In this document: piece by piece, positions 1 through 64,000 of the stretch
How positions within the stretch are numbered: the first letter of the stretch is position 1
Layout of the letters: each line of letters opens with the position of its first letter
DNA from: a virus
IMG/VR virus record: IMGVR_UViG_3300044633_000899
Coordinates: 23,306-87,305 of that record
Strand: one strand, 5' to 3'
Length of the DNA stretch: 64,000 bases
The notes under the pieces: generated by a model
The model's input: the letters and a program-made list of their open reading frames with translations, nothing else
Told to the model about the DNA's origin: nothing
The model's database searches: none
Program-made: the position numbers and the translations under genes

Positions 1-1
1 A

Positions 2-676
2 GAAGAAACGTCGTTGATTGAAAAGAAACGGATTGAAGAGGAGTTAATACAAGGTAACCTACGTTTTGTTATCACCGTCGCAAAACAATATCAAAATCAA
101 GGTCTTGAATTACCAGACTTAATTGCCGAAGGAAATCTTGGTTTAATGAAAGCAATTAAACATTTTGATTGGACAAAAGATCTTAGATTTATATCATATG
201 CTGTTTGGTGGGTTAAACAATCAATAATACAATCACTAAATGATAATTCAAGAACAATACGACTACCAGTTAATGTTGTCCAGGATTTACAACGAGCAAA
301 AAAAGAAGTTGAACAGAACGGTAAAAAAATAGACGATAAATTCTCTGCATTACCATCAATTATCAACTTGGATATGAACATCAATGAAGAAGGTGATACG
401 TTAGTAGACATCATCCAGAACCATAACGCTGAAGCACCAGACGCATGTTTTGATACCAAAGATATTTTAAAACAAAAATTAATATCGTTATTGGACGTAT
501 TGGATGATCGTGAAAAAGTTATTGTTGAAGATTACTTTGGTTTAAGTGGAACACCAAGAACTTTAGAAGACATTGGATCCGATTTTAACTTAACGAAAGA
601 ACGCGTTAGACAGGTAAAGGAAAAAAGTTTAAGAAAGTTAAGAAACCATTGTTCTGAATTATTTGATTATTTATAA
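2..676 (+). CDS. RNA polymerase sigma-70 family factor (ORF open to window start; 5' end probably upstream)
   Basis: Region 2-like LRFVITVAKQY...GLMKAIKHFDW...FISYAVWWVKQSI and region 4 HTH LEDIGSDFNLTKERVRQVKEKSLRKLR. Confidence 0.85.
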   Translation, partial: EETSLIEKKRIEEELIQGNLRFVITVAKQYQNQGLELPDLIAEGNLGLMKAIKHFDWTKDLRFISYAVWWVKQSIIQSLNDNSRTIRLPVNVVQDLQRAKKEVEQNGKKIDDKFSALPSIINLDMNINEEGDTLVDIIQNHNAEAPDACFDTKDILKQKLISLLDVLDDREKVIVEDYFGLSGTPRTLEDIGSDFNLTKERVRQVKEKSLRKLRNHCSELFDYL

Positions 677-768
677 ATCAATATTGATTTGCTAAAATAT
701 GTTAAAAAAAATTTTTGTATTGAAAAATAACATACCTTTGTCTTGTTAATCATTTAAAAATATGTCTT

Positions 769-999
769 ATGTTGAATTTATGTAAAAAGGTTGAAAAGGA
801 TTTCCAAATCCTTAAAAGTGGTGTTAAGAATGACACGCTTACAATCAACGAGATTGATACTATGAGTTTTGAATTACTTGGTATTTTAGGAACATTGACA
901 CAAAACAATGTTGTTAACATCAACGGAAAGGAAACTGTTGATAAATACAAAGATCGTGTTTGGATGATTATTGAGAACGTAGGTTTATTGGCCGACTAA
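769..999 (+). CDS. hypothetical small protein (76 aa)
   Basis: ORF between sigma gene and terminator; no motif recognised. Confidence 0.35.
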   Translation: MLNLCKKVEKDFQILKSGVKNDTLTINEIDTMSFELLGILGTLTQNNVVNINGKETVDKYKDRVWMIIENVGLLAD

Positions 1000-1032
1000 A
1001 CTTGATAATTAATTTCTTGAAAATATTTGATT

Positions 1033-1059
1033 CCCACCGTAAATGGTGGGTTTTTTTTT
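1033..1059 (+). terminator. intrinsic terminator
   Basis: hairpin cccaccgtaaatggtggg followed by T9. Confidence 0.7.
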
Positions 1060-1105
1060 GATCATATCATTTGACATTAAAAAACGTTTCACCTATATTT
1101 CATCT

Positions 1106-1942
1106 ATGAATGTATTAAGTTTATTTGATGGATTATCTTGTGGTCAAATTGCCCTTAATAGAGTTGGAATTAAATACAACAAGTATTTTGCGTCAGAGAT
1201 TGACGAATACGCGATTAAAGTAACCCAACAGAATTATCCAGGAACAACCCAAATTGGTGATGTAACACAAGTTAAAGGATCTGAGTTACCACAAATTGAT
1301 CTTATCATTGGTGGATCACCTTGTCAAGGATTTTCATTTGCGGGAAAAGGTTTAAATTTTGACGATCCAAGAAGTGCTTTATTCTTTGAATTTGTTAGAT
1401 TAGTAAAAGAATGTAATCCGAAATACTTTTTACTTGAAAATGTTAAAATGAAAAAAGAACACGAAGATGTTATTACTGAACATATGGGGATTAAACCTAT
1501 TAAGATTAATAGTAAATTAGTATCAGCACAAAGTAGGGAAAGACTATATTGGACTAATATTCCGAACATAAAACAACCGGAAGATAAAGGTATTTTAGTT
1601 AAAGATATTTTAGATTATACCACCGAACATAAACTTTTAACTGAGAAGGGTATTAAATCACAAATCCATTATGCCAAAAATTACAAGTCAATAGGTAAAT
1701 CACCAACATTAACTAGTGAATTGGCGCACGGTTGGGGTAAGAACATCACACCCAAATGTTATATTGAAATAAAAGCAATTACTGGTGAGGATAGGTTATT
1801 CTCACCATTAGAATGTGAACGATTACAAACAGTTCCAGATAATTACACTTCAGTTGTATCAAATACACAAAGATATAAAATGTTGGGGAATGGATGGACA
1901 GTAGATGTAATCGCACATATATTTAAAAATATTGAAATATGA
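1106..1942 (+). CDS. DNA (cytosine-5)-methyltransferase, tandem paralog 1
   Basis: Motif I LSLFDGLSCGQ, motif IV GGSPCQGFSFAG (PCQ), ENV, C-terminal QRYKMLGNGWTVDVI; start moved to ATG 1106 (MNVLSLFDG) because the track start overlaps the terminator. Confidence 0.9.
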   Translation: MNVLSLFDGLSCGQIALNRVGIKYNKYFASEIDEYAIKVTQQNYPGTTQIGDVTQVKGSELPQIDLIIGGSPCQGFSFAGKGLNFDDPRSALFFEFVRLVKECNPKYFLLENVKMKKEHEDVITEHMGIKPIKINSKLVSAQSRERLYWTNIPNIKQPEDKGILVKDILDYTTEHKLLTEKGIKSQIHYAKNYKSIGKSPTLTSELAHGWGKNITPKCYIEIKAITGEDRLFSPLECERLQTVPDNYTSVVSNTQRYKMLGNGWTVDVIAHIFKNIEI

Positions 1943-2736
1943 ATGTATTAAGTTTATTTGACGGCATGTCAGTAGGACAAATTGCTCTTAATAGAGTTGG
2001 AATTAAGTATGACAAATATTTTGCATCAGAGATTGATAAATTTGCAATACAAGTAACACAATGTAATTATCCAGAAACAACCCAAATTGGGGATGTAACA
2101 CAAGTGAAAGGTTCCGATCTGCCACAAATTGATCTTATTATTGGTGGATCACCTTGTCAAGGATTTTCATTTGCTGGTAAACAATTGAATTTTGATGATC
2201 CAAGAAGTGCTTTATTCTTTGAGTTTGTTAGGTTAATTGAAGAATGTAAACCAAAGTATTTTCTACTTGAAAATGTTGTGATGAAAAAAGAATATGAAGA
2301 TATTATCACACAACATATGGGTGTAAAACCAATTCTCATAAATAGTAATCTTGTTTCAGCACAAAATAGAAAACGACTTTATTGGACCAACATTCCAAAC
2401 ATAGAACAACCAGAAGATTTAAATATAACTATGTCTGACATACTTTTAAGTGGTCAACATATACTTGTCTCAAAACAAAAAAAGGAACATAAACCTGGTG
2501 GTGATAAAACGGCAACATTACTTGCTAGAGACTATAAAGGATTTGGTAATCAACAAATGAGTGGTGCTATGGACAATGGTAATATTAGAATGTTTACACC
2601 TGTAGAATATGAAAGATTACAAACTGTTCCAGATAATTACACCTCTGTCGTCTCAAACACCCAAAGATATAAAATGCTTGGAAATGGATGGACTGTTGAT
2701 GTAATTGCACATATATTTAAAAATATAGAAATATGA
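1939..2736 (+). CDS. DNA (cytosine-5)-methyltransferase, tandem paralog 2 (different TRD)
   Basis: Same N- and C-terminal catalytic motifs as paralog 1; ATGA overlap with upstream gene; central ~70 aa unrelated. Confidence 0.9.
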   Translation: MNVLSLFDGMSVGQIALNRVGIKYDKYFASEIDKFAIQVTQCNYPETTQIGDVTQVKGSDLPQIDLIIGGSPCQGFSFAGKQLNFDDPRSALFFEFVRLIEECKPKYFLLENVVMKKEYEDIITQHMGVKPILINSNLVSAQNRKRLYWTNIPNIEQPEDLNITMSDILLSGQHILVSKQKKEHKPGGDKTATLLARDYKGFGNQQMSGAMDNGNIRMFTPVEYERLQTVPDNYTSVVSNTQRYKMLGNGWTVDVIAHIFKNIEI

Positions 2737-3641
2737 ATGTATTAAGTTTATTTGATGGGTTATCTTGCGGTCAAATCGCATTGAACCGTGCTGATATTAA
2801 ATATGAAAATTATTTTGCTTCCGAAATTGACAAACACGCAATCAAGGTAACGCAACACAATTACCCAAACACAATACAACTTGGAAGTGTTACAGAAATT
2901 AAAGGGTCTGATTTACCACAAATTGATCTTATCATTGGTGGATCACCGTGTCAAGGATTTTCATTCGCTGGTAAACAATTAAACTTTGATGATCCACGAA
3001 GTAAATTATTTTTTGAGTTTGTTAGACTAAAAAATGAGTTAAATCCAAAATACTTTTTACTTGAAAACGTTGTGATGAAACAAGAGTTCCAGGATGTAAT
3101 AACCGAGTATCTGGGTGTCAAACCAATTAAGATTAATAGTAAATTGGTATCAGCACAAACCAGAGAAAGATTATATTGGACTAATATACCAAATTTAAAA
3201 CAACCAGAGGATTGTGGAATAACATTAAATGATATCTTGGAGGATATTGGTATAAATGGTGAATCTTTTGATAAAACAAAATTAAATAAAGCGACAATAT
3301 TAGGTAGAAGATTAGATTCTCGTGGTAAACGGATGGATTATGACAAAACAATCCCAATTACACAATGTTTGGAGGTTAGAGCGACAAATAGAGATAAAAG
3401 TAATTGTTTAACAACGGTTGCAAAAGATAATGTTTTAACAACACTACCAATTGGTCGTCACGTTGACGCATTTAAAAAGAATTTACCATTCAGATATTTT
3501 ACAATAAAAGAACATTGTAGACTACAAACCGTACCAGATACTTATTTTGATGGTGTTGCGAGTGAAAATCAAATTAGAAAAATGTTAGGAAATGGGTGGA
3601 CAGTTGATGTTATTTCACATATTTTTAAAAATATTTTGTGA
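2733..3641 (+). CDS. DNA (cytosine-5)-methyltransferase, tandem paralog 3 (different TRD)
   Basis: MNVLSLFDGLSCGQ, GGSPCQGFSFAG, ENV, MLGNGWTVDVI; longer unrelated central region. Confidence 0.9.
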   Translation: MNVLSLFDGLSCGQIALNRADIKYENYFASEIDKHAIKVTQHNYPNTIQLGSVTEIKGSDLPQIDLIIGGSPCQGFSFAGKQLNFDDPRSKLFFEFVRLKNELNPKYFLLENVVMKQEFQDVITEYLGVKPIKINSKLVSAQTRERLYWTNIPNLKQPEDCGITLNDILEDIGINGESFDKTKLNKATILGRRLDSRGKRMDYDKTIPITQCLEVRATNRDKSNCLTTVAKDNVLTTLPIGRHVDAFKKNLPFRYFTIKEHCRLQTVPDTYFDGVASENQIRKMLGNGWTVDVISHIFKNIL

Positions 3642-3669
3642 AAGTTGTTATTTATTCAAAATAAAGTGT

Positions 3670-3677
3670 TACATTTG
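3670..3677 (+). promoter_or_regulatory. Bacteroidetes-type -7 promoter element TAcaTTTG
   Basis: tacatttg directly upstream of an ORF-free GC-enriched region; same motif precedes many CDS starts in the window. Confidence 0.45.
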
Positions 3678-3684
3678 TACTGTT

Positions 3685-3990
3685 GGATTAATCAACAACT
3701 TGTTTTTGGACTCCCAAGTATAGAAAAGGAGTTTATCACTTAACTCACGGGTTAGGTGGGGTGATTGAAAAAGATGGGAGATCCCCAAAATACACAGAAA
3801 CGTGGTAATTACCAGCCATCCCATATACGGCTAGATGGGCGTTAAGTCTTTACGAGATAAGGACAGAAAGGACGGGTTAAAAATCACAAATGAGCTCAAA
3901 GTGATGGTTTAAGTAGAAGTAGTTTGGGAAGAAACGAGCCCAGGCTGATAGGAAGATGGAAGACGATTAAGATACTAATATCCTATCCTA
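3685..3990 (+). ncRNA. candidate structured non-coding RNA (unclassified)
   Basis: About 300 nt with no ORF >60 aa on the plus strand; GC content clearly above the flanks; several short stem-loops (tgggg..cccca, cccat..atggg, atcac..gtgat); -7 motif upstream. Confidence 0.35.
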
Positions 3991-3991
3991 C

Positions 3992-4414
3992 TTAAGCAAC
4001 CCAAATTACAACTTGATTATCACCAACTCTAAAAGGATTTGAAGGTGATTCCCTAAATACAGTTGAAATTTCTAATCTCCAGTAAGTACCCCCAATATGT
4101 ATAGGGTTTATCGCTAACGCTAATTCCCGTTCAACTGATTTAACGACAAATGGTTTTTTGTTAAAAATTTCTCTATTAATAATTTTTTCGGCGATATCAC
4201 CCTTAACTAGTGAAATAAGTTCTTTAATTTCTCTATTTTCAATAGGGTTCTGATTATAATCTGTTCCATCAAGTTCTGGTCTTGTAGATCTATCAAAAGC
4301 ATGACTCCTCCTGTCAACTTCAAAATTAAATGAAACCTCAAGATTTGAAACAACTTGTGCTATTTTCTTTTCAAGTATTAAATGTTTTCTAATTGACTCT
4401 CTAAGTAGTGACAT
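3992..4414 (-). CDS. hypothetical protein (140 aa)
   Basis: Minus-strand ORF converging on the ncRNA candidate; no motif recognised. Confidence 0.5.
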   Translation of the reverse strand: MSLLRESIRKHLILEKKIAQVVSNLEVSFNFEVDRRSHAFDRSTRPELDGTDYNQNPIENREIKELISLVKGDIAEKIINREIFNKKPFVVKSVERELALAINPIHIGGTYWRLEISTVFRESPSNPFRVGDNQVVIWVA

Positions 4415-4462
4415 ATCTATTAAACTTTATTATAAGTATTTATTTGTTATATTTTAGTCATT

Positions 4463-5548
4463 ATGAAAGAAAAATTTTTACCTTGGTTTATGTTAGTGTG
4501 TGCGTTAGGTCTATCTGGTACCGCAGCATACTATAGTGTTATTGGATTATCCGTTGTGTTTATTAGTGTTGCAACACCAGTTATTATTATGGGATCATTC
4601 CTTGAGATCTCAAAAATCGCAATTGCGACCTATTTACACGACAAATGGAATGAAACATACGGAATGTTAAAGTTCTATATGACAACTGCCTTAATTACAT
4701 TATCAATAATTACATCAATTGGTATTTACGGACTTTTGAGTACTGGATTCCAGGGAAATATTGCCAAAATGGAAATCAATGAAAAACGAATTAAAAATAT
4801 TGAGGTTAAGAAGAATCGGTTTATAGAAATAAAAGATGAATTAATTGATGAGAAAACAATATTAAATGGTGATATAACAAAATTGAGAGATGGACTATCA
4901 AATAATACAACGACACAAACAGTTGACAGAAAAACAGGACAATTAATAACCAAGGCCAACGAGGGTAATAGGAAATCTTTTGAAACTCAATTACAACAAG
5001 CACAAGTCAGACGAGACGATATTTCAAAAAAGATTGACAATTGTAACGACAGTATTACCAATTTGGATGTTCAAATCTTAGATATGGAATCAGCAGAAAT
5101 TGAAGGTAGTGAACTTGGGGCTATAAAATACATTGGAGAAATATTAGATTGGGATATAAAAAAAGTTGCCAACTTATTTATATTGATATTAATTTTTGTT
5201 TTTGATCCGTTAGCGATAACATTAGTGATTGCAACAAATCAATTGTTTAAATCAAACAAGAAAAAGAATCCGACAACACAAAAAATTGAGACGGATAATA
5301 CCAAAATAGAAACAGAAAAAATTTGGGAAAAGGCAAACCAATTACGAGAAGAAGGTAAATTAGAACCACCAACCACAGAAGACATTATTAATGAACCAAC
5401 GGCTTTGGCCAATTCACAATACCGAAATGAATATAATATAGAACGGGAACCATTAAATCTGAACCAAGAGATAAATTGGGTTCAGACAAGTGAAGAAAAT
5501 AATGGTGAGGTTAATCAAAACATAAAAAGATTGATATATAAGAAATAA
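4463..5548 (+). CDS. membrane protein with three N-terminal TM helices and a long coiled-coil
   Basis: Hydrophobic N-terminus (FMLVCALGLSGTAAYYSVIGLSVVFISVATPVIIMGSF...), K/E-rich heptad-like middle, second hydrophobic stretch (LFILILIFVFDPLAITLVIA). Confidence 0.6.
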   Translation: MKEKFLPWFMLVCALGLSGTAAYYSVIGLSVVFISVATPVIIMGSFLEISKIAIATYLHDKWNETYGMLKFYMTTALITLSIITSIGIYGLLSTGFQGNIAKMEINEKRIKNIEVKKNRFIEIKDELIDEKTILNGDITKLRDGLSNNTTTQTVDRKTGQLITKANEGNRKSFETQLQQAQVRRDDISKKIDNCNDSITNLDVQILDMESAEIEGSELGAIKYIGEILDWDIKKVANLFILILIFVFDPLAITLVIATNQLFKSNKKKNPTTQKIETDNTKIETEKIWEKANQLREEGKLEPPTTEDIINEPTALANSQYRNEYNIEREPLNLNQEINWVQTSEENNGEVNQNIKRLIYKK

Positions 5549-6144
5549 TGACAAAAATTATTAAGTATGGAAAATTTGTTGGTCTTGGTATTAATGAAAA
5601 TAAACGACAAATTGTTTTAATTCATTCTGGTAGACCAAGTGATGAATATTTAACATCACTTAAATATCGTCTGAATGGTAATTACGAAAAAATACCTAAT
5701 TATTTTATAGATAAAGATGGTAAGATTTTACAATTATTACCAAAGGAGGAAACCTCAAAAAACTTTAATATTAGTGTTGTTGATAAGAACGCAATTGTTA
5801 TTTGTTTGGAAAATTTGGGTTGGTTAGAAAAAGAACCATTAAAAAATGGTTACATTAACTGGATTGGTAATATTTATAAAGGTAAGGTGTACGAAAAAAA
5901 ATGGAGAGACTACATTTTTTGGGATCCTTACACTGAAGAACAAACTAATTCAACGTTATTCTTGTGTAAGAAACTAATCGCACAAATGAATATTGACAAT
6001 AAGTTTGTTGGACATAACACTAAAATTAACGGTGCTGAAAAATTTTTTGGAGTACTAACAAGAAGTAATTTCTTTATGGAAACAACAGATTTAAATCCAT
6101 CGTTTAATTTTGAATATTTTTTAAAAAAAATTGAAGATGAATAG
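5548..6144 (+). CDS. putative N-acetylmuramoyl-L-alanine amidase (Amidase_2/PGRP-like)
   Basis: Blocks resembling T7-lysozyme-type amidases: QIVLIHSGR, YFIDKDGKIL, AIVICLENLGW, YTEEQTNSTLFLCKKLIAQ. Confidence 0.45.
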   Translation: MTKIIKYGKFVGLGINENKRQIVLIHSGRPSDEYLTSLKYRLNGNYEKIPNYFIDKDGKILQLLPKEETSKNFNISVVDKNAIVICLENLGWLEKEPLKNGYINWIGNIYKGKVYEKKWRDYIFWDPYTEEQTNSTLFLCKKLIAQMNIDNKFVGHNTKINGAEKFFGVLTRSNFFMETTDLNPSFNFEYFLKKIEDE

Positions 6145-6718
6145 ATATGACGAAATTAAATCACTTTTAAGTGCATCAAGAAAAGTACTTAAAAACACAT
6201 TAAATGAAAGTGAAATTTATAAAATTAAATCAACCCACGGATTACTAACGGAACAAGAGGATGTTGAAAAGGAATATGAAACTTTTGATGGTGAAGAAGA
6301 AGATGGTAATGAGGAAGAAACTGTAAATAAATCAGATAAAAAACGAGCATACAGAATTTCTGGTGGTGTATTTGTTATCCACAGTAAAGAACCTAAAAAT
6401 TTACAACTTACAACTGAAGACAAACGAGCATTCCAAGAAACAATGGATGAGTTTACCGCCGACGTATCTGAATTGGTTGATTTTGACAAGTTAAATTTAT
6501 ATGACAATAATGTTGAGTGGTCTGGTAAAATAAATGAATTGGATGTTGAGTTCTTTTTATCAATTGGTGAAAAGAATGGTATTTATATAAATGGGACTAT
6601 GACCAAGGTTGACGATGAGTATATGGAGTTTTTGACAAATTTAAAACAATATTACGATAAATTTAAAACTAAATGGTCACAAGTAATCTCATCAAGAAAA
6701 AAAACACCAATAGAATGA
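6131..6718 (+). CDS. hypothetical acidic protein
   Basis: ORF overlaps the upstream stop; E/D-rich. Confidence 0.5.
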   Translation: MKMNRYDEIKSLLSASRKVLKNTLNESEIYKIKSTHGLLTEQEDVEKEYETFDGEEEDGNEEETVNKSDKKRAYRISGGVFVIHSKEPKNLQLTTEDKRAFQETMDEFTADVSELVDFDKLNLYDNNVEWSGKINELDVEFFLSIGEKNGIYINGTMTKVDDEYMEFLTNLKQYYDKFKTKWSQVISSRKKTPIE

Positions 6719-7068
6719 AAGAATTTGTAATTAATAATTTTCAGTTTATAATTCAATCAATAGGTACAATATTGTTAATTGTATTATTAATTAGATCTTG
6801 TAGTCCAATTGAGGATAGATCAGAGTTATTGCAGTATAAATTAGACCAATTAGATACTAAAATTGAAGACTTAAATAAACAACAAAAAATGTTAAACGAT
6901 TCAATAATCGGTTATAAAAAGGATATATTAAAAATTGATTCAACAATATCAAAAATAAAAACCGATAGAAAAACAATTAACAATTATTATGAAGTACAGA
7001 GGGATATAATTCTAGGTTATACCGCTAAACAAATTGACTCCGCGTTAAGAATTAAATATAAATATTAA
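6715..7068 (+). CDS. membrane-anchored coiled-coil protein
   Basis: MKEFVINNFQFIIQSIGTILLIVLLI TM segment followed by a coiled-coil; start moved to ATG 6715. Confidence 0.5.
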   Translation: MKEFVINNFQFIIQSIGTILLIVLLIRSCSPIEDRSELLQYKLDQLDTKIEDLNKQQKMLNDSIIGYKKDILKIDSTISKIKTDRKTINNYYEVQRDIILGYTAKQIDSALRIKYKY

Positions 7069-7069
7069 A

Positions 7070-7480
7070 ATGAAAAACACACTTATTCTTTTTTTTATAT
7101 TATTAACCAATATTTCTTTTGGTCAAATAATTGAATCTGACACAACAACACTATTAATACCAGTTAATGTTGGAAAATCTATTTTGGTTGACTTGAATGA
7201 TTTAGAGCGATTGAAAAAACAAGAAGTGACGTATAAAAATGAAATACAACAACTAGAAAACAAAGTATTTAAAAACGAAAAGATAATAACTAGTTTAGAG
7301 GATAAGGATAAAAAAAACAATGAGATAATTGAATTAAAGGATTCAAAGTATAAATTAGTTGACGAGGAAAACAAACAATTACGTGATGATATTAAAAAAA
7401 TCAAAACTAAGAATGTAATTATTGAAATTGTTGGTGGATCAATTATAGCCGCATTAACTTATATTATAACCTTTAAATGA
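7070..7480 (+). CDS. exported coiled-coil protein (signal peptide, C-terminal TM)
   Basis: N-terminus MKNTLILFFILLTNISFGQ, K/E coiled-coil, C-terminal IVGGSIIAALTYIITF. Confidence 0.5.
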   Translation: MKNTLILFFILLTNISFGQIIESDTTTLLIPVNVGKSILVDLNDLERLKKQEVTYKNEIQQLENKVFKNEKIITSLEDKDKKNNEIIELKDSKYKLVDEENKQLRDDIKKIKTKNVIIEIVGGSIIAALTYIITFK

Positions 7481-8574
7481 TGGAAGACACTATTAAACAA
7501 GATATAACACAAATGGTTAACAGTTTAACGGCAGGAAATAATGACGCCAGAGTTGCTGCAAACAAATCCTTGAATGAAGATGGTAATGAAAGAAATCCTG
7601 AAGACTATTTAGTTGAACCCAACGATATGGTTATTATTTTAAATCTAGTTAAAAATAAAAAACTATCTGCGAATAAAATAAAACAAAAAATTAGAGAGTA
7701 TCTTAAAGATCCTAACACACTAAAAAGTTTCTTAAAATCAATAATTGACAGTAGAGGTAAAAAAGAAACAAAAGAAATGACTGGTACATCTTCAGCTGGG
7801 GGATATTCAGAACCGTTATTCACGAAAATGGAAACAAAAGAAGCGACAGGTTCATCCTCATCTGGTTCATATGAAACACCAAAGATATGGGCTAAAAGTA
7901 CGAATAAAAAAGACTGGAGAGGTAAATCAAAACCACAAATACCTGGTGGTAAGTTTGTTCAGGTTAAGAAAAAATGTAAAAAGTTTCCATATTGTAATCA
8001 AGGTGATATTAACGCCCTTAATATTTTTGAAGATAAAATGTTGATAAATGCGGTAAATAAGGTTTCGCAAAAATTTGGTATAAATAAAGATATAATCAAA
8101 GAAATAATTGAAGTTGAGATTAGTAATACAACAACCGAAAATCAATACAAACTAATTAAAGAAAATATTTCTTTAAAAGAAAAATTAAGGAACCTAATCA
8201 AAAAGATTGGTTTTGAATCTGTAACAAAGATTGTTGGATCTTTGGATAAAACTTTTGAAATCTTTGATATTAAAGAACCGATGGATTTCTTAAACTTGTT
8301 TAACGATCTGGATGTTGTTCAGAGTGAAGACCTTGACTCTTGGACGTTATATCGTTATAAAAAAGGTCATAATTTTATTGTTTACGATAGAGAAAGTGAT
8401 GAGATTTATATTAATTATTATGAAATTTGGTCGGTTTTGGAAGACAAATTTGGTCTTAAATACTCTGAAATACAGGAACTTACAAAGATATGGTTGGATG
8501 AGGTCTACAATTTAAGGGGTGTCACATCATTGATAATTGGTGTTGATGACAGTTGTATGAGGTCTACAATTTAA
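7477..8574 (+). CDS. repeat-associated family protein A (about 220-aa unique N-terminal part + conserved ~130-aa module)
   Basis: C-terminal 140 aa about 75% identical to ORFs 26575-26997, 53750-54148 and 55672-56121; contains internal TENQYKLIKENISLKEKL; the last codons are encoded by the 36-nt repeat. Confidence 0.7.
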   Translation: MMEDTIKQDITQMVNSLTAGNNDARVAANKSLNEDGNERNPEDYLVEPNDMVIILNLVKNKKLSANKIKQKIREYLKDPNTLKSFLKSIIDSRGKKETKEMTGTSSAGGYSEPLFTKMETKEATGSSSSGSYETPKIWAKSTNKKDWRGKSKPQIPGGKFVQVKKKCKKFPYCNQGDINALNIFEDKMLINAVNKVSQKFGINKDIIKEIIEVEISNTTTENQYKLIKENISLKEKLRNLIKKIGFESVTKIVGSLDKTFEIFDIKEPMDFLNLFNDLDVVQSEDLDSWTLYRYKKGHNFIVYDRESDEIYINYYEIWSVLEDKFGLKYSEIQELTKIWLDEVYNLRGVTSLIIGVDDSCMRSTI

Positions 8575-8656
8575 GGGGAGTCACACCCTTTCATATAACT
8601 TATGCAATTGACTTAGAGTAGTTGGATGAGGTCTACAATTTAAGATAGTTCATACT
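8493..8656 (+). CRISPR. CRISPR-like mini-array A: 36-nt repeat x3 (third copy degenerate in its 3' half), spacers 23 and 33 nt
   Basis: GTTGGATGAGGTCTACAATTTAAGGGG(A/T)GTCACA(C/T)C at 8493-8528, 8552-8587 and 8621-8656; unique intervening sequence. Confidence 0.4.
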
Positions 8657-8751
8657 TGAGTATACTAAGTTAACAAAACAAATAATGTTAACAAAAAATA
8701 AAATAATAAAATATTATTAAAATTTAAGATATTTATAATAAAACAAACAAA

Positions 8752-9897
8752 ATGAAAGACACACTAAAAAAACTAACAAATAAAATATTAAATGAGACTA
8801 TTGAATCAAAAGCAAATGATTTGATGGAAAAACTAAAACTTAATAAATCTGAAGAATTTGATTACGTTGAAGAAGGTGAAACTTGTGAGCAATGTGGTCG
8901 TGAGATGACTGAAGGTGAGTGTAACGAATGTGGTACAAAAAACGAAGAAATAATATACGAATTAGAAGTTGATGAAGAAGAGATGGATGAAAGTTCAGAG
9001 TTTACATATGCTGCGCTACAAGCAAAGAAAAAAGGAAAAAAAGAATTTGAATTAGATGGTAAAAAATTTCCAGTTAAAGAAAGTGTTTACTATAGTTTAA
9101 CAATTGATAATAAAAAAATATTAATGTCTGAATCACAATTTGAAACTTTAGTATTAAATATCGTGAAAAAAGAAAAATCAAAAATCACAGAATCTGATGT
9201 AAAATATAAACTTGAGATTGGTAACAAAGGTTATATCTTGAGTGAAGAAAAATTATTAGACATCATAGAACAAACAGTTATCGCTGAAGAGATGAAGTTT
9301 AAAAAAGGTGAAACACCAAAAGGTTATTCTGAATATGAAAAATCGGTTAAAAAATCAAAGAAAGAAAATGATGATTATTTAAAATCTGTTGGTAAAAAAA
9401 TGAAAGATTATTTAGAAGACGGATCCAAAGGTGAATATGATGAAAACCCGAAGTATTTCCCAAAAAATAATGGTCAGTTAGAAAAAATGACAAAAAAGGC
9501 ATATGTTATGTCAAATGATGGTAAGGACTTTATTGATGATTATTTACAACCAGGTATGGAAAATATTGTACCAGATGAAATTGAATACGATGAAAATTGG
9601 GTTTCCGACAATATAAAAGGATCGTCAAAAACTGGGAACAACCCAGAATGGGCAAATGGTGAAAAAACAGAACTTGGTGATAGACTATCAAAAAAAATGA
9701 AAGATAAAAAATACAACAAGGCTAAAATGTCTGCATACAGAAAGTCTAAACAACCAATAACAGATGGTACTGGTGAAAATTCAGGAAAGGGTATTGATAT
9801 TAAATTAGAAAGTATTGTTGAGAGAAAACAAGAAATATTATCTGAGGAGTTTAGTAAAATTCAAAATTTAATTAATTACGATCGGAAGACACAATAA
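8752..9897 (+). CDS. K/E-rich protein with N-terminal zinc ribbon
   Basis: CEQCGREMTEGECNECG four-Cys motif; low-complexity K/E-rich remainder. Confidence 0.55.
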   Translation: MKDTLKKLTNKILNETIESKANDLMEKLKLNKSEEFDYVEEGETCEQCGREMTEGECNECGTKNEEIIYELEVDEEEMDESSEFTYAALQAKKKGKKEFELDGKKFPVKESVYYSLTIDNKKILMSESQFETLVLNIVKKEKSKITESDVKYKLEIGNKGYILSEEKLLDIIEQTVIAEEMKFKKGETPKGYSEYEKSVKKSKKENDDYLKSVGKKMKDYLEDGSKGEYDENPKYFPKNNGQLEKMTKKAYVMSNDGKDFIDDYLQPGMENIVPDEIEYDENWVSDNIKGSSKTGNNPEWANGEKTELGDRLSKKMKDKKYNKAKMSAYRKSKQPITDGTGENSGKGIDIKLESIVERKQEILSEEFSKIQNLINYDRKTQ

Positions 9898-9938
9898 TTT
9901 ACTTACGTAAAAACCTTATTATTATTCTCCATAGACAA

Positions 9939-10421
9939 TTGTTTATGGAGAATAATTTTTTTAACTATATTACAAAACAACTACAACGAGAAGAAGTTGA
10001 TTTGTGGATGACGAGAAATAATATTTTCTCTGAGAAAATGGAGTTGTATTATGACTTTTGTAGATCGCTTTACATTAAATTATCAACCACTTTTTTAGGG
10101 GATGAAGATCTTACAGAAACCAAAATAGAAATGACCAACGAGGATAATCTAAAACATTTCAACTGGTGTTGGAAACAACTGATCAATGACTTCAAAAAAG
10201 AAAATATAATATTTGAAATAGAAGGTGAACACTACGAATATTTCCAGAACTTTTTTGATGAAATTTTTTATAAACAAAAAGATAAAAAAATCCGAGAATC
10301 AATTGATATGTTTTTTATGGATGTATTTGATTTTGAAAAAGCATTCACACAATCTGATTTAGATTTAATTTTAACAATATATAAGAACTTAGATAAAAAT
10401 ATGAGAATAAATATTTACTAA
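9939..10421 (+). CDS. hypothetical protein (160 aa)
   Basis: ORF in same-strand gene array. Confidence 0.5.
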   Translation: MFMENNFFNYITKQLQREEVDLWMTRNNIFSEKMELYYDFCRSLYIKLSTTFLGDEDLTETKIEMTNEDNLKHFNWCWKQLINDFKKENIIFEIEGEHYEYFQNFFDEIFYKQKDKKIRESIDMFFMDVFDFEKAFTQSDLDLILTIYKNLDKNMRINIY

Positions 10422-10472
10422 TTTTTGATGTAGTGATATTATTCTAATAATAAACATAAATAAAAAATAAAA

Positions 10473-10649
10473 ATGGAAACTTTAGAAAAAATAAAAGCGT
10501 TAGTTGAGACACTTTCTGACGAATCAACAAAATTTTATGAAAAAAATAATAAATCAGCAGGAACTAGAGCAAGAACTGCAGCACAAGAATTAAGAGAACT
10601 ATTAAAAACGTTTAGAGGTGAAATTTTAGAGGCTAGAAAGAATGGTTAA
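10473..10649 (+). CDS. small basic protein (58 aa, below the track cutoff)
   Basis: ATG 10473 to TAA 10649: METLEKIKALVETLSDESTKFYEKNNKSAGTRARTAAQELRELLKTFRGEILEARKNG. Confidence 0.35.
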   Translation: METLEKIKALVETLSDESTKFYEKNNKSAGTRARTAAQELRELLKTFRGEILEARKNG

Positions 10650-10834
10650 TATAGATACAATATTTTCTTTCGTATTCGTATTTTCGCTTTTATCGTCTTT
10701 GAGACTGGTTACTAAACTTCTTTTGTTATTATTAGAAAAGACACCTCAAAAATTAATTTTAAATAAAAGTGAATTATTTTTTTACGGGATAATGATATCA
10801 TACGCAATAACATACATAATGAAAAATTAATACT

Positions 10835-11278
10835 ATGAGTATCTATAATGAATTTAATGAATTGTATCCTTATATACAATCAATCCGAAAACTTAAAACC
10901 TATTTGAGTTTTGACATGTCATTTCCGAAAGATTGGAAATTACCTAAAAAATACGTACCACAAGATAGTGTTATTGAAAATAAGTCAACAGACCCAACAA
11001 TGAGGCTAATTTCTTTTGGTGTTGAATTTAATGAAGATACTGTCAATACAATTGTTGATAGTATTAAAAACGTAATCAAATATAATCGTGAAATTGAGGA
11101 AAAAGAACTTTTATTTGGTCTAAAAGTCCAGGAGTTAAAAAATATTTTTGAGAAACAAAACTTAATAACGTTACAAGATTTAAAATTTGACTTAGAGTCA
11201 AATAAACTTAAATTAGATGATGAATATGGTACAATTGAAAACAGAGACAGAGAAGAACATAGAGTGGTTGAAGAATGA
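10835..11278 (+). CDS. hypothetical protein (147 aa)
   Basis: ORF in same-strand gene array. Confidence 0.5.
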   Translation: MSIYNEFNELYPYIQSIRKLKTYLSFDMSFPKDWKLPKKYVPQDSVIENKSTDPTMRLISFGVEFNEDTVNTIVDSIKNVIKYNREIEEKELLFGLKVQELKNIFEKQNLITLQDLKFDLESNKLKLDDEYGTIENRDREEHRVVEE

Positions 11279-11386
11279 GATATTATTAGACCAACAACAA
11301 CTGGAACGTGAAAAAACACAGTTTATCCGGCAAATAAAAAATTTTAAGAGAGAAGAAATACTACCAAAAGAAGAGAAACAAACATT

Positions 11387-11782
11387 ATGGAAACGGTTCA
11401 AGAAAGTAATTATGGGGATTTAACAAATTTAGCGTTAATAACAGATGGTATACAAAAATTATTTCCAACAGGATTAGGTGTTTTGGTTTACGAATTAAAC
11501 GTGTATGATTTTTATAATATCAAAAAACAATTTCCAGAAATAGACGAAAACAAAAATCGTTTTAAAATTGATATTTCAGGTGTTGAAGTTGTTTTCATAC
11601 TTAAAGGTAGTCTTGAAAAAGAACTAACTAAACTAGAAGAACAAACTAAACTAGAAGAACAAACTAAACTAGAAGAACAAACTAAACTAGAAGAAGAAAC
11701 ATCAACGGAAGTTTTAGAACCAGTAATTAATGACTCATTTTTAAATAAACTTTTAAAATTATTCAGTAAAAAACGTAGTTGA
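11387..11782 (+). CDS. hypothetical protein with (EQTKLE)x4 repeat
   Basis: ORF encoding a perfect hexapeptide tandem repeat. Confidence 0.5.
   Translation: METVQESNYGDLTNLALITDGIQKLFPTGLGVLVYELNVYDFYNIKKQFPEIDENKNRFKIDISGVEVVFILKGSLEKELTKLEEQTKLEEQTKLEEQTKLEEETSTEVLEPVINDSFLNKLLKLFSKKRS
11624..11697. repeat. 18-bp direct tandem repeat x4 (aactaaactagaagaaca)
   Basis: Perfect tandem copies inside the CDS. Confidence 0.8.
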
Positions 11783-12391
11783 ATTTCTATATAAAAACGA
11801 TTTTGATATGCCTTTACTTTCTAATATTGAGTAAAGGTATTTTTTTTGTCGTATTGATGTGTCGTAAACCACAACACAGTCACTTCTTTTATTTTTATAT
11901 AACGTATCTTCAAGAATTTTTAAAAACCTATTACTATCACCATCGCTTTTTAACGAGAATAAGAAATAATTATCATCTTCTTGAACTAATAATTTGTTGT
12001 TTAATTTAGATATAAATTTAAGTCCTTTCACTTTTAAATATTTACTATAAAAGTGTTTGAATGAGATTTTATGTTTGGTTTGTAAATCATATAAGAACTC
12101 CTCAACTTTATATTTTGATATCTTAGTTATTTTATAATTAGGATCATCAATTTCAATTTTTATTTGACGACCTAATTCATCTCTGACATAAAAAGGTGTA
12201 AAGTCTTTAGAATCGTTTTCTAATATACCAAGTTCAAATTCACAACGTTTACCATTCTCAACCTCTTTGTTAAAAACAACATCATTGTTTAGTAATTTAT
12301 CAAAAAATTTTTCAGCCCTTTCTTTGGTTTTAAATTTTTTAATTATTTTCTTTCTTTCTTTATTTTTAAACAAAACTATTAGGTATTTCAT
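11759..12391 (-). CDS. hypothetical protein (210 aa)
   Basis: Minus-strand ORF; basic N-terminus. Confidence 0.55.
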   Translation of the reverse strand: MKYLIVLFKNKERKKIIKKFKTKERAEKFFDKLLNNDVVFNKEVENGKRCEFELGILENDSKDFTPFYVRDELGRQIKIEIDDPNYKITKISKYKVEEFLYDLQTKHKISFKHFYSKYLKVKGLKFISKLNNKLLVQEDDNYFLFSLKSDGDSNRFLKILEDTLYKNKRSDCVVVYDTSIRQKKYLYSILESKGISKSFLYRNSTTFFTE

Positions 12392-12401
12392 AAAAAATTA
12401 C

Positions 12402-12409
12402 TATATTTG
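12402..12409 (+). promoter_or_regulatory. -7 promoter element TAtaTTTG upstream of the DnaJ gene
   Basis: tatatttg 28 nt before the ATG. Confidence 0.4.
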
Positions 12410-12437
12410 CATTAAAGATATTAAAATTTAATAAAAA

Positions 12438-13373
12438 ATGAATACTGACAATTATTACACTATTTTAGGCGTCTCAGAAGACGCAACACAAGATGATATA
12501 AAAAAAGCGTATAGAAAGTTAGCGAAAGAAAATCATCCAGATAAAGGTGGTGATGAGGAAATTTTTAAAAACATATCAATTGCTTACGACGCTATTGGTA
12601 ATGAGGAAAGTCGTAAGAAATACGATTTTGAACGAAAAAACCCTTTCAGTGGAATTAAAGGTCAATATGGTGAAGCGTTCAGATCTGCCTTTAGAAATAT
12701 GCACAGAGGTCACGAATCACAAGAACATAGAGTCCACACAAAAACAATCACAATTGATATTACAGTGTTAGATTCTTTCCTATCAAAAGAAAAACAATTT
12801 GAGTTTAATCGGAAAATTAAATGTGAACCTTGTGGTGGTAAAGGTGGTGAAAGACAAACTTGTCAAATATGTTCAGGACAAGGGCAGGTCATACAACAGA
12901 TGGGTAGTGGTATGTTTATACAAATTGTTTCTATGATGTGTAACAATTGCTCTGGACGAGGTTATACGTTGGTAAATAAATGTAACGAATGTTTAGGAAA
13001 TGGTACAAAAAATGAAGCAAAAAAAGTTGAGGTAAAAATACCACACGGTATTGATAATGGGCAATTTTTAAGAATGAAAGGTGTTGGTGATTTTAATGAA
13101 GGTTTGTATGGTGATTTAATAATTAAGGTTAATTTACAAAATGAAAACGACTTTGATAAGTACGACAATAATTTAGTATATAACAAATACTTTAATATTA
13201 ATGATTTTAATGAAGAATCTTTTGAAGTACCACACCCTGACGGAACAATGAAAGTCAATTTTCCAAAAAATATTGACACATCCAAACCATTAAGAGTAAA
13301 AGGTAAGGGATTTAAATATAATGGTGTTGGTGATTTATTTATAAATCAATATTTAAAGTATGAAAAACTTTAA
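12438..13373 (+). CDS. DnaJ-like co-chaperone (J domain + CxxCxGxG zinc-finger region)
   Basis: DYYTILGVSEDATQDDIKKAYRKLAKENHPDKGG (HPD motif); CEPCGGKG, CQICSGQG, CNNCSGRG, CNECLGNG repeats. Confidence 0.85.
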   Translation: MNTDNYYTILGVSEDATQDDIKKAYRKLAKENHPDKGGDEEIFKNISIAYDAIGNEESRKKYDFERKNPFSGIKGQYGEAFRSAFRNMHRGHESQEHRVHTKTITIDITVLDSFLSKEKQFEFNRKIKCEPCGGKGGERQTCQICSGQGQVIQQMGSGMFIQIVSMMCNNCSGRGYTLVNKCNECLGNGTKNEAKKVEVKIPHGIDNGQFLRMKGVGDFNEGLYGDLIIKVNLQNENDFDKYDNNLVYNKYFNINDFNEESFEVPHPDGTMKVNFPKNIDTSKPLRVKGKGFKYNGVGDLFINQYLKYEKL

Positions 13374-13634
13374 AAAAAATTAATCATGTCATAAATAAAT
13401 GATATAATACCATATATTGCAAAGGCGAACATAATGCCGCCAAACCAAAATAAAAAATTCTGAGTCTGTTTAACACCTTTATTTGTTTTACAGGCGCTAC
13501 AGCCTACTTTTGTTGCTTCTTTCGTTTCCATACATAAAATATAAATAAAGTGTGACGAATTGGAAAGGTTATTTTAACACGTTGGTGAATTTTATATGTT
13601 TAGTGATATTTATAATTAACAAAAAAAAAGAAAT

Positions 13635-15575
13635 ATGGAATTAGTAAATATATTATCAAAAGTAGTTAAAGAAAATTTAACGACTAAAAAAATATTATTA
13701 GAATACCCTGAATCTACGGTTAAAAAATTATTAGATAAGTTTACAAAAGAAACTGATGAAACTGAAGATGTTATACGTAAAACAATCTCTGATTTTGAAC
13801 GATTTAAAAGTTCGTTAAGTAATGAAGATAAAGATATTTTTAAACATTCATATGAAAAAATAAAAAGTTTGATTAAAGATAAATCAACACAACAAAAAAC
13901 TAAAAAAGATTTAGATGGTTTAGTCCAGGATTATATCGCAAAAAATAAAGGTGCTGATTTACAATTAACAAAGAACAACATTAAAAAATTCTTTGAGATT
14001 AAAACAAATTTACCTCAAGCGAGAGAATTTAAATCAGACGTTACAAATATTAATCCCTCTGAGTTAAATAGTTTGGTTCAACGGTACTTTACAAAGTTCA
14101 ATAACCAAGGTGTCAATGAACTTATAGTAGCAATAGCACAAAAATTTCACGATGAAAATCCAGATGAAGATGTTATGACTGCAATCTTACCTAGGGTTAA
14201 ACGTTTTGTAAAACACTACGATTTAGTTCCACTAAATGCTAAGTTGAGTAAATTAATGAATTTTATTGAATTTGAACATATTGTTGATGGATACACACCA
14301 ATGGAAGAGAGTGAGTATACAGTACCAGAAGTTGACACTAGTGATGTTGATATTGCATATGAAGATGATGATATTTTAATTTTTGCACCAGACCAAAAAC
14401 ATAAATGTATTAACATTAGAAAGAAATTCGCACCAGATAGAAGATGGTGTACTTCTTGGGAGGGATCCTCAAATTATTATTACAATTATCGTTTAAATCA
14501 AAATTTAACATTATATTATGTTATTCAGAAAAATTTACCAGAGACTGATTTAAATTACGCAACCGTTGTCCTTGTTGATAAATATGGTAGTATGAGATTA
14601 GCCGATGGATCAAACTCTGGACGATACGCTGGTGGTAATGAATTACCTTGGAGTGAAATTGTTTCTAAAGTTCCCGCACTTAAAGGTAAGGAACAATACT
14701 TAGAAGCAAAACCATACGATGGTGAAGATGAGGCAAAATTAAAAAAATATAAATCTTACAATTTAAATACAACAGATCCTATTTCAGAATTAGGTAGTTT
14801 AGAAGAAGTTGAATTATGGTTAGAATTAAGAAGTCCCGATCTTAAATCAACACCAAGAGGTGATGAGATTTTTGGGAATTTTCCGGAAGAATTACAAAAA
14901 AAATACATTGGTTTAGGGAACGAATTATCCGCTGGGATGGTTAGAGCATTAACACCTAGTGCAATGGGTTACTATATTTCAAAGAAACGTGAAAAATTAT
15001 TACAAAAGACACTTAAAGATTTAAATGAAAATGATATGGAAATCATATTAAGTAAAGAAATGAGACCATATTATAAAAGTTTAAAGGAAAAATTTGCTAA
15101 CGAACTTAATAATCAATTTGGTGATATTATACAAATTAAATACCCTTCAGATACTAGCGCAAAATATATTAGAATGTTTGGTATGAATGAGTTATTAGAT
15201 AGTATACCAGACACAACAATACTTTTTGAGGTTGATAACACATCAAACGACAAAGTAATCTTTGACATTCCAGATTCAATTGGTAAATTAACTAATTTAC
15301 AAACATTAGTTTTTAATAATTGTATTAATAAATTACCAGAAACAGTAGGTAATCTTACTAATTTACAATTTTTAACTTTAACTAATAATGAGGAATTGAC
15401 GACATTCCCAAATAGTGTTGTTGATTTAAGATGTTTATTGTTTATCTCTGTTGAAAATTCACCAATTGATATTGAAACATTACCAGAAGAGTTTAAAAGA
15501 TATGTTGACACAAGTGCTGACACATTTTGGCCAGTTAACTATCCTGATGAGATGAAAGGCGACTGTTTACTTTAA
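13635..15575 (+). CDS. large protein with central WCT-motif domain and C-terminal leucine-rich repeats
   Basis: LRR units (IGKLTNLQTLVFNNCINKLPETVGNLTNLQFLTLTNN); central segment DDDILIFAPDQ...DRRWCTSWEG shared with ORFs 24948 and 49065(-). Confidence 0.6.
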   Translation: MELVNILSKVVKENLTTKKILLEYPESTVKKLLDKFTKETDETEDVIRKTISDFERFKSSLSNEDKDIFKHSYEKIKSLIKDKSTQQKTKKDLDGLVQDYIAKNKGADLQLTKNNIKKFFEIKTNLPQAREFKSDVTNINPSELNSLVQRYFTKFNNQGVNELIVAIAQKFHDENPDEDVMTAILPRVKRFVKHYDLVPLNAKLSKLMNFIEFEHIVDGYTPMEESEYTVPEVDTSDVDIAYEDDDILIFAPDQKHKCINIRKKFAPDRRWCTSWEGSSNYYYNYRLNQNLTLYYVIQKNLPETDLNYATVVLVDKYGSMRLADGSNSGRYAGGNELPWSEIVSKVPALKGKEQYLEAKPYDGEDEAKLKKYKSYNLNTTDPISELGSLEEVELWLELRSPDLKSTPRGDEIFGNFPEELQKKYIGLGNELSAGMVRALTPSAMGYYISKKREKLLQKTLKDLNENDMEIILSKEMRPYYKSLKEKFANELNNQFGDIIQIKYPSDTSAKYIRMFGMNELLDSIPDTTILFEVDNTSNDKVIFDIPDSIGKLTNLQTLVFNNCINKLPETVGNLTNLQFLTLTNNEELTTFPNSVVDLRCLLFISVENSPIDIETLPEEFKRYVDTSADTFWPVNYPDEMKGDCLL

Positions 15576-15588
15576 TTATAACTACAAT

Positions 15589-15879
15589 ATGAAAAATGTT
15601 GATATTGAAATTTATTTGAATCAAGTTATTACTTTTTTTGAAAAAAACCCAAATGATCTAATGGATTTAATTGGTGAATTACAAAAAGATGAGTTTTATT
15701 TAAAACTTCGTCAACAATGTGAAAAAAATGTTGAAGAAGGGAAAGATATTACCTTAACTAAAGAACAAATGATAAATATTATTGTTGATTTAAAAATACC
15801 AGATATTGTTGATAAACAGGAAGTTGTGGTAAACAATATCGTCCAAAAAACAAAGTTTGGTGAAATATTTTTAAATTAA
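15589..15879 (+). CDS. hypothetical protein (96 aa)
   Basis: ORF. Confidence 0.5.
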   Translation: MKNVDIEIYLNQVITFFEKNPNDLMDLIGELQKDEFYLKLRQQCEKNVEEGKDITLTKEQMINIIVDLKIPDIVDKQEVVVNNIVQKTKFGEIFLN

Positions 15880-15914
15880 TTTTAAAAAATGTTTGGATAT
15901 TAAGAAAATATTTA

Positions 15915-15922
15915 TACCTTTG
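15915..15922 (+). promoter_or_regulatory. -7 promoter element TAccTTTG
   Basis: tacctttg upstream of an ORF-free GC-enriched region. Confidence 0.4.
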
Positions 15923-15929
15923 TATAGTT

Positions 15930-16083
15930 AAATGATTAACGAAAAATCTTAACCGAAAAGACTGAGCATAAATCTTGAGTTTGTGTAGGAATACATCTAA
16001 AGATGGTGGTTAAGTGGGTCTCTTGGATATACCCAACCAAGCGTAAGGTGACAACACGTGAGGGAAGGCTGTCACAACATTAA
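15930..16083 (+). ncRNA. candidate small RNA between promoter motif and intrinsic terminator
   Basis: No ORF >27 aa; GC-enriched; stem tgaca..tgtca; ends in a strong terminator. Confidence 0.4.
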
Positions 16084-16112
16084 CCCCCAAATTATTGGGG
16101 GTTTTGTTTTTT
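16084..16112 (+). terminator. intrinsic terminator
   Basis: cccccaaattattggggg hairpin followed by ttttgtttttt. Confidence 0.75.
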
Positions 16113-16695
16113 AATTTAATGGGTTATATGTTTTAATAATTTTTGTTTCTCTATTAAAATGTTTACCATTACCTTTCATTTGGTTATATAATGTTATATC
16201 ATATATTGGTAATTTATCTAATTTACCGAGAGTATTTAAACTGACTAAAATTTCATAATTAACCCCATTTATACTTTTTAATCTCAACACATCTTTATAA
16301 CCTAATTTCTGTAAAGAAATCATTTTCCATATATTATCTATATTTACTTTTACAATATTAATCCCCTCATCAATTTTAGGGTTAACAAAATTAGGATCAC
16401 TTGGGAATGTCTGTTCTCTAAAATTCCTTTCTGAAAAATGAGGATTAATTTTAATATTAAAATAGGCTTTTTTAACTTGATTTGTTTTTTTATCTGTATA
16501 TTGACCTAATAAAGGACTTATTTCTTTAGCTAAAATTTTTTGTGTAATATATGTTTGTTTGATTAACTTTAAAATTTCATCATCTATATGTTCGTAGTTA
16601 GTACCCTCATTCAATGGTTTACGACCAAGGTATTGAATACTCACAATATGATATACAATCTCCTCTCTCAAAATTTTTTTAATAATTTTTTTCAT
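16111..16695 (-). CDS. leader-peptide family protein (N-terminus MKKIIKKILREEI)
   Basis: Shares its N-terminal ~12 aa with ORFs 50020(-), 49065(-), 45564(-) and 20038(+). Confidence 0.6.
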   Translation of the reverse strand: MKKIIKKILREEIVYHIVSIQYLGRKPLNEGTNYEHIDDEILKLIKQTYITQKILAKEISPLLGQYTDKKTNQVKKAYFNIKINPHFSERNFREQTFPSDPNFVNPKIDEGINIVKVNIDNIWKMISLQKLGYKDVLRLKSINGVNYEILVSLNTLGKLDKLPIYDITLYNQMKGNGKHFNRETKIIKTYNPLN

Positions 16696-16766
16696 ATTTA
16701 TATAAATATCTAAAAAAAAGTATTATCTTAGCACAGAATTAGTTATTAACCTATAAAAAAAATAAG

Positions 16767-16877
16767 ATGAAAACAATTGAAATTACAATGCAGGAGATAT
16801 GGTCAGCGACAAAACCAATAGTTTACAAGAGTAAAAAACAATACACTCGTAAAGAAAAACACAAAAACAACTATTGA
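16767..16877 (+). CDS. small basic ORF (36 aa) followed by a terminator
   Basis: MKTIEITMQEIWSATKPIVYKSKKQYTRKEKHKNNY; hairpin aagtggtgga..ctaccactt + T-run at 16887-16915. Confidence 0.3.
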   Translation: MKTIEITMQEIWSATKPIVYKSKKQYTRKEKHKNNY

Positions 16878-16886
16878 TTACGATAA

Positions 16887-16915
16887 AGTGGTGGATTTTT
16901 CTACCACTTTTTTTA
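16887..16915 (+). terminator. intrinsic terminator
   Basis: agtggtgg..ctaccact stem + T7. Confidence 0.6.
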
Positions 16916-16926
16916 TATTTTAAAAT

Positions 16927-17274
16927 ATGGAACGAAAGGAATTTTTTGAGAAAGAAAGTGATATTTTAAAATGGATATATGAACAAGAGGGAATGTTATT
17001 ATCAAAATGTGCTGTTGATGGTAAATTAAATATAACACCAGAGTTATTATTAACTAAAAATTTTTTATTAATATATAGTGACAGTGTTATATTTGATAAT
17101 GGGTTTTTGTATTATGATGCTTTTTTTAAGAATAAATCAGACCTTTATATATATTTATCAAAGAAGGATATTCGTGATTCGGAATATAAAATAACAATAT
17201 ATTTTGAGCCAAAAAACATAGAAGAAACAAAGTTCTTCATAAAAAATTTAATGAAATTAAAAGATGGAAATTAG
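16927..17274 (+). CDS. hypothetical protein (115 aa)
   Basis: ORF. Confidence 0.5.
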   Translation: MERKEFFEKESDILKWIYEQEGMLLSKCAVDGKLNITPELLLTKNFLLIYSDSVIFDNGFLYYDAFFKNKSDLYIYLSKKDIRDSEYKITIYFEPKNIEETKFFIKNLMKLKDGN

Positions 17275-17578
17275 TAGTGTAGAATTACAAGAAAAAATTA
17301 ATAAAGGTGAGAAAATAATTCTGAAGTTAGGTGCATTGTGGTGTGGTCCGTGCAAAATGTTAAAACCAATATTTGAAAAAGTGGCAAACGAGAATACAAC
17401 CGACGTTCAAATGTATACACTTGATGTTGATTTAAACAGAGAAATCGCGATGTCATTAGGTGTTAGGAGTGTACCAACAATAAAAATGTTTAATGCTGGT
17501 GAGGTCATTGACACAAAAGTTGGTATTCAATCAGAAACCCAATTAAACGATATGATAAACACATTGATAAATGGATAA
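17264..17578 (+). CDS. thioredoxin
   Basis: WCGPCK active site; thioredoxin-sized (104 aa). Confidence 0.85.
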   Translation: MEISSVELQEKINKGEKIILKLGALWCGPCKMLKPIFEKVANENTTDVQMYTLDVDLNREIAMSLGVRSVPTIKMFNAGEVIDTKVGIQSETQLNDMINTLING

Positions 17579-17858
17579 AGCGGTTGTATTGTTCACAATG
17601 AAAAGTTGTCCTTTTTGTGTTGAACTAAAAGAAATGTTGGATAAATCAAATATCCAGTTTGTTGATAGAGATATTGACGAATACGAAGAAGAATATAATA
17701 TGTTTGTTAATATTACTGAAAATGATTATGTACCAGCATTTATGTTAATTGAGGATCCAGAAACTGAAGAACCATTAACAGAGTTGTTTGCACCAGATCG
17801 TGATTTTGACGACATTAACGAAGGTTTTGAGATTATTAAATCATTTATAATTGATTAA
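17571..17858 (+). CDS. glutaredoxin-like protein
   Basis: N-terminal MKSCPFCVELK (CPFC), about 95 aa, acidic tail. Confidence 0.6.
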   Translation: MDKAVVLFTMKSCPFCVELKEMLDKSNIQFVDRDIDEYEEEYNMFVNITENDYVPAFMLIEDPETEEPLTELFAPDRDFDDINEGFEIIKSFIID

Positions 17859-17893
17859 AAAAAATCCCACCTTAGTAGTGGGATTTTCGTTTT
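17855..17893. terminator. bidirectional intrinsic terminator between convergent genes
   Basis: A-run, cccac-cttagta-gtggg hairpin, T-run. Confidence 0.7.
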
Positions 17894-18587
17894 AAAACAA
17901 TATAATATGTTCTAATAAATCTTGTTTTGTATAGGGTTTATCTTTGACAGGGTTTAAAATATCTTCAAGAACGTTATAATCATTGATTTTACCTTTAAAG
18001 TCTTTTAAATCAAACGAAAACACGTCTAAAATTAATGACGTTATGTCTTTTAAATTTTGTTTTGTGTCACAAATTATTTTTATTTTGAAATCTTCAGAAT
18101 CATCAGTTTCTTTAGTGAAGTAAAATTCCACCTCATCGGTATTTAATAAACTATATAAATGGTTAAAAATGTAGTGAGAATAATACACCATCAATCTACC
18201 GCAGTTTAGACTATACCCATAAGGAAATTCGGACGTTATCGATAATTCGTGAATAGGGTCAACATCATCGGTAAAAATGTTTTTATTTACAGTGATCCAA
18301 CCTTTTTCAATGTTATTGATTTCTTGGTCATATCTAATAACGTCAATGGTATTTATTTTCTCAATACCAATACTACTTAATTCATCTTTAAACAAAACAT
18401 AAAATTCTGATTTGACCTCCTCAAGATCTAATATTGTTTTTGATGTTGTTTGGCCGTGAACAACCATAAACGATTCACAGTCTGTAATTTGAATAATCGT
18501 GTTCTCGTTTTTATCTATTTTGGTTAATATGAAATCGGTAAATAGATTTACGATACCTCTTTTTGAATTTTTATTAATTTTTTTCAT
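17892..18587 (-). CDS. hypothetical protein (231 aa)
   Basis: Minus-strand ORF. Confidence 0.55.
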   Translation of the reverse strand: MKKINKNSKRGIVNLFTDFILTKIDKNENTIIQITDCESFMVVHGQTTSKTILDLEEVKSEFYVLFKDELSSIGIEKINTIDVIRYDQEINNIEKGWITVNKNIFTDDVDPIHELSITSEFPYGYSLNCGRLMVYYSHYIFNHLYSLLNTDEVEFYFTKETDDSEDFKIKIICDTKQNLKDITSLILDVFSFDLKDFKGKINDYNVLEDILNPVKDKPYTKQDLLEHIILF

Positions 18588-18646
18588 ATACTATTTTTGT
18601 TAATAGATATGAATTTTATTTGGATAGTTAAATAGTTAATGATTTA

Positions 18647-19753
18647 TTATATGTAATCACCAAAGTAATCATTTATGTTTTTTCGGATATCATCCCAATC
18701 TGCATATTCTGGTATACGAAAACTAATCTGATCGTAAGTACCCTCATCAAGTAGTTTACCCATCATACCGACATATGAACCAAAATGTTCTAATAGTGAG
18801 TCGTTATAAGTATAACCTTTATTTTCATTGACAAATACAGATACGTTACTTCCAAAGTCACGTATTCTAATATAGTTACGATATTTTGTATTACCACCAG
18901 TTTCAAAAGATTCTTCAACAATTTTTGACTCAAAAAATTCATAAAGACCGTCGTTTACCAAATCATAACATTCACTTTCATAAGCATTATTATAAGCACT
19001 ATTATGAACTGAATATAATTCAGATTTAAGATCGTCCAGATCTCCATTTAACAACTCATTCATTGCTTTTTCATTGGAAATAAGTTCCATCACGTTTTCA
19101 CTAGTAATTGTAAAAAACCCTTCAGTTCCTTGTTCTTCTGAAAACTCATTAAACAACTCAGAATCATATTCATCAAGTGATAATTCTTGATTTCCGATTT
19201 GTTTAACGATATAATGTGATAATCTGTATTTATTTTCATCATTTAAGTCATCAATTACATCGCGATAAACATCATCAGTTGTGTCCCAAAAGCGTTCAAA
19301 AAAATCATCCTCAGTAAAAATTGCTTTTGCTAAGTCTTGAGGTGATGTCTCACGACTATAGGATTCAAAAAAAACACTTAACTCATCTTTATCTCTCAAA
19401 TATAACCAATATTGACCACTTCTATTTTCAACATCAGTTAAAAGGTTGTTACAAATATATTGAAGTGCACTATCTTCATCGTTTTCTAACCACCATTCTA
19501 AATAGTAGTTTTTAATTTCATCATCAAAACCTTCATAGTCAACATCAACCAAAAACCCGTTTTTTGATAAAAAATCAAATAGACCAGGATTTGCACCAAA
19601 GTCATCACCTTCTAACATTTCAAGGTTAATCTCAGATTGTCGGTTCGCCCTAGCGACCATTGTTAAAAATGCTGTCAACCTAACAAAAACGGATTTAACA
19701 GTTCCAACGAAACCATCTTCATTGTATTCTTCAATAAAATTATTTAGTGCCAT
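18647..19753 (-). CDS. highly acidic protein (368 aa)
   Basis: Very D/E-rich throughout (e.g. DDEDSALQ, YDSELFNEFSEEQGTEGFF). Confidence 0.55.
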   Translation of the reverse strand: MALNNFIEEYNEDGFVGTVKSVFVRLTAFLTMVARANRQSEINLEMLEGDDFGANPGLFDFLSKNGFLVDVDYEGFDDEIKNYYLEWWLENDEDSALQYICNNLLTDVENRSGQYWLYLRDKDELSVFFESYSRETSPQDLAKAIFTEDDFFERFWDTTDDVYRDVIDDLNDENKYRLSHYIVKQIGNQELSLDEYDSELFNEFSEEQGTEGFFTITSENVMELISNEKAMNELLNGDLDDLKSELYSVHNSAYNNAYESECYDLVNDGLYEFFESKIVEESFETGGNTKYRNYIRIRDFGSNVSVFVNENKGYTYNDSLLEHFGSYVGMMGKLLDEGTYDQISFRIPEYADWDDIRKNINDYFGDYI

Positions 19754-20037
19754 ATTATATAAATATAAAAAAGGTGATAAAATATACTTACCACCTTAAA
19801 TTTTAGTTACCCAAAGGAATTATTTTTTATTGTAGTATTTCTCAACAATTTTTTTAACTGACTCTTGTACACTTGCACTTTTTTGTTCTTGAGTTTGTTT
19901 TACGGTTTGTTCCGCTTGTTGTTGGTTTCCTTTGTTTTTACATCCACATCCCATAATTGATTGATTTTATAGTGTTTATTTATTAATAAATATTGGAATA
20001 TAGATTAATTTGTAAAGAATTATATATTTATTATTGT

Positions 20038-21570
20038 ATGAAAAAGACATTTAAAATAACAGAATCAAAATTAATAACCTTAATTAAGGATATTATTAGA
20101 GAACAAGAAATGGAGGAGGTTGTAATAACACCAGAACAATATTATGACTTAATGAGAAAAGTGTTTTATAAAACAGAAGCAATACCATCATTACCACCTT
20201 TTAAAAATAAAACATTAGTGGTTTCTGGTGATTTAAAATTAACAGACCCAAAAATTAAAAAATTAGGTAAACTTAAAATTTTAGGAAAGTTAGACATTTC
20301 GCGTTCAAATATATCATCATTAGATGGTGTTGAAGTTACTGGTTATGTTAGTGATTGGAATACACCACTATATAATATTAAACAACAAAGAATATTAAAC
20401 GCAAAAATTAGTGAACAAGAAAGTCTTAGAGAAGATGATGAATGGAACTTGAATAATACTGATGAGGTTGGTGAAATGGCACATGCGGCATTTGAATATG
20501 CGAATAATCGTTCTGATATTACTGCGTTAACGGATGACGAACTTGAACGAGTTAATGAAATTAGAAAAACAATACAAGAATTAGAAGAAGAACAGGAAAA
20601 TTTAGACACAGGACTTGAAAATTGGAATGAGTTAGATGATGATATTACAGATCGTATTGGTGAGTTAGAAGATGAACTTAATGAATTAACAGATGATAAA
20701 TCAGATGTTTATGATTTTTACCCGTCTGGTCGTCATTATGATTTACACGAATATGAGTGTTTAACAGAAAATATGAAATTCGCAGTTGGAACAACTGAAG
20801 AGGCTGATAGTTCATTAAGAGTTTATTTTGAAGAATGGATTGACAACCCATTAGAATATCTTGGACCAGATCGTATATCACACTATGTTGATGCCGATAT
20901 GGTTGTAGATGCTTTTGAGGATGGCGAACGAGAGTATATAGAAGAAAACCCCGAAGATTACAATATTAGTAGAGATTTGAGTTATAAACAAGAAGAAGAA
21001 ATTCAAGATTACGAAAAACAAAAATTAGGGTTAGAAGTTGAACGATTTTTAATTGAAAAGGGAGGAAGAACACCATTAATTGAAGATGTGATTGATAGTG
21101 CAAAATATTTTAAATTTAAAGATTATTTGGATAATATTTTTGTTGTTGAGTTTTCAGACAAATGGGAATTATATCAAAATGGGAAAAAAGTTGAAACAAT
21201 AATATATTCTGATGAGGAATTTGAAGAACAAGAAACCGATAATCAAACACGTTTGGATGAGATTGTGAGTGAAATCAGTGATATTGAGTACGAAATAGAA
21301 GAAATAAATGAAAACCCTGACGGTGATTTTAATCAGGATGAAATTTTTGAAAAGGTTGAGTCTATGTTAGAAGATATTAGATACGATCCATATGACTGGT
21401 TAAAGGATAGAGGTTATGAGAATGAGACAATTGTTAAATTTATAGACACAGATGCTATGCTGGATGACCTAGTCCGTGACGCGGATTACGGTTCATTAAA
21501 TGGTTATGATAACTATTACGACGAAGTAAATATTAACGACACATATTATGTTGTTATGAGGATTGATTAA
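20038..21570 (+). CDS. large highly acidic protein with leader-like N-terminus (MKKTFKITESKLITLIKDIIREQE)
   Basis: Start moved to ATG 20038 (track start was an alternative TTG); D/E-rich coiled-coil stretches. Confidence 0.55.
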   Translation: MKKTFKITESKLITLIKDIIREQEMEEVVITPEQYYDLMRKVFYKTEAIPSLPPFKNKTLVVSGDLKLTDPKIKKLGKLKILGKLDISRSNISSLDGVEVTGYVSDWNTPLYNIKQQRILNAKISEQESLREDDEWNLNNTDEVGEMAHAAFEYANNRSDITALTDDELERVNEIRKTIQELEEEQENLDTGLENWNELDDDITDRIGELEDELNELTDDKSDVYDFYPSGRHYDLHEYECLTENMKFAVGTTEEADSSLRVYFEEWIDNPLEYLGPDRISHYVDADMVVDAFEDGEREYIEENPEDYNISRDLSYKQEEEIQDYEKQKLGLEVERFLIEKGGRTPLIEDVIDSAKYFKFKDYLDNIFVVEFSDKWELYQNGKKVETIIYSDEEFEEQETDNQTRLDEIVSEISDIEYEIEEINENPDGDFNQDEIFEKVESMLEDIRYDPYDWLKDRGYENETIVKFIDTDAMLDDLVRDADYGSLNGYDNYYDEVNINDTYYVVMRID

Positions 21571-21598
21571 TCTATAAATTATTAATATTATTAGTGAG

Positions 21599-22378
21599 AT
21601 GGGTAGGAAAAAAAAGGTAATGTTTTTGATGGAGACAGATTGGATGTTTGACAAACCAATTGACCAAGAACATAAAGAGTATGTGTTATTATCCTATTTT
21701 CAAAAAATGGGTGAAAAATTAGATAAATTAGAATTATACCCAGGATTTATTGAGTTATCATTACATCTCGCAAATGCGCAAACGTTAATTAAAGATAAGA
21801 AAATTTTATATACGGATAAAAAATTTAAAACTGTTGATGACGAATTATTGGTTATGGATTTAAAAATTAAAGATCTACCCCCAATGACAAGTGATGAACA
21901 TGCAGAATTTATTAAGATTTTATCATATAGTACACCAAAATTACACGAATATTTTGATATTGCAAAATCTGTATGGGAAACAGTATTTGACAATGTTGTT
22001 GTTAAAGTTAAAAAAAATATTGATAATATAACATTAAAAACTGGTTATTTTTATTATGAAAATAATAACACTAATGTTTTATATGTTTGGGAATATGAGA
22101 AAAAACCAGCAGCAAAAGGATCCCCTGAAAATAAATTAATTATAAATTTAATTTATTCAGATGAAAAAAAGGATTTGACTATTACAAAAATAATTGATAT
22201 GTTTAGTAATGTTGATAGTGAGAAACAAAAAACACTACCGATTGTTGAAATGACAGTTAATGGTGAGTTCCCGTTAGAAGAAACATTATTACCACTATTT
22301 AAACGAAAATTGATTAGTTACATCGTACAGAAAAAAGGAATTGAGGATTACAAAAAAACAAAGGAACAATTAAAATAA
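21599..22378 (+). CDS. hypothetical protein (259 aa)
   Basis: ORF. Confidence 0.5.
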   Translation: MGRKKKVMFLMETDWMFDKPIDQEHKEYVLLSYFQKMGEKLDKLELYPGFIELSLHLANAQTLIKDKKILYTDKKFKTVDDELLVMDLKIKDLPPMTSDEHAEFIKILSYSTPKLHEYFDIAKSVWETVFDNVVVKVKKNIDNITLKTGYFYYENNNTNVLYVWEYEKKPAAKGSPENKLIINLIYSDEKKDLTITKIIDMFSNVDSEKQKTLPIVEMTVNGEFPLEETLLPLFKRKLISYIVQKKGIEDYKKTKEQLK

Positions 22379-22383
22379 ATAAT

Positions 22384-22587
22384 ATGAAAACAAGAACACT
22401 TAATGAATTAAGACAAGAGAAAGAGTTTGGTTACAAAAATCCTGTATCACAGAAAAATAATCAACAAGAAATTGATTTAGTAAAAACTTACAAAACAATT
22501 CAGGATTTGGCAAACGAATTCCCGAACGACGCAGATCTTGGTCGTAAAACGAGAACACTTTTAATTAGTTTAGGTCTGTATCAATAA
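22384..22587 (+). CDS. hypothetical small protein (67 aa)
   Basis: ORF. Confidence 0.4.
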   Translation: MKTRTLNELRQEKEFGYKNPVSQKNNQQEIDLVKTYKTIQDLANEFPNDADLGRKTRTLLISLGLYQ

Positions 22588-22599
22588 AAAACGCTTAAT

Positions 22600-22827
22600 A
22601 TGTTAGGAAAAGAAATGGTTAACCACCCAGAACATTATGGTGGTTCAGAGAATAAATACGAAGCGATTAAAGTGATTGACGCTTGGGATCTTGGGTTTAG
22701 TTTAGGAAATACCGTAAAGTATATTTCAAGAGCCGGAAAAAAAGATAAAGATAAGGAAATACAAGATCTGAAAAAAGCGGCTTGGTATTTACAACATCAT
22801 ATTGAAAACTTAGAAACTAATCGTTAA
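22600..22827 (+). CDS. DUF3310-like small phage protein
   Basis: NHPEHYGG...IKVIDAW...NTVKYISRAGKK pattern typical of the DUF3310 family. Confidence 0.45.
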   Translation: MLGKEMVNHPEHYGGSENKYEAIKVIDAWDLGFSLGNTVKYISRAGKKDKDKEIQDLKKAAWYLQHHIENLETNR

Positions 22828-23209
22828 TAACAACGATATCGTTTTCTTGGATATCATATAGATCAGAAGAGCCACCCTTTATTTCAAGAACCATATCACC
22901 AAAACCTTTGTAACGTAAACAATTATTACCTTTACACGGTTTACAATTTTTATGTATTTTTGTTATAGTGTTATTGTTGATAAAGATAATATCAAGATTG
23001 ACGATACAATCTTTCATCCAAAAGGAATGTTCACCATCGGTTAAAATAAATAACATACCATTAAATTGGTTATCAAATTTTTTACCCATCATTCCATTTT
23101 GGATATCTTTGGGTGTAATCATTGTTTTTACAGTAAAGGAATTGTTATTTATTAATAGTTCCATAGTAATAAATATCATAAAATATTGAATTAATTTGGT
23201 TTTTAACAA
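22817..23209 (-). CDS. hypothetical protein (130 aa)
   Basis: Minus-strand ORF. Confidence 0.4.
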   Translation of the reverse strand: MLKTKLIQYFMIFITMELLINNNSFTVKTMITPKDIQNGMMGKKFDNQFNGMLFILTDGEHSFWMKDCIVNLDIIFINNNTITKIHKNCKPCKGNNCLRYKGFGDMVLEIKGGSSDLYDIQENDIVVIND

Positions 23210-23329
23210 TTTTGTAGATATTTATGAAATACAAAAAAACACACACCCACCCTTTCTGTTGGTAAAACATAAAATCTCAAAAAATTAAAATATTTTTTTG
23301 AGATTTTTGTTTTTATAATAATTTTTTTA

Positions 23330-23337
23330 TATATTTG
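23330..23337 (+). promoter_or_regulatory. -7 promoter element TAtaTTTG
   Basis: tatatttg 4 nt before ATG 23342 (leaderless-type arrangement). Confidence 0.4.
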
Positions 23338-23341
23338 TACT

Positions 23342-23614
23342 ATGAAAACAGGATTTAACATTAGAATATTACACGAAACGTTTGGTGAGTTACTAAACGA
23401 AACATTTGTTGATCAAATACAATTTAAATTGTTTTTAAAAATGATTCATACTAGTGTTGAATTAAAACAAAATTTATCATTTTATAATGGTGATACATTT
23501 TACATTAATATACCTAGTAAAACTTTGGTTGATTGTATTATTGTCACCAACACAAATGAATTATCTTTAACAGAACAGGTTAGAAGTAAGATTGAAGCAC
23601 TGGTAACAAAATAA
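23342..23614 (+). CDS. hypothetical protein (90 aa)
   Basis: ORF. Confidence 0.5.
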   Translation: MKTGFNIRILHETFGELLNETFVDQIQFKLFLKMIHTSVELKQNLSFYNGDTFYINIPSKTLVDCIIVTNTNELSLTEQVRSKIEALVTK

Positions 23615-23663
23615 ATTGGGTTTTTTCATTTTCCTATGTCCAAAAAATGAAATGGTGGAGTCA

Positions 23664-23694
23664 ATGGGTTGTTAATTAAATTTAACAACCCATT
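23664..23694. terminator. bidirectional terminator hairpin between convergent genes
   Basis: aatgggttgttaa-ttaaa-tttaacaacccatt, perfect 13-bp stem. Confidence 0.65.
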
Positions 23695-24514
23695 ATTTTA
23701 ATTTTAAAATTTGACCAGGTTTAAGTTCTGTTGATTTTAAATCGTTTAGTTTAATTATGGAATCAACGGTTACTGATTTGTCATATTTGGAAGCAATTCC
23801 AGATAATGTTTCACCTGGTTTTACAACATATAGTTTAAAGACACTCGGAGAAAGACCACCACCACCAATTTGTGGTTTAGGTTTTTGTGTCTTAGTTTTT
23901 TGTTGTTTAACTTTCGGTTCAACTGGTTTAGATAATTCTTCGGCATATTTTAAGAACGCCCTTTGGTTGTTTTTCATTCGTTCGGCAACAGTTCCTTTTT
24001 TTCTTGGGTCGTCAACATTTGAAAAGTCAATATTCCAACCTTCAAGATATTGTTTAGCACCCAAAGACCAATTATCATCATTTAAACTTTTAACCCATTT
24101 ATAACCACTTTTAACTTCACCACGATATGTCGCATTAACCAATGCTCTTTGAACATACACTGGGTATTTATCAAATTTTGGAAAAACTTTTTTAGCAATC
24201 TCTTCGTGTTTTTTAATATCATCAGTTAATAATTGTTCGGCTTCTCTATTTGATATAATCATACCTGGTTTTACTGATGGTCCGGTATGACCCCACCCAA
24301 TTGTTAACACACCACCATAAGGTGATTTTTTACGAATGAATGTTTTTTTATTGTTTGGTGGTAATTTCGGATCCTTATCATCAAACACGTAATGTTGGTT
24401 CTTACTATTAACAACGGTTGATTCATAACCTTTAATTAAATTCCTAAATTCTGTGTCACTAACAACACTTTCAATTAACATTTTATGTTGATTTTCAGTT
24501 ATTACGATTTTCAT
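23693..24514 (-). CDS. lysozyme (GH24-like) with C-terminal LysM domain and leader-like N-terminus
   Basis: GGVLTIGWGHTG...PVYVQRALVNATYRG (T4-lysozyme-like core); LysM LSGIASKYDKSVTVDSIIKLNDL..GQILKL; start set at MKIVITENQHKMLIE (ATG 24514). Confidence 0.6.
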   Translation of the reverse strand: MKIVITENQHKMLIESVVSDTEFRNLIKGYESTVVNSKNQHYVFDDKDPKLPPNNKKTFIRKKSPYGGVLTIGWGHTGPSVKPGMIISNREAEQLLTDDIKKHEEIAKKVFPKFDKYPVYVQRALVNATYRGEVKSGYKWVKSLNDDNWSLGAKQYLEGWNIDFSNVDDPRKKGTVAERMKNNQRAFLKYAEELSKPVEPKVKQQKTKTQKPKPQIGGGGLSPSVFKLYVVKPGETLSGIASKYDKSVTVDSIIKLNDLKSTELKPGQILKLK

Positions 24515-24549
24515 AATGATAAATAGTTGTGTAATTAAAAAAAAATATC

Positions 24550-24557
24550 TATATTTG
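24550..24557 (+). promoter_or_regulatory. -7 promoter element TAtaTTTG
   Basis: tatatttg 4 nt before ATG 24562. Confidence 0.4.
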
Positions 24558-24561
24558 CTAT

Positions 24562-24951
24562 ATGGAAAAAACAATATACATCGTAAGAGGATGTCCGGGA
24601 TCAGGGAAATCAACATTTGCTAAAACACTGGGTGGAATACACATTGAGGCGGATCAATACTTTGTTGATGCTGATGGTAATTACAATTTTGATGGTAGTA
24701 AAATTAAAAATGCTCACGCTTGGTGTTTAGATAGGGTTAAAACGAATATGGCGACAGGTAGAGATAAAATAGTTGTCTCAAATACCTTTACACAAGAATG
24801 GGAATTCCAACCATACCTTGAACTTGCAAAAGAATATGGTTACAAAACTTTCACTATTATAGTTGAAAATTATCACGGAGGTATAAATCAACACAATGTT
24901 CCAGAAGACAAAATAGAACAAATGAAAAACAGATTTAGTATAAATTTATGA
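24562..24951 (+). CDS. P-loop polynucleotide-kinase-like protein (kinase domain only)
   Basis: IYIVRGCPGSGKSTFA Walker A at the extreme N-terminus, as in T4 Pnk; 129 aa. Confidence 0.5.
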   Translation: MEKTIYIVRGCPGSGKSTFAKTLGGIHIEADQYFVDADGNYNFDGSKIKNAHAWCLDRVKTNMATGRDKIVVSNTFTQEWEFQPYLELAKEYGYKTFTIIVENYHGGINQHNVPEDKIEQMKNRFSINL

Positions 24952-25904
24952 ATAGATTAGACAAACTTAAAGAACAACATCCGGATTTAAATGTATCATT
25001 AATTGATATCATAACATCATTGGACCCAACTGGTACTTACAAGTATACCGAGTTTTTAATTAAAAACTTTAAAAGGGATAACCAATATTATAGCCCAAAT
25101 TTGGATGAACTTAAAGGTTATCTGGGAGTATTTTTGTTCGGTTCAAATGAAATTGAAGTTTTAAATGAATTTGAAAGACACTCAAGATCTAATAGAATAA
25201 AAGAAAAAGACATTAGTAAATATAAAAATTTTCTTGAGTTAAACGAACAAGTTAAGATTGCTGAAGATATTGAAAAACAAAAAGAAGTTGAAAAACAAAT
25301 TTTGAAAATACACGAAGATGACACCTGGTTAGTATTAACACCTTTAAGTTTTGAGGCGTCAAGGGTTTACGGATCAAATACAAAATGGTGTACAACACAA
25401 GAAAAATATTGGGATAGATATCTAAAAACACATAGGTTAGTTTATTGTATTAATAAAAAAATTGATACTAAAGTTGCGTTTTCAAGAGATTACGGTGATG
25501 ATAAATTCCAAGCTTGGACCGCAGACGATAGTGAGGTTAGTCCAATGTTTATAGATTGGATTCCGGATGAAATCTTTTTAAAGATTAGAAAAGAATTACA
25601 AAAAAATGAAAGAACCATTGATTTAATTTATGGTGAAACCAGAAATAAACCAGTTTCTATTTCAGATATAATTAATATTCACCAAGGTAATAGTGAAACA
25701 ACTAATTATCCAATCATACTTGACAGAATAAGAAGTTTAATGGATACTAATCGTTATAATAGTAATTGGACATCTGAACAGTATAGGATACCAGTAGTAG
25801 GACCAAACGATGATTTACCAAACCAAGGTGAATATGAAGTAACAAGAAGAATCAGTGATTACCCAAGAATAAGTGTTAATTATACTGGTGATGTTTTACC
25901 TTAA
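24948..25904 (+). CDS. WCT-motif domain protein
   Basis: DTWLVLTPLSFEASRVYGSNTKWCTTQEKYW, paralogous to 49065(-) and to the central part of 13635. Confidence 0.5.
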   Translation: MNRLDKLKEQHPDLNVSLIDIITSLDPTGTYKYTEFLIKNFKRDNQYYSPNLDELKGYLGVFLFGSNEIEVLNEFERHSRSNRIKEKDISKYKNFLELNEQVKIAEDIEKQKEVEKQILKIHEDDTWLVLTPLSFEASRVYGSNTKWCTTQEKYWDRYLKTHRLVYCINKKIDTKVAFSRDYGDDKFQAWTADDSEVSPMFIDWIPDEIFLKIRKELQKNERTIDLIYGETRNKPVSISDIINIHQGNSETTNYPIILDRIRSLMDTNRYNSNWTSEQYRIPVVGPNDDLPNQGEYEVTRRISDYPRISVNYTGDVLP

Positions 25905-25916
25905 AAAATAAAAAGT

Positions 25917-26570
25917 ATGAACTTTAAAAAAATATTAACAACAGGAAAAGTATTCATAACATCGGATACACATTACGGACACAAAAATATTGTACGAGGT
26001 GTAACAAACTGGAGAACCCAGGATGGTGAAATACCTATTGATTCAGTTAGGGATTTTGGAACAATTGATGAAATGAATGAAAGATTGGTTTATGGTATTA
26101 ACAATATGGTTGGTCAAGACGACACACTAATAATGTTGGGTGATGTTTCATTTGGGGGATTTGATAATATTGGAATTTTTCTTGATAGATTGGTATGTCA
26201 AAACATTCATCTTATATTAGGAAATCACGATATGCACATCCAGAACAATCGTGGAAACATACAGAGTAGATTTTTAAGTGTTAATCACTATTTGGAAGTG
26301 AATATTGAAGGAAAAAATTTTGTGTTATGTCATTATCCATTACAAAGTTGGCATGGACTAAATAAAGGCGTTATCCAACTTCACGGGCATGTACACCTTA
26401 GTCCAGACAAAAAATTTGGTAAAGGTAAAAAAATGGACGTTGGTATGGACGGTAATAACTTAAACCCATATAGTATTGGTGAAATCATTAAGATTATGGA
26501 TAAAAGACCAATATTTTCAGATATGGATAATGATCATCATCTGGATGATTTAGTTGGTATTATTGGTTAA
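25917..26570 (+). CDS. calcineurin-like metallophosphoesterase
   Basis: SDTHYGH, GDVSFGG, LGNHD, CHYPL, GHVH motif series. Confidence 0.8.
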   Translation: MNFKKILTTGKVFITSDTHYGHKNIVRGVTNWRTQDGEIPIDSVRDFGTIDEMNERLVYGINNMVGQDDTLIMLGDVSFGGFDNIGIFLDRLVCQNIHLILGNHDMHIQNNRGNIQSRFLSVNHYLEVNIEGKNFVLCHYPLQSWHGLNKGVIQLHGHVHLSPDKKFGKGKKMDVGMDGNNLNPYSIGEIIKIMDKRPIFSDMDNDHHLDDLVGIIG

Positions 26571-26574
26571 TAAT

Positions 26575-26997
26575 ATGGAAGACAAAATAAAAGAAAAATT
26601 AAAGGATTTAATCAAAAATGTTGGATTTAAATCAACGATAAGAGTTGTCGGATCCTTGGATAAAACATTTGAGATCTTTGATATTAAAGAACCAATGGAT
26701 TTCTTAAATTTATTTAATGATTTGGAATCGGTTCAGAGTGAAGAACGTGAAGATTGGACGTTATATCGTTATAAAAAAGGACATAATTTTATAATTTACA
26801 ATAGAAAAAATGATTATGTTCATATCAATTATGATGAAATTTGGTCAGTTTTAGAAGACAATTTTGGACTTAACTACTCTGAAACACAAGAACTTACACA
26901 GAGATGGTTGGATGAGGTCTACAATTTAAGGGGAGTCACACCATATATTCAACTTTTTGAAAATCAGCAATATAGTTGGATGAGGTCTACAATTTAA
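26575..26997 (+). CDS. repeat-associated family protein B
   Basis: About 75% identical to the modules in 7477, 53750 and 55672; ends ...WLDEVYNLRGVTP + spacer-encoded YIQLFENQQYS + WMRSTI (second repeat copy read in a different frame). Confidence 0.7.
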   Translation: MEDKIKEKLKDLIKNVGFKSTIRVVGSLDKTFEIFDIKEPMDFLNLFNDLESVQSEEREDWTLYRYKKGHNFIIYNRKNDYVHINYDEIWSVLEDNFGLNYSETQELTQRWLDEVYNLRGVTPYIQLFENQQYSWMRSTI

Positions 26998-27073
26998 GGG
27001 GAGTCATACCAACACCCCCTTCCAACTTTTAGTAAACATTGGATGATATCAACAATTTAATATATTTATTTTT
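26907..27073 (+). CRISPR. CRISPR-like mini-array B: 36-nt repeat x2 plus a degenerate third copy, spacers 32 and 27 nt
   Basis: Repeats at 26907-26942 and 26975-27010 (1 mismatch), degenerate copy about 27038-27073 (attggatgatatcaacaatttaa). Confidence 0.4.
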
Positions 27074-27526
27074 ATGAAGATCATAATAACCGAAGAACAA
27101 TATAACCTACTACAAGATATTGATGATGGGTTAATAACCTACTCAAGTATATTTAAACCTAAGATTAAGATTTTAGTTATATTTAAAAATAATGAAAATT
27201 ACGAAAATCTTATAACGATATTCAATGAGTATGGTTATGGTTTTTATGTACCAAACCAAGAATTAATAATTATTAATGGTGAAATATTTTTAAATTCTAA
27301 CGATTTAACAATGGACGATTTAAGGTTTATTGAGGCTCACGAAATTAGTCACTTACTTTTAAATCACGATGGACCAAGATCCGAGAAAGACGAAATGGAT
27401 GCCGACATAGGTGCGTACATATTATTAACAAGACATAATATTTCAACAGAACGATTAGTGGATGAATTTGAATTTAGACATAATGTTAAATTTGATGAAA
27501 AACTAACTAAAAATTTTGATATTTAA
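27074..27526 (+). CDS. ImmA/IrrE-like HExxH metallopeptidase with leader-like N-terminus (MKIIITEEQYNLL)
   Basis: FIEAHEISHLLLNHDG closely matches the ImmA/IrrE (COG2856) zinc-peptidase motif. Confidence 0.55.
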   Translation: MKIIITEEQYNLLQDIDDGLITYSSIFKPKIKILVIFKNNENYENLITIFNEYGYGFYVPNQELIIINGEIFLNSNDLTMDDLRFIEAHEISHLLLNHDGPRSEKDEMDADIGAYILLTRHNISTERLVDEFEFRHNVKFDEKLTKNFDI

Positions 27527-27550
27527 TTTTCTTTTACTAAATTTAGTTAT

Positions 27551-28105
27551 ATGAAGAAAGCGATTTTATTTTTGGATAACGACGGTGTAATATGCCTTTC
27601 CAACAATTGGGGTGGTAGATTTAAGAAAAAAGGATTTGATTCTAATCCCCAAACACCAATGGATATTAGAATGGATGATTTTGATACTAAAGCGGTTAAA
27701 GTTTTAAATGAGATTATTAAGGAAACTGGTTGTGATATTGTGATGTCATCTGACTGGAAGAGACACGGTACTTTGGAACAAATACAAGAAATGTATGAAA
27801 TCCGAGGAATTAAAAAACCAATTGATTTAACACCATTCTTTACTGACTTAGCGGTTAAACAATTATTACCAAAAGATTTTATTTTACCGTATTTTGATCG
27901 TATAGAAATTGAACGACATATTGAAATCCTACATTGGTTAAAAGAACACCCAGAAGTAACACACTGGGTAGCAGTAGATGATTTAGATATGGGAATACAA
28001 GATGGTTGGGGTTTAACAAATTTTGTTCACTGTCAACGACCACATAATGAGGGAATAAAACAATCAGGAATTAAGGATAAGATTATAAAATTTTTAAATA
28101 GTTAA
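27551..28105 (+). CDS. HAD-superfamily hydrolase-like protein
   Basis: Motif I FLDNDGVI near the N-terminus. Confidence 0.45.
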   Translation: MKKAILFLDNDGVICLSNNWGGRFKKKGFDSNPQTPMDIRMDDFDTKAVKVLNEIIKETGCDIVMSSDWKRHGTLEQIQEMYEIRGIKKPIDLTPFFTDLAVKQLLPKDFILPYFDRIEIERHIEILHWLKEHPEVTHWVAVDDLDMGIQDGWGLTNFVHCQRPHNEGIKQSGIKDKIIKFLNS

Positions 28106-28164
28106 AGGTTAACTTCAATTAAAAATATAGTTACTTATCATAATAAAAAATAAGACAATATAAA

Positions 28165-28470
28165 ATGGTAAAAAAATTAAAATTATTTATGGTTGATGAA
28201 TCACCATATATGGTATCATTAGATCCGATTGAACTCGGTGATAAAGCGATTGTTACTGTTGGAGGACAATACCCTAGTATCGTTGAGTGTTCAACAAATC
28301 AAGTAATAATGTTAATCACTCAATCTAAATTAAAATCAACACAAGCGTATAAAGTTTTTTTAAATCCAGACAACGTTAAATTGACAACAGAACAGATAGA
28401 TAAAATTATAGAAAATTCCAATGAATTTGAAGTTGAAATAAATGGTAGTGAGATAACATACAATATATGA
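28165..28470 (+). CDS. hypothetical protein (101 aa)
   Basis: ORF. Confidence 0.45.
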   Translation: MVKKLKLFMVDESPYMVSLDPIELGDKAIVTVGGQYPSIVECSTNQVIMLITQSKLKSTQAYKVFLNPDNVKLTTEQIDKIIENSNEFEVEINGSEITYNI

Positions 28471-28561
28471 TTTTAGAATCAATATTAATTGTAACCTCAA
28501 CAATAATAATCACACTAATGATTACCTACGAATTATATCGTAGATTTAAAAACAAAAACTA

Positions 28562-29194
28562 ATGGGATATATTGAACATAATTTTTTCCCACTCAAAGTT
28601 TGGCTTAGGAATGAATATCTTTACCAAAATAAAAAGGGTCACGGTGAATTTACACCTGGTGTCATAATATCTGTAAGATGTATGCCAGGACAAGCAGCAT
28701 TATTCCAGGTTCTTTTAGAAAATGGTGTAATGCGAGACAAATTACCATCACATGCGTTATTAACGGAACCACAAACACCAAATCCAGATTTACCATTTCA
28801 TTATTTACAGTTATGGAATTGTTTCTCATATAATTTTACATTAACACATTTGTCTTATGTCTATGATACCAAAGTTGAGGTGTATATGAAAGATAAAAAA
28901 TGGTACACCGGAAGTTATTACGCAACAATAAATTGGGGTTCAAATGATCTTAATACAGATTTGTCATTAGCGGAAGATCCTATGGAACATAAGTCACACC
29001 ATATTATTTTACTTGATAACGGACAAATCGCACTTCAACCGAACAATAGAATTAAATGGTCAGAACCATCGTTTGTTACAAAACCATTTCCAGAAAGACC
29101 TGATTATTTGGTAAATAAAGATTGGTATAATTGCGAGGGTTTTGACAAATGGCACACAGAAGATAATGAAAAAATGTTTTATGACAATGAATAA
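28562..29194 (+). CDS. hypothetical protein (210 aa)
   Basis: ORF. Confidence 0.5.
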   Translation: MGYIEHNFFPLKVWLRNEYLYQNKKGHGEFTPGVIISVRCMPGQAALFQVLLENGVMRDKLPSHALLTEPQTPNPDLPFHYLQLWNCFSYNFTLTHLSYVYDTKVEVYMKDKKWYTGSYYATINWGSNDLNTDLSLAEDPMEHKSHHIILLDNGQIALQPNNRIKWSEPSFVTKPFPERPDYLVNKDWYNCEGFDKWHTEDNEKMFYDNE

Positions 29195-29598
29195 ACTATT
29201 AATGATAACAACACCTAAAGGAAATGGTGTAATTGAAAAAATATATAAGTCTGAATTAGATTTTTTAATGTTGAGGATTGATAATTTAGACGGGACTTAC
29301 ACAACATATAACTTAGGTAAGTATGATCCAGATAATAATATCTTTACAACAATAATAAATAATGAAAACACTGGATCTACACGGGATTAAACATTCTGAA
29401 GTACAAAGAGTTGTTGATGTTTTTCTTTGGGATAATATCCAGAAAAAAGAAAAAGAGGTTGAAATTATAACAGGGATTAGTGAACAAATGAAATTCATAG
29501 TTAAGAACTGTATAAAGGATTATAATATGGAATGTAATGATGATTTGTTAAATTTTGGAAAAATCATAGTAAAACTTGTCTAATTAAAAAAAAAGTTA

Positions 29599-29606
29599 TA
29601 TATTTG
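29599..29606 (+). promoter_or_regulatory. -7 promoter element TAtaTTTG
   Basis: tatatttg 35 nt upstream of ATG 29641. Confidence 0.35.
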
Positions 29607-29640
29607 TCAATATAAATTAAAACTATTAAATAACTTTAAA

Positions 29641-30216
29641 ATGTTACATATAATAACACCTTTATATCGTCCTACTAATTTACCAAAAGTTTACGCATCA
29701 ATATTTAAAAATGATGATATTATTTGGCATATTTCTAAATCATCTAAAGTTCCTGATCCAGAATATGATTTTCTAAAAAACGACAAACAAATCAAATTAT
29801 ATAATGTTGATTGTGAAGATTCGGATACAACCTCAAAAAGAAATTTTGTATTAGAAAAAATTAAAACTGGGTATTTTTGTTTTTTAGATGATGATACCAT
29901 CTTACACGAAAATATATATATAAAATATCTTGAGTGTAAAGAATATAATTTTATAGGGATGTTAGTTGGAGAACAAATAGATAATAATGGTAAATTACGA
30001 TTAATCGCTAGTAAACCAGTTTTTGGTAGAATTGATACTGGTAATGTAATTGCACATCATAAATGTTTAGAAGTGTGTAAATGGCCAACTCACAACCAAC
30101 CAGGTGTTAATCAAAAAGATTTTCTTTTTTGGGAGTCTGTTTATAATTACTATGGTAATAAATGTGGGATATGGAATCAAACTATAAGTTATTACAATAA
30201 AATAAAAGTTAATTAA
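29641..30216 (+). CDS. hypothetical protein (possible DxD-type glycosyltransferase-like)
   Basis: CFLDDDTI motif; weak. Confidence 0.3.
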   Translation: MLHIITPLYRPTNLPKVYASIFKNDDIIWHISKSSKVPDPEYDFLKNDKQIKLYNVDCEDSDTTSKRNFVLEKIKTGYFCFLDDDTILHENIYIKYLECKEYNFIGMLVGEQIDNNGKLRLIASKPVFGRIDTGNVIAHHKCLEVCKWPTHNQPGVNQKDFLFWESVYNYYGNKCGIWNQTISYYNKIKVN

Positions 30217-30217
30217 T

Positions 30218-30481
30218 ATGAAAAAACTATTTTTAACAATTCTAATGGGCATTATGGTAACATCTTGTACGGAAAATGAAAGAGTAAAACAATGGGGGGG
30301 AGAAGGAAACATTAAACTACCAAAGGGTCGTAAATTAGTTAATGTAACCTGGAAAGAAACTCAAGTTTGGTATTTAACACGACCAATGAACTCAAACGAC
30401 GTTGCGGAAACATATCAATTCCAGGAAGAATCATCTTGGGGTGTAATGGAAGGAACATATAACATTATTGAAACAAAATAA
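30218..30481 (+). CDS. small lipoprotein
   Basis: MKKLFLTILMGIMVTSC signal peptide with lipobox Cys. Confidence 0.5.
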   Translation: MKKLFLTILMGIMVTSCTENERVKQWGGEGNIKLPKGRKLVNVTWKETQVWYLTRPMNSNDVAETYQFQEESSWGVMEGTYNIIETK

Positions 30482-30483
30482 TT

Positions 30484-30732
30484 ATGACTGAAAGAGAGTT
30501 AATAACTTTAGGTTTTTTAAGTGAGGAAATAAGAGAACACGATGAAGATGATGCTTATTACTACGCCTTAGATGTTGTTGATGGAATAACATTTATAACA
30601 ACAACTAATGATGAAATCAAAGATGATGAGTGGTACGTAGAAATTTTCAATACGGATCCCATTATTAGATTTTATGATTTTCAAGAAGTCCAAGGGCTGA
30701 TAAACACATTAAAAAATAGGATTGTAAAATGA
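30484..30732 (+). CDS. hypothetical acidic small protein
   Basis: ORF. Confidence 0.4.
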   Translation: MTERELITLGFLSEEIREHDEDDAYYYALDVVDGITFITTTNDEIKDDEWYVEIFNTDPIIRFYDFQEVQGLINTLKNRIVK

Positions 30733-30923
30733 CAAACAAACAAGTTATTTATGAAACATTATTAAATGAACATAGATTAATTACAAATCAAATTTCGGAC
30801 ATCAAAGCAAATAGTTATGATTTAAATGAATCCGAAAAAAATAAAGTAGTAGAATTACAAAAAAGACAAGTTGAATTAATGAATAGAATGAAAACATTAT
30901 TCAACGGAAATTTCGGAAAATAA
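30729..30923 (+). CDS. hypothetical small protein
   Basis: ORF overlapping the upstream stop. Confidence 0.4.
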   Translation: MTNKQVIYETLLNEHRLITNQISDIKANSYDLNESEKNKVVELQKRQVELMNRMKTLFNGNFGK

Positions 30924-30928
30924 GAGTT

Positions 30929-31291
30929 ATGGGAATGTTTGATAGTTTATATTTTGATAAAGAAATATTACCGTTATCGGATGATATTTTAAAGGATTTT
31001 CCAAATGATATTGAGTGGCAAACAAAATCATTAGAATGTGTTCTTGATAGATTGACAATTAAAGATGGTGAATTACTTGTACAAAGGTATGAAACAGAAT
31101 TAACACCTGAAAACGAAAGACCATACCCAAATGACTCCAGACTTAGTTTTATTGGAATGTACCGAAAAATTAACGAAAGGTTTGAGAAATATGAACACAC
31201 TGGATCAATTATGTTTTATTCATTTGTTAATGATGTCTGGTACGAATTTTTTGGGGAGTTCCAGGATGGTAAATTAATTAAAATAACCTAA
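30929..31291 (+). CDS. hypothetical protein (120 aa)
   Basis: ORF. Confidence 0.45.
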   Translation: MGMFDSLYFDKEILPLSDDILKDFPNDIEWQTKSLECVLDRLTIKDGELLVQRYETELTPENERPYPNDSRLSFIGMYRKINERFEKYEHTGSIMFYSFVNDVWYEFFGEFQDGKLIKIT

Positions 31292-31342
31292 CAAATAATT
31301 TGATTATTTAAAAATAAATGATTAATTTTACCAAAAAAAGAT

Positions 31343-31522
31343 ATGAAGTATTTTAAATTATTTTTGATGTGGTGTGGATTTATAACAATCACGTCAATGT
31401 TCGCTGAATATATTATCAGCAGAGAATTAAACGGATTCCTCCAATTGTTAAGTTTCGTTGGATTGGTTGGGATTTTTATTTTTACAATATACGAAACAGT
31501 AAATTTATTTAAAAACAATTAA
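31343..31522 (+). CDS. small two-TM membrane protein (59 aa), possible NfeD-like partner of the SPFH protein
   Basis: MKYFKLFLMWCGFITITSMF...LLSFVGLVGIFIFTIY, immediately upstream of the SPFH gene; preferred over the antisense track ORF 31288-31518. Confidence 0.4.
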   Translation: MKYFKLFLMWCGFITITSMFAEYIISRELNGFLQLLSFVGLVGIFIFTIYETVNLFKNN

Positions 31523-31534
31523 AAAAAAAGAAAA

Positions 31535-32482
31535 ATGATTGGACTATTAATTTTTATTTTAGGATTAGCAATTGCTGGAGTTATTGCTTACACAACACGA
31601 GAACAAATGTTTGAAATTGTTGAATCACGTTATGGTAATTCAGAAGAATTCAAACCATCCTGGGTGGTTAAACCATTATCAGTTTTATTATTAACAATGT
31701 TGATTGGTATGGTACAACCATTCGCGATTGAAAAAATTGATGCTGGAAACAAAGGGTTAAAAGTTAACTTAGTAGGTAACCAAAGAGGAGTATCAAGTTA
31801 TCAATACAAAACTGGTTGGGTAGTTTATAACACCTGGACAGAACAGATTTTAGAGTTTCCAATTTATCAACAACACATTGAATACGATGATCAAATTGTT
31901 ATATTAAAAGGTGGATTCTCAGCAACAATTAAACCAACATTTAATTATTCATTAAAAGAAAATGCTATTGGAGATATGTTTGTGAATTTAAGGAAACCAA
32001 TCACAGATATTGAACAGTTTTGGCTTAAAAATGCAATCGTTGGTGCCGTTAATGATGAGGCCAATAAATGGGAAGTTGATAGTATATTTAATCACAGACA
32101 AGCGTTTGAAGCAGCAATTGTAGTTGAATGTAACGCAAGACTTTCTAAGTGGTTCAATGTATCACAATTAAGAACAAACATTACACCACCAGAGGCGTTA
32201 CAAGAATCAATTATTGCCAAAACAAAATCAATCCAACAAGCACAAGCGTCAGAACAACAAGCGTTAGCCGCAATTGCTGATGGTAAAAGAAAAATCGCGG
32301 TAGCAAGGGCTGATAGTGCTGAAACAGTAATCAACGCATCCGCAAAGGCAAAAGCAATGGATCTTACACAACAAAAATTAACATCACTTTATGTTGAATA
32401 TAAGAAAGTTGAAAAATGGGACGGAAAATTACCAACAACAGTTGCTGGTGGATCTGGGACATTTCTAAATATAAAACAATAA
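31535..32482 (+). CDS. SPFH/band-7 (stomatin/prohibitin-like) membrane protein
   Basis: N-terminal TM, SPFH core, C-terminal AQASEQQALAAIADGKRKIAVARADSAE coiled region typical of HflK/C and stomatin. Confidence 0.7.
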   Translation: MIGLLIFILGLAIAGVIAYTTREQMFEIVESRYGNSEEFKPSWVVKPLSVLLLTMLIGMVQPFAIEKIDAGNKGLKVNLVGNQRGVSSYQYKTGWVVYNTWTEQILEFPIYQQHIEYDDQIVILKGGFSATIKPTFNYSLKENAIGDMFVNLRKPITDIEQFWLKNAIVGAVNDEANKWEVDSIFNHRQAFEAAIVVECNARLSKWFNVSQLRTNITPPEALQESIIAKTKSIQQAQASEQQALAAIADGKRKIAVARADSAETVINASAKAKAMDLTQQKLTSLYVEYKKVEKWDGKLPTTVAGGSGTFLNIKQ

Positions 32483-32507
32483 AGTTTTATATTAATATAT
32501 AAAGAAT

Positions 32508-32547
32508 CCCCCCAGGTAAAAAAATATCTTGGGGGGTTTGTTTTTTT
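32508..32547 (+). terminator. intrinsic terminator
   Basis: cccccc aggtaaaaaaatatctt gggggg + T-run. Confidence 0.75.
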
Positions 32548-32584
32548 AAAAAAAATGTTGTACATTTGTATAAAATATAAACAA

Positions 32585-32824
32585 ATGAAAATAGAAACAA
32601 ATGACGATGTTATCTTCTTGAAAGAAGTATATAACACAATAATATTAAAAACCAATGAAGGTAAATGTCTATACCTTTGTATGAGAGATGGTGGATTTGA
32701 AATGTCATTAGATAATAAAAATTGGCACATTATTCATAGTGATGATGACTTTACAAAACCTAGTTTAACTAACCCAAGAAATCTTCAATTGGATGATGAT
32801 ATCCCACAATCAAATAAATCATAA
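32585..32824 (+). CDS. hypothetical protein (start moved to MKIETND)
   Basis: -7 motif tacatttg at 32561-32568 lies inside the track ORF start, so the downstream ATG 32585 is used. Confidence 0.45.
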   Translation: MKIETNDDVIFLKEVYNTIILKTNEGKCLYLCMRDGGFEMSLDNKNWHIIHSDDDFTKPSLTNPRNLQLDDDIPQSNKS

Positions 32825-33024
32825 TAAGATGATACAAGAACAAGGAGAAAAAAATAATAATATATTCCAACGTATAAAAGTAGCGTATCGGAGATATAAG
32901 TCAGATGTGTATTTTGTTAAAAACAAGAATAAATTCTGGAAACAGAGACCTTATAGATGGGGTATAACCCACATTTCAATAGCAAAACATGCTATCTATT
33001 GGGAAATAATTAAATCAGAATAAG

Positions 33025-33276
33025 ATGACAGCAGTAGAAGTAATGATAAATGAATTTCAAAAAGAACTTGAAGTGTCTACCCAAATTGGAAATGAAGATA
33101 AAATTAGAATGATTAAACATCTAATTAATATCGCAGGTCAGTATTTACCAAAGGAGAAAGAGCAACACAATGAAACCTGGGACATTGCACACCAAGCGGG
33201 TAGATTTGAAGGTAAAGGGATTGCTGAAGAAAATTGGCAAACATTTGAAACACATTGGGAAGAAACATTTAAATAA
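33025..33276 (+). CDS. hypothetical protein (83 aa)
   Basis: ORF. Confidence 0.4.
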   Translation: MTAVEVMINEFQKELEVSTQIGNEDKIRMIKHLINIAGQYLPKEKEQHNETWDIAHQAGRFEGKGIAEENWQTFETHWEETFK

Positions 33277-33283
33277 TAATAAA

Positions 33284-33694
33284 ATGGAAAAAGAATTTGT
33301 ACCTTATGAGTTGGCAGTTAAACTTAAAGAATTAGGATTTGATGAACCTTGTTTTGGATGTTACACTAAAGAGGGTCAATTATCGTATGACTTTTCAGAT
33401 AACCGAGGAATAGGACATTATTTTCAAAGTTGTGTAGCACCAACATTCTCACAATGTTTTAAATGGTTTAGAGAGAAATACCAGATATTTCCCGAAGTGT
33501 TAACCGATTGTACTACAGAACCGAAATTTGTTTTTACCTATAACACATTTTATGGAAACCCAAAAGATTTAACTGAACAAGAGTGGGGTTGGGAAAATAA
33601 TATAGGTCAATATTCTGATATATATAGAACCTATGAAGATGCAGAATTGGAATGTTTGAAAAAATTAATTGAAATTGTGGAATCTAAATCATAA
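33284..33694 (+). CDS. MEKEFVPY-family protein (paralog of 39348)
   Basis: N-terminus MEKEFVPYELAVKLKELGFDEPCFGCY vs MEKEFVPYNIAVRLKELGFNDECFGSY. Confidence 0.55.
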   Translation: MEKEFVPYELAVKLKELGFDEPCFGCYTKEGQLSYDFSDNRGIGHYFQSCVAPTFSQCFKWFREKYQIFPEVLTDCTTEPKFVFTYNTFYGNPKDLTEQEWGWENNIGQYSDIYRTYEDAELECLKKLIEIVESKS

Positions 33695-33711
33695 TAAGAT
33701 ACAAAACAATT

Positions 33712-34083
33712 ATGACAAATTTAGAAATATTTACGAAGGAATACGAAACACTTAAAGGTCAATTTGTTTTGGTTGATACTGAGGCGATACGTTTGATTGG
33801 GATTGCTGAAGATGAAATTGACTATTACTATGTGTTATATAATGGTAGAACGTTACGATTAACAAGTTGTGTAATACGATTGACACCACTTAAAGGATTC
33901 ATACAGGATGATCATTATAATGATATGGTTAGAATCGCAAAATTAAATCATTATGATCAAGTAACACTTTGGGGATCCAAGGATGACGAACTAATTGGTT
34001 TTAATGAAAAACACAAAGAAGAGTTAATAAATGGGTGGAATGACACAAAATTTATACTTGGACCTTACTGGGATCTAAATTAA
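33712..34083 (+). CDS. hypothetical protein (123 aa)
   Basis: ORF. Confidence 0.5.
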   Translation: MTNLEIFTKEYETLKGQFVLVDTEAIRLIGIAEDEIDYYYVLYNGRTLRLTSCVIRLTPLKGFIQDDHYNDMVRIAKLNHYDQVTLWGSKDDELIGFNEKHKEELINGWNDTKFILGPYWDLN

Positions 34084-34134
34084 TTTGGATATTAAATAAA
34101 TAATAGTTATTTTTGTTGTTATAAAATAAATAAT

Positions 34135-34374
34135 ATGGAAAAAAGAAGTATACACTACGGAGACGTAGCAAAATGGATTGAGAAAGTAATTGATTCTTGT
34201 GAAACACATAATCAATTAATTACGGCTAGAAACCTAGTTTCTAATTTTAGAAAACGACTATCTTCAGATAATCTTTATCACTCAAAATACCACTATAGTG
34301 TTATAATACCACTTGACAATCGTATCACATATAAGCGTGATAATTTAAGGATGATAAGGTTAACACACCAATAA
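34135..34374 (+). CDS. hypothetical protein (79 aa)
   Basis: ORF. Confidence 0.4.
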   Translation: MEKRSIHYGDVAKWIEKVIDSCETHNQLITARNLVSNFRKRLSSDNLYHSKYHYSVIIPLDNRITYKRDNLRMIRLTHQ

Positions 34375-34726
34375 TATGGAAGAAACAAAAATTACTGAAA
34401 AAGAAAATAGTGGTGTTGAAATACTCAAAGATTACTTACCTGGGTTTATAGAACAATTTGGTGATGGTCCTCTTGGTGAATTGAATCCAGATGATTGGGA
34501 CGCACTTAATTTTTTAATGTGGTTAGAACTTAATAATTACAAAATAGTAAAAAAATGATTACAAACAAAGAAGTTGAAATTGTAGCATTGAATGGGTATC
34601 TTGAAGGGTTAAATTATAGACATACCTCTCTTGTAAGTATAAGTAAAAATCCACTTTATAAATCTGATTTGAAAGAAGAGATAGAAAAAGTGTTAAATGA
34701 GATTAAAGAAGTTAAAAACAAATTAA

Positions 34727-35329
34727 ATGATTGATAACATAGAACTTATAAAACCTTTATTAAATTTTTCTGAACCTGGAGATTTTTATATGTTATATAT
34801 TTTTATACGTAAAAAAGATCAACCCGAAGGAGAAAGAGATAATCACCAATCAGTTAGAACAATAAAAACTTATTGTGTTGATTCTATCCCATACCTTGAA
34901 AAAAGATATGATGAGATAAAACAACTATGTGAGATGTTTAAAGCGCGTGCGTACATTCACGTCCAAAAACAAAATCATAGAGATGTATCGTTAAATATGA
35001 TGGTCGCGTTGGCACAGAAAATCCAGAACGGTAATCATAAACAACAAGGATTGTTTGATTCTGTTGTTGGGCAAATTAAAACATATGAAAAAAATTGGGT
35101 TGTGGATATTGATTTAAAAGACAGGTTGTTTTGTGAAGAGGTTGCAGAATTTATTAACACACTTAAACCTGAAGGTGATAAAATTAAAACGGCTATACCA
35201 ACCAAAAATGGTTATCATTTAATCACTAAAAGATTTGATGTTAAAACATTCTCTGAAATATACCCAGAAATCCAAATACAAAAAAAGAACCCAACGCTTC
35301 TTTTTTTACCCAAATCGTTAGAACTGTAA
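34727..35329 (+). CDS. hypothetical protein (200 aa)
   Basis: ORF. Confidence 0.5.
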   Translation: MIDNIELIKPLLNFSEPGDFYMLYIFIRKKDQPEGERDNHQSVRTIKTYCVDSIPYLEKRYDEIKQLCEMFKARAYIHVQKQNHRDVSLNMMVALAQKIQNGNHKQQGLFDSVVGQIKTYEKNWVVDIDLKDRLFCEEVAEFINTLKPEGDKIKTAIPTKNGYHLITKRFDVKTFSEIYPEIQIQKKNPTLLFLPKSLEL

Positions 35330-35349
35330 ATAATATAAAATAAATAAAG

Positions 35350-35616
35350 ATGGAAAAAGTAATTAAAATGAATTTAGGAATTGGGATGAATATGTTATTT
35401 CCAGAACCAGTAACTATCGTAATTGAATCTTTTGAAGAAAGATATGAGAAATATCGTGAATTTTGCAAAACAATTGAAGAACCTGATTATGATTTTTTGG
35501 TGGATGATCCAAACCAAAATAAAGTTAGAATATTAACGTTAGATGAATTTATAGATACGTGGCATACAAGTACAACATTTCAAGAAAAATTTAAAATTAA
35601 TGAAGATGAAATATAA
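35350..35616 (+). CDS. hypothetical protein (88 aa)
   Basis: ORF. Confidence 0.45.
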   Translation: MEKVIKMNLGIGMNMLFPEPVTIVIESFEERYEKYREFCKTIEEPDYDFLVDDPNQNKVRILTLDEFIDTWHTSTTFQEKFKINEDEI

Positions 35617-35824
35617 AATAATTAAATGGTTTGAATTGAATATCGGTTGGTTTTTCGTTAATGGTAGAAAACAAGATAAGTACATTGAATATTTAAAAAA
35701 TAAATATGAAAATAATTGAATGTACTGATTACGACAGTATGGGTAATCACGGACGATTTCCGTTAAAGAAAAAAACAAAGTCAATCCGACAAAAACTGAT
35801 TGACATTTACAACAGATTTAAAAG

Positions 35825-36175
35825 ATGACAAACATAAATAATTTATTGATCGGAATAATATTCGGGGTTTTAGCACAAATACTAACGTTTTTTCAATTAC
35901 AAGGTCAAATGAAATTTGAATGGGTAAAAGAAAACTACTGGTTAACAGTTTTAGTTGGGATTCCGATATCAATGTTGTTTATGTTTTCGGTAAAAAATAT
36001 GATAATTGCTTTTAATGGTGAAATGTGGCCATCAAGATTGTTTGGTTTTAGTATTGGTGCAATTGTGTTTACCATATTGAGTTGGTTAGTCTTTAGTGAA
36101 CCACTAACAACTAAAACTTACGTTTGTCTGTTTTTAGCCTTGTTAATATTGTTGATTCAATTATTTTGGAAGTAA
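35825..36175 (+). CDS. integral membrane protein (4 predicted TM helices)
   Basis: Hydrophobic stretches LLIGIIFGVLAQILTFF, WLTVLVGIPISMLFMF, FGFSIGAIVFTILSWLVF, VCLFLALLILLIQLF. Confidence 0.55.
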   Translation: MTNINNLLIGIIFGVLAQILTFFQLQGQMKFEWVKENYWLTVLVGIPISMLFMFSVKNMIIAFNGEMWPSRLFGFSIGAIVFTILSWLVFSEPLTTKTYVCLFLALLILLIQLFWK

Positions 36176-36245
36176 TGAAAAGAAAACTACAAAAATTATT
36201 ACTTTGGTTAAGTTATAAATTTCCAAAGAAAAAAAGAAAATCAAT

Positions 36246-36518
36246 TTGGGAATTATGATGGAAGAAAATAATTATGATCCGTATTGTCCAGTATGTGGAT
36301 CCTGTGGTGAAGATGGATGCTGCCCAGCAACATCGTGTAAACAACATCCAGATGGTCATTATTGTCAAACATATCTTGCCGAATTAAAATTCGGATATTT
36401 GATGTATCACAAATTACTTGAATTAATTGATGGTGATGAAAAATATAAGGAACAAGTTGATGAGATTTGGGATAAGTTATATGATCAAATTTTTTATGAT
36501 GACAAAGAAGATAAATAA
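36246..36518 (+). CDS. Cys-rich small protein (putative zinc-binding)
   Basis: CPVCGSCGEDGCCPATSC cluster. Confidence 0.45.
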   Translation: MGIMMEENNYDPYCPVCGSCGEDGCCPATSCKQHPDGHYCQTYLAELKFGYLMYHKLLELIDGDEKYKEQVDEIWDKLYDQIFYDDKEDK

Positions 36519-36560
36519 ACAAATAGGAATAACAAGTAATATACATTTAATTTAAAACAT

Positions 36561-36908
36561 ATGGAAAATTGGTTATTAAATTGGTCAGGGTGGTTAACAA
36601 TGAATACACACGCTGAAATTGATGGGTTCAACTTTGAAGATGGACCAGATTGGTATTATGCTGCGTTTAAGGCTTGGCAAAAAAACTCAATGTATGGTCA
36701 AGATTATGAAAGACATAAAACGGCATTTTCTTTAAGTGAATCACAACAAAATAAGTTGGATGAATGGAAGGGTCATATTAAGGCTGTATTTGGTGAATAT
36801 GGTGATTATGACTTCATATTTAAACCAAATGGTATTGGTATGTCTGTTTCCGTTTATAGTGAATTAGCGGACAGAGAATTGGATTTAACAGAAATAGAAA
36901 ATTGGTAG
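36561..36908 (+). CDS. hypothetical protein (115 aa)
   Basis: ORF. Confidence 0.45.
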   Translation: MENWLLNWSGWLTMNTHAEIDGFNFEDGPDWYYAAFKAWQKNSMYGQDYERHKTAFSLSESQQNKLDEWKGHIKAVFGEYGDYDFIFKPNGIGMSVSVYSELADRELDLTEIENW

Positions 36909-37294
36909 TTATGGGTGAAATAAATAATATGGATTGGAGAACGACATACCATACAGAAAGTACTGATGGGAAAACAGAACACATTATTTGTGAATTATGG
37001 ATTAATTTCCCAAATTCAATATGGAATCCAAAGGTGGAAAGTCCAATAATAAAACTACATTATCACGACAGAAAAGGTAAAATATTTTGGCCAGAAACTA
37101 ATTATGTTATTGAACCAAATAAATCATGCACAATTGAGTTTAATTATTTCCAAAGACAACCTAACAAAGGGTTATATTCAGGTATAAATGGTTCACCAGC
37201 GTATGATGATTTTAATTTAGATTACTGTAAAGATTATGCGGTTAAATTAATATCTGAAAGATTAAATGATGTTGTAAATCAATTAAAAAAATAA
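36902..37294 (+). CDS. hypothetical protein (130 aa)
   Basis: ORF. Confidence 0.45.
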   Translation: MVVMGEINNMDWRTTYHTESTDGKTEHIICELWINFPNSIWNPKVESPIIKLHYHDRKGKIFWPETNYVIEPNKSCTIEFNYFQRQPNKGLYSGINGSPAYDDFNLDYCKDYAVKLISERLNDVVNQLKK

Positions 37295-37295
37295 T

Positions 37296-37565
37296 ATGGA
37301 AAAAACTGATAATATGTTGAGATATGAAAAGGCTCACGATGATGTAAGAAAAATTTTTGAGAGTGATAAATCACTTGATGAAAGATTAAATGAGTTTAAT
37401 GATTATTTAAAAGGTTATGTGAATAATATTGATGAAGAAGATAATGGAATGATTAGAACTTTATTAGTTATTGGTAAGTCTTTTAAAACCAACCCAATTG
37501 TTAAGGATAATCTTGATTATTTGGTAACCACATTAAAGACAAGGTTAAACGTTAATTTTATTTAA
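37296..37565 (+). CDS. hypothetical protein (89 aa)
   Basis: ORF. Confidence 0.4.
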   Translation: MEKTDNMLRYEKAHDDVRKIFESDKSLDERLNEFNDYLKGYVNNIDEEDNGMIRTLLVIGKSFKTNPIVKDNLDYLVTTLKTRLNVNFI

Positions 37566-37660
37566 AATAATTGACTGATGAAAAAAATTTACATATTTTT
37601 TTGGTGGTTATGTTACTATCCAGAAATAGTCTGGATTAAATTTAAAACATATTTTAAAAG

Positions 37661-38023
37661 ATGATGAATAAAGAAAAATACAACGAGATTATTGATGAGG
37701 TGTATGACAAATACACAACCAAGTATGTAGGTTATGACGATGTACCATCAAAAGAATTGTTTTTGTTTGAGATTAGAACAAATAAAGAATTCTCTGAAAA
37801 GTGGGGATTAAAGATTGAGGAACGAGAGTTGAGTTTGGAAGAGAGATATGAACTTTGTAAAGAAAATACAAATAAAAACCCATTAAAGTATTCAGATGAA
37901 AATGGTAACTATCCCGAACATATACAAAAACCTATATTAAAATGGATGGAAAGTGAAAATATCCCAACCAAACTAATCACAATAACATATAACAACGAAA
38001 CAATAGAAAATTATGAATATTAA
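37661..38023 (+). CDS. FSEKWGLKIEER-family protein (tandem paralog of 38212)
   Basis: Shared block FSEKWGLKIEERELSLEERYEL / FSEKWGLKIEERSLSYSEREEL. Confidence 0.5.
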   Translation: MMNKEKYNEIIDEVYDKYTTKYVGYDDVPSKELFLFEIRTNKEFSEKWGLKIEERELSLEERYELCKENTNKNPLKYSDENGNYPEHIQKPILKWMESENIPTKLITITYNNETIENYEY

Positions 38024-38211
38024 AATTGATGGAAATGATTTACTCAAAAATATGATGTTTTGGAGTGAGAAAACGGATGATGATTGTGTTGAAATGGCAA
38101 CTGTTGAAGGTAAACTAGATGCTGAACAAGCACTTATTAACATGATAGAAAGAGATTTTGCCTTAGAGTTTAATAAGGAAGTTATTGAAGGATTAAAAAA
38201 CTTAGGAACAG

Positions 38212-38583
38212 ATGAATAAAGAACAACAAGAATTATTGAATGATGCTTATGAGAATTATTCAAAGGAATATGAAAAGGATAATTCTATTGGGATGTGTCT
38301 TTTAGTTGCACGAATGGATGGTAAAAAAACCTATCGTAAACCCAACAAAGAAATGTTTGTTGGTTTATGTACTTCCGATAAAACATTCTCTGAAAAGTGG
38401 GGATTAAAGATTGAGGAGAGGAGTTTAAGTTACTCTGAAAGAGAGGAGTTATTCAACCAAAACAGAATTGTTATTCTAACAAAAGGTGAAAAAATAGATG
38501 AACAAGATTTTGATGATGAAGAGATTCCATCAAAATTAACCACACTTGAATATAACGGAATAAAAACAGAAAGTTATGAGTAA
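38212..38583 (+). CDS. FSEKWGLKIEER-family protein (tandem paralog of 37661)
   Basis: See 37661. Confidence 0.5.
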   Translation: MNKEQQELLNDAYENYSKEYEKDNSIGMCLLVARMDGKKTYRKPNKEMFVGLCTSDKTFSEKWGLKIEERSLSYSEREELFNQNRIVILTKGEKIDEQDFDDEEIPSKLTTLEYNGIKTESYE

Positions 38584-38878
38584 AAGAGTTAAGTTTGATG
38601 GTATATACGGTGAACCTATTGATTTTTCAAAATTTTGGGGTGATTCAATTAAAAGAAAAGAAGATGAAGAAGAAGTCAAAAGAAAAGAGGAAGAATTAGA
38701 AAGGGAACGAATTAACAAAATTGAATGTCCACTTTGTAAGTCAACCGATAAAATTCATCATATTAAAATAAATAATAATGGTATTATCGGTTCAGGGTAT
38801 TCTTCCTGGGTGACAGATGAATACTTAATTTGTAAAAGTTGTGGAATACATTATAGTGATAAAACAAAGTTAAAATAG
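38576..38878 (+). CDS. zinc-ribbon protein
   Basis: CPLCKS...CKSCG four-Cys arrangement. Confidence 0.45.
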   Translation: MSKRVKFDGIYGEPIDFSKFWGDSIKRKEDEEEVKRKEEELERERINKIECPLCKSTDKIHHIKINNNGIIGSGYSSWVTDEYLICKSCGIHYSDKTKLK

Positions 38879-38880
38879 AT

Positions 38881-39309
38881 ATGGAAGGTTTAAACGTTAA
38901 AGATTTAAGATTTGGTAATTTAGTTAAAACAGTTTTGACCGATGAATATCATATACTTGATATATACGATTTAAGAGTTATTTCAGAAGGTAATTATCAA
39001 AATTCTTATAATCCAGATATTAAAGTTTTCAAACCGATTAGATTAAATAGAGATTATCTATTAAATTTAGGTTTTGAACAATGTGGTTATGATTTGTTAT
39101 ATTGGAGACATCCAAGGTTATATAATATTGAGTTTGTTGGAATTAATTGGGCTGATGAGGAATTTCCAGAATATCAATTTTTAAATGCTGAGATTTATGG
39201 TAATTTAATTAAAATTGATTATGTTCACCAAATTCAAAACTTTTTTAATATATTGACTGACGAAGAATTGGATATATCATTATTTTCTGTTGATGATTTA
39301 GATAATTAA
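38881..39309 (+). CDS. hypothetical protein (142 aa)
   Basis: ORF. Confidence 0.45.
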   Translation: MEGLNVKDLRFGNLVKTVLTDEYHILDIYDLRVISEGNYQNSYNPDIKVFKPIRLNRDYLLNLGFEQCGYDLLYWRHPRLYNIEFVGINWADEEFPEYQFLNAEIYGNLIKIDYVHQIQNFFNILTDEELDISLFSVDDLDN

Positions 39310-39320
39310 AATAATATTCA

Positions 39321-39328
39321 TATATTTG
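39321..39328 (+). promoter_or_regulatory. -7 promoter element TAtaTTTG
   Basis: tatatttg 19 nt before ATG 39348. Confidence 0.4.
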
Positions 39329-39347
39329 CAAAACAAAAATTAGTAAA

Positions 39348-40256
39348 ATGGAAAAAGAATTTGTACCATATAATATTGCCGTTAGATTAAAAGAACTTGG
39401 GTTTAATGATGAATGTTTTGGTTCTTATTATTTAGATAAAGATGAAAATCACCAGGAAGGTAAATTTGATTATAGAGGTGAACTTAATATTGAATATTCA
39501 ATATATAAAGAAAATACATATTACATTTTAGCACCAATTTACCAACAAGCATTTTCATTTCTAATCCCACTTCAAGATGAATTTAAAGTTTGTCTAGATG
39601 AAAATGGTTGGTACATATATAATCTGGAAAGTCAAACATATTCAAGTAACGCATTAGAAAAACTATTATCAACAGTTGAGTTAAACCTGATAGTAAAACC
39701 CGATATTGATATAGTGATTGAAAATAAATCAGATTATTTTGAATATTTTATTTATCAATTGTTAACCAAATATAACAAAACTGAAGATAACGATTTTAGC
39801 CGAGTAAAAACATTGTTATTATTAACCTTTTTGGTTCATACAGACTCTGGTAGGGATGAATCAAATAAACTTATAAAAATATTATTTAATAATATTGGCG
39901 CAAGACCACACGGTGCTTATGATTTTAATATCAGCAAAATAATGAACGAAAATAAACTAAAATATTTGGATATATCAACATCAAAAACAACAATAGCAAA
40001 AACTCCAGATTTTAGTGATTTAAATGTTGAATTAAAAAGAATAATTGATAAATCAATAGAGAAGTTATTAAATTATAACCCAGAGATTCTTGATTATAAC
40101 GTTAATCTGTTAATGGAAGTAAACAAGGACCATCGTTATTGGGATAGAAATTATCACCAAAATAGGGAAGTTTGGGACTTTGATAAACCGATTCCAATTA
40201 AAGAAATAATTGAATCTGAAAAATATTATAAATACAACATTTTTAAACTAATATAA
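39348..40256 (+). CDS. MEKEFVPY-family protein (302 aa)
   Basis: N-terminal domain paralogous to 33284. Confidence 0.55.
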   Translation: MEKEFVPYNIAVRLKELGFNDECFGSYYLDKDENHQEGKFDYRGELNIEYSIYKENTYYILAPIYQQAFSFLIPLQDEFKVCLDENGWYIYNLESQTYSSNALEKLLSTVELNLIVKPDIDIVIENKSDYFEYFIYQLLTKYNKTEDNDFSRVKTLLLLTFLVHTDSGRDESNKLIKILFNNIGARPHGAYDFNISKIMNENKLKYLDISTSKTTIAKTPDFSDLNVELKRIIDKSIEKLLNYNPEILDYNVNLLMEVNKDHRYWDRNYHQNREVWDFDKPIPIKEIIESEKYYKYNIFKLI

Positions 40257-40262
40257 AACAAT

Positions 40263-41339
40263 ATGAACAACAATTTAGATAAACAATACACAGATTTATT
40301 ACAGGATATTTTAGAGAATGGTACAAAAAAAGAAACTAGAAATGGTGGAACACTTTCAGTATTCGGAAGACAAATACGTCACAATATGAAAGATGGGTTT
40401 CCAGCCATTACTACCAAAAAAATGGTATTTAAGACAATGGTAACCGAATTGTTATGGTTCTTACGTGGTAGTTCAGATATTAGGTTTTTATGGGAAAACA
40501 ATTGTAAAATCTGGGATGGTGATTGGGAAAAAAATTACAAAACTACTTGTTCAGAACCATATACAATAGAAGAAGTTAAACAAAAAGTAAAAGATGGTAA
40601 CCACCATTTTAACGATTCAATGTTTGATATGGGATTAATTTACGGTAAGCAGTGGAGAAGTTGGAGAGGAAAAAATGGTATGATTGGCGAGAAAGATGAA
40701 GATGGGGTAAGAGTAATTAATTGGGAGAAAATAGATCAAATTGCAAACCTAATCAACGACCTTAAAACAAACCCAGATTCACGTAGGTTACTTGTGTCAG
40801 CGTGGAATCCCGCAGATTTACCACATCAAGTCCTTCCACCTTGTCATTATGGATTTCAAGTTTATACAAGAGAGTTGAGTGAGAAAGAAAGGTATAATCT
40901 TTTAAAAAATTACAAAGGGTTATTATGTTATGATGGTATAGGAAATGTTATGGAATATTATGATTCTATTAATATTCCTAAACGAGCAATCTCATTAATG
41001 TATAATTGCAGAAGCCAGGACGTACCATTAGGAACCCCATTTAATTTAGCATCTTACGGATTGTTATTAGAAATCATTGCAAAAACCGTTAATATGGTTC
41101 CTGACGAATTGATTACAAATATGGGTGATTGTCATATCTATCTAAATCAAATTGATGGTGTTAAAGAACAATTAACAAGAGAACCTTATCCACTACCAAC
41201 CCTAAAACATATGAAAACTGATGAGTTTTATAAATCATTAGGTGAGGATTTATCATTGTTATCACATTTAACAGTTGATGATTTTGTTTTGGAAAACTAT
41301 AAGTCACACCCAAAAATTTATTTTCCGCTTTCAAATTAA
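40263..41339 (+). CDS. thyA: thymidylate synthase (ThyA family, dUMP-type active site; long form with insertions)
   Basis: LLVSAWNPADL, PPCHYGFQVY (catalytic Cys), CRSQDVPLGTPFNLASYGLL (Asn of the dUMP-specific D..N pair), GDCHIYLNQ. Confidence 0.85.
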   Translation: MNNNLDKQYTDLLQDILENGTKKETRNGGTLSVFGRQIRHNMKDGFPAITTKKMVFKTMVTELLWFLRGSSDIRFLWENNCKIWDGDWEKNYKTTCSEPYTIEEVKQKVKDGNHHFNDSMFDMGLIYGKQWRSWRGKNGMIGEKDEDGVRVINWEKIDQIANLINDLKTNPDSRRLLVSAWNPADLPHQVLPPCHYGFQVYTRELSEKERYNLLKNYKGLLCYDGIGNVMEYYDSINIPKRAISLMYNCRSQDVPLGTPFNLASYGLLLEIIAKTVNMVPDELITNMGDCHIYLNQIDGVKEQLTREPYPLPTLKHMKTDEFYKSLGEDLSLLSHLTVDDFVLENYKSHPKIYFPLSN

Positions 41340-41342
41340 ATT

Positions 41343-42167
41343 ATGACTAAATTTATTACAATATTTAAACAGTATAAGCGAGAACTAACATGGGTATACT
41401 TATTTATGCTACTTGCCGAACTATCTATACTATCAACACCGTTTTTACTTGGTAAAAGTATTGACGGATTGATTTCTGGTAATTGGTATTGGATATGTCT
41501 ATTAGGTTTGTCGTATTGTATATCCAATTTTTTCATATATAAAAGAATGGTATATGATACAAAAATATACAGTAAAATTTATAACGGTATAGTATTACCT
41601 TTTCTTGAAAAGACTAACGTGGATGTTTCAACTAAAATTGCTAGAACCGATATGGCGCATGATGTTGTTGGTGTGTTGGAAGGACACGTTCATTATTATA
41701 TCGCAACAATTGTTACGATTATTGGTTCACTAGTTTTTATATATACAGAAAACTGGAAAGTGGGATTGTTAGTTAGTATTTCAACAGTCTTTATTATAGG
41801 AGCAGTATTTATACTATACAAAAAAATAAAACAAGTAATCATTGTAAGAAATAATCAACATGAAAAAAAATCTAAGTCTATAGAAGGTGGATATTCAAGT
41901 TCAGAAACATTTTTTAAGAGAAAAAGACGTATTGAAATTTATGACTCAACAATACAAGGTAAAAATTGGTTTCTAGTAAATAGTATTAAATATCTATTTC
42001 TTTTATTATCAATCATATTATTAGTTACCACCACAAAAAATATCACAATAGGTAGTGTAATTACTGTCTACTCTTACGTTAATAATTTTCTCATATCTAT
42101 GATGTCAGCACCTGTTATAGTTGAGATGTATTTACGTATGACTGACATATTAAATAGATTAGATTAA
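41343..42167 (+). CDS. polytopic membrane protein (274 aa)
   Basis: At least 5 hydrophobic helices. Confidence 0.5.
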   Translation: MTKFITIFKQYKRELTWVYLFMLLAELSILSTPFLLGKSIDGLISGNWYWICLLGLSYCISNFFIYKRMVYDTKIYSKIYNGIVLPFLEKTNVDVSTKIARTDMAHDVVGVLEGHVHYYIATIVTIIGSLVFIYTENWKVGLLVSISTVFIIGAVFILYKKIKQVIIVRNNQHEKKSKSIEGGYSSSETFFKRKRRIEIYDSTIQGKNWFLVNSIKYLFLLLSIILLVTTTKNITIGSVITVYSYVNNFLISMMSAPVIVEMYLRMTDILNRLD

Positions 42168-42186
42168 AATTTTAAAAAATTAAGTT

Positions 42187-42555
42187 ATGGCAACATTAAC
42201 AACACAATATAAAAATTATCTTAAAGATAATCATAAAACATCTGACGATCTATCATATAATGATTGGGTAACAAATGTGTTTTTACCAAAATTTACAGGG
42301 ATTGAAACTATGTTTATAGATATTGAAACGGAACACTTAACATTAAAACCAGATGGTAAAAACAGATATTTGGTTTATTTCAAACAGAATATGAAATGTC
42401 TAGGTGCGTTCTCAATGGATGTTGACGGGTATTATTATTTTTGGTCAAATAATGATAGTGGTTGTTGGGGTTCGTATGAATTAAGAATGATAGCAGATGC
42501 TTTGGACAAAGTTAATAAACCTTATGACGATCACATTAAAGAAAATTTGAAATGA
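42187..42555 (+). CDS. hypothetical protein (122 aa)
   Basis: ORF. Confidence 0.45.
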   Translation: MATLTTQYKNYLKDNHKTSDDLSYNDWVTNVFLPKFTGIETMFIDIETEHLTLKPDGKNRYLVYFKQNMKCLGAFSMDVDGYYYFWSNNDSGCWGSYELRMIADALDKVNKPYDDHIKENLK

Positions 42556-42634
42556 TAGAAGAAACCTTGAGTTTAGCCATTGGACTTTTTGCGGCAACAA
42601 TGGTATTATTAATATTAATAACAGATTTTGAATA

Positions 42635-43435
42635 ATGATTGAAACCCCCTTTAATTACACAGGATCCAAGTATAAATTACTGGATCAGATATTACCCCAC
42701 TTTAATTATAATAAATCAAATTTTGTTGATGTGTTTTGTGGTGGTGGATCCGTATATACCAATGTTTTGGGCAAATACGAGAAAATTATAATCAACGATA
42801 TTATTTCCGACTTGATTGGAATTCATTGTGGTTTAATGGTTGACGATAATATTATTGAGTTAACAAAGGGATTATGTCCAGGTAAAGAAAACCCAGAAGG
42901 TTATTCAATTTTAAGGACTGATTATAATGAAATGCCGACACCAGAAAAACTATGGGCATTAATGTTGAGTTGTACTAATAATATGATGAGGTTTAATCAA
43001 AAATTTAAGTTTAATCAGACGTACGGGAATAGAGGTTGGAATCAAAATACAGATAAAAAAGTTAATAATTTCATTAACCACATTAGGGAATATAAGAACA
43101 AGATTGAATATTCATCAACACATTTTGAAAATTTGAACTTTAATGAAAATCATATGTTATATGTTGATCCACCATATTCAAATACGGAAGCAGGATATAA
43201 CGCTTTTTGGAAAAAAGATGATGATCTTAAACTGTATGACTGGTTAGTTGATAATGATAAAAATGGCTTATCATTTGTTGTGTCAGGAACATTAATCCAC
43301 GATGGTAAATCTTGTGTGTTACTTGACAAGTTAATTTCAGATGGTTATAATTTGGTTGAGTTAGATTTTGATTACAATAAAGTTTCAAGAAAGGGTGACA
43401 AAATAACAAAAGAAATATTAATTAAAAATTATTGA
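42635..43435 (+). CDS. Dam-like DNA N6-adenine methyltransferase
   Basis: NYTGSKYKLLDQILP (KxxLL), FVDVFCGGGSV (AdoMet binding), DPPY catalytic motif. Confidence 0.8.
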   Translation: MIETPFNYTGSKYKLLDQILPHFNYNKSNFVDVFCGGGSVYTNVLGKYEKIIINDIISDLIGIHCGLMVDDNIIELTKGLCPGKENPEGYSILRTDYNEMPTPEKLWALMLSCTNNMMRFNQKFKFNQTYGNRGWNQNTDKKVNNFINHIREYKNKIEYSSTHFENLNFNENHMLYVDPPYSNTEAGYNAFWKKDDDLKLYDWLVDNDKNGLSFVVSGTLIHDGKSCVLLDKLISDGYNLVELDFDYNKVSRKGDKITKEILIKNY

Positions 43436-43644
43436 TTATGGAAAAAAAATTAACTGGTAGACTAATGATTCAGTTTGGTGATAACGAACCAACAAAGGTT
43501 AAAGATGTTTACAATTATGAATGTGTTGATTTTGGGATAAAACAAAGTCCAATTTTAAATGATGATATGCAAAGGAAGTTAACAAGAAAAGAATTTAAGG
43601 ACAATTCTGGTAATTCGGTCGTATTTTTTATTGAGAATATATGA
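43432..43644 (+). CDS. hypothetical small protein
   Basis: ORF. Confidence 0.4.
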   Translation: MIMEKKLTGRLMIQFGDNEPTKVKDVYNYECVDFGIKQSPILNDDMQRKLTRKEFKDNSGNSVVFFIENI

Positions 43645-43913
43645 GAAAATTAAACGCACTTAAAAATACATTTCCGGATATTATTAAACAATGGGACGAC
43701 CTCAAAGTGGTAGACAACTCAAACAAACCCAATATAGCAGAATTAATGGGAAGTGAAGCCGGTAAACTTTTAAAAGAAGAGTTTAACCAACTTGATGATT
43801 TGAATGACTATTTGAGAATGTTGGCCGATATGGATAAGATTGGAATTAGAAGAAAGATTGTTCTTATTGAAGGATATATAGATAATTTAAAAAAAAATAA
43901 ACAAGTAAAATAA
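43641..43913 (+). CDS. hypothetical small protein
   Basis: ORF. Confidence 0.4.
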   Translation: MRKLNALKNTFPDIIKQWDDLKVVDNSNKPNIAELMGSEAGKLLKEEFNQLDDLNDYLRMLADMDKIGIRRKIVLIEGYIDNLKKNKQVK

Positions 43914-43917
43914 AGAA

Positions 43918-44550
43918 ATGAAATTAGAAGAATTTGTTACAAAACTTTGTGATGAAAAAACTGCGTTAAACCAAAAAAATGAGGAATCAACGATTGATTA
44001 CCTTAAAGGTATTGTTCCAATCTTAAATTCAAAAGTACTTGAAGAAGTTAAAGATGAACTATTAAAACTTGACGTGTTTTCAGAATGTGAGGATTTGGAA
44101 ATAGTACATATTCCAACATTTGTATTGGAAGATGGTAAACCAGTATTGGTACAAAGTTTTAAGTATGGAGAAGGAATGAAACTCAAAGGTAAGTGTTATT
44201 TGTATTCAATATCTCTAACACCCGAAATGTATGATCCAATAAAGGCGTTTGAACCGGTTAAAAATGGGGCATCAATATCACGAACAATATATGACCCAAT
44301 GACATTTGAACCAAGAAAACATATTTTATTAACTTGGTCACCAGAAATGGCTCAAGATTTAAGAGGATCTAATGATGAAAAAACATTAAGAAACGATATT
44401 CACAAATTATTGGATGATGTGTTAGATAATCCTGAAGAGTATAGGACCAAAGGAACTAGACACGTTTTAATAAGAGGTGTGTTTGAAACCGTTGAGAACA
44501 AAAGACGTGAACCAAGTTATTTGGTTGGTGAAGAACTTAAATCCGAATAA
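43918..44550 (+). CDS. hypothetical protein (210 aa)
   Basis: ORF. Confidence 0.5.
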   Translation: MKLEEFVTKLCDEKTALNQKNEESTIDYLKGIVPILNSKVLEEVKDELLKLDVFSECEDLEIVHIPTFVLEDGKPVLVQSFKYGEGMKLKGKCYLYSISLTPEMYDPIKAFEPVKNGASISRTIYDPMTFEPRKHILLTWSPEMAQDLRGSNDEKTLRNDIHKLLDDVLDNPEEYRTKGTRHVLIRGVFETVENKRREPSYLVGEELKSE

Positions 44551-44584
44551 TAAAGTAAAATAGTTTTTACAAAAACTGATTAAT

Positions 44585-44818
44585 ATGAAAACAAGGATTC
44601 ACGTAAACCAGCACCACGTTAGATCTAACAAAACCAAAGATACTGATCTTCCTGTTATAACCATTAAACAAGGTAGGAAGAACACCTATTGTAATGAAGT
44701 AGAAATACTTGGACCAAGTAAAATAAAGTATTGTGGGAGTGGGGATAAAAAACCAATTCTTAGTTGTGGAGCAAGAGTGGTTATTGAAACAGAAAGTGAA
44801 ATAAAGATTATAAGTTAA
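44585..44818 (+). CDS. hypothetical small basic protein
   Basis: ORF. Confidence 0.4.
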   Translation: MKTRIHVNQHHVRSNKTKDTDLPVITIKQGRKNTYCNEVEILGPSKIKYCGSGDKKPILSCGARVVIETESEIKIIS

Positions 44819-44827
44819 ATTAAATAT

Positions 44828-45562
44828 ATGAATTACGGAAAAGAATTTAAAAGTTTTGCAAAGAGCGAAGGAATTTCATCATTAACGATGGATTATTATC
44901 AAAAACATATTGAGAACTCATTGACACCATACATTTTGGAAGAACGTGAATTACGAGCAACACAGATGGATATTTTCTCAAGATTAATCTTGGATAGGAT
45001 TGTTTGGGCATCAGGTACCGTTGATTCAAAAATGGGAGACATTATACAAGCACAATTAATATTTTTGGACACAACAGATAAAAAGGACATTAATTTATAT
45101 CTTAACACTGGTGGTGGATCCGTTATGGTTGGATTGGGAATTCGTGATGTAATGAATTATATTAATTCGGATGTTGCAACGACAAACCTCGGAATGTGTG
45201 CGTCAATGGGATCAATATTATTATCATCTGGGACAAAGGGAAAACGAAGTTCGTTATTATCATCCAAAGTTATGACACACTTTGTTAGTCACGGAACAAG
45301 TGGTAACATACAAGATACAAGAATTAATCAATTAGAGGCCGAAAAATACAATTATATGTTATTTAAAATTTTGGCCGAAAACTCTGGAAAAACTTTTGAT
45401 GAAATATATGAATTGTCTAGACGAGACTGTTGGTTTAACTCAGATGAATCAAAAGAGATTGGTTTAATTGACAATATTATTGGTCTTGAAAAAGATAAGT
45501 CAATAACCAATTATTTGGAAGGATTTGAAGAATATTACGCTAAAGAAGTTTTTAAATCTTAA
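44828..45562 (+). CDS. ClpP-family (S14) serine peptidase, possibly a prohead maturation protease
   Basis: NTGGGSVMVGLGIRDVMNYI and GMCASMGSILLSSG (catalytic Ser context), His in MTHFVSHG. Confidence 0.55.
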   Translation: MNYGKEFKSFAKSEGISSLTMDYYQKHIENSLTPYILEERELRATQMDIFSRLILDRIVWASGTVDSKMGDIIQAQLIFLDTTDKKDINLYLNTGGGSVMVGLGIRDVMNYINSDVATTNLGMCASMGSILLSSGTKGKRSSLLSSKVMTHFVSHGTSGNIQDTRINQLEAEKYNYMLFKILAENSGKTFDEIYELSRRDCWFNSDESKEIGLIDNIIGLEKDKSITNYLEGFEEYYAKEVFKS

Positions 45563-45563
45563 A

Positions 45564-45944
45564 TTATTTGTTTTTGATGATTATATCAGATATTAGGTCG
45601 TAATACATATCCGCGACAACATCTTCATCCATATCTTCATCTTTAACTTCGTTAAAACCAATTGCGTATAATAGGTTAATAATATCAAAATAATAGAATG
45701 GTAAATCAACAACACTAGGTAGCCCTTGAAGCCATTCTATTATTGCTTTTTTCTCACCCATTCTGTTAATCGCCCAACCGTACTCACTTTGGAATATATT
45801 ATATAACGAACCAAATTTATCACTTGAATTTTCGTATTCATCATAACCAGTTAAATCAATACCTTCTTCAACAAAGGACTCCAATTCTTCAAAAGGTGTT
45901 TTTTCAATATATTCCAATAATATTCTTTTTATAATTTTTTTCAT
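45564..45944 (-). CDS. leader-peptide family protein (MKKIIKRILLEYIE)
   Basis: N-terminal motif shared with 16111(-) and 50020(-); acidic. Confidence 0.5.
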   Translation of the reverse strand: MKKIIKRILLEYIEKTPFEELESFVEEGIDLTGYDEYENSSDKFGSLYNIFQSEYGWAINRMGEKKAIIEWLQGLPSVVDLPFYYFDIINLLYAIGFNEVKDEDMDEDVVADMYYDLISDIIIKNK

Positions 45945-45955
45945 ATCAATAAATA

Positions 45956-46777
45956 TTATCCAACTAACAAATTGTGATATTTTTTAAACTTTTCTAATCT
46001 ATCGTCAATACCATTTTCACCACCATTGATACGTTTAGTAAGTTTTTTAACAACCTCATCTGTTGAACCAAGATCACATATTGACCAAAGTTTGTTTGAC
46101 TCAAAGAAAAACCCAGCGGAAGCCAAAGGGTATTTTGTTGCAACAAGATCTGGATTAGCAACACAATCTTCACCAATAAAGTCAGAAAATTTTTTATAAT
46201 TGGACTTACCGGTCGCTTGTAGGTAACCTCGCCCACGAAATTTATATCCCTCTTTAGATACTTCATCTCCGTTATCCATACGGTTAGCATAAACCCTTGA
46301 CGCAATCTTTTCTGGTTGTTTAGCATATGATTCAGCCAAGTTACCAGGAAAGTATTTACCAAACGTTCTTTTTAATCCGTCAACAGAATAATTTAAATTT
46401 TCTGATACTACTTTAAAATTACCTGACTCGTGGGCACATTGTGATAAAAAGTGAGCAAGTCTGAGATTTGTTGTGATATTAAATTTATTAGCGGCTTCTG
46501 GTATTTGGTTTAATACAACATCAGGGATATGACCCTTTAGTTTCTCAATGTTTAGTCCTGTTACTGGTTTGATTACTACATCTTCTTTAATTACAATCGG
46601 AAACATTTTGTTCCACGTTATACTACCAACAACACCGTCATCTTTTAGTCCGTTTTCTTTTTGCCAAGACTTAATAGCACTTTCAGTTTTTGAACCAAAA
46701 CTACCGTCAGCAACTAGTCCTAATTTTTTTTGGATTTTTTTTACATCATCACCTTTTGAACCAATTTTAATTTCCAT
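45956..46777 (-). CDS. endolysin: N-terminal peptidoglycan-binding domain + GH19 lysozyme/chitinase-like domain
   Basis: PG_binding_1-like GSKGDDVKKIQKKLGLVADGSFGSKTESAIKSWQK; GH19 signatures LAHFLSQCAHESGNF and GRGYLQATGKSNY. Confidence 0.75.
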   Translation of the reverse strand: MEIKIGSKGDDVKKIQKKLGLVADGSFGSKTESAIKSWQKENGLKDDGVVGSITWNKMFPIVIKEDVVIKPVTGLNIEKLKGHIPDVVLNQIPEAANKFNITTNLRLAHFLSQCAHESGNFKVVSENLNYSVDGLKRTFGKYFPGNLAESYAKQPEKIASRVYANRMDNGDEVSKEGYKFRGRGYLQATGKSNYKKFSDFIGEDCVANPDLVATKYPLASAGFFFESNKLWSICDLGSTDEVVKKLTKRINGGENGIDDRLEKFKKYHNLLVG

Positions 46778-46816
46778 AATATTTCTTTAGTTATAAATAT
46801 TTATAAATAAAGAATT

Positions 46817-47425
46817 ATGAGTTATAGTAGAGAACAAATTGAAACGGCAGTTAAAGCCAAAGGATATAAGTGGTTTGAAGACGCTTCAAATAAAACTTAT
46901 GATGTAAACATTGTTGGAATAAGAAATAACACATCAACTGTTGCTGATAAAGTAACAAATGTATTTGACGATTTCATTACAATATCGTTTAAAAATGAGA
47001 AAGGTTTTTGGGAATTTTATTGTTGGAACGCAACTACAGATCCAGGTAAAAAAGGTGTTGAAAAATTTACAAATAAAAATGGCGTTGCTAGATTAGTACC
47101 AAATCAATACAGAGGTGTTTGGATGATTGATAAACATCAAGGTAAATATGACGCATTATGTCAAAGATTAGATAACGTGACTGTATTTCGTGATGCTAAC
47201 AAGGATATGACATATGATGAAAAAGTTACAGACACTGGTATGTTTGGTATTAACATACACAAGGCCGGTCAAGATTCCACATGGGTTGACGATTGGAGTC
47301 ACGGATGTCAAGTGTTTAAAAGGGTTAAAGATTTTGATGTGTTTATGAAAATTTGTAAAAAAGCGGCTAAGATACACGGTAATAAATTCAGTTATACATT
47401 ATTAGAAAGTACTGATATTATTTGA
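46817..47425 (+). CDS. YkuD-like (L,D-transpeptidase fold) protein
   Basis: INIHKAGQDS...WSHGCQVF resembles the His...S-H-G-C catalytic motif of YkuD domains. Confidence 0.4.
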   Translation: MSYSREQIETAVKAKGYKWFEDASNKTYDVNIVGIRNNTSTVADKVTNVFDDFITISFKNEKGFWEFYCWNATTDPGKKGVEKFTNKNGVARLVPNQYRGVWMIDKHQGKYDALCQRLDNVTVFRDANKDMTYDEKVTDTGMFGINIHKAGQDSTWVDDWSHGCQVFKRVKDFDVFMKICKKAAKIHGNKFSYTLLESTDII

Positions 47426-47444
47426 TATTTAAAATCTTTTTTAT

Positions 47445-47452
47445 TACATTTG
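47445..47452 (+). promoter_or_regulatory. -7 promoter element TAcaTTTG
   Basis: tacatttg 4 nt before ATG 47457. Confidence 0.4.
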
Positions 47453-47456
47453 TGGT

Positions 47457-48155
47457 ATGAAAAAAAGATTGACATTTATTTCGGATACACACACCAAACA
47501 CGACAAACTAAATGGTTTCTTACCTAGTGGTGATATTTTATTGTGTGCCGGAGACATATCTAGTCGTGGATCTATAACTGAACTTGAAAATTTTTTCAAG
47601 TGGTTTGATGGTATTGACAATTATGATACCAAAGTATTTATTGCGGGTAATCACGACTTTGGTTTTCAAGATGAGAACGAAAAAATAAAAGGATTACTTA
47701 CTGGATATAAAACCATAGAATATCTTCAAGACGAAAGGTTGGATCTTTTTGATGAAGAAGATCAACAATTAGTAATTTATGGTTCGCCTTGGCAACCAGA
47801 ATTTAATAATTGGGCATTTAATTTACCTCGTGGTGAAAAGATAAAAGAAAAGTGGGATTTAATCCCAAATGATGTTGATATCTTAATAACGCATGGTCCA
47901 CCATTTAGTAAATTGGATTATGTACCGTACAATAATATCAATGTTGGTTGTGAAGAATTATTATTAAAAGTTCAGGGAATTAAACCTAAAATTCACCTCT
48001 TTGGCCATATTCACGAGGGTTCTGGATATGTTTTTGATGGAAATACCCACTATATCAATGCTGCCGTTTTAAATGGTCGTTACGAATTTAGAAACAAACC
48101 AATAACTGTTGATTTTGATTTTGAAACCAATGAGATTGATTTCATTGATATTTAA
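47457..48155 (+). CDS. calcineurin-like metallophosphoesterase
   Basis: ISDTHTKH, AGDISSRGS, AGNHD, ITHGPP, GHIHEG. Confidence 0.8.
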   Translation: MKKRLTFISDTHTKHDKLNGFLPSGDILLCAGDISSRGSITELENFFKWFDGIDNYDTKVFIAGNHDFGFQDENEKIKGLLTGYKTIEYLQDERLDLFDEEDQQLVIYGSPWQPEFNNWAFNLPRGEKIKEKWDLIPNDVDILITHGPPFSKLDYVPYNNINVGCEELLLKVQGIKPKIHLFGHIHEGSGYVFDGNTHYINAAVLNGRYEFRNKPITVDFDFETNEIDFIDI

Positions 48156-48200
48156 TTCACTTTTTTCTAAAAGTTCATAATATTTATATAAAAAAATATT

Positions 48201-48734
48201 ATGGGAAAAAATGTAGATTTAACTGAACAATTGTATGAAGAGTTAAAAAAAAGAAATATGCTTGAACAAGAAGAAATTGAAGATCAGGATGACACGGATG
48301 AAGAAGAAGAGACTATTTCTGATGAAGATAATGATGAAGATGACGATAATGAAGATGAGGTAGAATCAAATGATGATTTTTGTGAAATGGTTTGTAATAT
48401 ATTACACTCAAGAAATCAAGCGCATGTGTTTCACCTTCAGACACAATCATTCGCTGAACACAAAGCATTAAACGATTATTATGACGGTGTTGTTGATTTA
48501 TTTGATGGTATCATAGAGTCTTACCAAGGTAAGTATGGTATTATTAAAAATTTTAAAACTTTTAAAATTAATCAATACAAAAATAAAAATAAAACAATTT
48601 CATATTTTGAAAGTTTATTAGATATCATTGAAAATAATAGAGATTCTGTTGATGATACATATATTCAGAATCAAATAGATACTGTCCAGGAATTAATTAA
48701 TTCAACAATATATAAATTAAAATATCTTAAATAA
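48201..48734 (+). CDS. acidic N-terminal tail + possible ferritin/Dps-like helical domain
   Basis: DEDDDNEDE tract; HSRNQAHVFHLQTQSFAEHKALNDYYD loosely Dps-like. Confidence 0.35.
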   Translation: MGKNVDLTEQLYEELKKRNMLEQEEIEDQDDTDEEEETISDEDNDEDDDNEDEVESNDDFCEMVCNILHSRNQAHVFHLQTQSFAEHKALNDYYDGVVDLFDGIIESYQGKYGIIKNFKTFKINQYKNKNKTISYFESLLDIIENNRDSVDDTYIQNQIDTVQELINSTIYKLKYLK

Positions 48735-49063
48735 TGAGACAAAAAAACAACGAGAATCAACAAAACAATAAAGATTGTGAAATTGATTCTCGTGTTTTTA
48801 ATTTTTTGATACGTAGATTAAACACTGAAGAAAAAATACATTTTTCAGATTTGAGAGTTGTTACCTATTCTTTTGAAGGTTACCCAAATTATGGGTTTAC
48901 TAATTTTATGAATAAAAAACAAATGGAATCAAGAATTATTTTGTTATTGAGTGAAAACGATATTGTTGATATTGATTTATATTCCAGTTTTAAAAAATTC
49001 AATCCTGAAATACAAAAAATAATTAGAACTGTTCGGGTATTTTTAAATTCTATTTTGAGATAA
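48734..49063 (+). CDS. hypothetical protein (109 aa)
   Basis: ORF. Confidence 0.4.
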   Translation: MRQKNNENQQNNKDCEIDSRVFNFLIRRLNTEEKIHFSDLRVVTYSFEGYPNYGFTNFMNKKQMESRIILLLSENDIVDIDLYSSFKKFNPEIQKIIRTVRVFLNSILR

Positions 49064-49064
49064 T

Positions 49065-50051
49065 CTACCAAGTAACATTACAACCAGACATAGGTAAACC
49101 ACTTTTATTACCAAAATCAATAACAAAACTACTAATAGTGTTCTCAATATAGTCTCTAAATTCAAAAGATTCTTCGAAATCATCAAATGGTGATTGTGTA
49201 CTACTAAATCTAAGAGGTTCATCGTTTTCATCATAAACAACACCTTCGGTCACTGTTGCGTCAACGTAACAATATATTTTACCATCTTCATCATCAAAAC
49301 GGATAGAATCTATAGTAAACCTAAGTTTACCTTCAAACCAATCATCAGAAAAATCATTTTCAGTGAAAACTTGATCCTCAAGTAATTCTTTAATAATTTG
49401 TGCGCGACTATTGATATCACTATATTCGGCATAAAACTCCATAATATTTTTTAGTTTTGATTTTAAACCCATTCTTTTAATATCATTATAATTTAATTTA
49501 ACTTCTAAACCACTTTCTTTTTGTTTATCCCAAAGATTAAATAAGAACACTTTAAAAGGGTCATTATTTGTCTCAACAATTCTATTTTTTTTACGTAAAG
49601 TTTTTGACTCGTAATATTGATTAAATTTGTTTAACATTTTATAATATTGTTGTAACAAATCGTACCTATCAAATTTATTTGATAACCAGTTTTCACCATT
49701 TCTATATTCGTTATTTTGGTCATCAAAAGTTATAAAGTTATTTGGGTTGTTACCATATAAACGATAAATAGCAAAAGCATTACTACCAAGTTTTTCTTTT
49801 ATTTCTTTATTTCTAATTACGATATAACCTAAAACGCCCAATTTTATATGTTTATTAAAATCTTTATCACAATCTCGTTTTGTTGTACACCATTTTGTGT
49901 CGGATCCATATTTTCTTGAAGCACTATGTGTTAACGGAATTGTTAATATAAAGTCATCGTCACGATACAACTCAACGGATTCGTCGGTTGAAACTTTATG
50001 TACTTCTTTTAAAATTTTTTTAATAATCGTCTTCATCATCAAATTCTTCAA
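49065..50051 (-). CDS. leader-peptide + WCT-motif domain protein
   Basis: MKTIIKKILKE N-terminus; SRKYGSDTKWCTTKRD block shared with 24948 and 13635. Confidence 0.55.
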   Translation of the reverse strand: MKNLMMKTIIKKILKEVHKVSTDESVELYRDDDFILTIPLTHSASRKYGSDTKWCTTKRDCDKDFNKHIKLGVLGYIVIRNKEIKEKLGSNAFAIYRLYGNNPNNFITFDDQNNEYRNGENWLSNKFDRYDLLQQYYKMLNKFNQYYESKTLRKKNRIVETNNDPFKVFLFNLWDKQKESGLEVKLNYNDIKRMGLKSKLKNIMEFYAEYSDINSRAQIIKELLEDQVFTENDFSDDWFEGKLRFTIDSIRFDDEDGKIYCYVDATVTEGVVYDENDEPLRFSSTQSPFDDFEESFEFRDYIENTISSFVIDFGNKSGLPMSGCNVTW

Positions 50052-50655
50052 TATCGTAAGTGTAATTTTGTTGAAACTCTATAATCCATATTGTGTCAAA
50101 ATATTTATTTAATTGTTCGTCAGTTAAATCAACAATTGGTATATTTTCACCATCAATATACGCCATAGTACGACCAACAGATTTAAACCATTCAATTTTT
50201 TGTTCTCTATTGTAATTCGGTATCTTTTTTTGAATTTCAGATTTACATAAACCACCTTTAAAATTATAAGGTGCAACACGATCAACATCAGTTAATGAAA
50301 GTTTTGAACGACTATTAAAATCATCAAGATATGTCTCTTCAATGTAATCACCTATCATTTCAGTAACTAAACCCTTTCTAATTTTAAAATACTTACTAAC
50401 CTCATTGATTATTTTATCATCTATTAATATTTCAACATCTTTATCGGTACCCATAAATAGACCAATTTCTTTACCATTAGAACAAAATTCAACACGATAG
50501 TCACCGTATGTTTGATCTTCAGTATAATGGTCTAAAGTATATCTCTTAAACACTAAGTTAATATACTTCATAATTATTGAATATAACTCTGGTGTTACTT
50601 TATTATAACGTTTTTTTATTTCTTCCCTTAAAATTTTTTTAATAATTGATCGCAT
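50020..50655 (-). CDS. leader-peptide family protein (MRSIIKKILREEIKK)
   Basis: N-terminal motif; overlaps the downstream gene by 32 nt. Confidence 0.55.
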   Translation of the reverse strand: MRSIIKKILREEIKKRYNKVTPELYSIIMKYINLVFKRYTLDHYTEDQTYGDYRVEFCSNGKEIGLFMGTDKDVEILIDDKIINEVSKYFKIRKGLVTEMIGDYIEETYLDDFNSRSKLSLTDVDRVAPYNFKGGLCKSEIQKKIPNYNREQKIEWFKSVGRTMAYIDGENIPIVDLTDEQLNKYFDTIWIIEFQQNYTYDIEEFDDEDDY

Positions 50656-50692
50656 ATTTTTATAAATAGTGGTATTATTTGTAAATTTTTAT

Positions 50693-50700
50693 TATATTTG
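50693..50700 (+). promoter_or_regulatory. -7 promoter element TAtaTTTG
   Basis: tatatttg 11 nt before ATG 50712. Confidence 0.4.
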
Positions 50701-50711
50701 TAAAAAAAACT

Positions 50712-51065
50712 ATGGCACATCCATTAATTCATGCAAAAAGTTCTGTCAAGAAAAATGGTGGTAAAATAGAAGATTATATTGATATCCATAATTGGTTTGA
50801 TGAAACTAAAGCCTGGGTTGGTAATAGTACTCACAGAATGTTTAGACATCATTCTGAGGGGATTTTTGAGTGTGAGAGAATATTTGGAACGTCTTTTGAA
50901 AATAGTGACGGGAAAACCGTTTATACTAGGTATATTGGAGAACAACACGTTAAAGAGGATTGCTTCAACTATATCCCAACGGCTAAAGAATGGATTATAG
51001 CGTTGGAATCAAAAGAAAAACCATTATGGATGATACGAACTTTGGAGTTAAAATTTGACGATTAG
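50712..51065 (+). CDS. hypothetical protein (117 aa)
   Basis: ORF. Confidence 0.5.
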   Translation: MAHPLIHAKSSVKKNGGKIEDYIDIHNWFDETKAWVGNSTHRMFRHHSEGIFECERIFGTSFENSDGKTVYTRYIGEQHVKEDCFNYIPTAKEWIIALESKEKPLWMIRTLELKFDD

Positions 51066-51080
51066 TCTATATTTATTTAT

Positions 51081-51722
51081 ATGAAACAAAAATTTAAAAT
51101 ATTACTAACATATTTAAAACCAATAAAAAAACCGATATCTGTTACTTGGTTTGTGTATGATGCAGAACCAGATTGGTTTGCACTATTAATATCGGACAAT
51201 TTAACTATACAACAAAATATATTAAATATAATAATTGAAATCGCTGAGGATAATTGGGAGGATGTGTTAGATAATGTTTATTCAGATATAAATAACTATC
51301 AATACATCTTAACAATTGATCCTATTAATAATGAAATTAGATTAAACTGTTTGGTTGAAGAAGATGTTGATTCTGACGATTATAGAACATATCAGATTAA
51401 TGATGATGTGTTTTTAAAATATATGAAAGATAATAATATTACTGAAATTACTTGTGGGTATAATGGTAGTGGTGATGACGGATCAATAAATGATATTATA
51501 GTTAATGGTGAAAAATCAGATGATACCAAGATTGATGAATTTTTATATAATCAATTAGAAAAAACATTTTTAGGTTGGGAAATGGATTCAGGTTCATATG
51601 GTGATATAACAATTGATAATGAAGGGTTAATAACATTTAATCATATGTGGATGGAGAGAGATTGGTTTGAAGACGATTGGGAAAAAACATTAACGATAAA
51701 TAATATTGACGATGAGAGATAA
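51081..51722 (+). CDS. acidic protein (tandem paralog of 51706)
   Basis: WEMDSGSYGDITIDNEGLITFNHMW vs WNESGGYSGDIRIWGDDIILNCVKH. Confidence 0.5.
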   Translation: MKQKFKILLTYLKPIKKPISVTWFVYDAEPDWFALLISDNLTIQQNILNIIIEIAEDNWEDVLDNVYSDINNYQYILTIDPINNEIRLNCLVEEDVDSDDYRTYQINDDVFLKYMKDNNITEITCGYNGSGDDGSINDIIVNGEKSDDTKIDEFLYNQLEKTFLGWEMDSGSYGDITIDNEGLITFNHMWMERDWFEDDWEKTLTINNIDDER

Positions 51723-52413
51723 ACTGAGAATGTTATTTGCCTATTTTAGAGGTTTTAAAAGTCAAACTGTAACAACTTCAATACTAATTGATGACGCTGA
51801 TAATGAGATTTTTGATTGGGATCAAAATTATTTTTTTGAACCTGATAAAAGATACACACCCATTCAACCGATAAATGATACAATTGAAAAACTTATCAAA
51901 ATTTATTATGATGAATTAACCAAACATAATACATATGAATGGGATACTTTATGGTCTTTAGATATAACAATATCACCATTTGAGAATAAAATATTATTTG
52001 AAAGTGAATGTAAACAACCGCACGATATTGATATTGATAGAATGTTTGAGATTAAAGATATGAACTCAACTAGAAAACAACCAGTATTAGATTTCCAATC
52101 AAAGGTTGAAGCGACAATTATAGACATTCAGTTCTTTGGGAGTTATGATAGTGGTGAAGTTACAAATTTAGAGTTTGATAACCGAGAAAAACCTATTAAT
52201 GGACCAGATTGGGACGAAGACGATCTCCTTAATGTTGTTGATTCAATAATGACTTCGTTTGATAGTAGATATTGGAATGAAAGTGGGGGTTACAGTGGTG
52301 ACATTAGAATATGGGGTGATGATATAATATTGAATTGTGTTAAGCATGAATTAGAGTATTCACCAACAGGATTGAATTTAGTAGTAACACCTGAAAATGT
52401 AAAAGATGAATAA
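51706..52413 (+). CDS. acidic protein (tandem paralog of 51081)
   Basis: See 51081. Confidence 0.5.
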   Translation: MTMRDKLRMLFAYFRGFKSQTVTTSILIDDADNEIFDWDQNYFFEPDKRYTPIQPINDTIEKLIKIYYDELTKHNTYEWDTLWSLDITISPFENKILFESECKQPHDIDIDRMFEIKDMNSTRKQPVLDFQSKVEATIIDIQFFGSYDSGEVTNLEFDNREKPINGPDWDEDDLLNVVDSIMTSFDSRYWNESGGYSGDIRIWGDDIILNCVKHELEYSPTGLNLVVTPENVKDE

Positions 52414-53257
52414 TGATCAAATAATTAGTGAAGTTAGAAACGAGTCAATGTTAAATAAAAAACAAGATCGTATAATAACGATTGATGACACAATAATTAA
52501 AAAATACATCAATATTAACGTATATGGTTACGATAATGATTATAATAATTTAAATATTGATTATATCTCCAAACATAGAGGTTTTCCAAATTTAATTAAT
52601 AGGTTATTATATGAGGTTTATGTTGATTATTTAAATGATAATGAAGATAAAACAATGACTGGTATTGTAGGTATTTTTACACCAAATGAATATACCAATT
52701 GGTCAATACTTAATTATTTTGGTGGACATAAATTTGTTAAAGACATTTTAATCCAGGAGTTTAAAAACGATAAAACAACACAAAAAACGCCAAAAGAATT
52801 TTACCGTTGGTTAATAACCAATAAGAGTATGTTGTTTGGTGAAAAATCACAGATTTTAAAAAAGTTGGTTAGAACAAACCTAAATACTTTTAATAAAGGA
52901 ACAAAAACGGAATTATTTTTAACAAAAGTACTTAAAGAATCTGGATTTGATGTTAAGTACTTTCCGCCAGGTTCAACATATGATAGAAAATATGGTATTG
53001 ATTTAATTATAAATAACACCTCATACCAAATTAAAGAATTAGTTGGGATTGAGGAATTAAATGATGGGTATTATTTAAAAACACCATTACCTAAAGAATA
53101 TAAAAACCTTAATGTTAAACGAATAATGTTAGTTGATATCAATAATGGTGAGTTTGTATCGTTTCCGAATAAAGATTATGTTGTTAGTCAGAAAGATAAT
53201 GCTTTTATTGTTGATAAATCTACTAAACTAAAAGTTGGAAATATATTTAAACTATGA
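52406..53257 (+). CDS. hypothetical protein (283 aa)
   Basis: ORF. Confidence 0.5.
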   Translation: MNNDQIISEVRNESMLNKKQDRIITIDDTIIKKYININVYGYDNDYNNLNIDYISKHRGFPNLINRLLYEVYVDYLNDNEDKTMTGIVGIFTPNEYTNWSILNYFGGHKFVKDILIQEFKNDKTTQKTPKEFYRWLITNKSMLFGEKSQILKKLVRTNLNTFNKGTKTELFLTKVLKESGFDVKYFPPGSTYDRKYGIDLIINNTSYQIKELVGIEELNDGYYLKTPLPKEYKNLNVKRIMLVDINNGEFVSFPNKDYVVSQKDNAFIVDKSTKLKVGNIFKL

Positions 53258-53760
53258 AAATAATTATAACCGAAAGCCAATATAAATTCTTAACTGAAAA
53301 TTTTGATTCTGTTTTGGATATATACTCAAAGAAAAATAAAGGTGAAACATTAAAACCTTCCGAATTGGATGTGTTAAAAGTTTTTAATGATTATGTAAAA
53401 AAAGGTGGCACACCAGAAGAATTTGTTTTTAATCAAGACGATGTTTATGGATTTGATGAGAGAGAAGGTATGTTATTTAATTATAATCTAAAAGGTCGGC
53501 CATTACAATTTGAGTTCACTGAAGAAACTGAAACCGAAAATGATATTGACTATTTTGGTGAAATAACATTTGATGGTGATGAATACCTCGGCGTTATTGT
53601 AACGGATAAAAATGGTTATTTAATTGATTATGATTTTTACTCAACGTTAACAAAAGGTGATGTTAGATTACAGGAATTATTAATTGTTGATAATAGTGAT
53701 GCAGAATTTAGAAATTTTTTACAAGAAATGGTTATTAACGTTTTAATAAATGAAAAATAA
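53254..53760 (+). CDS. leader-peptide family protein (MKIIITESQYKFL)
   Basis: N-terminal motif shared with 27074 and 55672. Confidence 0.5.
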   Translation: MKIIITESQYKFLTENFDSVLDIYSKKNKGETLKPSELDVLKVFNDYVKKGGTPEEFVFNQDDVYGFDEREGMLFNYNLKGRPLQFEFTEETETENDIDYFGEITFDGDEYLGVIVTDKNGYLIDYDFYSTLTKGDVRLQELLIVDNSDAEFRNFLQEMVINVLINEK

Positions 53761-54148
53761 TTTAAAAGAAAAATTAAAGGACTTAATCAAAAAGGTTGGT
53801 TTTGAATCAACGATAAGAGTTGTCGGATCCTTGGATAAAACTTTTGAAATTTTTGACATTAAAAAGCCAATGGATTTCTTAAATTTATTTAATGACCTAG
53901 AATCAGTTCAGAGTGAAGAACGTCAAGAGTGGACATTGTATAGATATAAAAAGGGACATAATTTAATGGTTTACAATAGAGAAAATGATTATGTTTATAT
54001 CAATTATGATGAAATTTGGTCAGTTTTGGGAGATAAATTCGGTCTTAACTACTCTGAAATACAGGATCTTACAAAGAGATGGTTGGATGAGGTCTACAAT
54101 TTAAGGGGAGTCACACCTAACGAAGTATACTATTACGTTTGGTGCTAG
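53750..54148 (+). CDS. repeat-associated family protein C
   Basis: MKNNLKEKLKDLIKKVGFESTIRVVGSLDKTFEIFD...WLDEVYNLRGVTP then spacer-encoded NEVYYYVWC stop. Confidence 0.7.
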   Translation: MKNNLKEKLKDLIKKVGFESTIRVVGSLDKTFEIFDIKKPMDFLNLFNDLESVQSEERQEWTLYRYKKGHNLMVYNRENDYVYINYDEIWSVLGDKFGLNYSEIQDLTKRWLDEVYNLRGVTPNEVYYYVWC

Positions 54149-54183
54149 TTGGATGAGGTCTACAATTTAAGGGGAGTCACACC
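54082..54183 (+). CRISPR. CRISPR-like mini-array C: two perfect 36-nt repeats, one 30-nt spacer
   Basis: GTTGGATGAGGTCTACAATTTAAGGGGAGTCACACC at 54082-54117 and 54148-54183. Confidence 0.4.
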
Positions 54184-54231
54184 TAATACTAAATATTTAA
54201 ATTCTTATGATATTTATAAATAAATAATATT

Positions 54232-55668
54232 GTGAAAATTTTATTAAACGAGAAACAATTCAAAAATATTGTAGTTCTATTATCTGAAGATGACGATAAA
54301 AAAATAAACGTAATGTTTGTTGGTGACAGCCATAGTGATGGCCAAGGGTACACCTGGAATTATGATTTAGAGAAACAACATCCAGAATGGAATGTAACAC
54401 ATATTGTAAAAGGTGGTAAAACAACAGAGTGGATGTTAGAAAATATGTTACCAGAATTATCAAAAAAACATTATGATTTAGTTTTCATATTAGGTGGTAC
54501 AAATGATGTTATGTCACCATTACCAATAGAGACACCAATCAACAATATTCAAAAAATGGTTAATGCAGTCAACACCCAAGGTGGAAAAGCAATTGTTGTT
54601 ATCGGATTTGATAGTGAATCTATTATGGATGTAAATAAATTACGAACAACGAAATATTGTGACAAAGAATGTTTAAAAAAGTTTAAACCAAAAAGAGTTG
54701 AATTCCAACGTAAATTAGAAAGTTCAATCCAAAACGCAACAATAGTACCACCACTTGTTGGTGATTACACTTGGGCAAATGATGGTATACACGTCGGCGG
54801 ATCAAAACACAAACTATTATCAAGTACCGTTGAAAATTATATAACAAAAGGTGAGGTTAAAAACCAAAAAAAATCACTAATTAATCAACTATTAGACAAG
54901 TATACAGAAGTAATCCAAAACAAAAGTACAATTGACGCAATAAGTCCAAGAAAAGAGATTAAATTATTACAAATACTTTTTTCAATTGCTGAAGGTCAAA
55001 AGAACAGAAATTTTTCTGGTACATTAGATTCTGACACCATTACTAGACTTAAAAAATATCAAACAACTAATAATTTACCGAATACAGGTATTTTTGATTA
55101 TCAAACAATTTATAGTATAAACAACAAGATAAGCCCAAAATTAAATAAAGTTTTAAAACCAGAAATGGCAAAAGAAACAATATCAGATCCTGGATCCTCA
55201 ATTGTTAGTACGAGTAAATTAGTTAATGATTTAAAATCATTTGGTTTAACTGAAAATGCTGCAAAAGGTTTGACAGCAAACGCATATGGTGAAAGTGGTT
55301 TAAATTATAAAGCGAAAGGTGATTCGGGTTCCTATGCGAAGAACACTACAAAATCAATTGATATTGGTGGTAAAAAATATTGTTCATTTGGTTTATGGCA
55401 ATTTAATGTGTGTGGTGGGTTAGGTATTGAGTTTTTAAAAAAATACAATACACTTAACAGTGGTAATACGGATAAAATAGAAACTCTGTTTGATTATAAT
55501 AAACAATTAGAGATTATGGGTTCTAAGATAATGAAAGAACAATCTAAAGGTGATAAGAGTGTTAAAACTTGGATTGACTGGATTGTTGATAATGTTGAAC
55601 GACCTGCTGACAAATCTGGTGCAAAACAAAAACGACAAAATTTTGCTAAACAACAAGGTTGGATATAA
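54232..55668 (+). CDS. three-domain cell-wall hydrolase: SGNH/GDSL esterase + PG-binding domain + phage tail-lysozyme-like domain
   Basis: VMFVGDSHSDG and ILGGTNDV (SGNH blocks I and III); LDSDTITRLKKYQTTNNLPNTGIFDYQT (PG_binding_1-like); C-terminal GLWQFN-containing domain. Confidence 0.55.
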   Translation: MKILLNEKQFKNIVVLLSEDDDKKINVMFVGDSHSDGQGYTWNYDLEKQHPEWNVTHIVKGGKTTEWMLENMLPELSKKHYDLVFILGGTNDVMSPLPIETPINNIQKMVNAVNTQGGKAIVVIGFDSESIMDVNKLRTTKYCDKECLKKFKPKRVEFQRKLESSIQNATIVPPLVGDYTWANDGIHVGGSKHKLLSSTVENYITKGEVKNQKKSLINQLLDKYTEVIQNKSTIDAISPRKEIKLLQILFSIAEGQKNRNFSGTLDSDTITRLKKYQTTNNLPNTGIFDYQTIYSINNKISPKLNKVLKPEMAKETISDPGSSIVSTSKLVNDLKSFGLTENAAKGLTANAYGESGLNYKAKGDSGSYAKNTTKSIDIGGKKYCSFGLWQFNVCGGLGIEFLKKYNTLNSGNTDKIETLFDYNKQLEIMGSKIMKEQSKGDKSVKTWIDWIVDNVERPADKSGAKQKRQNFAKQQGWI

Positions 55669-55671
55669 GTG

Positions 55672-56121
55672 ATGAAAATAATAATAACTGAAAATCAATA
55701 TAAATTGATTAAAGAAAATATTTCTTTAAAAGAAAAATTATTGGGTTTAATCAAAAAAGTTGGATTTAAATCTGTTGTAAAAATTGTCGGATCTTTGGAT
55801 AAAACATTTGAAATTTTTGATATCAAAAAACCAATGGATTTCTTAAACTTGTATAATGATTTGGAATCAGTTCAGAGTGAGGAACAACCTGATTGGACTT
55901 TATTTCGTTATGAAAAACACAAAAATTTAATGATTTACCATAGAAAAAATGACTACGTTTACATCAATTATGATGAAATTTGGTCAGTTTTGGAAGATAA
56001 ATTTGGTCTTAACTACTCTGAAATACAAAAACTTACAGAGAGGTGGTTGGATGAGGTATACAATTTAAGGGGAGTCACACCAACGGAAGGAAATTGGAAC
56101 CAAAAAGATTGGGTTGGATGA
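55672..56121 (+). CDS. repeat-associated family protein D with leader MKIIITENQYKLIKENISLKEKL
   Basis: Module about 75% identical to A-C; stop codon lies inside the second repeat copy. Confidence 0.7.
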   Translation: MKIIITENQYKLIKENISLKEKLLGLIKKVGFKSVVKIVGSLDKTFEIFDIKKPMDFLNLYNDLESVQSEEQPDWTLFRYEKHKNLMIYHRKNDYVYINYDEIWSVLEDKFGLNYSEIQKLTERWLDEVYNLRGVTPTEGNWNQKDWVG

Positions 56122-56148
56122 GGTCTACAATTAAAATAGCCACACAAA
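56046..56148 (+). CRISPR. CRISPR-like mini-array D: 36-nt repeat + 31-nt spacer + 3'-degenerate repeat
   Basis: Repeat at 56046-56081 (1 mismatch), second copy 56113-56148 diverges after about nt 20. Confidence 0.4.
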
Positions 56149-56213
56149 TAACAATAATATAATTTGTTAATATCAAATTATATTATTATTTTTTTAATCA
56201 AAAGTTAATCATT

Positions 56214-56600
56214 ATGAATGAAAATAATAAATTATATTGTACTGACTGTAAAAAAATAACAAACCACATACCAAAATTATCAGCACTTATGGATGGTTGT
56301 ATGGTCTGTGATAATTGTTCAAAGATGAATGGTTTTTGTTCTTTAATTAAAGTCGGTGACGATAATTTTCAAAAACATTCTAAAGAAGTACGTTGGGTTG
56401 AATTTAATGAAGAGGGTAAAGGTAAAGAACTACGTGATAAAGTCGTAGTCGGTTCTAGTTTAATTATGAGTCCATTTAATGAATCTTTCACCTGGATGAC
56501 AACAATAGTTACTGAGATCGTAGAAGAACGTGATAATTACGTACATTTCAAAACAGAAAATACTGAATACAAACTATACTATAACATACAAAATGTTTAG
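56214..56600 (+). CDS. zinc-ribbon protein
   Basis: CTDCKK...CMVCDNC. Confidence 0.45.
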   Translation: MNENNKLYCTDCKKITNHIPKLSALMDGCMVCDNCSKMNGFCSLIKVGDDNFQKHSKEVRWVEFNEEGKGKELRDKVVVGSSLIMSPFNESFTWMTTIVTEIVEERDNYVHFKTENTEYKLYYNIQNV

Positions 56601-56669
56601 ATTTTCTTGGTTTGATATAAAATAATTAATTTTTTTTTTAAAAATGTTTTGTGGTTTGAAAAAAATGAT

Positions 56670-56677
56670 TACATTTG
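56670..56677 (+). promoter_or_regulatory. -7 promoter element TAcaTTTG
   Basis: tacatttg; the track ORF start at 56675 lies inside it, so the start was moved to 56702. Confidence 0.4.
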
Positions 56678-56701
56678 TACTGTAATCTTAAATTAATTAT
56701 T

Positions 56702-57073
56702 ATGTCAAGAACAAAAACATTAGGTCTTCACGAGTGGTCAAAGGAAGACACAATCATTACTTTGTATTTCGCAAAGTTCGGTACTTTTGGGTTATATTTA
56801 AAAACCGAAAAAGCGCTTGCCGATTTTATTGGTACGTCAGTTTCATCGTTTAAGATGCAAGTGGCAAACGTTAGGACGTTGTTGGGTAAACACGAAGCAA
56901 CATTATCCGATTATTCAAAACTACAAGAAGATGTTTTTTCTGAATTTAATCGTGTGTCACAACTTTCTTTGATGAATAAAGTACGATCCATTATTAATCA
57001 CGATGAAAATGAGTTAAGAGAAATTTTCAGTAAGATGGGTAAGGACTTTAGTAAGATGAGGAAAATCTCGTGA
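56702..57073 (+). CDS. hypothetical protein (MSRTKTLG...)
   Basis: ORF downstream of the promoter motif. Confidence 0.5.
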   Translation: MSRTKTLGLHEWSKEDTIITLYFAKFGTFGLYLKTEKALADFIGTSVSSFKMQVANVRTLLGKHEATLSDYSKLQEDVFSEFNRVSQLSLMNKVRSIINHDENELREIFSKMGKDFSKMRKIS

Positions 57074-57333
57074 TGACTATCAGAAACTGGTGTATTATGA
57101 ATATGACTGATTTTAGAGAGTCCGAAAAGTTTTTATTATCCTTGAACGTTGGTGAGGGTTATAATGATATTATTGTAACCAAAAAAACAAAAAAAAGGAT
57201 CCATTTATCAAACGGAAAAATTGTTACAATTAAAAATGGTGGTAATTTTTTATATTTGGACTCTGCTAAAAACGGTATCAATCAAATCCTAAGAGATATT
57301 CAAGGGTTTTTAATTTATAAAATTCATTGCTAA
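57070..57333 (+). CDS. hypothetical protein (87 aa)
   Basis: ORF. Confidence 0.4.
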   Translation: MMTIRNWCIMNMTDFRESEKFLLSLNVGEGYNDIIVTKKTKKRIHLSNGKIVTIKNGGNFLYLDSAKNGINQILRDIQGFLIYKIHC

Positions 57334-57528
57334 ATGAAAAAACCTTGTAAAGAATGTCCCCACTTTAATAGAAATCGTCATAACGATATGATTGTTGGTT
57401 TTGCTGAGAGAATTGGTAAGAAACACAATTGTCATATGACTGAAGGAAAAAAAGATTTGTGGAATGTTACAGATAATAAAATAGAGTGTTATGGATCAAG
57501 AAAAAATAAATTGGATTATATTATCTGA
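57334..57528 (+). CDS. Cys/His-rich small protein
   Basis: CKECPHF...HNCH...ECYG. Confidence 0.4.
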   Translation: MKKPCKECPHFNRNRHNDMIVGFAERIGKKHNCHMTEGKKDLWNVTDNKIECYGSRKNKLDYII

Positions 57529-58336
57529 CCCTTTAAACACACCACCTCATCACGGGGGACCACTGATATTACACTATATATCAAAAAAACTTTTAGAGTT
57601 TGGTGATAGAGTATGTATGAATCATCCGTTTTATGAGGGGTGTGAAAAAATAACTAAAGATTTTTTAAAAACTTTAAATACTAAAGAGTGGGTGCTTATA
57701 ACAACAGAAAACGATTTTAGGTTGGAAGATTTTAAATTTAAAACAGTTAGACTCATATTATTTACAGGAAAAAATATGGAAAAATACGGGAGTGATGAAT
57801 TAATATTTCAGTATGGTAAATCGTTTACTGTTGGAACTAAATATGAAAACGCTTTATCTATAAGACCGATTGTAACAAATATAAGTTTTTGGAAAGATTT
57901 AGAATGTCAGAGATCTGAAACACCACTAATACTACTTAAAAAGGGTGTTATATCTAAAGACGATAAAATTATTGAAGGTCGGTTAATTGATGAAGTAATT
58001 AATATGAATGACACAAGGGAAGTCATTGATTTTGAATTACTAAAACTTTTTAATACACATAAGACTTTTATTACATATGATAACAATACATTCCATTCAA
58101 CACAGGCAGCATTATGTGGTGCAATATCTATTGTTATCCCCGATGGTAAATTAAATGAAAAAGAGTGGAGAAGGTCTACAAAAAGAGAATATGGTATAGC
58201 ATACGGGAATAATAAAGAACAAATTGATTTTGCTTTAAATACTATTGATAATTTAAAAGAATTAATTAAATCTGAATTAAATAGAAGTCACGAAGAAATT
58301 TCTTTTCTTAGAGAAAAAGTTTTATTAAGTTTTTAA
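57491..58336 (+). CDS. possible glycosyltransferase (GT-B C-terminal-like)
   Basis: TYDNNTFHSTQAALCGAISIVIPDG resembles the GT1 E..G.PVI block; weak. Confidence 0.3.
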   Translation: MDQEKINWIILSDPLNTPPHHGGPLILHYISKKLLEFGDRVCMNHPFYEGCEKITKDFLKTLNTKEWVLITTENDFRLEDFKFKTVRLILFTGKNMEKYGSDELIFQYGKSFTVGTKYENALSIRPIVTNISFWKDLECQRSETPLILLKKGVISKDDKIIEGRLIDEVINMNDTREVIDFELLKLFNTHKTFITYDNNTFHSTQAALCGAISIVIPDGKLNEKEWRRSTKREYGIAYGNNKEQIDFALNTIDNLKELIKSELNRSHEEISFLREKVLLSF

Positions 58337-58350
58337 TACTTATATTATAT

Positions 58351-59175
58351 ATGAAGAAGATAATTAATTTTACCCCCACTGGTACTCAAACTACCAGAGA
58401 AAACTCATACGCACCACTTGAACCTAATGAGATTGTTGATTCGGTAATTGAAGCCAATGAATTAGGTATAACATTAGTTCATTTACATGCACGTGACGAA
58501 AATCTTAAAAACACTTATGAAGTTAAACATTTTTCAAAAATTGTGGATGGTATTAGGAAGTATTGTCCAGAACTTGTCATATGTGTTTCAATGTCGGGTA
58601 GGAATTTCCCCGAAGTTGAAAAAAGAACGGAAGTTCTCCAACTTATGCCAGATATGGCTTCACTCACACTATCTTCACTTAATTTCCAAACAGGGGCTTC
58701 TATAAATGAACCTGATGTTATTATACAATTAATTAAAGAGATGGATAAGTGGGGGGTCATCCCTGAATTAGAATGTTTTGATACAGGTATGATAAATATG
58801 ACAAATAATTTAATTTCAAAAAACATTTTAAAACCACCATTTTATTTTAATGTTATTTTAGGTAATCTATATAATAGTCAATCAGATATTCTTTCTGTTG
58901 CCAATATGAAACACCAAATACCAAAAAACGCTATAACAACAATTGGTGGTATTGCGAGTCAACAATTAAAGAGTAATATTTACGGACTTATTGATTTTGA
59001 TGGGATCAGGATTGGTTTAGAAGATAATTTGATGTTTAGAAAAGGTGAGAAGGCAACAAATTCTGAATTAATAAAAAGAATACACCGAATTATGACAGAA
59101 CTAGATTTAGGTGTTATGAGTTCAAACGAATTTAGAAAATTAGGATATGAAAACAGAAACATTAATAATAGGTAA
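58351..59175 (+). CDS. beta-keto acid cleavage enzyme family protein (BKACE/DUF849, 3-keto-5-aminohexanoate cleavage enzyme-like)
   Basis: NFTPTGT, LVHLHARDE, PELECFDTGM, GIRIGLEDNL, ATNSELI blocks co-linear with Kce-family enzymes. Confidence 0.7.
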   Translation: MKKIINFTPTGTQTTRENSYAPLEPNEIVDSVIEANELGITLVHLHARDENLKNTYEVKHFSKIVDGIRKYCPELVICVSMSGRNFPEVEKRTEVLQLMPDMASLTLSSLNFQTGASINEPDVIIQLIKEMDKWGVIPELECFDTGMINMTNNLISKNILKPPFYFNVILGNLYNSQSDILSVANMKHQIPKNAITTIGGIASQQLKSNIYGLIDFDGIRIGLEDNLMFRKGEKATNSELIKRIHRIMTELDLGVMSSNEFRKLGYENRNINNR

Positions 59176-59779
59176 AGGTGATGATATCATAACAATGATA
59201 TTAGATAACCTAAGTTCTGAAAATGAGACAGGTAAAATTACAATCTATAATAATTTAGATTTACCAATCAATAGTGATTTTTCTCATTCCGAATTTGAAA
59301 TTAATCTGTTAAATGAATTAGAACTTTCTGATTATAACAAATGGGTTTTGGGGATTTACAAACCAAGTTTAAAAAAGAAAATTATTGATGGTTTAGAGAT
59401 ATATGGTCATATCAATTTTATTAATTGTATACATAAAGGTCTTGACATATCTAAAACCACAAAAGTCGGTGTAGGTTGTTTAATAAATTCTAAAGTTTCA
59501 ATTGCTGCTCACACAATTATAAAAAACTATGTTTCCATTAATAGACATACGTCAATTGGTCACCACACAATTATTGAAGATTATGCCTCAATAAATCCAG
59601 GATGTAATATTGCGGGTCATTGTCATATTGGGGAAGGGACAACAATCGGTATAGGATCTCAAATATTAGATGGTATAACAATTGGGAAAAACACAATTAT
59701 TGGTGCCGGTTCGGTTGTTACGAGAGATATACCAGATGGTGTTGTTGCCTGGGGGAGTCCTTGTAAAATTAAAAACTAA
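59147..59779 (+). CDS. hexapeptide-repeat acetyltransferase (NeuD/PglD-like)
   Basis: N-terminal Rossmann-like IGKGDDII segment + left-handed beta-helix repeats (IGEGTTIGIGSQI, IGKNTIIGAGSVV) + VAWGSPCKI tail. Confidence 0.7.
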   Translation: MKTETLIIGKGDDIITMILDNLSSENETGKITIYNNLDLPINSDFSHSEFEINLLNELELSDYNKWVLGIYKPSLKKKIIDGLEIYGHINFINCIHKGLDISKTTKVGVGCLINSKVSIAAHTIIKNYVSINRHTSIGHHTIIEDYASINPGCNIAGHCHIGEGTTIGIGSQILDGITIGKNTIIGAGSVVTRDIPDGVVAWGSPCKIKN

Positions 59780-59781
59780 TT

Positions 59782-60429
59782 ATGGCTGAAGGTGTTCACA
59801 AAATAACTCAATCATTTGAGGAAGAAATTTCTAAATATACGGGCGCTAAATATACCGTTGCTTTAGACAATATGAGTAACGCGTTATTTTTGGCTCTCTA
59901 TTATGAAAATAAAATCAAAAATAACACATCTGAAACAATAAGTATTCCTTGTAGAACCTACCCTTCTGTTCCGTGTGAAATTATACATGCCGGTTTAAAA
60001 GTTAATTTTTATGAAGTTAATGGTGATACAATCAAAGGGGCTTATCAACTGATAGGAAGTAAGGTATGGGATTCCGCTTTGAGGTTTACAAATGATATGT
60101 ATTTACCAAATACACATATGTGTTTATCGTTTACTGGGCCATATAAACAACTTAAATTAAGTAAAGGTGGTGCAATTTTAACCGACGACTATGACGCTTA
60201 TAAATGGTTTAAAAAGGCAAGATTTAGTGGTAGAGATGAATGTTCTTACCATATTGATAATTTTGACTTAAATCCTATTATTGGTTGGAATTTTTATATG
60301 ATGCCTGAAATATCCGCTAGAGGTTTATTACTTATGAGTCAATTTTATAATATGGATGGAAGTAAAAAACAAAATGAAGATTTGGAATTATCTTATCCAG
60401 ATTTATCCAAGTTTGAAATTTGGAGGTAA
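59782..60429 (+). CDS. DegT/DnrJ/EryC1-like protein (short form, 215 aa)
   Basis: FEEEISKYTGAKYTVALDN, ISIPCRTYPSVPCEI, LSFTGPYKQL...GGAILTDD resemble aminotransferase blocks, but the protein is about 60% of normal length and lacks SGT. Confidence 0.4.
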   Translation: MAEGVHKITQSFEEEISKYTGAKYTVALDNMSNALFLALYYENKIKNNTSETISIPCRTYPSVPCEIIHAGLKVNFYEVNGDTIKGAYQLIGSKVWDSALRFTNDMYLPNTHMCLSFTGPYKQLKLSKGGAILTDDYDAYKWFKKARFSGRDECSYHIDNFDLNPIIGWNFYMMPEISARGLLLMSQFYNMDGSKKQNEDLELSYPDLSKFEIWR

Positions 60430-60531
60430 CGAAACTTAAAAAAATAACTATTATATTCGTTTTTAATAAGTCAAATCTTAATCAAAGGTAATTTATTTAT
60501 TTAATTTTTTGTTTTATTCAAAAACATTACA

Positions 60532-60539
60532 TATCTTTG
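60532..60539 (+). promoter_or_regulatory. -7 promoter element TAtcTTTG
   Basis: tatctttg 4 nt before ATG 60544. Confidence 0.4.
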
Positions 60540-60543
60540 CAAT

Positions 60544-61155
60544 ATGAAAACTGAATTGACATACGAAGAAAGAATCGCATGGTTTGTTGAAAACTATTAT
60601 GAGAGTGGTATGGAATACCAAAGTCTTTTAGTTACAATGAAGGAGGAGGATTTAGATAATTTTAAATGGTACGATGATTTCATATCAATACCAAAACACA
60701 AAGTAGAATCAAAATTTGGAACATATATGGAAACAGAAAGTACAACAAAATTAACCAGTGATAAGATCACAAGGTTTGTTGAAAGGTTGAAAAAAATTGG
60801 AATTGATGTGAAACTAATAGGAAACTTTCCTTGGGTTTATATTGATGAGATCTGTGGGATCAGAGTTACTGAAAGTTTTGCTGCGAACCACGGATTTACT
60901 TTGATATTCCTTCCTGGTAGAAACGATAGTCCTGTGTCTGAATTTACAGACATTGAAGAGATTTTCAAACTTATACGAAAGTACGTTAAAGAAGCAAAAT
61001 TTAGACAAATTGAAAAGTTAAAGGCTCAGATTGAAGTATTAGAAAGTATTTGTGATAATACTATGGAACAAGACGATGCAACTAAATACTTTGTGTTGTG
61101 TAAGTTATCTGATTTAAAAATAAAACTAAAAGAAATAAAAAATGAAAATCAATAA
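60544..61155 (+). CDS. hypothetical protein (203 aa)
   Basis: ORF. Confidence 0.5.
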   Translation: MKTELTYEERIAWFVENYYESGMEYQSLLVTMKEEDLDNFKWYDDFISIPKHKVESKFGTYMETESTTKLTSDKITRFVERLKKIGIDVKLIGNFPWVYIDEICGIRVTESFAANHGFTLIFLPGRNDSPVSEFTDIEEIFKLIRKYVKEAKFRQIEKLKAQIEVLESICDNTMEQDDATKYFVLCKLSDLKIKLKEIKNENQ

Positions 61156-61555
61156 ATTATTTTTAGATGACGTAAGAATCCCAAAAGATGCGATAGGATT
61201 AATTCCGGATAAACATAATCAGTTTTACTTCTCTAACGATTGGGAGATAGTAACAAACTATGATGATTTCGTTCAACACATTGAACTTAACGGAGTTCCT
61301 AACTTTGTATCATTTGATCACGACCTGGGTGATACCGCAATGGATGAGTATTTTAGAAATGTTGCAACCAATGGAACTTTGGATTATGAAAACATAGAAG
61401 AAAAAACTGGTCTTGACTGTGCAAAATTTCTTGTGGAATATTGTGTAGATAAAAACCAACCATTACCAGAGTATTTGGTTCATAGTGCAAACCCAGTTGG
61501 AAAAAGAAATATTGAAGGATTTTTAGAAAACGCAAAAAAACATTTAAGTATATAA
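61142..61555 (+). CDS. hypothetical protein (137 aa)
   Basis: ORF. Confidence 0.5.
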   Translation: MKINKLFLDDVRIPKDAIGLIPDKHNQFYFSNDWEIVTNYDDFVQHIELNGVPNFVSFDHDLGDTAMDEYFRNVATNGTLDYENIEEKTGLDCAKFLVEYCVDKNQPLPEYLVHSANPVGKRNIEGFLENAKKHLSI

Positions 61556-61558
61556 ATT

Positions 61559-61852
61559 ATGGAAGACATTACATTAAAAAGAGTTTGGACAATAGAAGGA
61601 CATAAATTTGAAATAACCAGTTATTTAAAAAAATATGGTTTAACTATAACACATATTATTAAATATGAGGAAAAATCTGGGTACGCTAGCGGATTTCAAA
61701 TGAATCATCATTATATTAACCTTGAAAATTTATCAGAAAATTATGATCAAATATTTGAAAAATGTGAGGCAATTGCTGAAAGATTATCCGGATGGAAAAA
61801 TGTGATAGATAAGTTATCAGAAGATGGATTTGAAATTATAGAAAATATATAA
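61559..61852 (+). CDS. hypothetical protein (97 aa)
   Basis: ORF. Confidence 0.45.
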   Translation: MEDITLKRVWTIEGHKFEITSYLKKYGLTITHIIKYEEKSGYASGFQMNHHYINLENLSENYDQIFEKCEAIAERLSGWKNVIDKLSEDGFEIIENI

Positions 61853-61855
61853 ATT

Positions 61856-62380
61856 ATGGATCTTACTAAATTAACAATGGACGAACTTATTTCATTACGA
61901 AATAAAATTGAATATAAAATAAATTCTTATGAAGATGGATATTTGTATATCTGTTCTGTCCGTCAGTTCGGTAGTGTCTGGGAAGAAAGACCAAGTAGTT
62001 TATATGGTTTAAAAGAACTTTGTGATTCATATAATGGAGACAATGGTATTGTTGATGTCTATACCAACAACCCAAACTTAGAATTTCCCGAAATGGAGTT
62101 TGAAAACTATGGTGATGTTATGTTTATTAAATCTGAAGATGATTACAGAGAGTGGATTAAACACACTAAGGCTAAAAACCTTATTGAAGATGTAACACAA
62201 CGACTTGATGAGTGGGATGAAAGTAAAGATTTACCATTTAAGTATCGTCCTTCTTTTGCCCCACATTGGACAAGGGAACAAGTTAGTGAATGGGTTACAG
62301 AGTTTGAAAGTAAGAAGTGGGATTTTGTTGAACCAAGATCAATGAAAGTAAATTATTTTGAAGAAGATAGTGACGAATAG
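61856..62380 (+). CDS. hypothetical protein (174 aa)
   Basis: ORF. Confidence 0.5.
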   Translation: MDLTKLTMDELISLRNKIEYKINSYEDGYLYICSVRQFGSVWEERPSSLYGLKELCDSYNGDNGIVDVYTNNPNLEFPEMEFENYGDVMFIKSEDDYREWIKHTKAKNLIEDVTQRLDEWDESKDLPFKYRPSFAPHWTREQVSEWVTEFESKKWDFVEPRSMKVNYFEEDSDE

Positions 62381-62392
62381 AAAAATAATTAA

Positions 62393-62400
62393 TATATTTG
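62393..62400 (+). promoter_or_regulatory. -7 promoter element TAtaTTTG
   Basis: tatatttg 4 nt before ATG 62405. Confidence 0.4.
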
Positions 62401-62404
62401 CATT

Positions 62405-62653
62405 ATGGAAAATCAAACATTAGGTCAAATATTGGGTGCTAAGTCTAGTGGAATATTCATTAATGATAAACACGAGTATTGTTCGGTATATTCGTATTAC
62501 ATCAGTAATAAACGGAAATTCCAGATAATCTTTTCAAAAGGGCTTACAAGTATTGCAACAAGACCAGCAATAAACTCAACATCAGAAAAAAAAATATTAA
62601 AGTTTTTGAGTTCTGAAAATTTTGTAATAGTAAAAACTGAAAATAATATATAA
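62405..62653 (+). CDS. hypothetical protein (82 aa)
   Basis: ORF. Confidence 0.45.
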   Translation: MENQTLGQILGAKSSGIFINDKHEYCSVYSYYISNKRKFQIIFSKGLTSIATRPAINSTSEKKILKFLSSENFVIVKTENNI

Positions 62654-62654
62654 T

Positions 62655-63770
62655 ATGGAAAATCAAAATAGCGTAGCATACGTAGGAAAAATAGGTTCAG
62701 TATCTGAAATACCAGGCGCTGACAACATAGAATTAGTAACGATTGGTGGTTGGACTGCAATAACCAAAAAAGGTGAATATCGTATAGGATCTTTAGTAGT
62801 TGTTGCTACAACGGATGCTATAATACCACAGAAACTTTCTGATGGAATAGGTGTCACTAATTATTTAAGAAAGGGTCAAAGAGTAAGAACAGTTAAGTTA
62901 CGTGGGGTTTATTCAGAATGTTTAATTATTCCAATATCAAATGTTCCCGATTCATATCGTTATGATGGATGTGACTGTATGGAATTGTTAGGTATAAACA
63001 AGTATGAACCACCAGTTAAAACAATCACCTTATCATCTGGTGGTCGTAAGTTTAAATACCACCAAAACCCAAATTTCCACATTTACCATAAGTTTCCAAA
63101 CCAAAAGAACGTACCAGATATGTTCAATGAGGACGATGCGGTTGTAATAACTCGTAAGTTACACGGAACTAATGCCAGATTCGGAATAATCAGAAAGAAT
63201 AAACTTTCTTTATGGGATCGTGTTAAAATGTTCTTTGGTGATAAATGGGCCGGATTTGAATACGTCGCGGGCAGTCACAACGTAGAGAAAGGATCCGACT
63301 CGCAAGGTTTTTATGATACAAATGTTTGGTTTGAAATCGCTGATAAATACAATATCAAATCAAAACTCTTGGAACACGTAAAAGACACATATGAATATCT
63401 TGAAAGTGGTTTTATTGTGTATGGTGAAATATATGGCGCTGGAATACAAAAAAACTATGACTATGGTTTAACTGAAATAAAGTTTGCTGGATTTGATGTT
63501 GAGGTTGATGGAAAATACGAACCATATATGAGAGAAAAGGTACACTTTGAAGTAATGGATCTACCACAGGTTGAGGTATTATATAGTGGTAACTGGAATA
63601 AAGAAATGCAAGATAGTTTTGTGTTTGATAATTTCATAGAAGGAACAAAAGTTCCACACGAGGGTGTTGTTGTGAAAACTGTAACTGGTGTTCGTAGTAA
63701 AGTTTCAAAATGTATAAATCCTATGTATTTAATCTACGGAGAAAAACATAACGTTGGTGATTCACATTAA
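62655..63770 (+). CDS. Rnl2-family RNA ligase (nucleotidyltransferase) with N-terminal OB-like extension
   Basis: Motif I KLHGTN (lysine-adenylate site), YGEIYGAGIQKNYDY resembling Rnl2 motif IV (FGEFAGPGIQKNVDY in T4 Rnl2). Confidence 0.6.
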   Translation: MENQNSVAYVGKIGSVSEIPGADNIELVTIGGWTAITKKGEYRIGSLVVVATTDAIIPQKLSDGIGVTNYLRKGQRVRTVKLRGVYSECLIIPISNVPDSYRYDGCDCMELLGINKYEPPVKTITLSSGGRKFKYHQNPNFHIYHKFPNQKNVPDMFNEDDAVVITRKLHGTNARFGIIRKNKLSLWDRVKMFFGDKWAGFEYVAGSHNVEKGSDSQGFYDTNVWFEIADKYNIKSKLLEHVKDTYEYLESGFIVYGEIYGAGIQKNYDYGLTEIKFAGFDVEVDGKYEPYMREKVHFEVMDLPQVEVLYSGNWNKEMQDSFVFDNFIEGTKVPHEGVVVKTVTGVRSKVSKCINPMYLIYGEKHNVGDSH

Positions 63771-63783
63771 AATAAATTAAAAT

Positions 63784-64000
63784 ATGAGTTATATTAGAAT
63801 TGATGTTGATTTAAGTAACATCTACGATGAAATGGATCGTAATGACAAACAAGTTATTACTGAATGGTTATATGAAGATGGGATAATCCAATCACACTCA
63901 AATCCAGAAATAAGAAGTCTAGTTAAAGGTACAGACGAATCAAATGGTGAAAAAGAATTGAGAGACGCTCTTACAAAATTATGGAATTCATATTACCGAT
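63784..64000 (+). CDS. hypothetical protein (3' end outside window)
   Basis: ATG 63784, open to the window end. Confidence 0.4.
   Translation, partial: MSYIRIDVDLSNIYDEMDRNDKQVITEWLYEDGIIQSHSNPEIRSLVKGTDESNGEKELRDALTKLWNSYYR

Follow-up and report, generated by a model that had tools for sequence, protein, structure and literature searches.

Candidate orphan CRISPR mini-arrays with a coding leader and first repeat in a T4-like phage of freshwater lakes

CRISPR leaders are regarded as non-coding, and the origin of new repeats and arrays is not yet settled. The arrays of huge phages (Al-Shayeb et al. 2020) reportedly lie, as a rule, beside phage-encoded Cas effectors and behind non-coding leaders, and Nivala, Shipman and Church (2018) are said to have obtained neo-CRISPR arrays by off-target spacer integration in E. 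coli with over-expressed Cas1-Cas2. Viral mini-arrays without cas genes occur in the archaeal portogloboviruses SPV1 and SPV2 and in various phages (reviewed in PMC11656645), and those known carry repeats identical to host arrays and spacers aimed at related viruses. Racrs, the CRISPR-repeat-like solitary units of phages, have been found for all CRISPR types except type VI (PMC10651486), and type VI-B loci without cas1 and cas2 acquire spacers in trans in Flavobacterium columnare (PMC8092290).

We have analysed a 64-kb stretch of DNA (hereafter the window) from a T4-like jumbo phage of about 300 kb, and consider it probable that the repeat-spacer units in it are orphan viral CRISPR mini-arrays with a coding leader and first repeat, read through from a gene and served by Cas machinery in trans. 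Like SPV1/SPV2-type mini-arrays, they are virus-borne, hold one to a few spacers that differ between related viruses, have no adjacent cas genes and presumably rely on Cas in trans. Unlike these, the lake phage arrays yielded neither identity to a host repeat nor related-virus targets, leader and first repeat are coding, several arrays share a genome, and array-less members of the same protein family have a C-terminal coding sequence homologous to the repeat. With Racrs and solitary repeat units they share the occurrence of CRISPR-repeat-like phage sequences away from cas, and some lake phage gene copies bear a single repeat; however, Racrs are non-coding, solitary, driven by their own promoter and mimic a known host repeat, whereas the lake phage repeats lie in an ORF and are followed by spacers that turn over. 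The huge-phage arrays are likewise compact and sit in genomes of this size, but no effector was found in the examined parts of the lake phages and the arrays are scattered by structural and lysis genes. Neo-CRISPR arrays offer a parallel in that integration at a non-CRISPR sequence duplicates it into repeat-spacer-repeat, which would explain an array born in a gene; those arrays are experimental, whereas the lake phage family is stable, widespread and evolving. Bacteroidota VI-B and II-C arrays (PMC8092290) have the same 36-nt repeats, ~30-nt spacers, GTTG start and, in part, CAAC ends, yet the repeat resemblance is statistically weak, the commonest lake phage variant ends in CACC, the spacers show no strand or purine bias, and no cas13b, cas9 or tracrRNA was found. 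New relative to mini-arrays and solitary repeats are the coding leader, a repeat derived from coding sequence, the multi-copy occurrence in a T4-like jumbo phage and the lack of a detectable host counterpart. Neither a coding leader nor this repeat was described in the literature searched, and we know of no precedent for a CRISPR array with a coding leader.

The 36-nt repeat, GTTGGATGAGGTCTACAATTTAAGGGGAGTCACACC, is present in about nine copies at four loci of the window, all on the + strand; seven copies have at most three mismatches, degenerate terminal copies are added to these, and none would be expected by chance. The units lie within + strand operons and follow one layout, in which a ~130-aa gene runs to a Trp codon, the first repeat (R1) encodes LDEVYNLRGVTP, and a spacer and R2 (in some cases a further spacer and R3) lead to a degenerate terminal repeat. 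Unit 1 (8493..8656) consists of R1 at 8493-8528 (two mismatches, coding), a 23-nt spacer (8529-8551), R2 at 8552-8587, a 33-nt spacer (8588-8620) and a degenerate terminal repeat at 8621-8656 with its 5' 24 nt intact. Unit 2 (26907..27073) has R1 at 26907-26942, a 32-nt spacer (26943-26974), R2 at 26975-27010 (one mismatch), a 27-nt spacer (27011-27037) and a strongly degenerate terminal repeat at 27038-27073. Unit 3 (54082..54183) carries its coding R1 at 54082-54117 and an identical, non-coding R2 at 54148-54183, separated by a 30-nt spacer (54118-54147) that contains the gene's stop codon; the next gene runs from 54232. Unit 4 (56046..56148) is made up of R1 at 56046-56081 (one mismatch), a 31-nt spacer (56082-56112) and a degenerate terminal repeat at 56113-56148, and directly 3' of it lies a terminator-like hairpin (56153..56194, + strand) with a 14-bp A/U stem and U7 (dG -10.8 kcal/mol, z = -5.0 against shuffles). 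Spacer lengths in the window thus span 23-33 nt. An Rfam scan of the whole window yielded no match that reached the gathering score, with nothing but noise near the array, the secondary structure of the repeat is no more stable than that of shuffles, and variable repeat positions 5-6 and 28-31 show no covariation.

Each window locus has a ~130-aa paralogous gene whose final 12 conserved codons are R1; an invariant Trp codon immediately precedes them, and R1 is translated as L-D-E-V-Y-N-L-R-G-V-T-(P/S) in all four arrays. The paralogs, all on the + strand, share 71-80% protein identity with the copy at 53750. In unit 1 the gene is a 365-aa ORF (7477..8574) with the conserved module as its C-terminal ~134 aa, from about nt 8131, and it stops inside the array, in R2 read out of frame. 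The unit 2 gene (26575..26997, 140 aa from its ATG), whose last 12 conserved codons are again R1, ends in the tail YIQLFENQQYS-WMRSTI, made of the spacer and the frame-shifted R2. The unit 3 gene (53750..54148, 132 aa), with W111 as the last codon ahead of the repeat, overlaps the stop of the upstream gene 53254-53760 and is therefore probably co-transcribed with it. The unit 4 gene (55669..56121, 150 aa including an N-terminal MKIIITENQYKLIKEN extension) stops at a TGA inside R2, in the +1 frame. The module genes overlap upstream genes and have no promoter of their own.

The repeat carries stops in five of its six reading frames, and a reading frame that enters the next copy out of register ends at GTT GGA TGA (VG-stop) or TGG ATG AGG TCT ACA ATT TAA (WMRSTI-stop). 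The preliminary description, drawn from the window's letters, had listed such tails with stops in the spacer or in the out-of-frame next repeat, and the translations agree with it; its placing of the gene in the leader position, with translation entering the spacer, is seen at every array. Its suggestion that the repeats mediate an exchange of C-terminal tails found no functional support. The spacer-encoded tails are short (3-17 residues, often ending after 3-10), their frame is not preserved, and only about 30% of spacers have a length that is a multiple of 3, which is the chance level. These tails look like a by-product.

Beyond the window, the repeat was collected from public metagenome and virome collections by DNA pattern only, giving 35 IMG/VR loci and 49 metagenome loci, every one of them from freshwater lakes. 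Wherever an array has sufficient upstream sequence, as 102 of the 114 do, the module ORF reads into R1 in the same frame; the other 12 are truncated by contig ends or represent fragments of these arrays. Some contigs (L077 and L083) hold four or five gene-array units back to back. Single repeats account for 22 of the 114 array calls, several of them gene copies with the in-gene repeat only, and a few ORFs, including those at P0013 and L044, read through two in-frame repeats. GenBank phages contained no relatives of the locus at the DNA or protein level.

The phage is T4-like in that its arrays adjoin a T4-type gp20 portal gene (with an intein), a gp23 capsid gene and baseplate genes; lysis genes are also among their neighbours. 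The nearest cultured capsids, 43% identical, belong to a Microcystis phage and to Flavobacterium phages. Additionally, the motif TTTG-N17-21-TAnnTTTG, which we take to be the Bacteroidota promoter consensus, is found 10 times on the + strand, where shuffles give 3.0 +/- 1.9, and several of these copies lie 5-20 nt ahead of gene starts. A Bacteroidota host is likely.

Across 79 unique sequences from a genome of 29% GC, the module reading frame stays open for 110-150 codons. Upstream of the repeat, conservation in these 79 units follows the codon-position order 2 > 1 > 3 with a dN/dS of 0.42, and the module ORF is therefore a real gene. Its family comprises 753 clusters at 50% identity; no match was obtained in Pfam, PHROGs or PADLOC, and a sequence profile search of the PDB gave spurious matches only. 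An AlphaFold model of the unit 3 copy, built on a deep alignment, reached a pLDDT of 93.4 and a pTM of 0.87, with a predicted order of four helices, a four-stranded sheet, two helices and a final strand that is partly spacer-encoded in this copy. No known fold matched this model.

Constraint on the repeat differs from that on the gene ahead of it. A jump in DNA identity from ~80% to 100% at the repeat had been reported in the preliminary description, and it is real but modest within the window, where copies share 80-88% pairwise identity over 323 nt upstream and 33-36 of 36 positions in the repeat; as some upstream 36-nt segments reach 0.89-0.90, the window alone is only suggestive. The jump is decisive in 79 unique gene-plus-repeat units from other contigs, with a dS of 0.82 in 107 upstream codons, 0.13 in the first eight repeat codons and 0.63 in the last four. 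At the third codon position, conservation in those first eight codons is 83-100%. The frozen positions are only 1-4 and 7-27, a 5' core that reads GTTGnnTGAGGTCTACAATTTAA, and positions 28, 29, 31 and 35 evolve as ordinary codon positions. In repeat codon 2 the first two bases vary freely (GA, GG, TC, TT and others) and the third, T7, is invariant, an inversion of the conservation pattern seen upstream. The identical 24-27-nt core persists in a homolog of only 54% protein identity (L112), and the consensus core is kept in the non-coding R2 of a lineage whose R1 has drifted. Divergence is thus unequal along the unit, contrary to the four-fold duplication covering the whole gene equally that had been named beforehand as a counter-explanation. 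The accompanying statement that constraint acts at the DNA level rather than the protein level was too strong: both act, the pattern W-L-x-x-x-Y-x-[LI]-x-x-V being conserved in array-less homologs.

These relatives place the repeat within the history of the gene. Homologs down to 54% identity keep the identical 24-27-nt core (L086, L087, L090-L092 and L112), and homologs at about 33-38% identity have no repeats (L089, L110 and L111); array-less paralogs also co-occur on contigs with array-bearing ones. The array-less proteins extend 12-15 further residues beyond the shared W-L pattern. Because they keep a homologous C-terminus, the repeat is native to the coding sequence of this family, and an array takes the place of the original C-terminal end. 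The possibility that homologs elsewhere would lack the repeat and end before it holds in its first half for the distant homologs, but these contain the protein-level equivalent and do not end there. It appears that the arrays originated within a gene and later spread along with its paralogs.

Spacers across the collected arrays are 28-33 nt long (mode 31), and 100 of 144 are unique. Their mean GC content is 35.3%, against 28.9% for the window, a difference of about 7 standard errors. The array at 54082-54183 and its orthologs have an identical downstream flank, and the single spacer of the window array, the two of L086 and the two of L087/L088 are all different. For the array at 56046, the ortholog in L087 has three spacers, against one in the window. 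Loci L003/L035 and L005 have four distal spacers in common and differ in the gene-proximal one alone; this one comparison, from which the polarity is read, suggests that new spacers enter at the gene-proximal end. R1 and the copies after it carry the same version of the variable 3' repeat part within an array, as would be the case if R1 were the template for new repeats. In terminal repeats about 20-27 nt are preserved at the 5' end, and the 3' side decays. The features generally sought in CRISPR arrays are present, namely near-identical direct repeats in the range of 23-47 nt, unique spacers of similar length, turnover between strains with conserved flanks, and a degenerate terminal repeat. 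A non-coding A/T-rich leader is not among them, as the upstream 330-450 nt and the first repeat form a conserved ORF.

No cas genes were found in the 64-kb window, where no ORF exceeds 646 aa, or within +/-10 kb of about ten other copies on contigs of 283-318 kb, a search that covered about a third of such a genome. The 21-nt core of the repeat (exact positions 7-27) matched no bacterial array in 185,579 species-representative genomes, a set to be read with the poor assembly of arrays in MAGs in mind; its sole match was a phage-like 1.8-kb contig binned with a Flavobacterium MAG. Arrays longer than 6 repeats were absent from IMG/VR and the JGI metagenomes. Protospacers were found neither for 98 spacers in 50,697 GenBank phage records nor, as exact 22-23-mers, for four spacers in IMG/VR. 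The only BLAST matches in the protospacer search came from one palindromic, terminator-like 'spacer'. Spacer matches of at least 20 nt outside arrays were likewise absent from the window and 85 related loci (about 0.6 Mb, a sample biased to array flanks), so that the targeting of related viruses that characterizes host-hijacking mini-arrays was not seen in this set. A search for a tracrRNA anti-repeat on both strands of the window and of 1.4 Mb of loci returned only the repeats' own antisense and T-rich noise.

The geometry of the arrays bears on their type. A 36-nt repeat, ~30-nt spacers, a GTTG start and the retention of the 5' part in terminal repeats point to a crRNA with a 3' repeat handle, as in types II and VI-B, both of which are common in Bacteroidota. 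The PspCas13b repeat agrees with the phage variants at 21-24 of 36 positions in sense orientation and 16-19 in reverse, against a background in which about 1 in 10,000 random window 36-mers reach 20/36. A CAAC end is present in only about half of the variants, and the CACC end of the commonest one breaks the terminal stem, so that it does not fold. Spacer purine content (0.515, compared with 0.575 for the sense and 0.425 for the antisense strand of coding sequence) shows no strand or purine bias. Type VI-B (Cas13b) was considered and set aside: the length fits, but the CAAC end is partial, repeat identity is weak, no large ORF lies nearby and purine bias is lacking. For type II the 36/30 geometry is right, with no anti-repeat in the window or the 1.4 Mb of loci and no cas9 seen. 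Given the weak similarity to the Psp repeat, the absence of a fold and the lack of purine bias, we assign no CRISPR type.

Under the reading that we favour, a Cas1-Cas2-type integrase would insert new ~30-nt spacers at the gene-embedded first repeat and duplicate it. Such integration at R1 explains why downstream repeats match R1 and why the 3' variant co-varies within an array, and also why arbitrary tails encoded by spacers stand in place of the protein's own final ~12-15 residues. Such tails would be closed by stops that the next repeat carries in its other two frames, and transcription of the array would come from read-through out of the gene. Positions 1-4 and 7-27, the frozen 5' core that degenerate terminal repeats also retain, may be the part recognized at the RNA or DNA level, a pattern that a crRNA with a 3' repeat handle would fit. 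Cas proteins would be supplied in trans, either by a host that is probably a member of the Bacteroidota or by another part of the phage genome, and the arrays would likely serve in conflicts with other mobile elements or to interfere with the CRISPR of the host.

Other explanations share part of this evidence. The repeats might serve as an RNA decoy, a Racr-like anti-CRISPR that mimics a host repeat and titrates host Cas via abundant phage mRNAs, with the spacers as irrelevant passengers. The multi-copy occurrence (four arrays per 64 kb), the always tiny arrays (at most 6 repeats) placed within operons with no cas genes nearby, the lack of spacer targets in the searched sets, the single-repeat calls (22 of 114, several with the in-gene repeat only) and the documentation of Racrs for many CRISPR types (PMC10651486) are all compatible with this. 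We nevertheless regard a decoy as unlikely, because it does not need a tight CRISPR-like spacer length, a foreign composition or wholesale spacer replacement between strains with identical flanks; moreover, the search of 185,579 genomes with the 21-nt core found no host repeat to mimic, and the known Racrs are non-coding, occur singly and have a promoter of their own (PMC10651486). Rather improbable as well, in our view, is a non-CRISPR generator of repeats and spacers, possibly acting through the module protein, that inserts short DNA at the gene's 3' end and yields hypervariable C-termini or a new nucleic-acid memory. A 36-nt repeat with ~30-nt spacers and a degenerate terminal repeat is exactly the product of Cas1-Cas2 integration, the short tails and unselected frame make C-terminal diversification unlikely, and array-less paralogs in the same genomes show that the protein needs no array, even though the absolute gene-array coupling, the origin of the repeat as native coding sequence, the lack of Cas or a host counterpart in the searched data and a confident module model without a known fold would suit such a generator. 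A related idea, to which we also give a low probability, is a self-contained, virus-specific repeat-spacer system that grew from the gene's own 3' end and is not a client of known Cas, with the module as a putative dedicated factor, for example in repeat binding; if this is true, the family would be a natural instance of a CRISPR-like array arising de novo within a protein-coding gene.

Recombination gives a further account, in which 36-mers are homogenized among paralogs by gene conversion, arrays result from unequal exchange and the repeat has no RNA function. T4-type phages recombine efficiently, the paralogs are multi-copy with shared ends, and homogenization could lower dS in the repeat. 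A within-genome process cannot, however, explain a 24-27-nt core shared at 54% protein identity between lakes on different continents, nor a boundary that falls sharply and exactly at W|L, and unequal exchange cannot create about 100 unrelated, GC-richer ~30-nt spacers, which makes this account very unlikely. An ordinary feature or artefact, either a tandem peptide repeat protein or a recent whole-gene duplication, is barely credible. The few ORFs with two in-frame repeats (such as P0013 and L044) would fit it, but most spacers shift the frame, the repeat has stops in five of six frames, and unequal divergence along the unit and the non-coding nature of most repeat copies oppose it. A protein tandem repeat, as a false-positive CRISPR call, was rejected on the small share of spacers with lengths divisible by 3 and on the stops of most ORFs in the spacer or next repeat.

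If the arrays are orphan CRISPR mini-arrays, as we think probable, the family, which spans hundreds of contigs and lakes of several continents, gives a concrete case of an integration site inside a conserved gene. Such arrays will escape array finders that mask ORFs or discard coding-region repeats, and a single protein will show up in gene calls as dozens of spurious C-terminal variants. Additionally, the intermediates exist side by side, as array-less paralogs, a single in-gene repeat, active-looking arrays and a fossilized array with an acidic tail, so that array birth and decay are testable by comparative genomics and time-series metagenomics. The last of these lineages looks fossilized in that its single 'spacer' is conserved and encodes the acidic tail DE[VR]DEEDDEL, and its R1 has drifted under protein constraint. 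The non-coding R2 of this lineage retains the consensus core, and the 3' part of that R2 forms a terminator hairpin.

Gene-array units, in which the 3' end of a module gene is the first repeat of a CRISPR-like mini-array, are gained or lost as cassettes. The fourth unit (window 55669-56200) is missing at the syntenic site of a 309-kb relative (L086:11987-12150), where the neighbouring genes are conserved. In another related phage, a unit adjoins the gene for the T4-type portal protein gp20 (L031:6734-9835, minus strand), and Pfam PF14890 (E = 5e-16) identifies an intein splicing domain that interrupts this protein. Some database proteins carry three to five copies of the module's C-terminal half in a single chain (P0137, 760 aa; P0252, 425 aa; P0236, 346 aa).

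One sub-lineage (L013, L048, L053, L055 and L066; for example, L013 reverse complement 4387-4489) has a sole spacer that is conserved and codes for an acidic tail, DE(V/R)DEEDDEL. Here the GGGGAAT of the terminal repeat forms a terminator by pairing with an ATTCCC further downstream, after which comes a T-run. The whole resembles a fossil array that has been put to use as coding sequence and terminator. One 'spacer', TAAACCCGTCGAATTCGACGGGTTTAAAATT in L059 and L082, is a perfectly palindromic, terminator-type hairpin. It was the source of the sole BLAST matches in the spacer searches, to Staphylococcus and Lactobacillus phages, which are spurious.

Two N-terminal motifs are common to different gene families. 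The peptide MKIIITE(S/N/E)QY(K/N)(F/L)L starts several mutually unrelated small genes of the phage (window 27074-27118, 53254-53298, 55672-55716 and 24562-24610), the array-less homologue L089 (1896-1940) and many module-family members in family alignments A1 and A2. A second group of genes, including those at window 16695-16111 and 50655-50020 (both minus strand), begins with M..IIKKILREE. These shared starts could mark a cassette that is recombined or shuffled, or could serve as a signal for targeting.

Conserved intergenic boxes (window 56634-56683 and 3634-3683; also 32537-32568 and 47421-47452) end in TTACATTTGTACTGT, or in TAnnTTTG with TTTG ahead. They look like Bacteroidota-type promoters and offer a hint of the host phylum.

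Elsewhere in the window, three tandem paralogues resembling C5 cytosine DNA methyltransferases (1043-3641; 299, 265 and 302 aa) share 80-85% DNA identity across 300-nt stretches, and a tandem series of 18-nt units, four to five copies long, codes for (E/K)LTKLEEQ-type repeats within an open reading frame (11619-11708).

What the first reader, a model, noticed from the sequence alone, without database searches (positions are those of the whole stretch)
57491..60429. Modification cluster containing a BKACE (DUF849) enzyme, a NeuD/PglD-like acetyltransferase, a short DegT-like protein and a GT-like protein
A beta-keto-acid cleavage enzyme homolog (58351-59175) is unusual in a phage; the family catalyses acetyl-CoA-dependent beta-keto acid cleavage or condensation. 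It is translationally coupled to a hexapeptide acetyltransferase and followed by a truncated DegT-like protein. A possible glycosyltransferase precedes it. Such a set could build an amino-sugar or acyl moiety for DNA hypermodification, virion glycosylation or host surface alteration. A dUMP-type ThyA homolog (40263-41339) that could alternatively be a hydroxymethylase lies elsewhere in the window.
Basis: partly seen in the sequence, partly recalled or inferred. Interest (0 to 1): 0.65.

Follow-up and report, generated by a model that had tools for sequence, protein, structure and literature searches.

The report
Phage sugar-acylation cassette with BKACE enzyme
A large phage of a probable Bacteroidota host carries a conserved gene set that most likely builds and attaches an unusually acylated amino sugar, using a beta-keto-acid cleavage enzyme so far known only from catabolism, apparently to supply the acyl group.

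Summary
The four ORFs exist exactly as described. The family calls hold. 58351-59175 is a full-length BKACE with its catalytic residues intact. 59147-59779 is a PerB/PglD-type hexapeptide N-acyltransferase that overlaps it by 29 nt. 59782-60429 is a 215-aa DegT-like protein. 57491-58336 models as a GT-B-like transferase.

New findings:
- BKACE plus acyltransferase is a fixed gene pair. It occurs in 34 of 36 related viral contigs and in bacterial chromosomes of Bacteroidota and Verrucomicrobiota. It is absent next to more distant BKACEs.
- The "truncated" DegT belongs to a large conserved short family that keeps the PLP lysine and aspartate.
- A fifth member, a GT-A-like gene with a DxD motif, lies at 29641-30216.
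- In bacteria the set sits beside DegT aminotransferases and Amj- or Wzx-type flippases. In phage relatives it sits among several glycosyltransferases, sugar methyltransferases and WbqC.

Best reading: BKACE makes a non-acetyl acyl-CoA, which the coupled transferase puts on a 4-amino sugar nucleotide. Transferases then attach that sugar to an acceptor still unknown. DNA hypermodification is disfavoured, because ThyA scores as a normal thymidylate synthase, the window encodes three Dcm-type and one Dam-type methylase, and the context is glycan-type. No literature on this pairing was found. I rate it a new variant of a known kind.

The parts
57491..58336 (+). 281-aa GT-B-like transferase of an undescribed family, probably the glycosyl or group transferase of the cassette
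58351..59175 (+). BKACE (beta-keto acid cleavage enzyme, DUF849) of an uncharacterised subfamily, the proposed supplier of a non-acetyl acyl-CoA
   Evidence: PF05853, E=8e-61, full length. The alignment to Kce 2y7d keeps H44/H46, E141, R220 and E224-D225, and these are invariant in the clade. It is below every NCBIfam equivalog cutoff: Kce 187 vs 382, 3-oxoadipate 156 vs 350, dioxohexanoate 109 vs 430. Kce Glu14, the amine binder (PMC10470551), is Gln13 here.
59147..59779 (+). PerB/PglD/NeuD-type left-handed beta-helix sugar N-acyltransferase, translationally coupled to BKACE
   Evidence: Hexapep E=7e-17. TIGR03570 E=2e-40. Best solved relatives are perosamine N-acetyltransferase PerB 4ea7 (5e-20), the pilin glycosylation acetyltransferase 4m98, VioB and PglD. 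H139 aligns with the catalytic His mutated in PerB entries 4eaa and 4eab. It lies immediately downstream of BKACE in 34 of 36 viral loci and in 12 of 14 well-flanked bacterial loci.
59147..59175 (+). 29-nt overlap of the BKACE 3' end with the acyltransferase 5' end (translational coupling)
   Evidence: The same overlap occurs in 32 of 36 related viral loci.
59782..60429 (+). 215-aa minimal DegT-like PLP-fold protein, the proposed 4-aminotransferase for the sugar nucleotide
   Evidence: PF01041, E=4e-12, but only over profile positions 26-103. The 120 best homologue clusters are almost all 208-226 aa. D97-S98-A99, S116-F117, K122 and K128-G129-G130 are invariant. K122 aligns with ColD position 188, the PLP-lysine position. 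The AF2 model (pLDDT 83, pTM 0.82) best matches nucleotide-sugar aminotransferases and dehydratases such as 7b0d, 8e75, perosamine synthase 3bn1 and ColD. It is 71% identical to the 214-aa gene of Flavobacterium phage immuto that sits next to a PglD-like gene.
29641..30216 (+). 191-aa GT-A-like glycosyltransferase (N-terminal 'HIITPLYR' strand, 'FLDDDT' DxD motif), a fifth member of the cassette encoded 28 kb away
   Evidence: It is 71% identical to the gene directly after BKACE-acyltransferase in L030, and it is homologous to that gene in 10 viral loci. It is 42-44% identical to the bacterial gene that follows BKACE-acyltransferase(-short DegT) and that precedes an Amj-like flippase in three of those four loci (L044, L046, L066; not L042). 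Direct family evidence is weak: Pfam GT2 E=0.058, and the TagF GT2-like region E=0.03.
60532..60539 (+). TAnnTTTG promoter-like box 5 nt before the ATG of the next gene, marking the likely 3' boundary of the transcription unit
   Evidence: There is a 114-nt AT-rich gap after 60429. No such box precedes 56214-59782.

Best explanation
The locus is a phage-borne cassette for tailoring and transferring a nucleotide-sugar. Its core is an obligate BKACE plus LbH-acyltransferase pair.

Proposed mechanism:
1. The host supplies an NDP-4-keto-6-deoxyhexose. No dehydratase is present in the cassette. (Inferred.)
2. The 215-aa minimal DegT-like protein, which keeps the PLP lysine and aspartate, aminates it to an NDP-4-amino sugar. 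(Inferred from fold and conserved residues.)
3. BKACE carries out the family reaction: beta-keto acid + acetyl-CoA gives acetoacetate + acyl-CoA. This produces a CoA thioester other than acetyl-CoA. The chemistry is established for the family, but the substrate here is unknown. Gln replaces the amine-binding Glu14 of Kce, which argues against 3-keto-5-aminohexanoate and fits a neutral polar substrate such as a hydroxy- or oxo-beta-keto acid.
4. The translationally coupled PerB/PglD-type transferase uses that acyl-CoA to N-acylate the amino sugar. (Inferred from the invariant pairing and the conserved catalytic His.)
5. The GT-A-like protein (29641-30216) and the GT-B-like protein (57491-58336) transfer the finished sugar to an acceptor.

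In bacteria the homologous set is followed by Amj- or Wzx-type flippases, which points to an envelope glycan. The phage versions lack the flippase and lack the C-terminal hydrophobic tail of the GT-A. All the window proteins are predicted soluble. The phage acceptor is therefore most likely cytoplasmic, such as a virion protein or other phage product. Feeding of the host's envelope pathway is not excluded.
For: Gene identities.

Pairing:
- BKACE and the acyltransferase are adjacent in 34 of 36 IMG/VR loci, and they overlap in 32.
- Among bacterial genomes, 17 of 23 BKACEs with at least 43% identity have an adjacent NeuD-like acyltransferase, and 12 of 14 do when both flanks are present. None of 28 with lower identity do.

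Sugar context:
- The short DegT is in 29 of 36 viral loci.
- Full-length DegT lies next to the pair in L049 and L055, and a DegT plus Wzx-like Polysacc_synt in L053.
- An Amj-like flippase follows in L044, L046 and L066.
- Viral relatives carry GT2 (several), GT1, WbqC, TylF-like and other methyltransferases and GNATs around the module.
- The Flavobacterium phage immuto cluster has the short DegT plus a PglD-like gene among five glycosyltransferases, an epimerase and a full-length WecE.

BKACE chemistry and breadth of substrates come from PMC11961710. The Glu14 determinant comes from PMC10470551.

BKACE fails all isofunctional equivalog cutoffs. No transmembrane-like segment is found in any of the window proteins.
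Against: - No step has biochemical support here.
- The short DegT lacks about 40 internal residues and the whole C-terminal domain of active aminotransferases. It may be inactive or do something else. It is missing within 8 kb in 7 of 36 viral loci and in a near-identical relative, L039.
- The acyltransferase is below the TIGR03570 cutoff, and nothing shows that it prefers a non-acetyl donor.
- A source of free beta-keto acid in the infected cell is not identified.
- The GT-B-like assignment rests on a medium-confidence model, and that fold class also includes non-glycosyl transferases, for example pyruvyl transferases.
- The acceptor is unknown.
Confidence: 0.5

Rival explanations
1. Host-surface remodelling. 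The phage makes the modified nucleotide sugar (or a lipid-linked sugar), which enters the host's own O-antigen, capsule or glycoprotein pathway. This changes the cell surface during infection, for example for superinfection exclusion or to prevent progeny from re-adsorbing.
For: The bacterial homologues of the whole set lie in chromosomal loci with Amj- and Wzx-type flippases. The phage lacks the upstream dehydratase, so it must tap host sugar-nucleotide pools (no such gene was found among the ORFs scanned).
Against: No flippase, GT-C or polyprenyl-phosphate transferase was found in the window or in 36 viral loci. The phage GT-A lacks the C-terminal tail of the bacterial versions. Viral relatives carry many soluble glycosyltransferases, which suggests that a complete glycan is assembled in the cytoplasm.
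Confidence: 0.22
2. DNA hypermodification. The sugar or acyl moiety is attached to a hydroxymethylated base in the phage DNA. The ThyA homologue would act as the hydroxymethylase and the GT-B-like protein as a DNA glycosyltransferase.
Against: ThyA passes the thymidylate-synthase equivalog model at 269 bits against a cutoff of 108. Three Dcm-type and one Dam-type methylase argue that C and A are ordinary methylation substrates. The same module in bacteria is linked to flippases. Relatives have 4-6 glycosyltransferase domains, sugar methyltransferases and WbqC, which is typical of glycans and not of base modification. T4 AGT is not the best structural match. No hypermodification marker such as a DNA kinase or an aGPT-Pplase was seen among the ORFs scanned.
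Confidence: 0.06
3. BKACE is a stand-alone auxiliary metabolic gene that redirects host keto-acid, lysine or ketone-body catabolism (for example to harvest acetoacetate or acyl-CoA for energy). It merely neighbours unrelated sugar genes.
For: All characterised BKACEs are catabolic. The best NCBIfam hit is the lysine-fermentation Kce.
Against: It overlaps the acyltransferase ORF by 29 nt, and this pairing is conserved across phages and three bacterial phyla. It scores far below all equivalog cutoffs. The Kce amine-binding Glu14 is replaced by Gln. No other lysine-fermentation, carnitine or aromatic-degradation genes were seen nearby.
Confidence: 0.07
4. The BKACE-acyltransferase pair acts on a non-sugar amine or on a sugar-borne beta-keto acid (for example a 4-keto-uronate), and the short DegT is a non-catalytic scaffold. 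In that case the chemistry would be new for both families.
For: The short DegT is dispensable in some loci and is heavily reduced. The specificity of this BKACE subfamily is unknown.
Against: The PLP lysine and aspartate are invariant across the short family. Full-length DegT replaces it in some bacterial loci. The acyltransferase's closest solved relatives all N-acetylate NDP-4-amino sugars.
Confidence: 0.1

Closest known systems
Anthrose operon AntABCD of Bacillus anthracis (from my own knowledge, not tested here)
   Same: The logic is the same. It combines an enzyme that prepares an unusual acyl-CoA (AntA), a glycosyltransferase (AntB), a DegT-type aminotransferase (AntC) and an LbH N-acyltransferase (AntD) that puts the non-acetyl group on an NDP-4-amino-4,6-dideoxyhexose.
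   Different: Here the acyl-CoA supplier is a Zn-dependent BKACE TIM-barrel, not an enoyl-CoA hydratase. The aminotransferase is a 215-aa minimal form. The carrier is a phage. No homology to the Ant proteins was tested.
PerA/PerB (GDP-perosamine synthase and N-acetyltransferase) and PglE/PglD (bacillosamine pathway)
   Same: The acyltransferase's best solved relatives are PerB, PglB-acetyltransferase, VioB and PglD, with the catalytic His conserved. The DegT-like model best matches perosamine synthase, PseC, WbpE and ColD.
   Different: Those enzymes use acetyl-CoA and have no BKACE partner. The aminotransferases are 360-390 aa two-domain proteins. The window acyltransferase is below the TIGR03570 cutoff.
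Kce and other characterised BKACEs (lysine fermentation, carnitine, 3-oxoadipate, triacetate lyase)
   Same: Full-length PF05853, conserved HxH/E metal site, catalytic Glu and Arg. The expected reaction is beta-keto acid + acetyl-CoA giving acetoacetate + acyl-CoA.
   Different: All characterised members are catabolic and none is linked to sugar genes. This one fails every equivalog cutoff, has Gln at the Kce Glu14 position, and is fixed next to a sugar N-acyltransferase.
Virus-encoded glycan machinery: Megavirinae fibril sugars (PMC10117803) and mycobacteriophage virion glycosylation (Freeman et al. 2023, cited in PMC12801897)
   Same: These viruses carry their own aminotransferase, N-acetyltransferase and glycosyltransferase genes to decorate virion proteins with bacterial-type amino sugars.
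   Different: No BKACE or other acyl-CoA-generating enzyme is reported in those systems. Virion glycosylation has not been shown for this phage.
Arn and Gtr-type lipid-linked sugar modification systems (comparison for the bacterial homologues; from my own knowledge)
   Same: In Aquirufa, Arcicella and Cytophagaceae the order is sugar-tailoring enzymes, then a GT-A with a C-terminal tail, then a small flippase. This parallels ArnB/ArnA, then ArnC, then ArnEF.
   Different: No homology to ArnC or GtrB was demonstrated (Pfam GT2 only E=0.058). The flippase is Amj-like. The phage lacks the flippase and the tail.

Membership tests
BKACE (PF05853, DUF849) | Full-length match above the Pfam gathering score | tested here: met
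   206 bits against a cutoff of 24.8, covering profile positions 2-271 of 274.
BKACE (PF05853, DUF849) | Zn site (HxH plus Glu) and catalytic Glu and Arg of Kce and BKACE15 | tested here: met
   H44/H46, E141, R220 and E224-D225 align with Kce His46/His48, Glu143, Arg226 and Glu230-Asp231. They are invariant in 20 clade members. The role of the Glu is taken from PMC11961710. The identity of the Zn ligands is from my own knowledge of the Kce structure.
[quoted passage not shown] | NCBIfam equivalog cutoff and the amine-binding Glu14 | tested here: not met
   187 bits against a cutoff of 382. Glu14 is Gln13 here.
BKACE (PF05853, DUF849) | Acetyl-CoA-dependent cleavage of a beta-keto acid | not testable with these tools
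   This needs an enzyme assay.
NeuD/PglD/PerB/VioB LbH sugar N-acyltransferases (TIGR03570) | Score above the curated subfamily cutoff | tested here: not met
   138.3 bits against a cutoff of 160.8, with E=2e-40. The Pfam Hexapep match is above its cutoff (60.8 vs 27).
NeuD/PglD/PerB/VioB LbH sugar N-acyltransferases (TIGR03570) | Catalytic histidine in the LbH domain and an N-terminal nucleotide-binding domain | tested here: met
   H139 aligns with the His that is replaced in PerB mutant entries 4eaa and 4eab. The N-terminal 'LIIGKG' motif is seen directly in the sequence. A PglD_N hit is recorded for the acyltransferase in the P0288 locus.
DegT/DnrJ/EryC1/StrS sugar aminotransferases (PF01041) | Pfam gathering score | tested here: met
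   46.6 bits against a cutoff of 19.8, but only profile positions 26-103 of 360 are matched.
DegT/DnrJ/EryC1/StrS sugar aminotransferases (PF01041) | Two-domain architecture of about 360-400 aa | tested here: not met
   The protein is 215 aa. The whole short family is 208-226 aa. The model shows the large-domain sheet only.
DegT/DnrJ/EryC1/StrS sugar aminotransferases (PF01041) | PLP Schiff-base lysine and ring-N aspartate | tested here: met
   K122 aligns with ColD position 188. K122 and D97-S98-A99 are invariant. This rests on alignment only, and PLP binding was not shown.
DegT/DnrJ/EryC1/StrS sugar aminotransferases (PF01041) | Fold of the PLP-binding domain | tested here: met
   The Foldseek top 50 are all nucleotide-sugar aminotransferases or dehydratases, E about 5e-6, TM(query) 0.5-0.57.
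GT-B glycosyltransferases (for 57491-58336) | Sequence membership in a known GT family | tested here: not met
   No Pfam, PHROG or NCBIfam hit.
GT-B glycosyltransferases (for 57491-58336) | Twin-Rossmann GT-B fold | tested here: inconclusive
GT-A / GT2 glycosyltransferases (for 29641-30216) | Pfam GT2 gathering score and the DxD motif | tested here: inconclusive
   PF00535 gives 13.8 bits against a cutoff of 23.3 (E=0.058). The DxD motif 'FLDDDT' and the N-terminal beta-strand motif are invariant in the family.
Phage DNA hypermodification systems (hydroxymethyl-pyrimidine based) | A dUMP or dCMP hydroxymethylase distinct from thymidylate synthase, plus DNA-level transferases | tested here: inconclusive
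   The ThyA homologue passes the thymidylate-synthase equivalog model, which does not strictly exclude a hydroxymethylase. No other marker was found among about 60 ORFs scanned. Several window ORFs were not scanned.

The most novel reading that the evidence does not exclude
A BKACE subfamily has been recruited from catabolism into biosynthesis. It makes a non-standard acyl-CoA (for example a hydroxy- or oxo-acyl-CoA) on demand for a dedicated LbH transferase. The product would be a previously unassigned N-acyl amino sugar. Bacteroidota and Verrucomicrobiota would place it on their envelope, and jumbo phages would place it, through soluble transferases and a minimal 215-aa PLP aminotransferase, on their own virions or another cytoplasmic target.
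Probability: 0.35. Interest if true: 0.72.

Novelty: new variant of a known kind. Interest (0 to 1): 0.58.

Why it matters
If correct, this would give the BKACE family its first biosynthetic role. It would also explain how some bacteria and phages obtain unusual N-acyl groups for amino sugars, which shape serotype, phage receptors and immune recognition.

It would define a minimal PLP sugar aminotransferase about 60% of the normal size. It would also add two undescribed transferase families (281 aa GT-B-like and 191 aa GT-A-like) to glycan biology.

For phage biology, it points to large uncultured phages of Bacteroidota that invest in elaborate glycan synthesis. That could affect virion stability, host range or evasion of host defences.

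The module is compact, with four or five soluble proteins, so it can be tested directly in vitro.

Tried and rejected
- Near-identity DNA search of window 1-25000 against deposited phages found no match, so no named relative is available.
- tblastn of the BKACE, the 281-aa ORF and the GT-A-like ORF against 50,697 phage records found no match.
- I tested whether the alternative conserved neighbour family 'c3' (about 320 aa, in 25 viral loci) is a divergent homologue of the window's 281-aa ORF. It is not: the HMM search was not significant and hhalign gave 1.8% probability.
- The C-terminal extensions of the fused relatives of the 281-aa family had no match to any module protein.
- Literature searches for BKACE or DUF849 with phage, virus, O-antigen, capsule, glycosylation or polysaccharide found nothing relevant. 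NetSyn's synteny analysis of BKACE mentions no acetyltransferase or aminotransferase context.
- The Bastard 2014 and Bellinzoni 2011 papers are not held, so a full active-site classification into ASMC groups could not be done.
- The sigma-70 promoter and terminator scans were uninformative: 37 promoter-like hits against 34.7 expected, and 0 terminators.
- No tRNAs are in the window.
- The afdb50 fold library was unavailable. The BFVD search gave only weak matches.
- I rejected the idea that the short DegT is an assembly or frameshift artefact, because its best 120 homologue clusters are nearly all the same length.


Full report
**Observation.** The ORF list shows four consecutive + strand genes at exactly the reported coordinates:
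- 57491-58336 (281 aa)
- 58351-59175 (274 aa)
- 59147-59779 (210 aa)
- 59782-60429 (215 aa)

The spacing is tight. There is a 14-nt gap, then a 29-nt overlap, then a 2-nt gap. A 114-nt AT-rich spacer follows, ending in a TAnnTTTG box 5 nt before the next ATG.

Pfam, PHROG and NCBIfam scans give these results:
- The second gene is a full-length BKACE (PF05853, E=8e-61).
- The third is a hexapeptide-repeat NeuD/PglB/VioB-type acyltransferase (TIGR03570 E=2e-40, though 138 bits is below the 160.8 cutoff).
- The fourth is DegT-like (PF01041 E=4e-12), but only over profile positions 26-103 of 360.
- The first has no hit in any library.

The window as a whole looks like a large AT-rich phage (about 29% GC). 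It has three Dcm-type and one Dam-type methylase, ThyA, DnaJ, lysozymes, ClpP and an RNA ligase. The identical BKACE protein occurs on a 296-kb contig.

**Each protein in turn.**

*BKACE.* It aligns over its whole length with the solved Kce (2y7d, E=1e-32). The aligned residues are H44/H46, E141, R220 and E224-D225, which match Kce His46/His48, Glu143, Arg226 and Glu230-Asp231. All are invariant in a 20-member alignment of the clade. The equivalent Glu is the catalytic base in BKACE15, and the family reaction is beta-keto acid + acetyl-CoA giving acetoacetate + acyl-CoA, with broad substrate range (PMC11961710).

This protein is not any characterised BKACE. It falls far below all four NCBIfam equivalog cutoffs. 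The Kce residue that binds the substrate's amino group, Glu14, is Trp in the triacetate lyase (PMC10470551). Here it is Gln13, nearly invariant in the clade.

*Acyltransferase.* Its closest solved relatives are perosamine N-acetyltransferase PerB (5e-20), the Neisseria pilin-glycosylation acetyltransferase, VioB and PglD. H139 aligns with the histidine replaced in the PerB mutant structures.

*DegT-like protein.* It is not a broken gene. The 120 best homologue clusters are almost all 208-226 aa. D97-S98-A99, S116-F117, K122 and K128-G129-G130 are invariant. K122 aligns with ColD position 188, the Schiff-base position. An AlphaFold model (pLDDT 83, pTM 0.82) has nucleotide-sugar aminotransferases and dehydratases as all of its top matches. 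It is therefore a minimised DegT large domain that retains the PLP residues. It lacks about 40 internal residues and the C-terminal domain.

**Comparative genomics.** BKACE is absent from 50,697 deposited phage genomes. It is present, at 56-80% identity, on 36 IMG/VR viral contigs of up to 335 kb. In those loci:
- 34 have the acyltransferase immediately downstream, and in 32 the two ORFs overlap.
- 29 have the short DegT within 8 kb.
- 25 have an unrelated 320-aa family ('c3') in the position that the 281-aa gene occupies in the window. The two are not homologous.
- 10 have a 190-210-aa family ('c6') directly after the pair.

The window encodes a 71%-identical c6 homologue 28 kb away, at 29641-30216. 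It has GT-A hallmarks: an N-terminal 'HIITPLYR' strand and an invariant 'FLDDDT' DxD motif. Its Pfam GT2 score is sub-threshold (E=0.058).

A scan of one genome per prokaryotic species shows that the pairing is not phage-specific. Of 23 bacterial BKACEs with at least 43% identity, 17 have an adjacent NeuD-like acyltransferase. These come from Cytophagales such as Pseudarcicella hirudinis, Arcicella and Aquirufa, from Saprospiraceae and Prolixibacteraceae, from Verrucomicrobiota, and from one actinomycete. Where both flanks are available, the count is 12 of 14. None of 28 more distant BKACEs (Chloroflexia, Myxococcota and others) has one.

The bacterial contexts are chromosomal and glycan-like:
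- Aquirufa: BKACE, acyltransferase, short DegT, GT-A homologue, Amj-like flippase.
- Cytophagaceae and Arcicella: the same order without the DegT in between.
- Prolixibacteraceae: a full-length DegT immediately upstream.
- An actinomycete: a full-length DegT nearby.
- Another MAG: a DegT and a Wzx-type Polysacc_synt protein.

The bacterial GT-A homologues carry a C-terminal extension of about 50 aa. It is hydrophobic in two cases and amphipathic in the others, and the phage versions lack it. No Amj-like protein exists in any viral locus or in the window.

Around the module, viral relatives encode a tandem GT2, further GT2s, a GT1, WbqC, TylF-like and other methyltransferases and GNATs. Flavobacterium phage immuto has the short DegT (71% identity) next to a PglD-like gene inside a 12-kb cluster. 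That cluster has five glycosyltransferases, a full-length WecE, a methyltransferase and an epimerase, but no BKACE. A 64%-identical relative of the 281-aa protein sits between a short DegT and a PglD-like acyltransferase in another locus without BKACE.

The broad core is therefore aminotransferase-like + LbH acyltransferase + transferases. BKACE, with its own acyltransferase subfamily, is an add-on that always travels with the acyltransferase.

**Mechanism.** What is shown is the family memberships, the intact catalytic residues, the strict gene pairing and the glycan-type context. What is inferred is the following sequence:
1. A host NDP-4-keto-6-deoxyhexose is aminated by the minimal DegT.
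2. BKACE makes a non-acetyl acyl-CoA from an unidentified beta-keto acid. The Gln-for-Glu14 change argues against the lysine-fermentation substrate and fits a neutral polar one.
3. The coupled PerB/PglD-type enzyme transfers that acyl group to the amino sugar.
4. The GT-A-like and GT-B-like proteins attach the sugar to an acceptor.

The logic parallels the anthrose operon, which has an acyl-CoA-preparing enzyme, a glycosyltransferase, an aminotransferase and an LbH N-acyltransferase. That comparison is from my own knowledge and was not tested here. I give the pathway as a whole a confidence of 0.5.

The acceptor is open. The loss of the flippase and of the GT-A tail in phages, and the absence of hydrophobic segments in all the window proteins, favour a cytoplasmic target such as virion proteins. 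Precedents exist in mycobacteriophages and giant viruses (PMC10117803; Freeman 2023 as cited in PMC12801897). Host-envelope remodelling remains a serious rival at about 0.22.

- ThyA (358 aa, with an insertion) passes the thymidylate-synthase equivalog model at 269 bits against a cutoff of 108.
- Three cytosine-C5 methylases and one adenine-N6 methylase are encoded.
- The homologous bacterial loci are envelope-directed.
- The relatives' loci resemble glycan assembly lines.

It is not excluded for thymine, because a thymidylate-synthase model cannot rule out a hydroxymethylase and not every ORF was scanned.

**Novelty.** I found no paper that links BKACE or DUF849 to phages or to glycan biosynthesis. 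The BKACE synteny study (NetSyn) mentions no acetyltransferase or aminotransferase context. The overall kind of system, an amino-sugar N-acylation and glycosylation cassette, is well known. Three things appear undescribed: the obligate BKACE partner, the 215-aa DegT form, and the two unnamed transferase families. I rate it a new variant of a known kind, with interest 0.58.

**Limits.**
- There is no biochemistry.
- The structure models are of medium to good confidence but come from shallow alignments.
- The GT-A and GT-B assignments are below family thresholds.
- Gene calls in the related loci come from a simple longest-ORF caller.
- The host assignment to Bacteroidota rests on three indirect lines: the taxonomy of the closest bacterial homologues, the Flavobacterium phage relative, and a 2.3-fold enrichment of TAnnTTTG boxes upstream of genes.

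Noticed in passing
window 60532-60544, 62393-62405, 23330-23342, 24550-24562, 47445-47457, 29599-29641 and others: The Bacteroidota-type -7 promoter box TAnnTTTG lies 5-57 nt upstream of 13 + strand start codons. Five of them are only 5 nt before the ATG, which suggests near-leaderless mRNAs. 13 of the 63 motif hits fall in the 9% of the window that is upstream of gene starts. This suggests a Bacteroidota host.
   Followed up: partly
window 1043-3641 and 42635-43435: Three tandem cytosine-C5 DNA methylase genes (299, 265 and 302 aa) and a separate Dam-type N6-adenine methylase. This is an unusually heavy investment in methylation-based anti-restriction.
   Followed up: no
window 40263-41339: The ThyA homologue is 358 aa, about 90 aa longer than typical, because of an internal insertion. 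The Pfam match spans residues 7-356 but only 264 profile positions. It still passes the thymidylate-synthase equivalog model.
   Followed up: partly
window 53750-54148 and 55669-56121: Two paralogous small proteins, 81% identical over 122 aa, flank a 478-aa protein that combines GDSL lipase, peptidoglycan-binding and phage tail lysozyme domains (54232-55668).
   Followed up: partly
window 27551-28105, 61142-61555, 62655-63770: A possible RNA-repair set is scattered in the window: the HAD domain of 'Swiss Army Knife' RNA repair proteins, a cyclic-phosphate-processing receiver domain (cREC_REC) and an RNA ligase with a PHA02142 OB-fold.
   Followed up: no
window 57334-57528: A 64-aa Cys/His-rich ORF (CxxC...H...CH pattern) overlaps the start of the GT-B-like gene by 38 nt. 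It is conserved at the same place in near-identical contigs L038 and L040. It has no family hit. It may be a small zinc-binding partner or regulator of the cassette.
   Followed up: no
L115 1929-5246 and L116 768-4085: A 50%-identical relative of the 281-aa GT-B-like protein follows an acyl-CoA dehydrogenase (393 aa), a 300-aa protein and a 90-aa protein, which could be a carrier protein. This is another hint that the family works with unusual acyl groups. The contigs end right after the gene.
   Followed up: no
L002-L027, for example L004 2352-3311: A conserved 320-aa family ('c3') with invariant His/Glu/Asp motifs (SHSHIP, HHIEYD) is adjacent to the BKACE module in 25 viral loci. It has no Pfam hit and is unrelated to the window's 281-aa protein. 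It may be an alternative transferase.
   Followed up: partly
phage records LR756511 (595 kb), LR756502 (642 kb), PQ898602 (Synechococcus phage S-SCSM2R): Short DegT-like proteins also occur in two metagenomic megaphages (64% and 30% identity) and in a cyanomyovirus (31%). In the cyanomyovirus it is annotated as an AHBA-synthase 'antibiotic synthesis gene' next to a radical SAM maturase.
   Followed up: no
window 12438-13373, 13635-15575, 31535-32482, 44828-45562: The phage encodes a full DnaJ (J domain, zinc-finger and C-terminal domains), a 646-aa leucine-rich-repeat protein, an SPFH/Band-7 protein and a ClpP-type protease.
   Followed up: no
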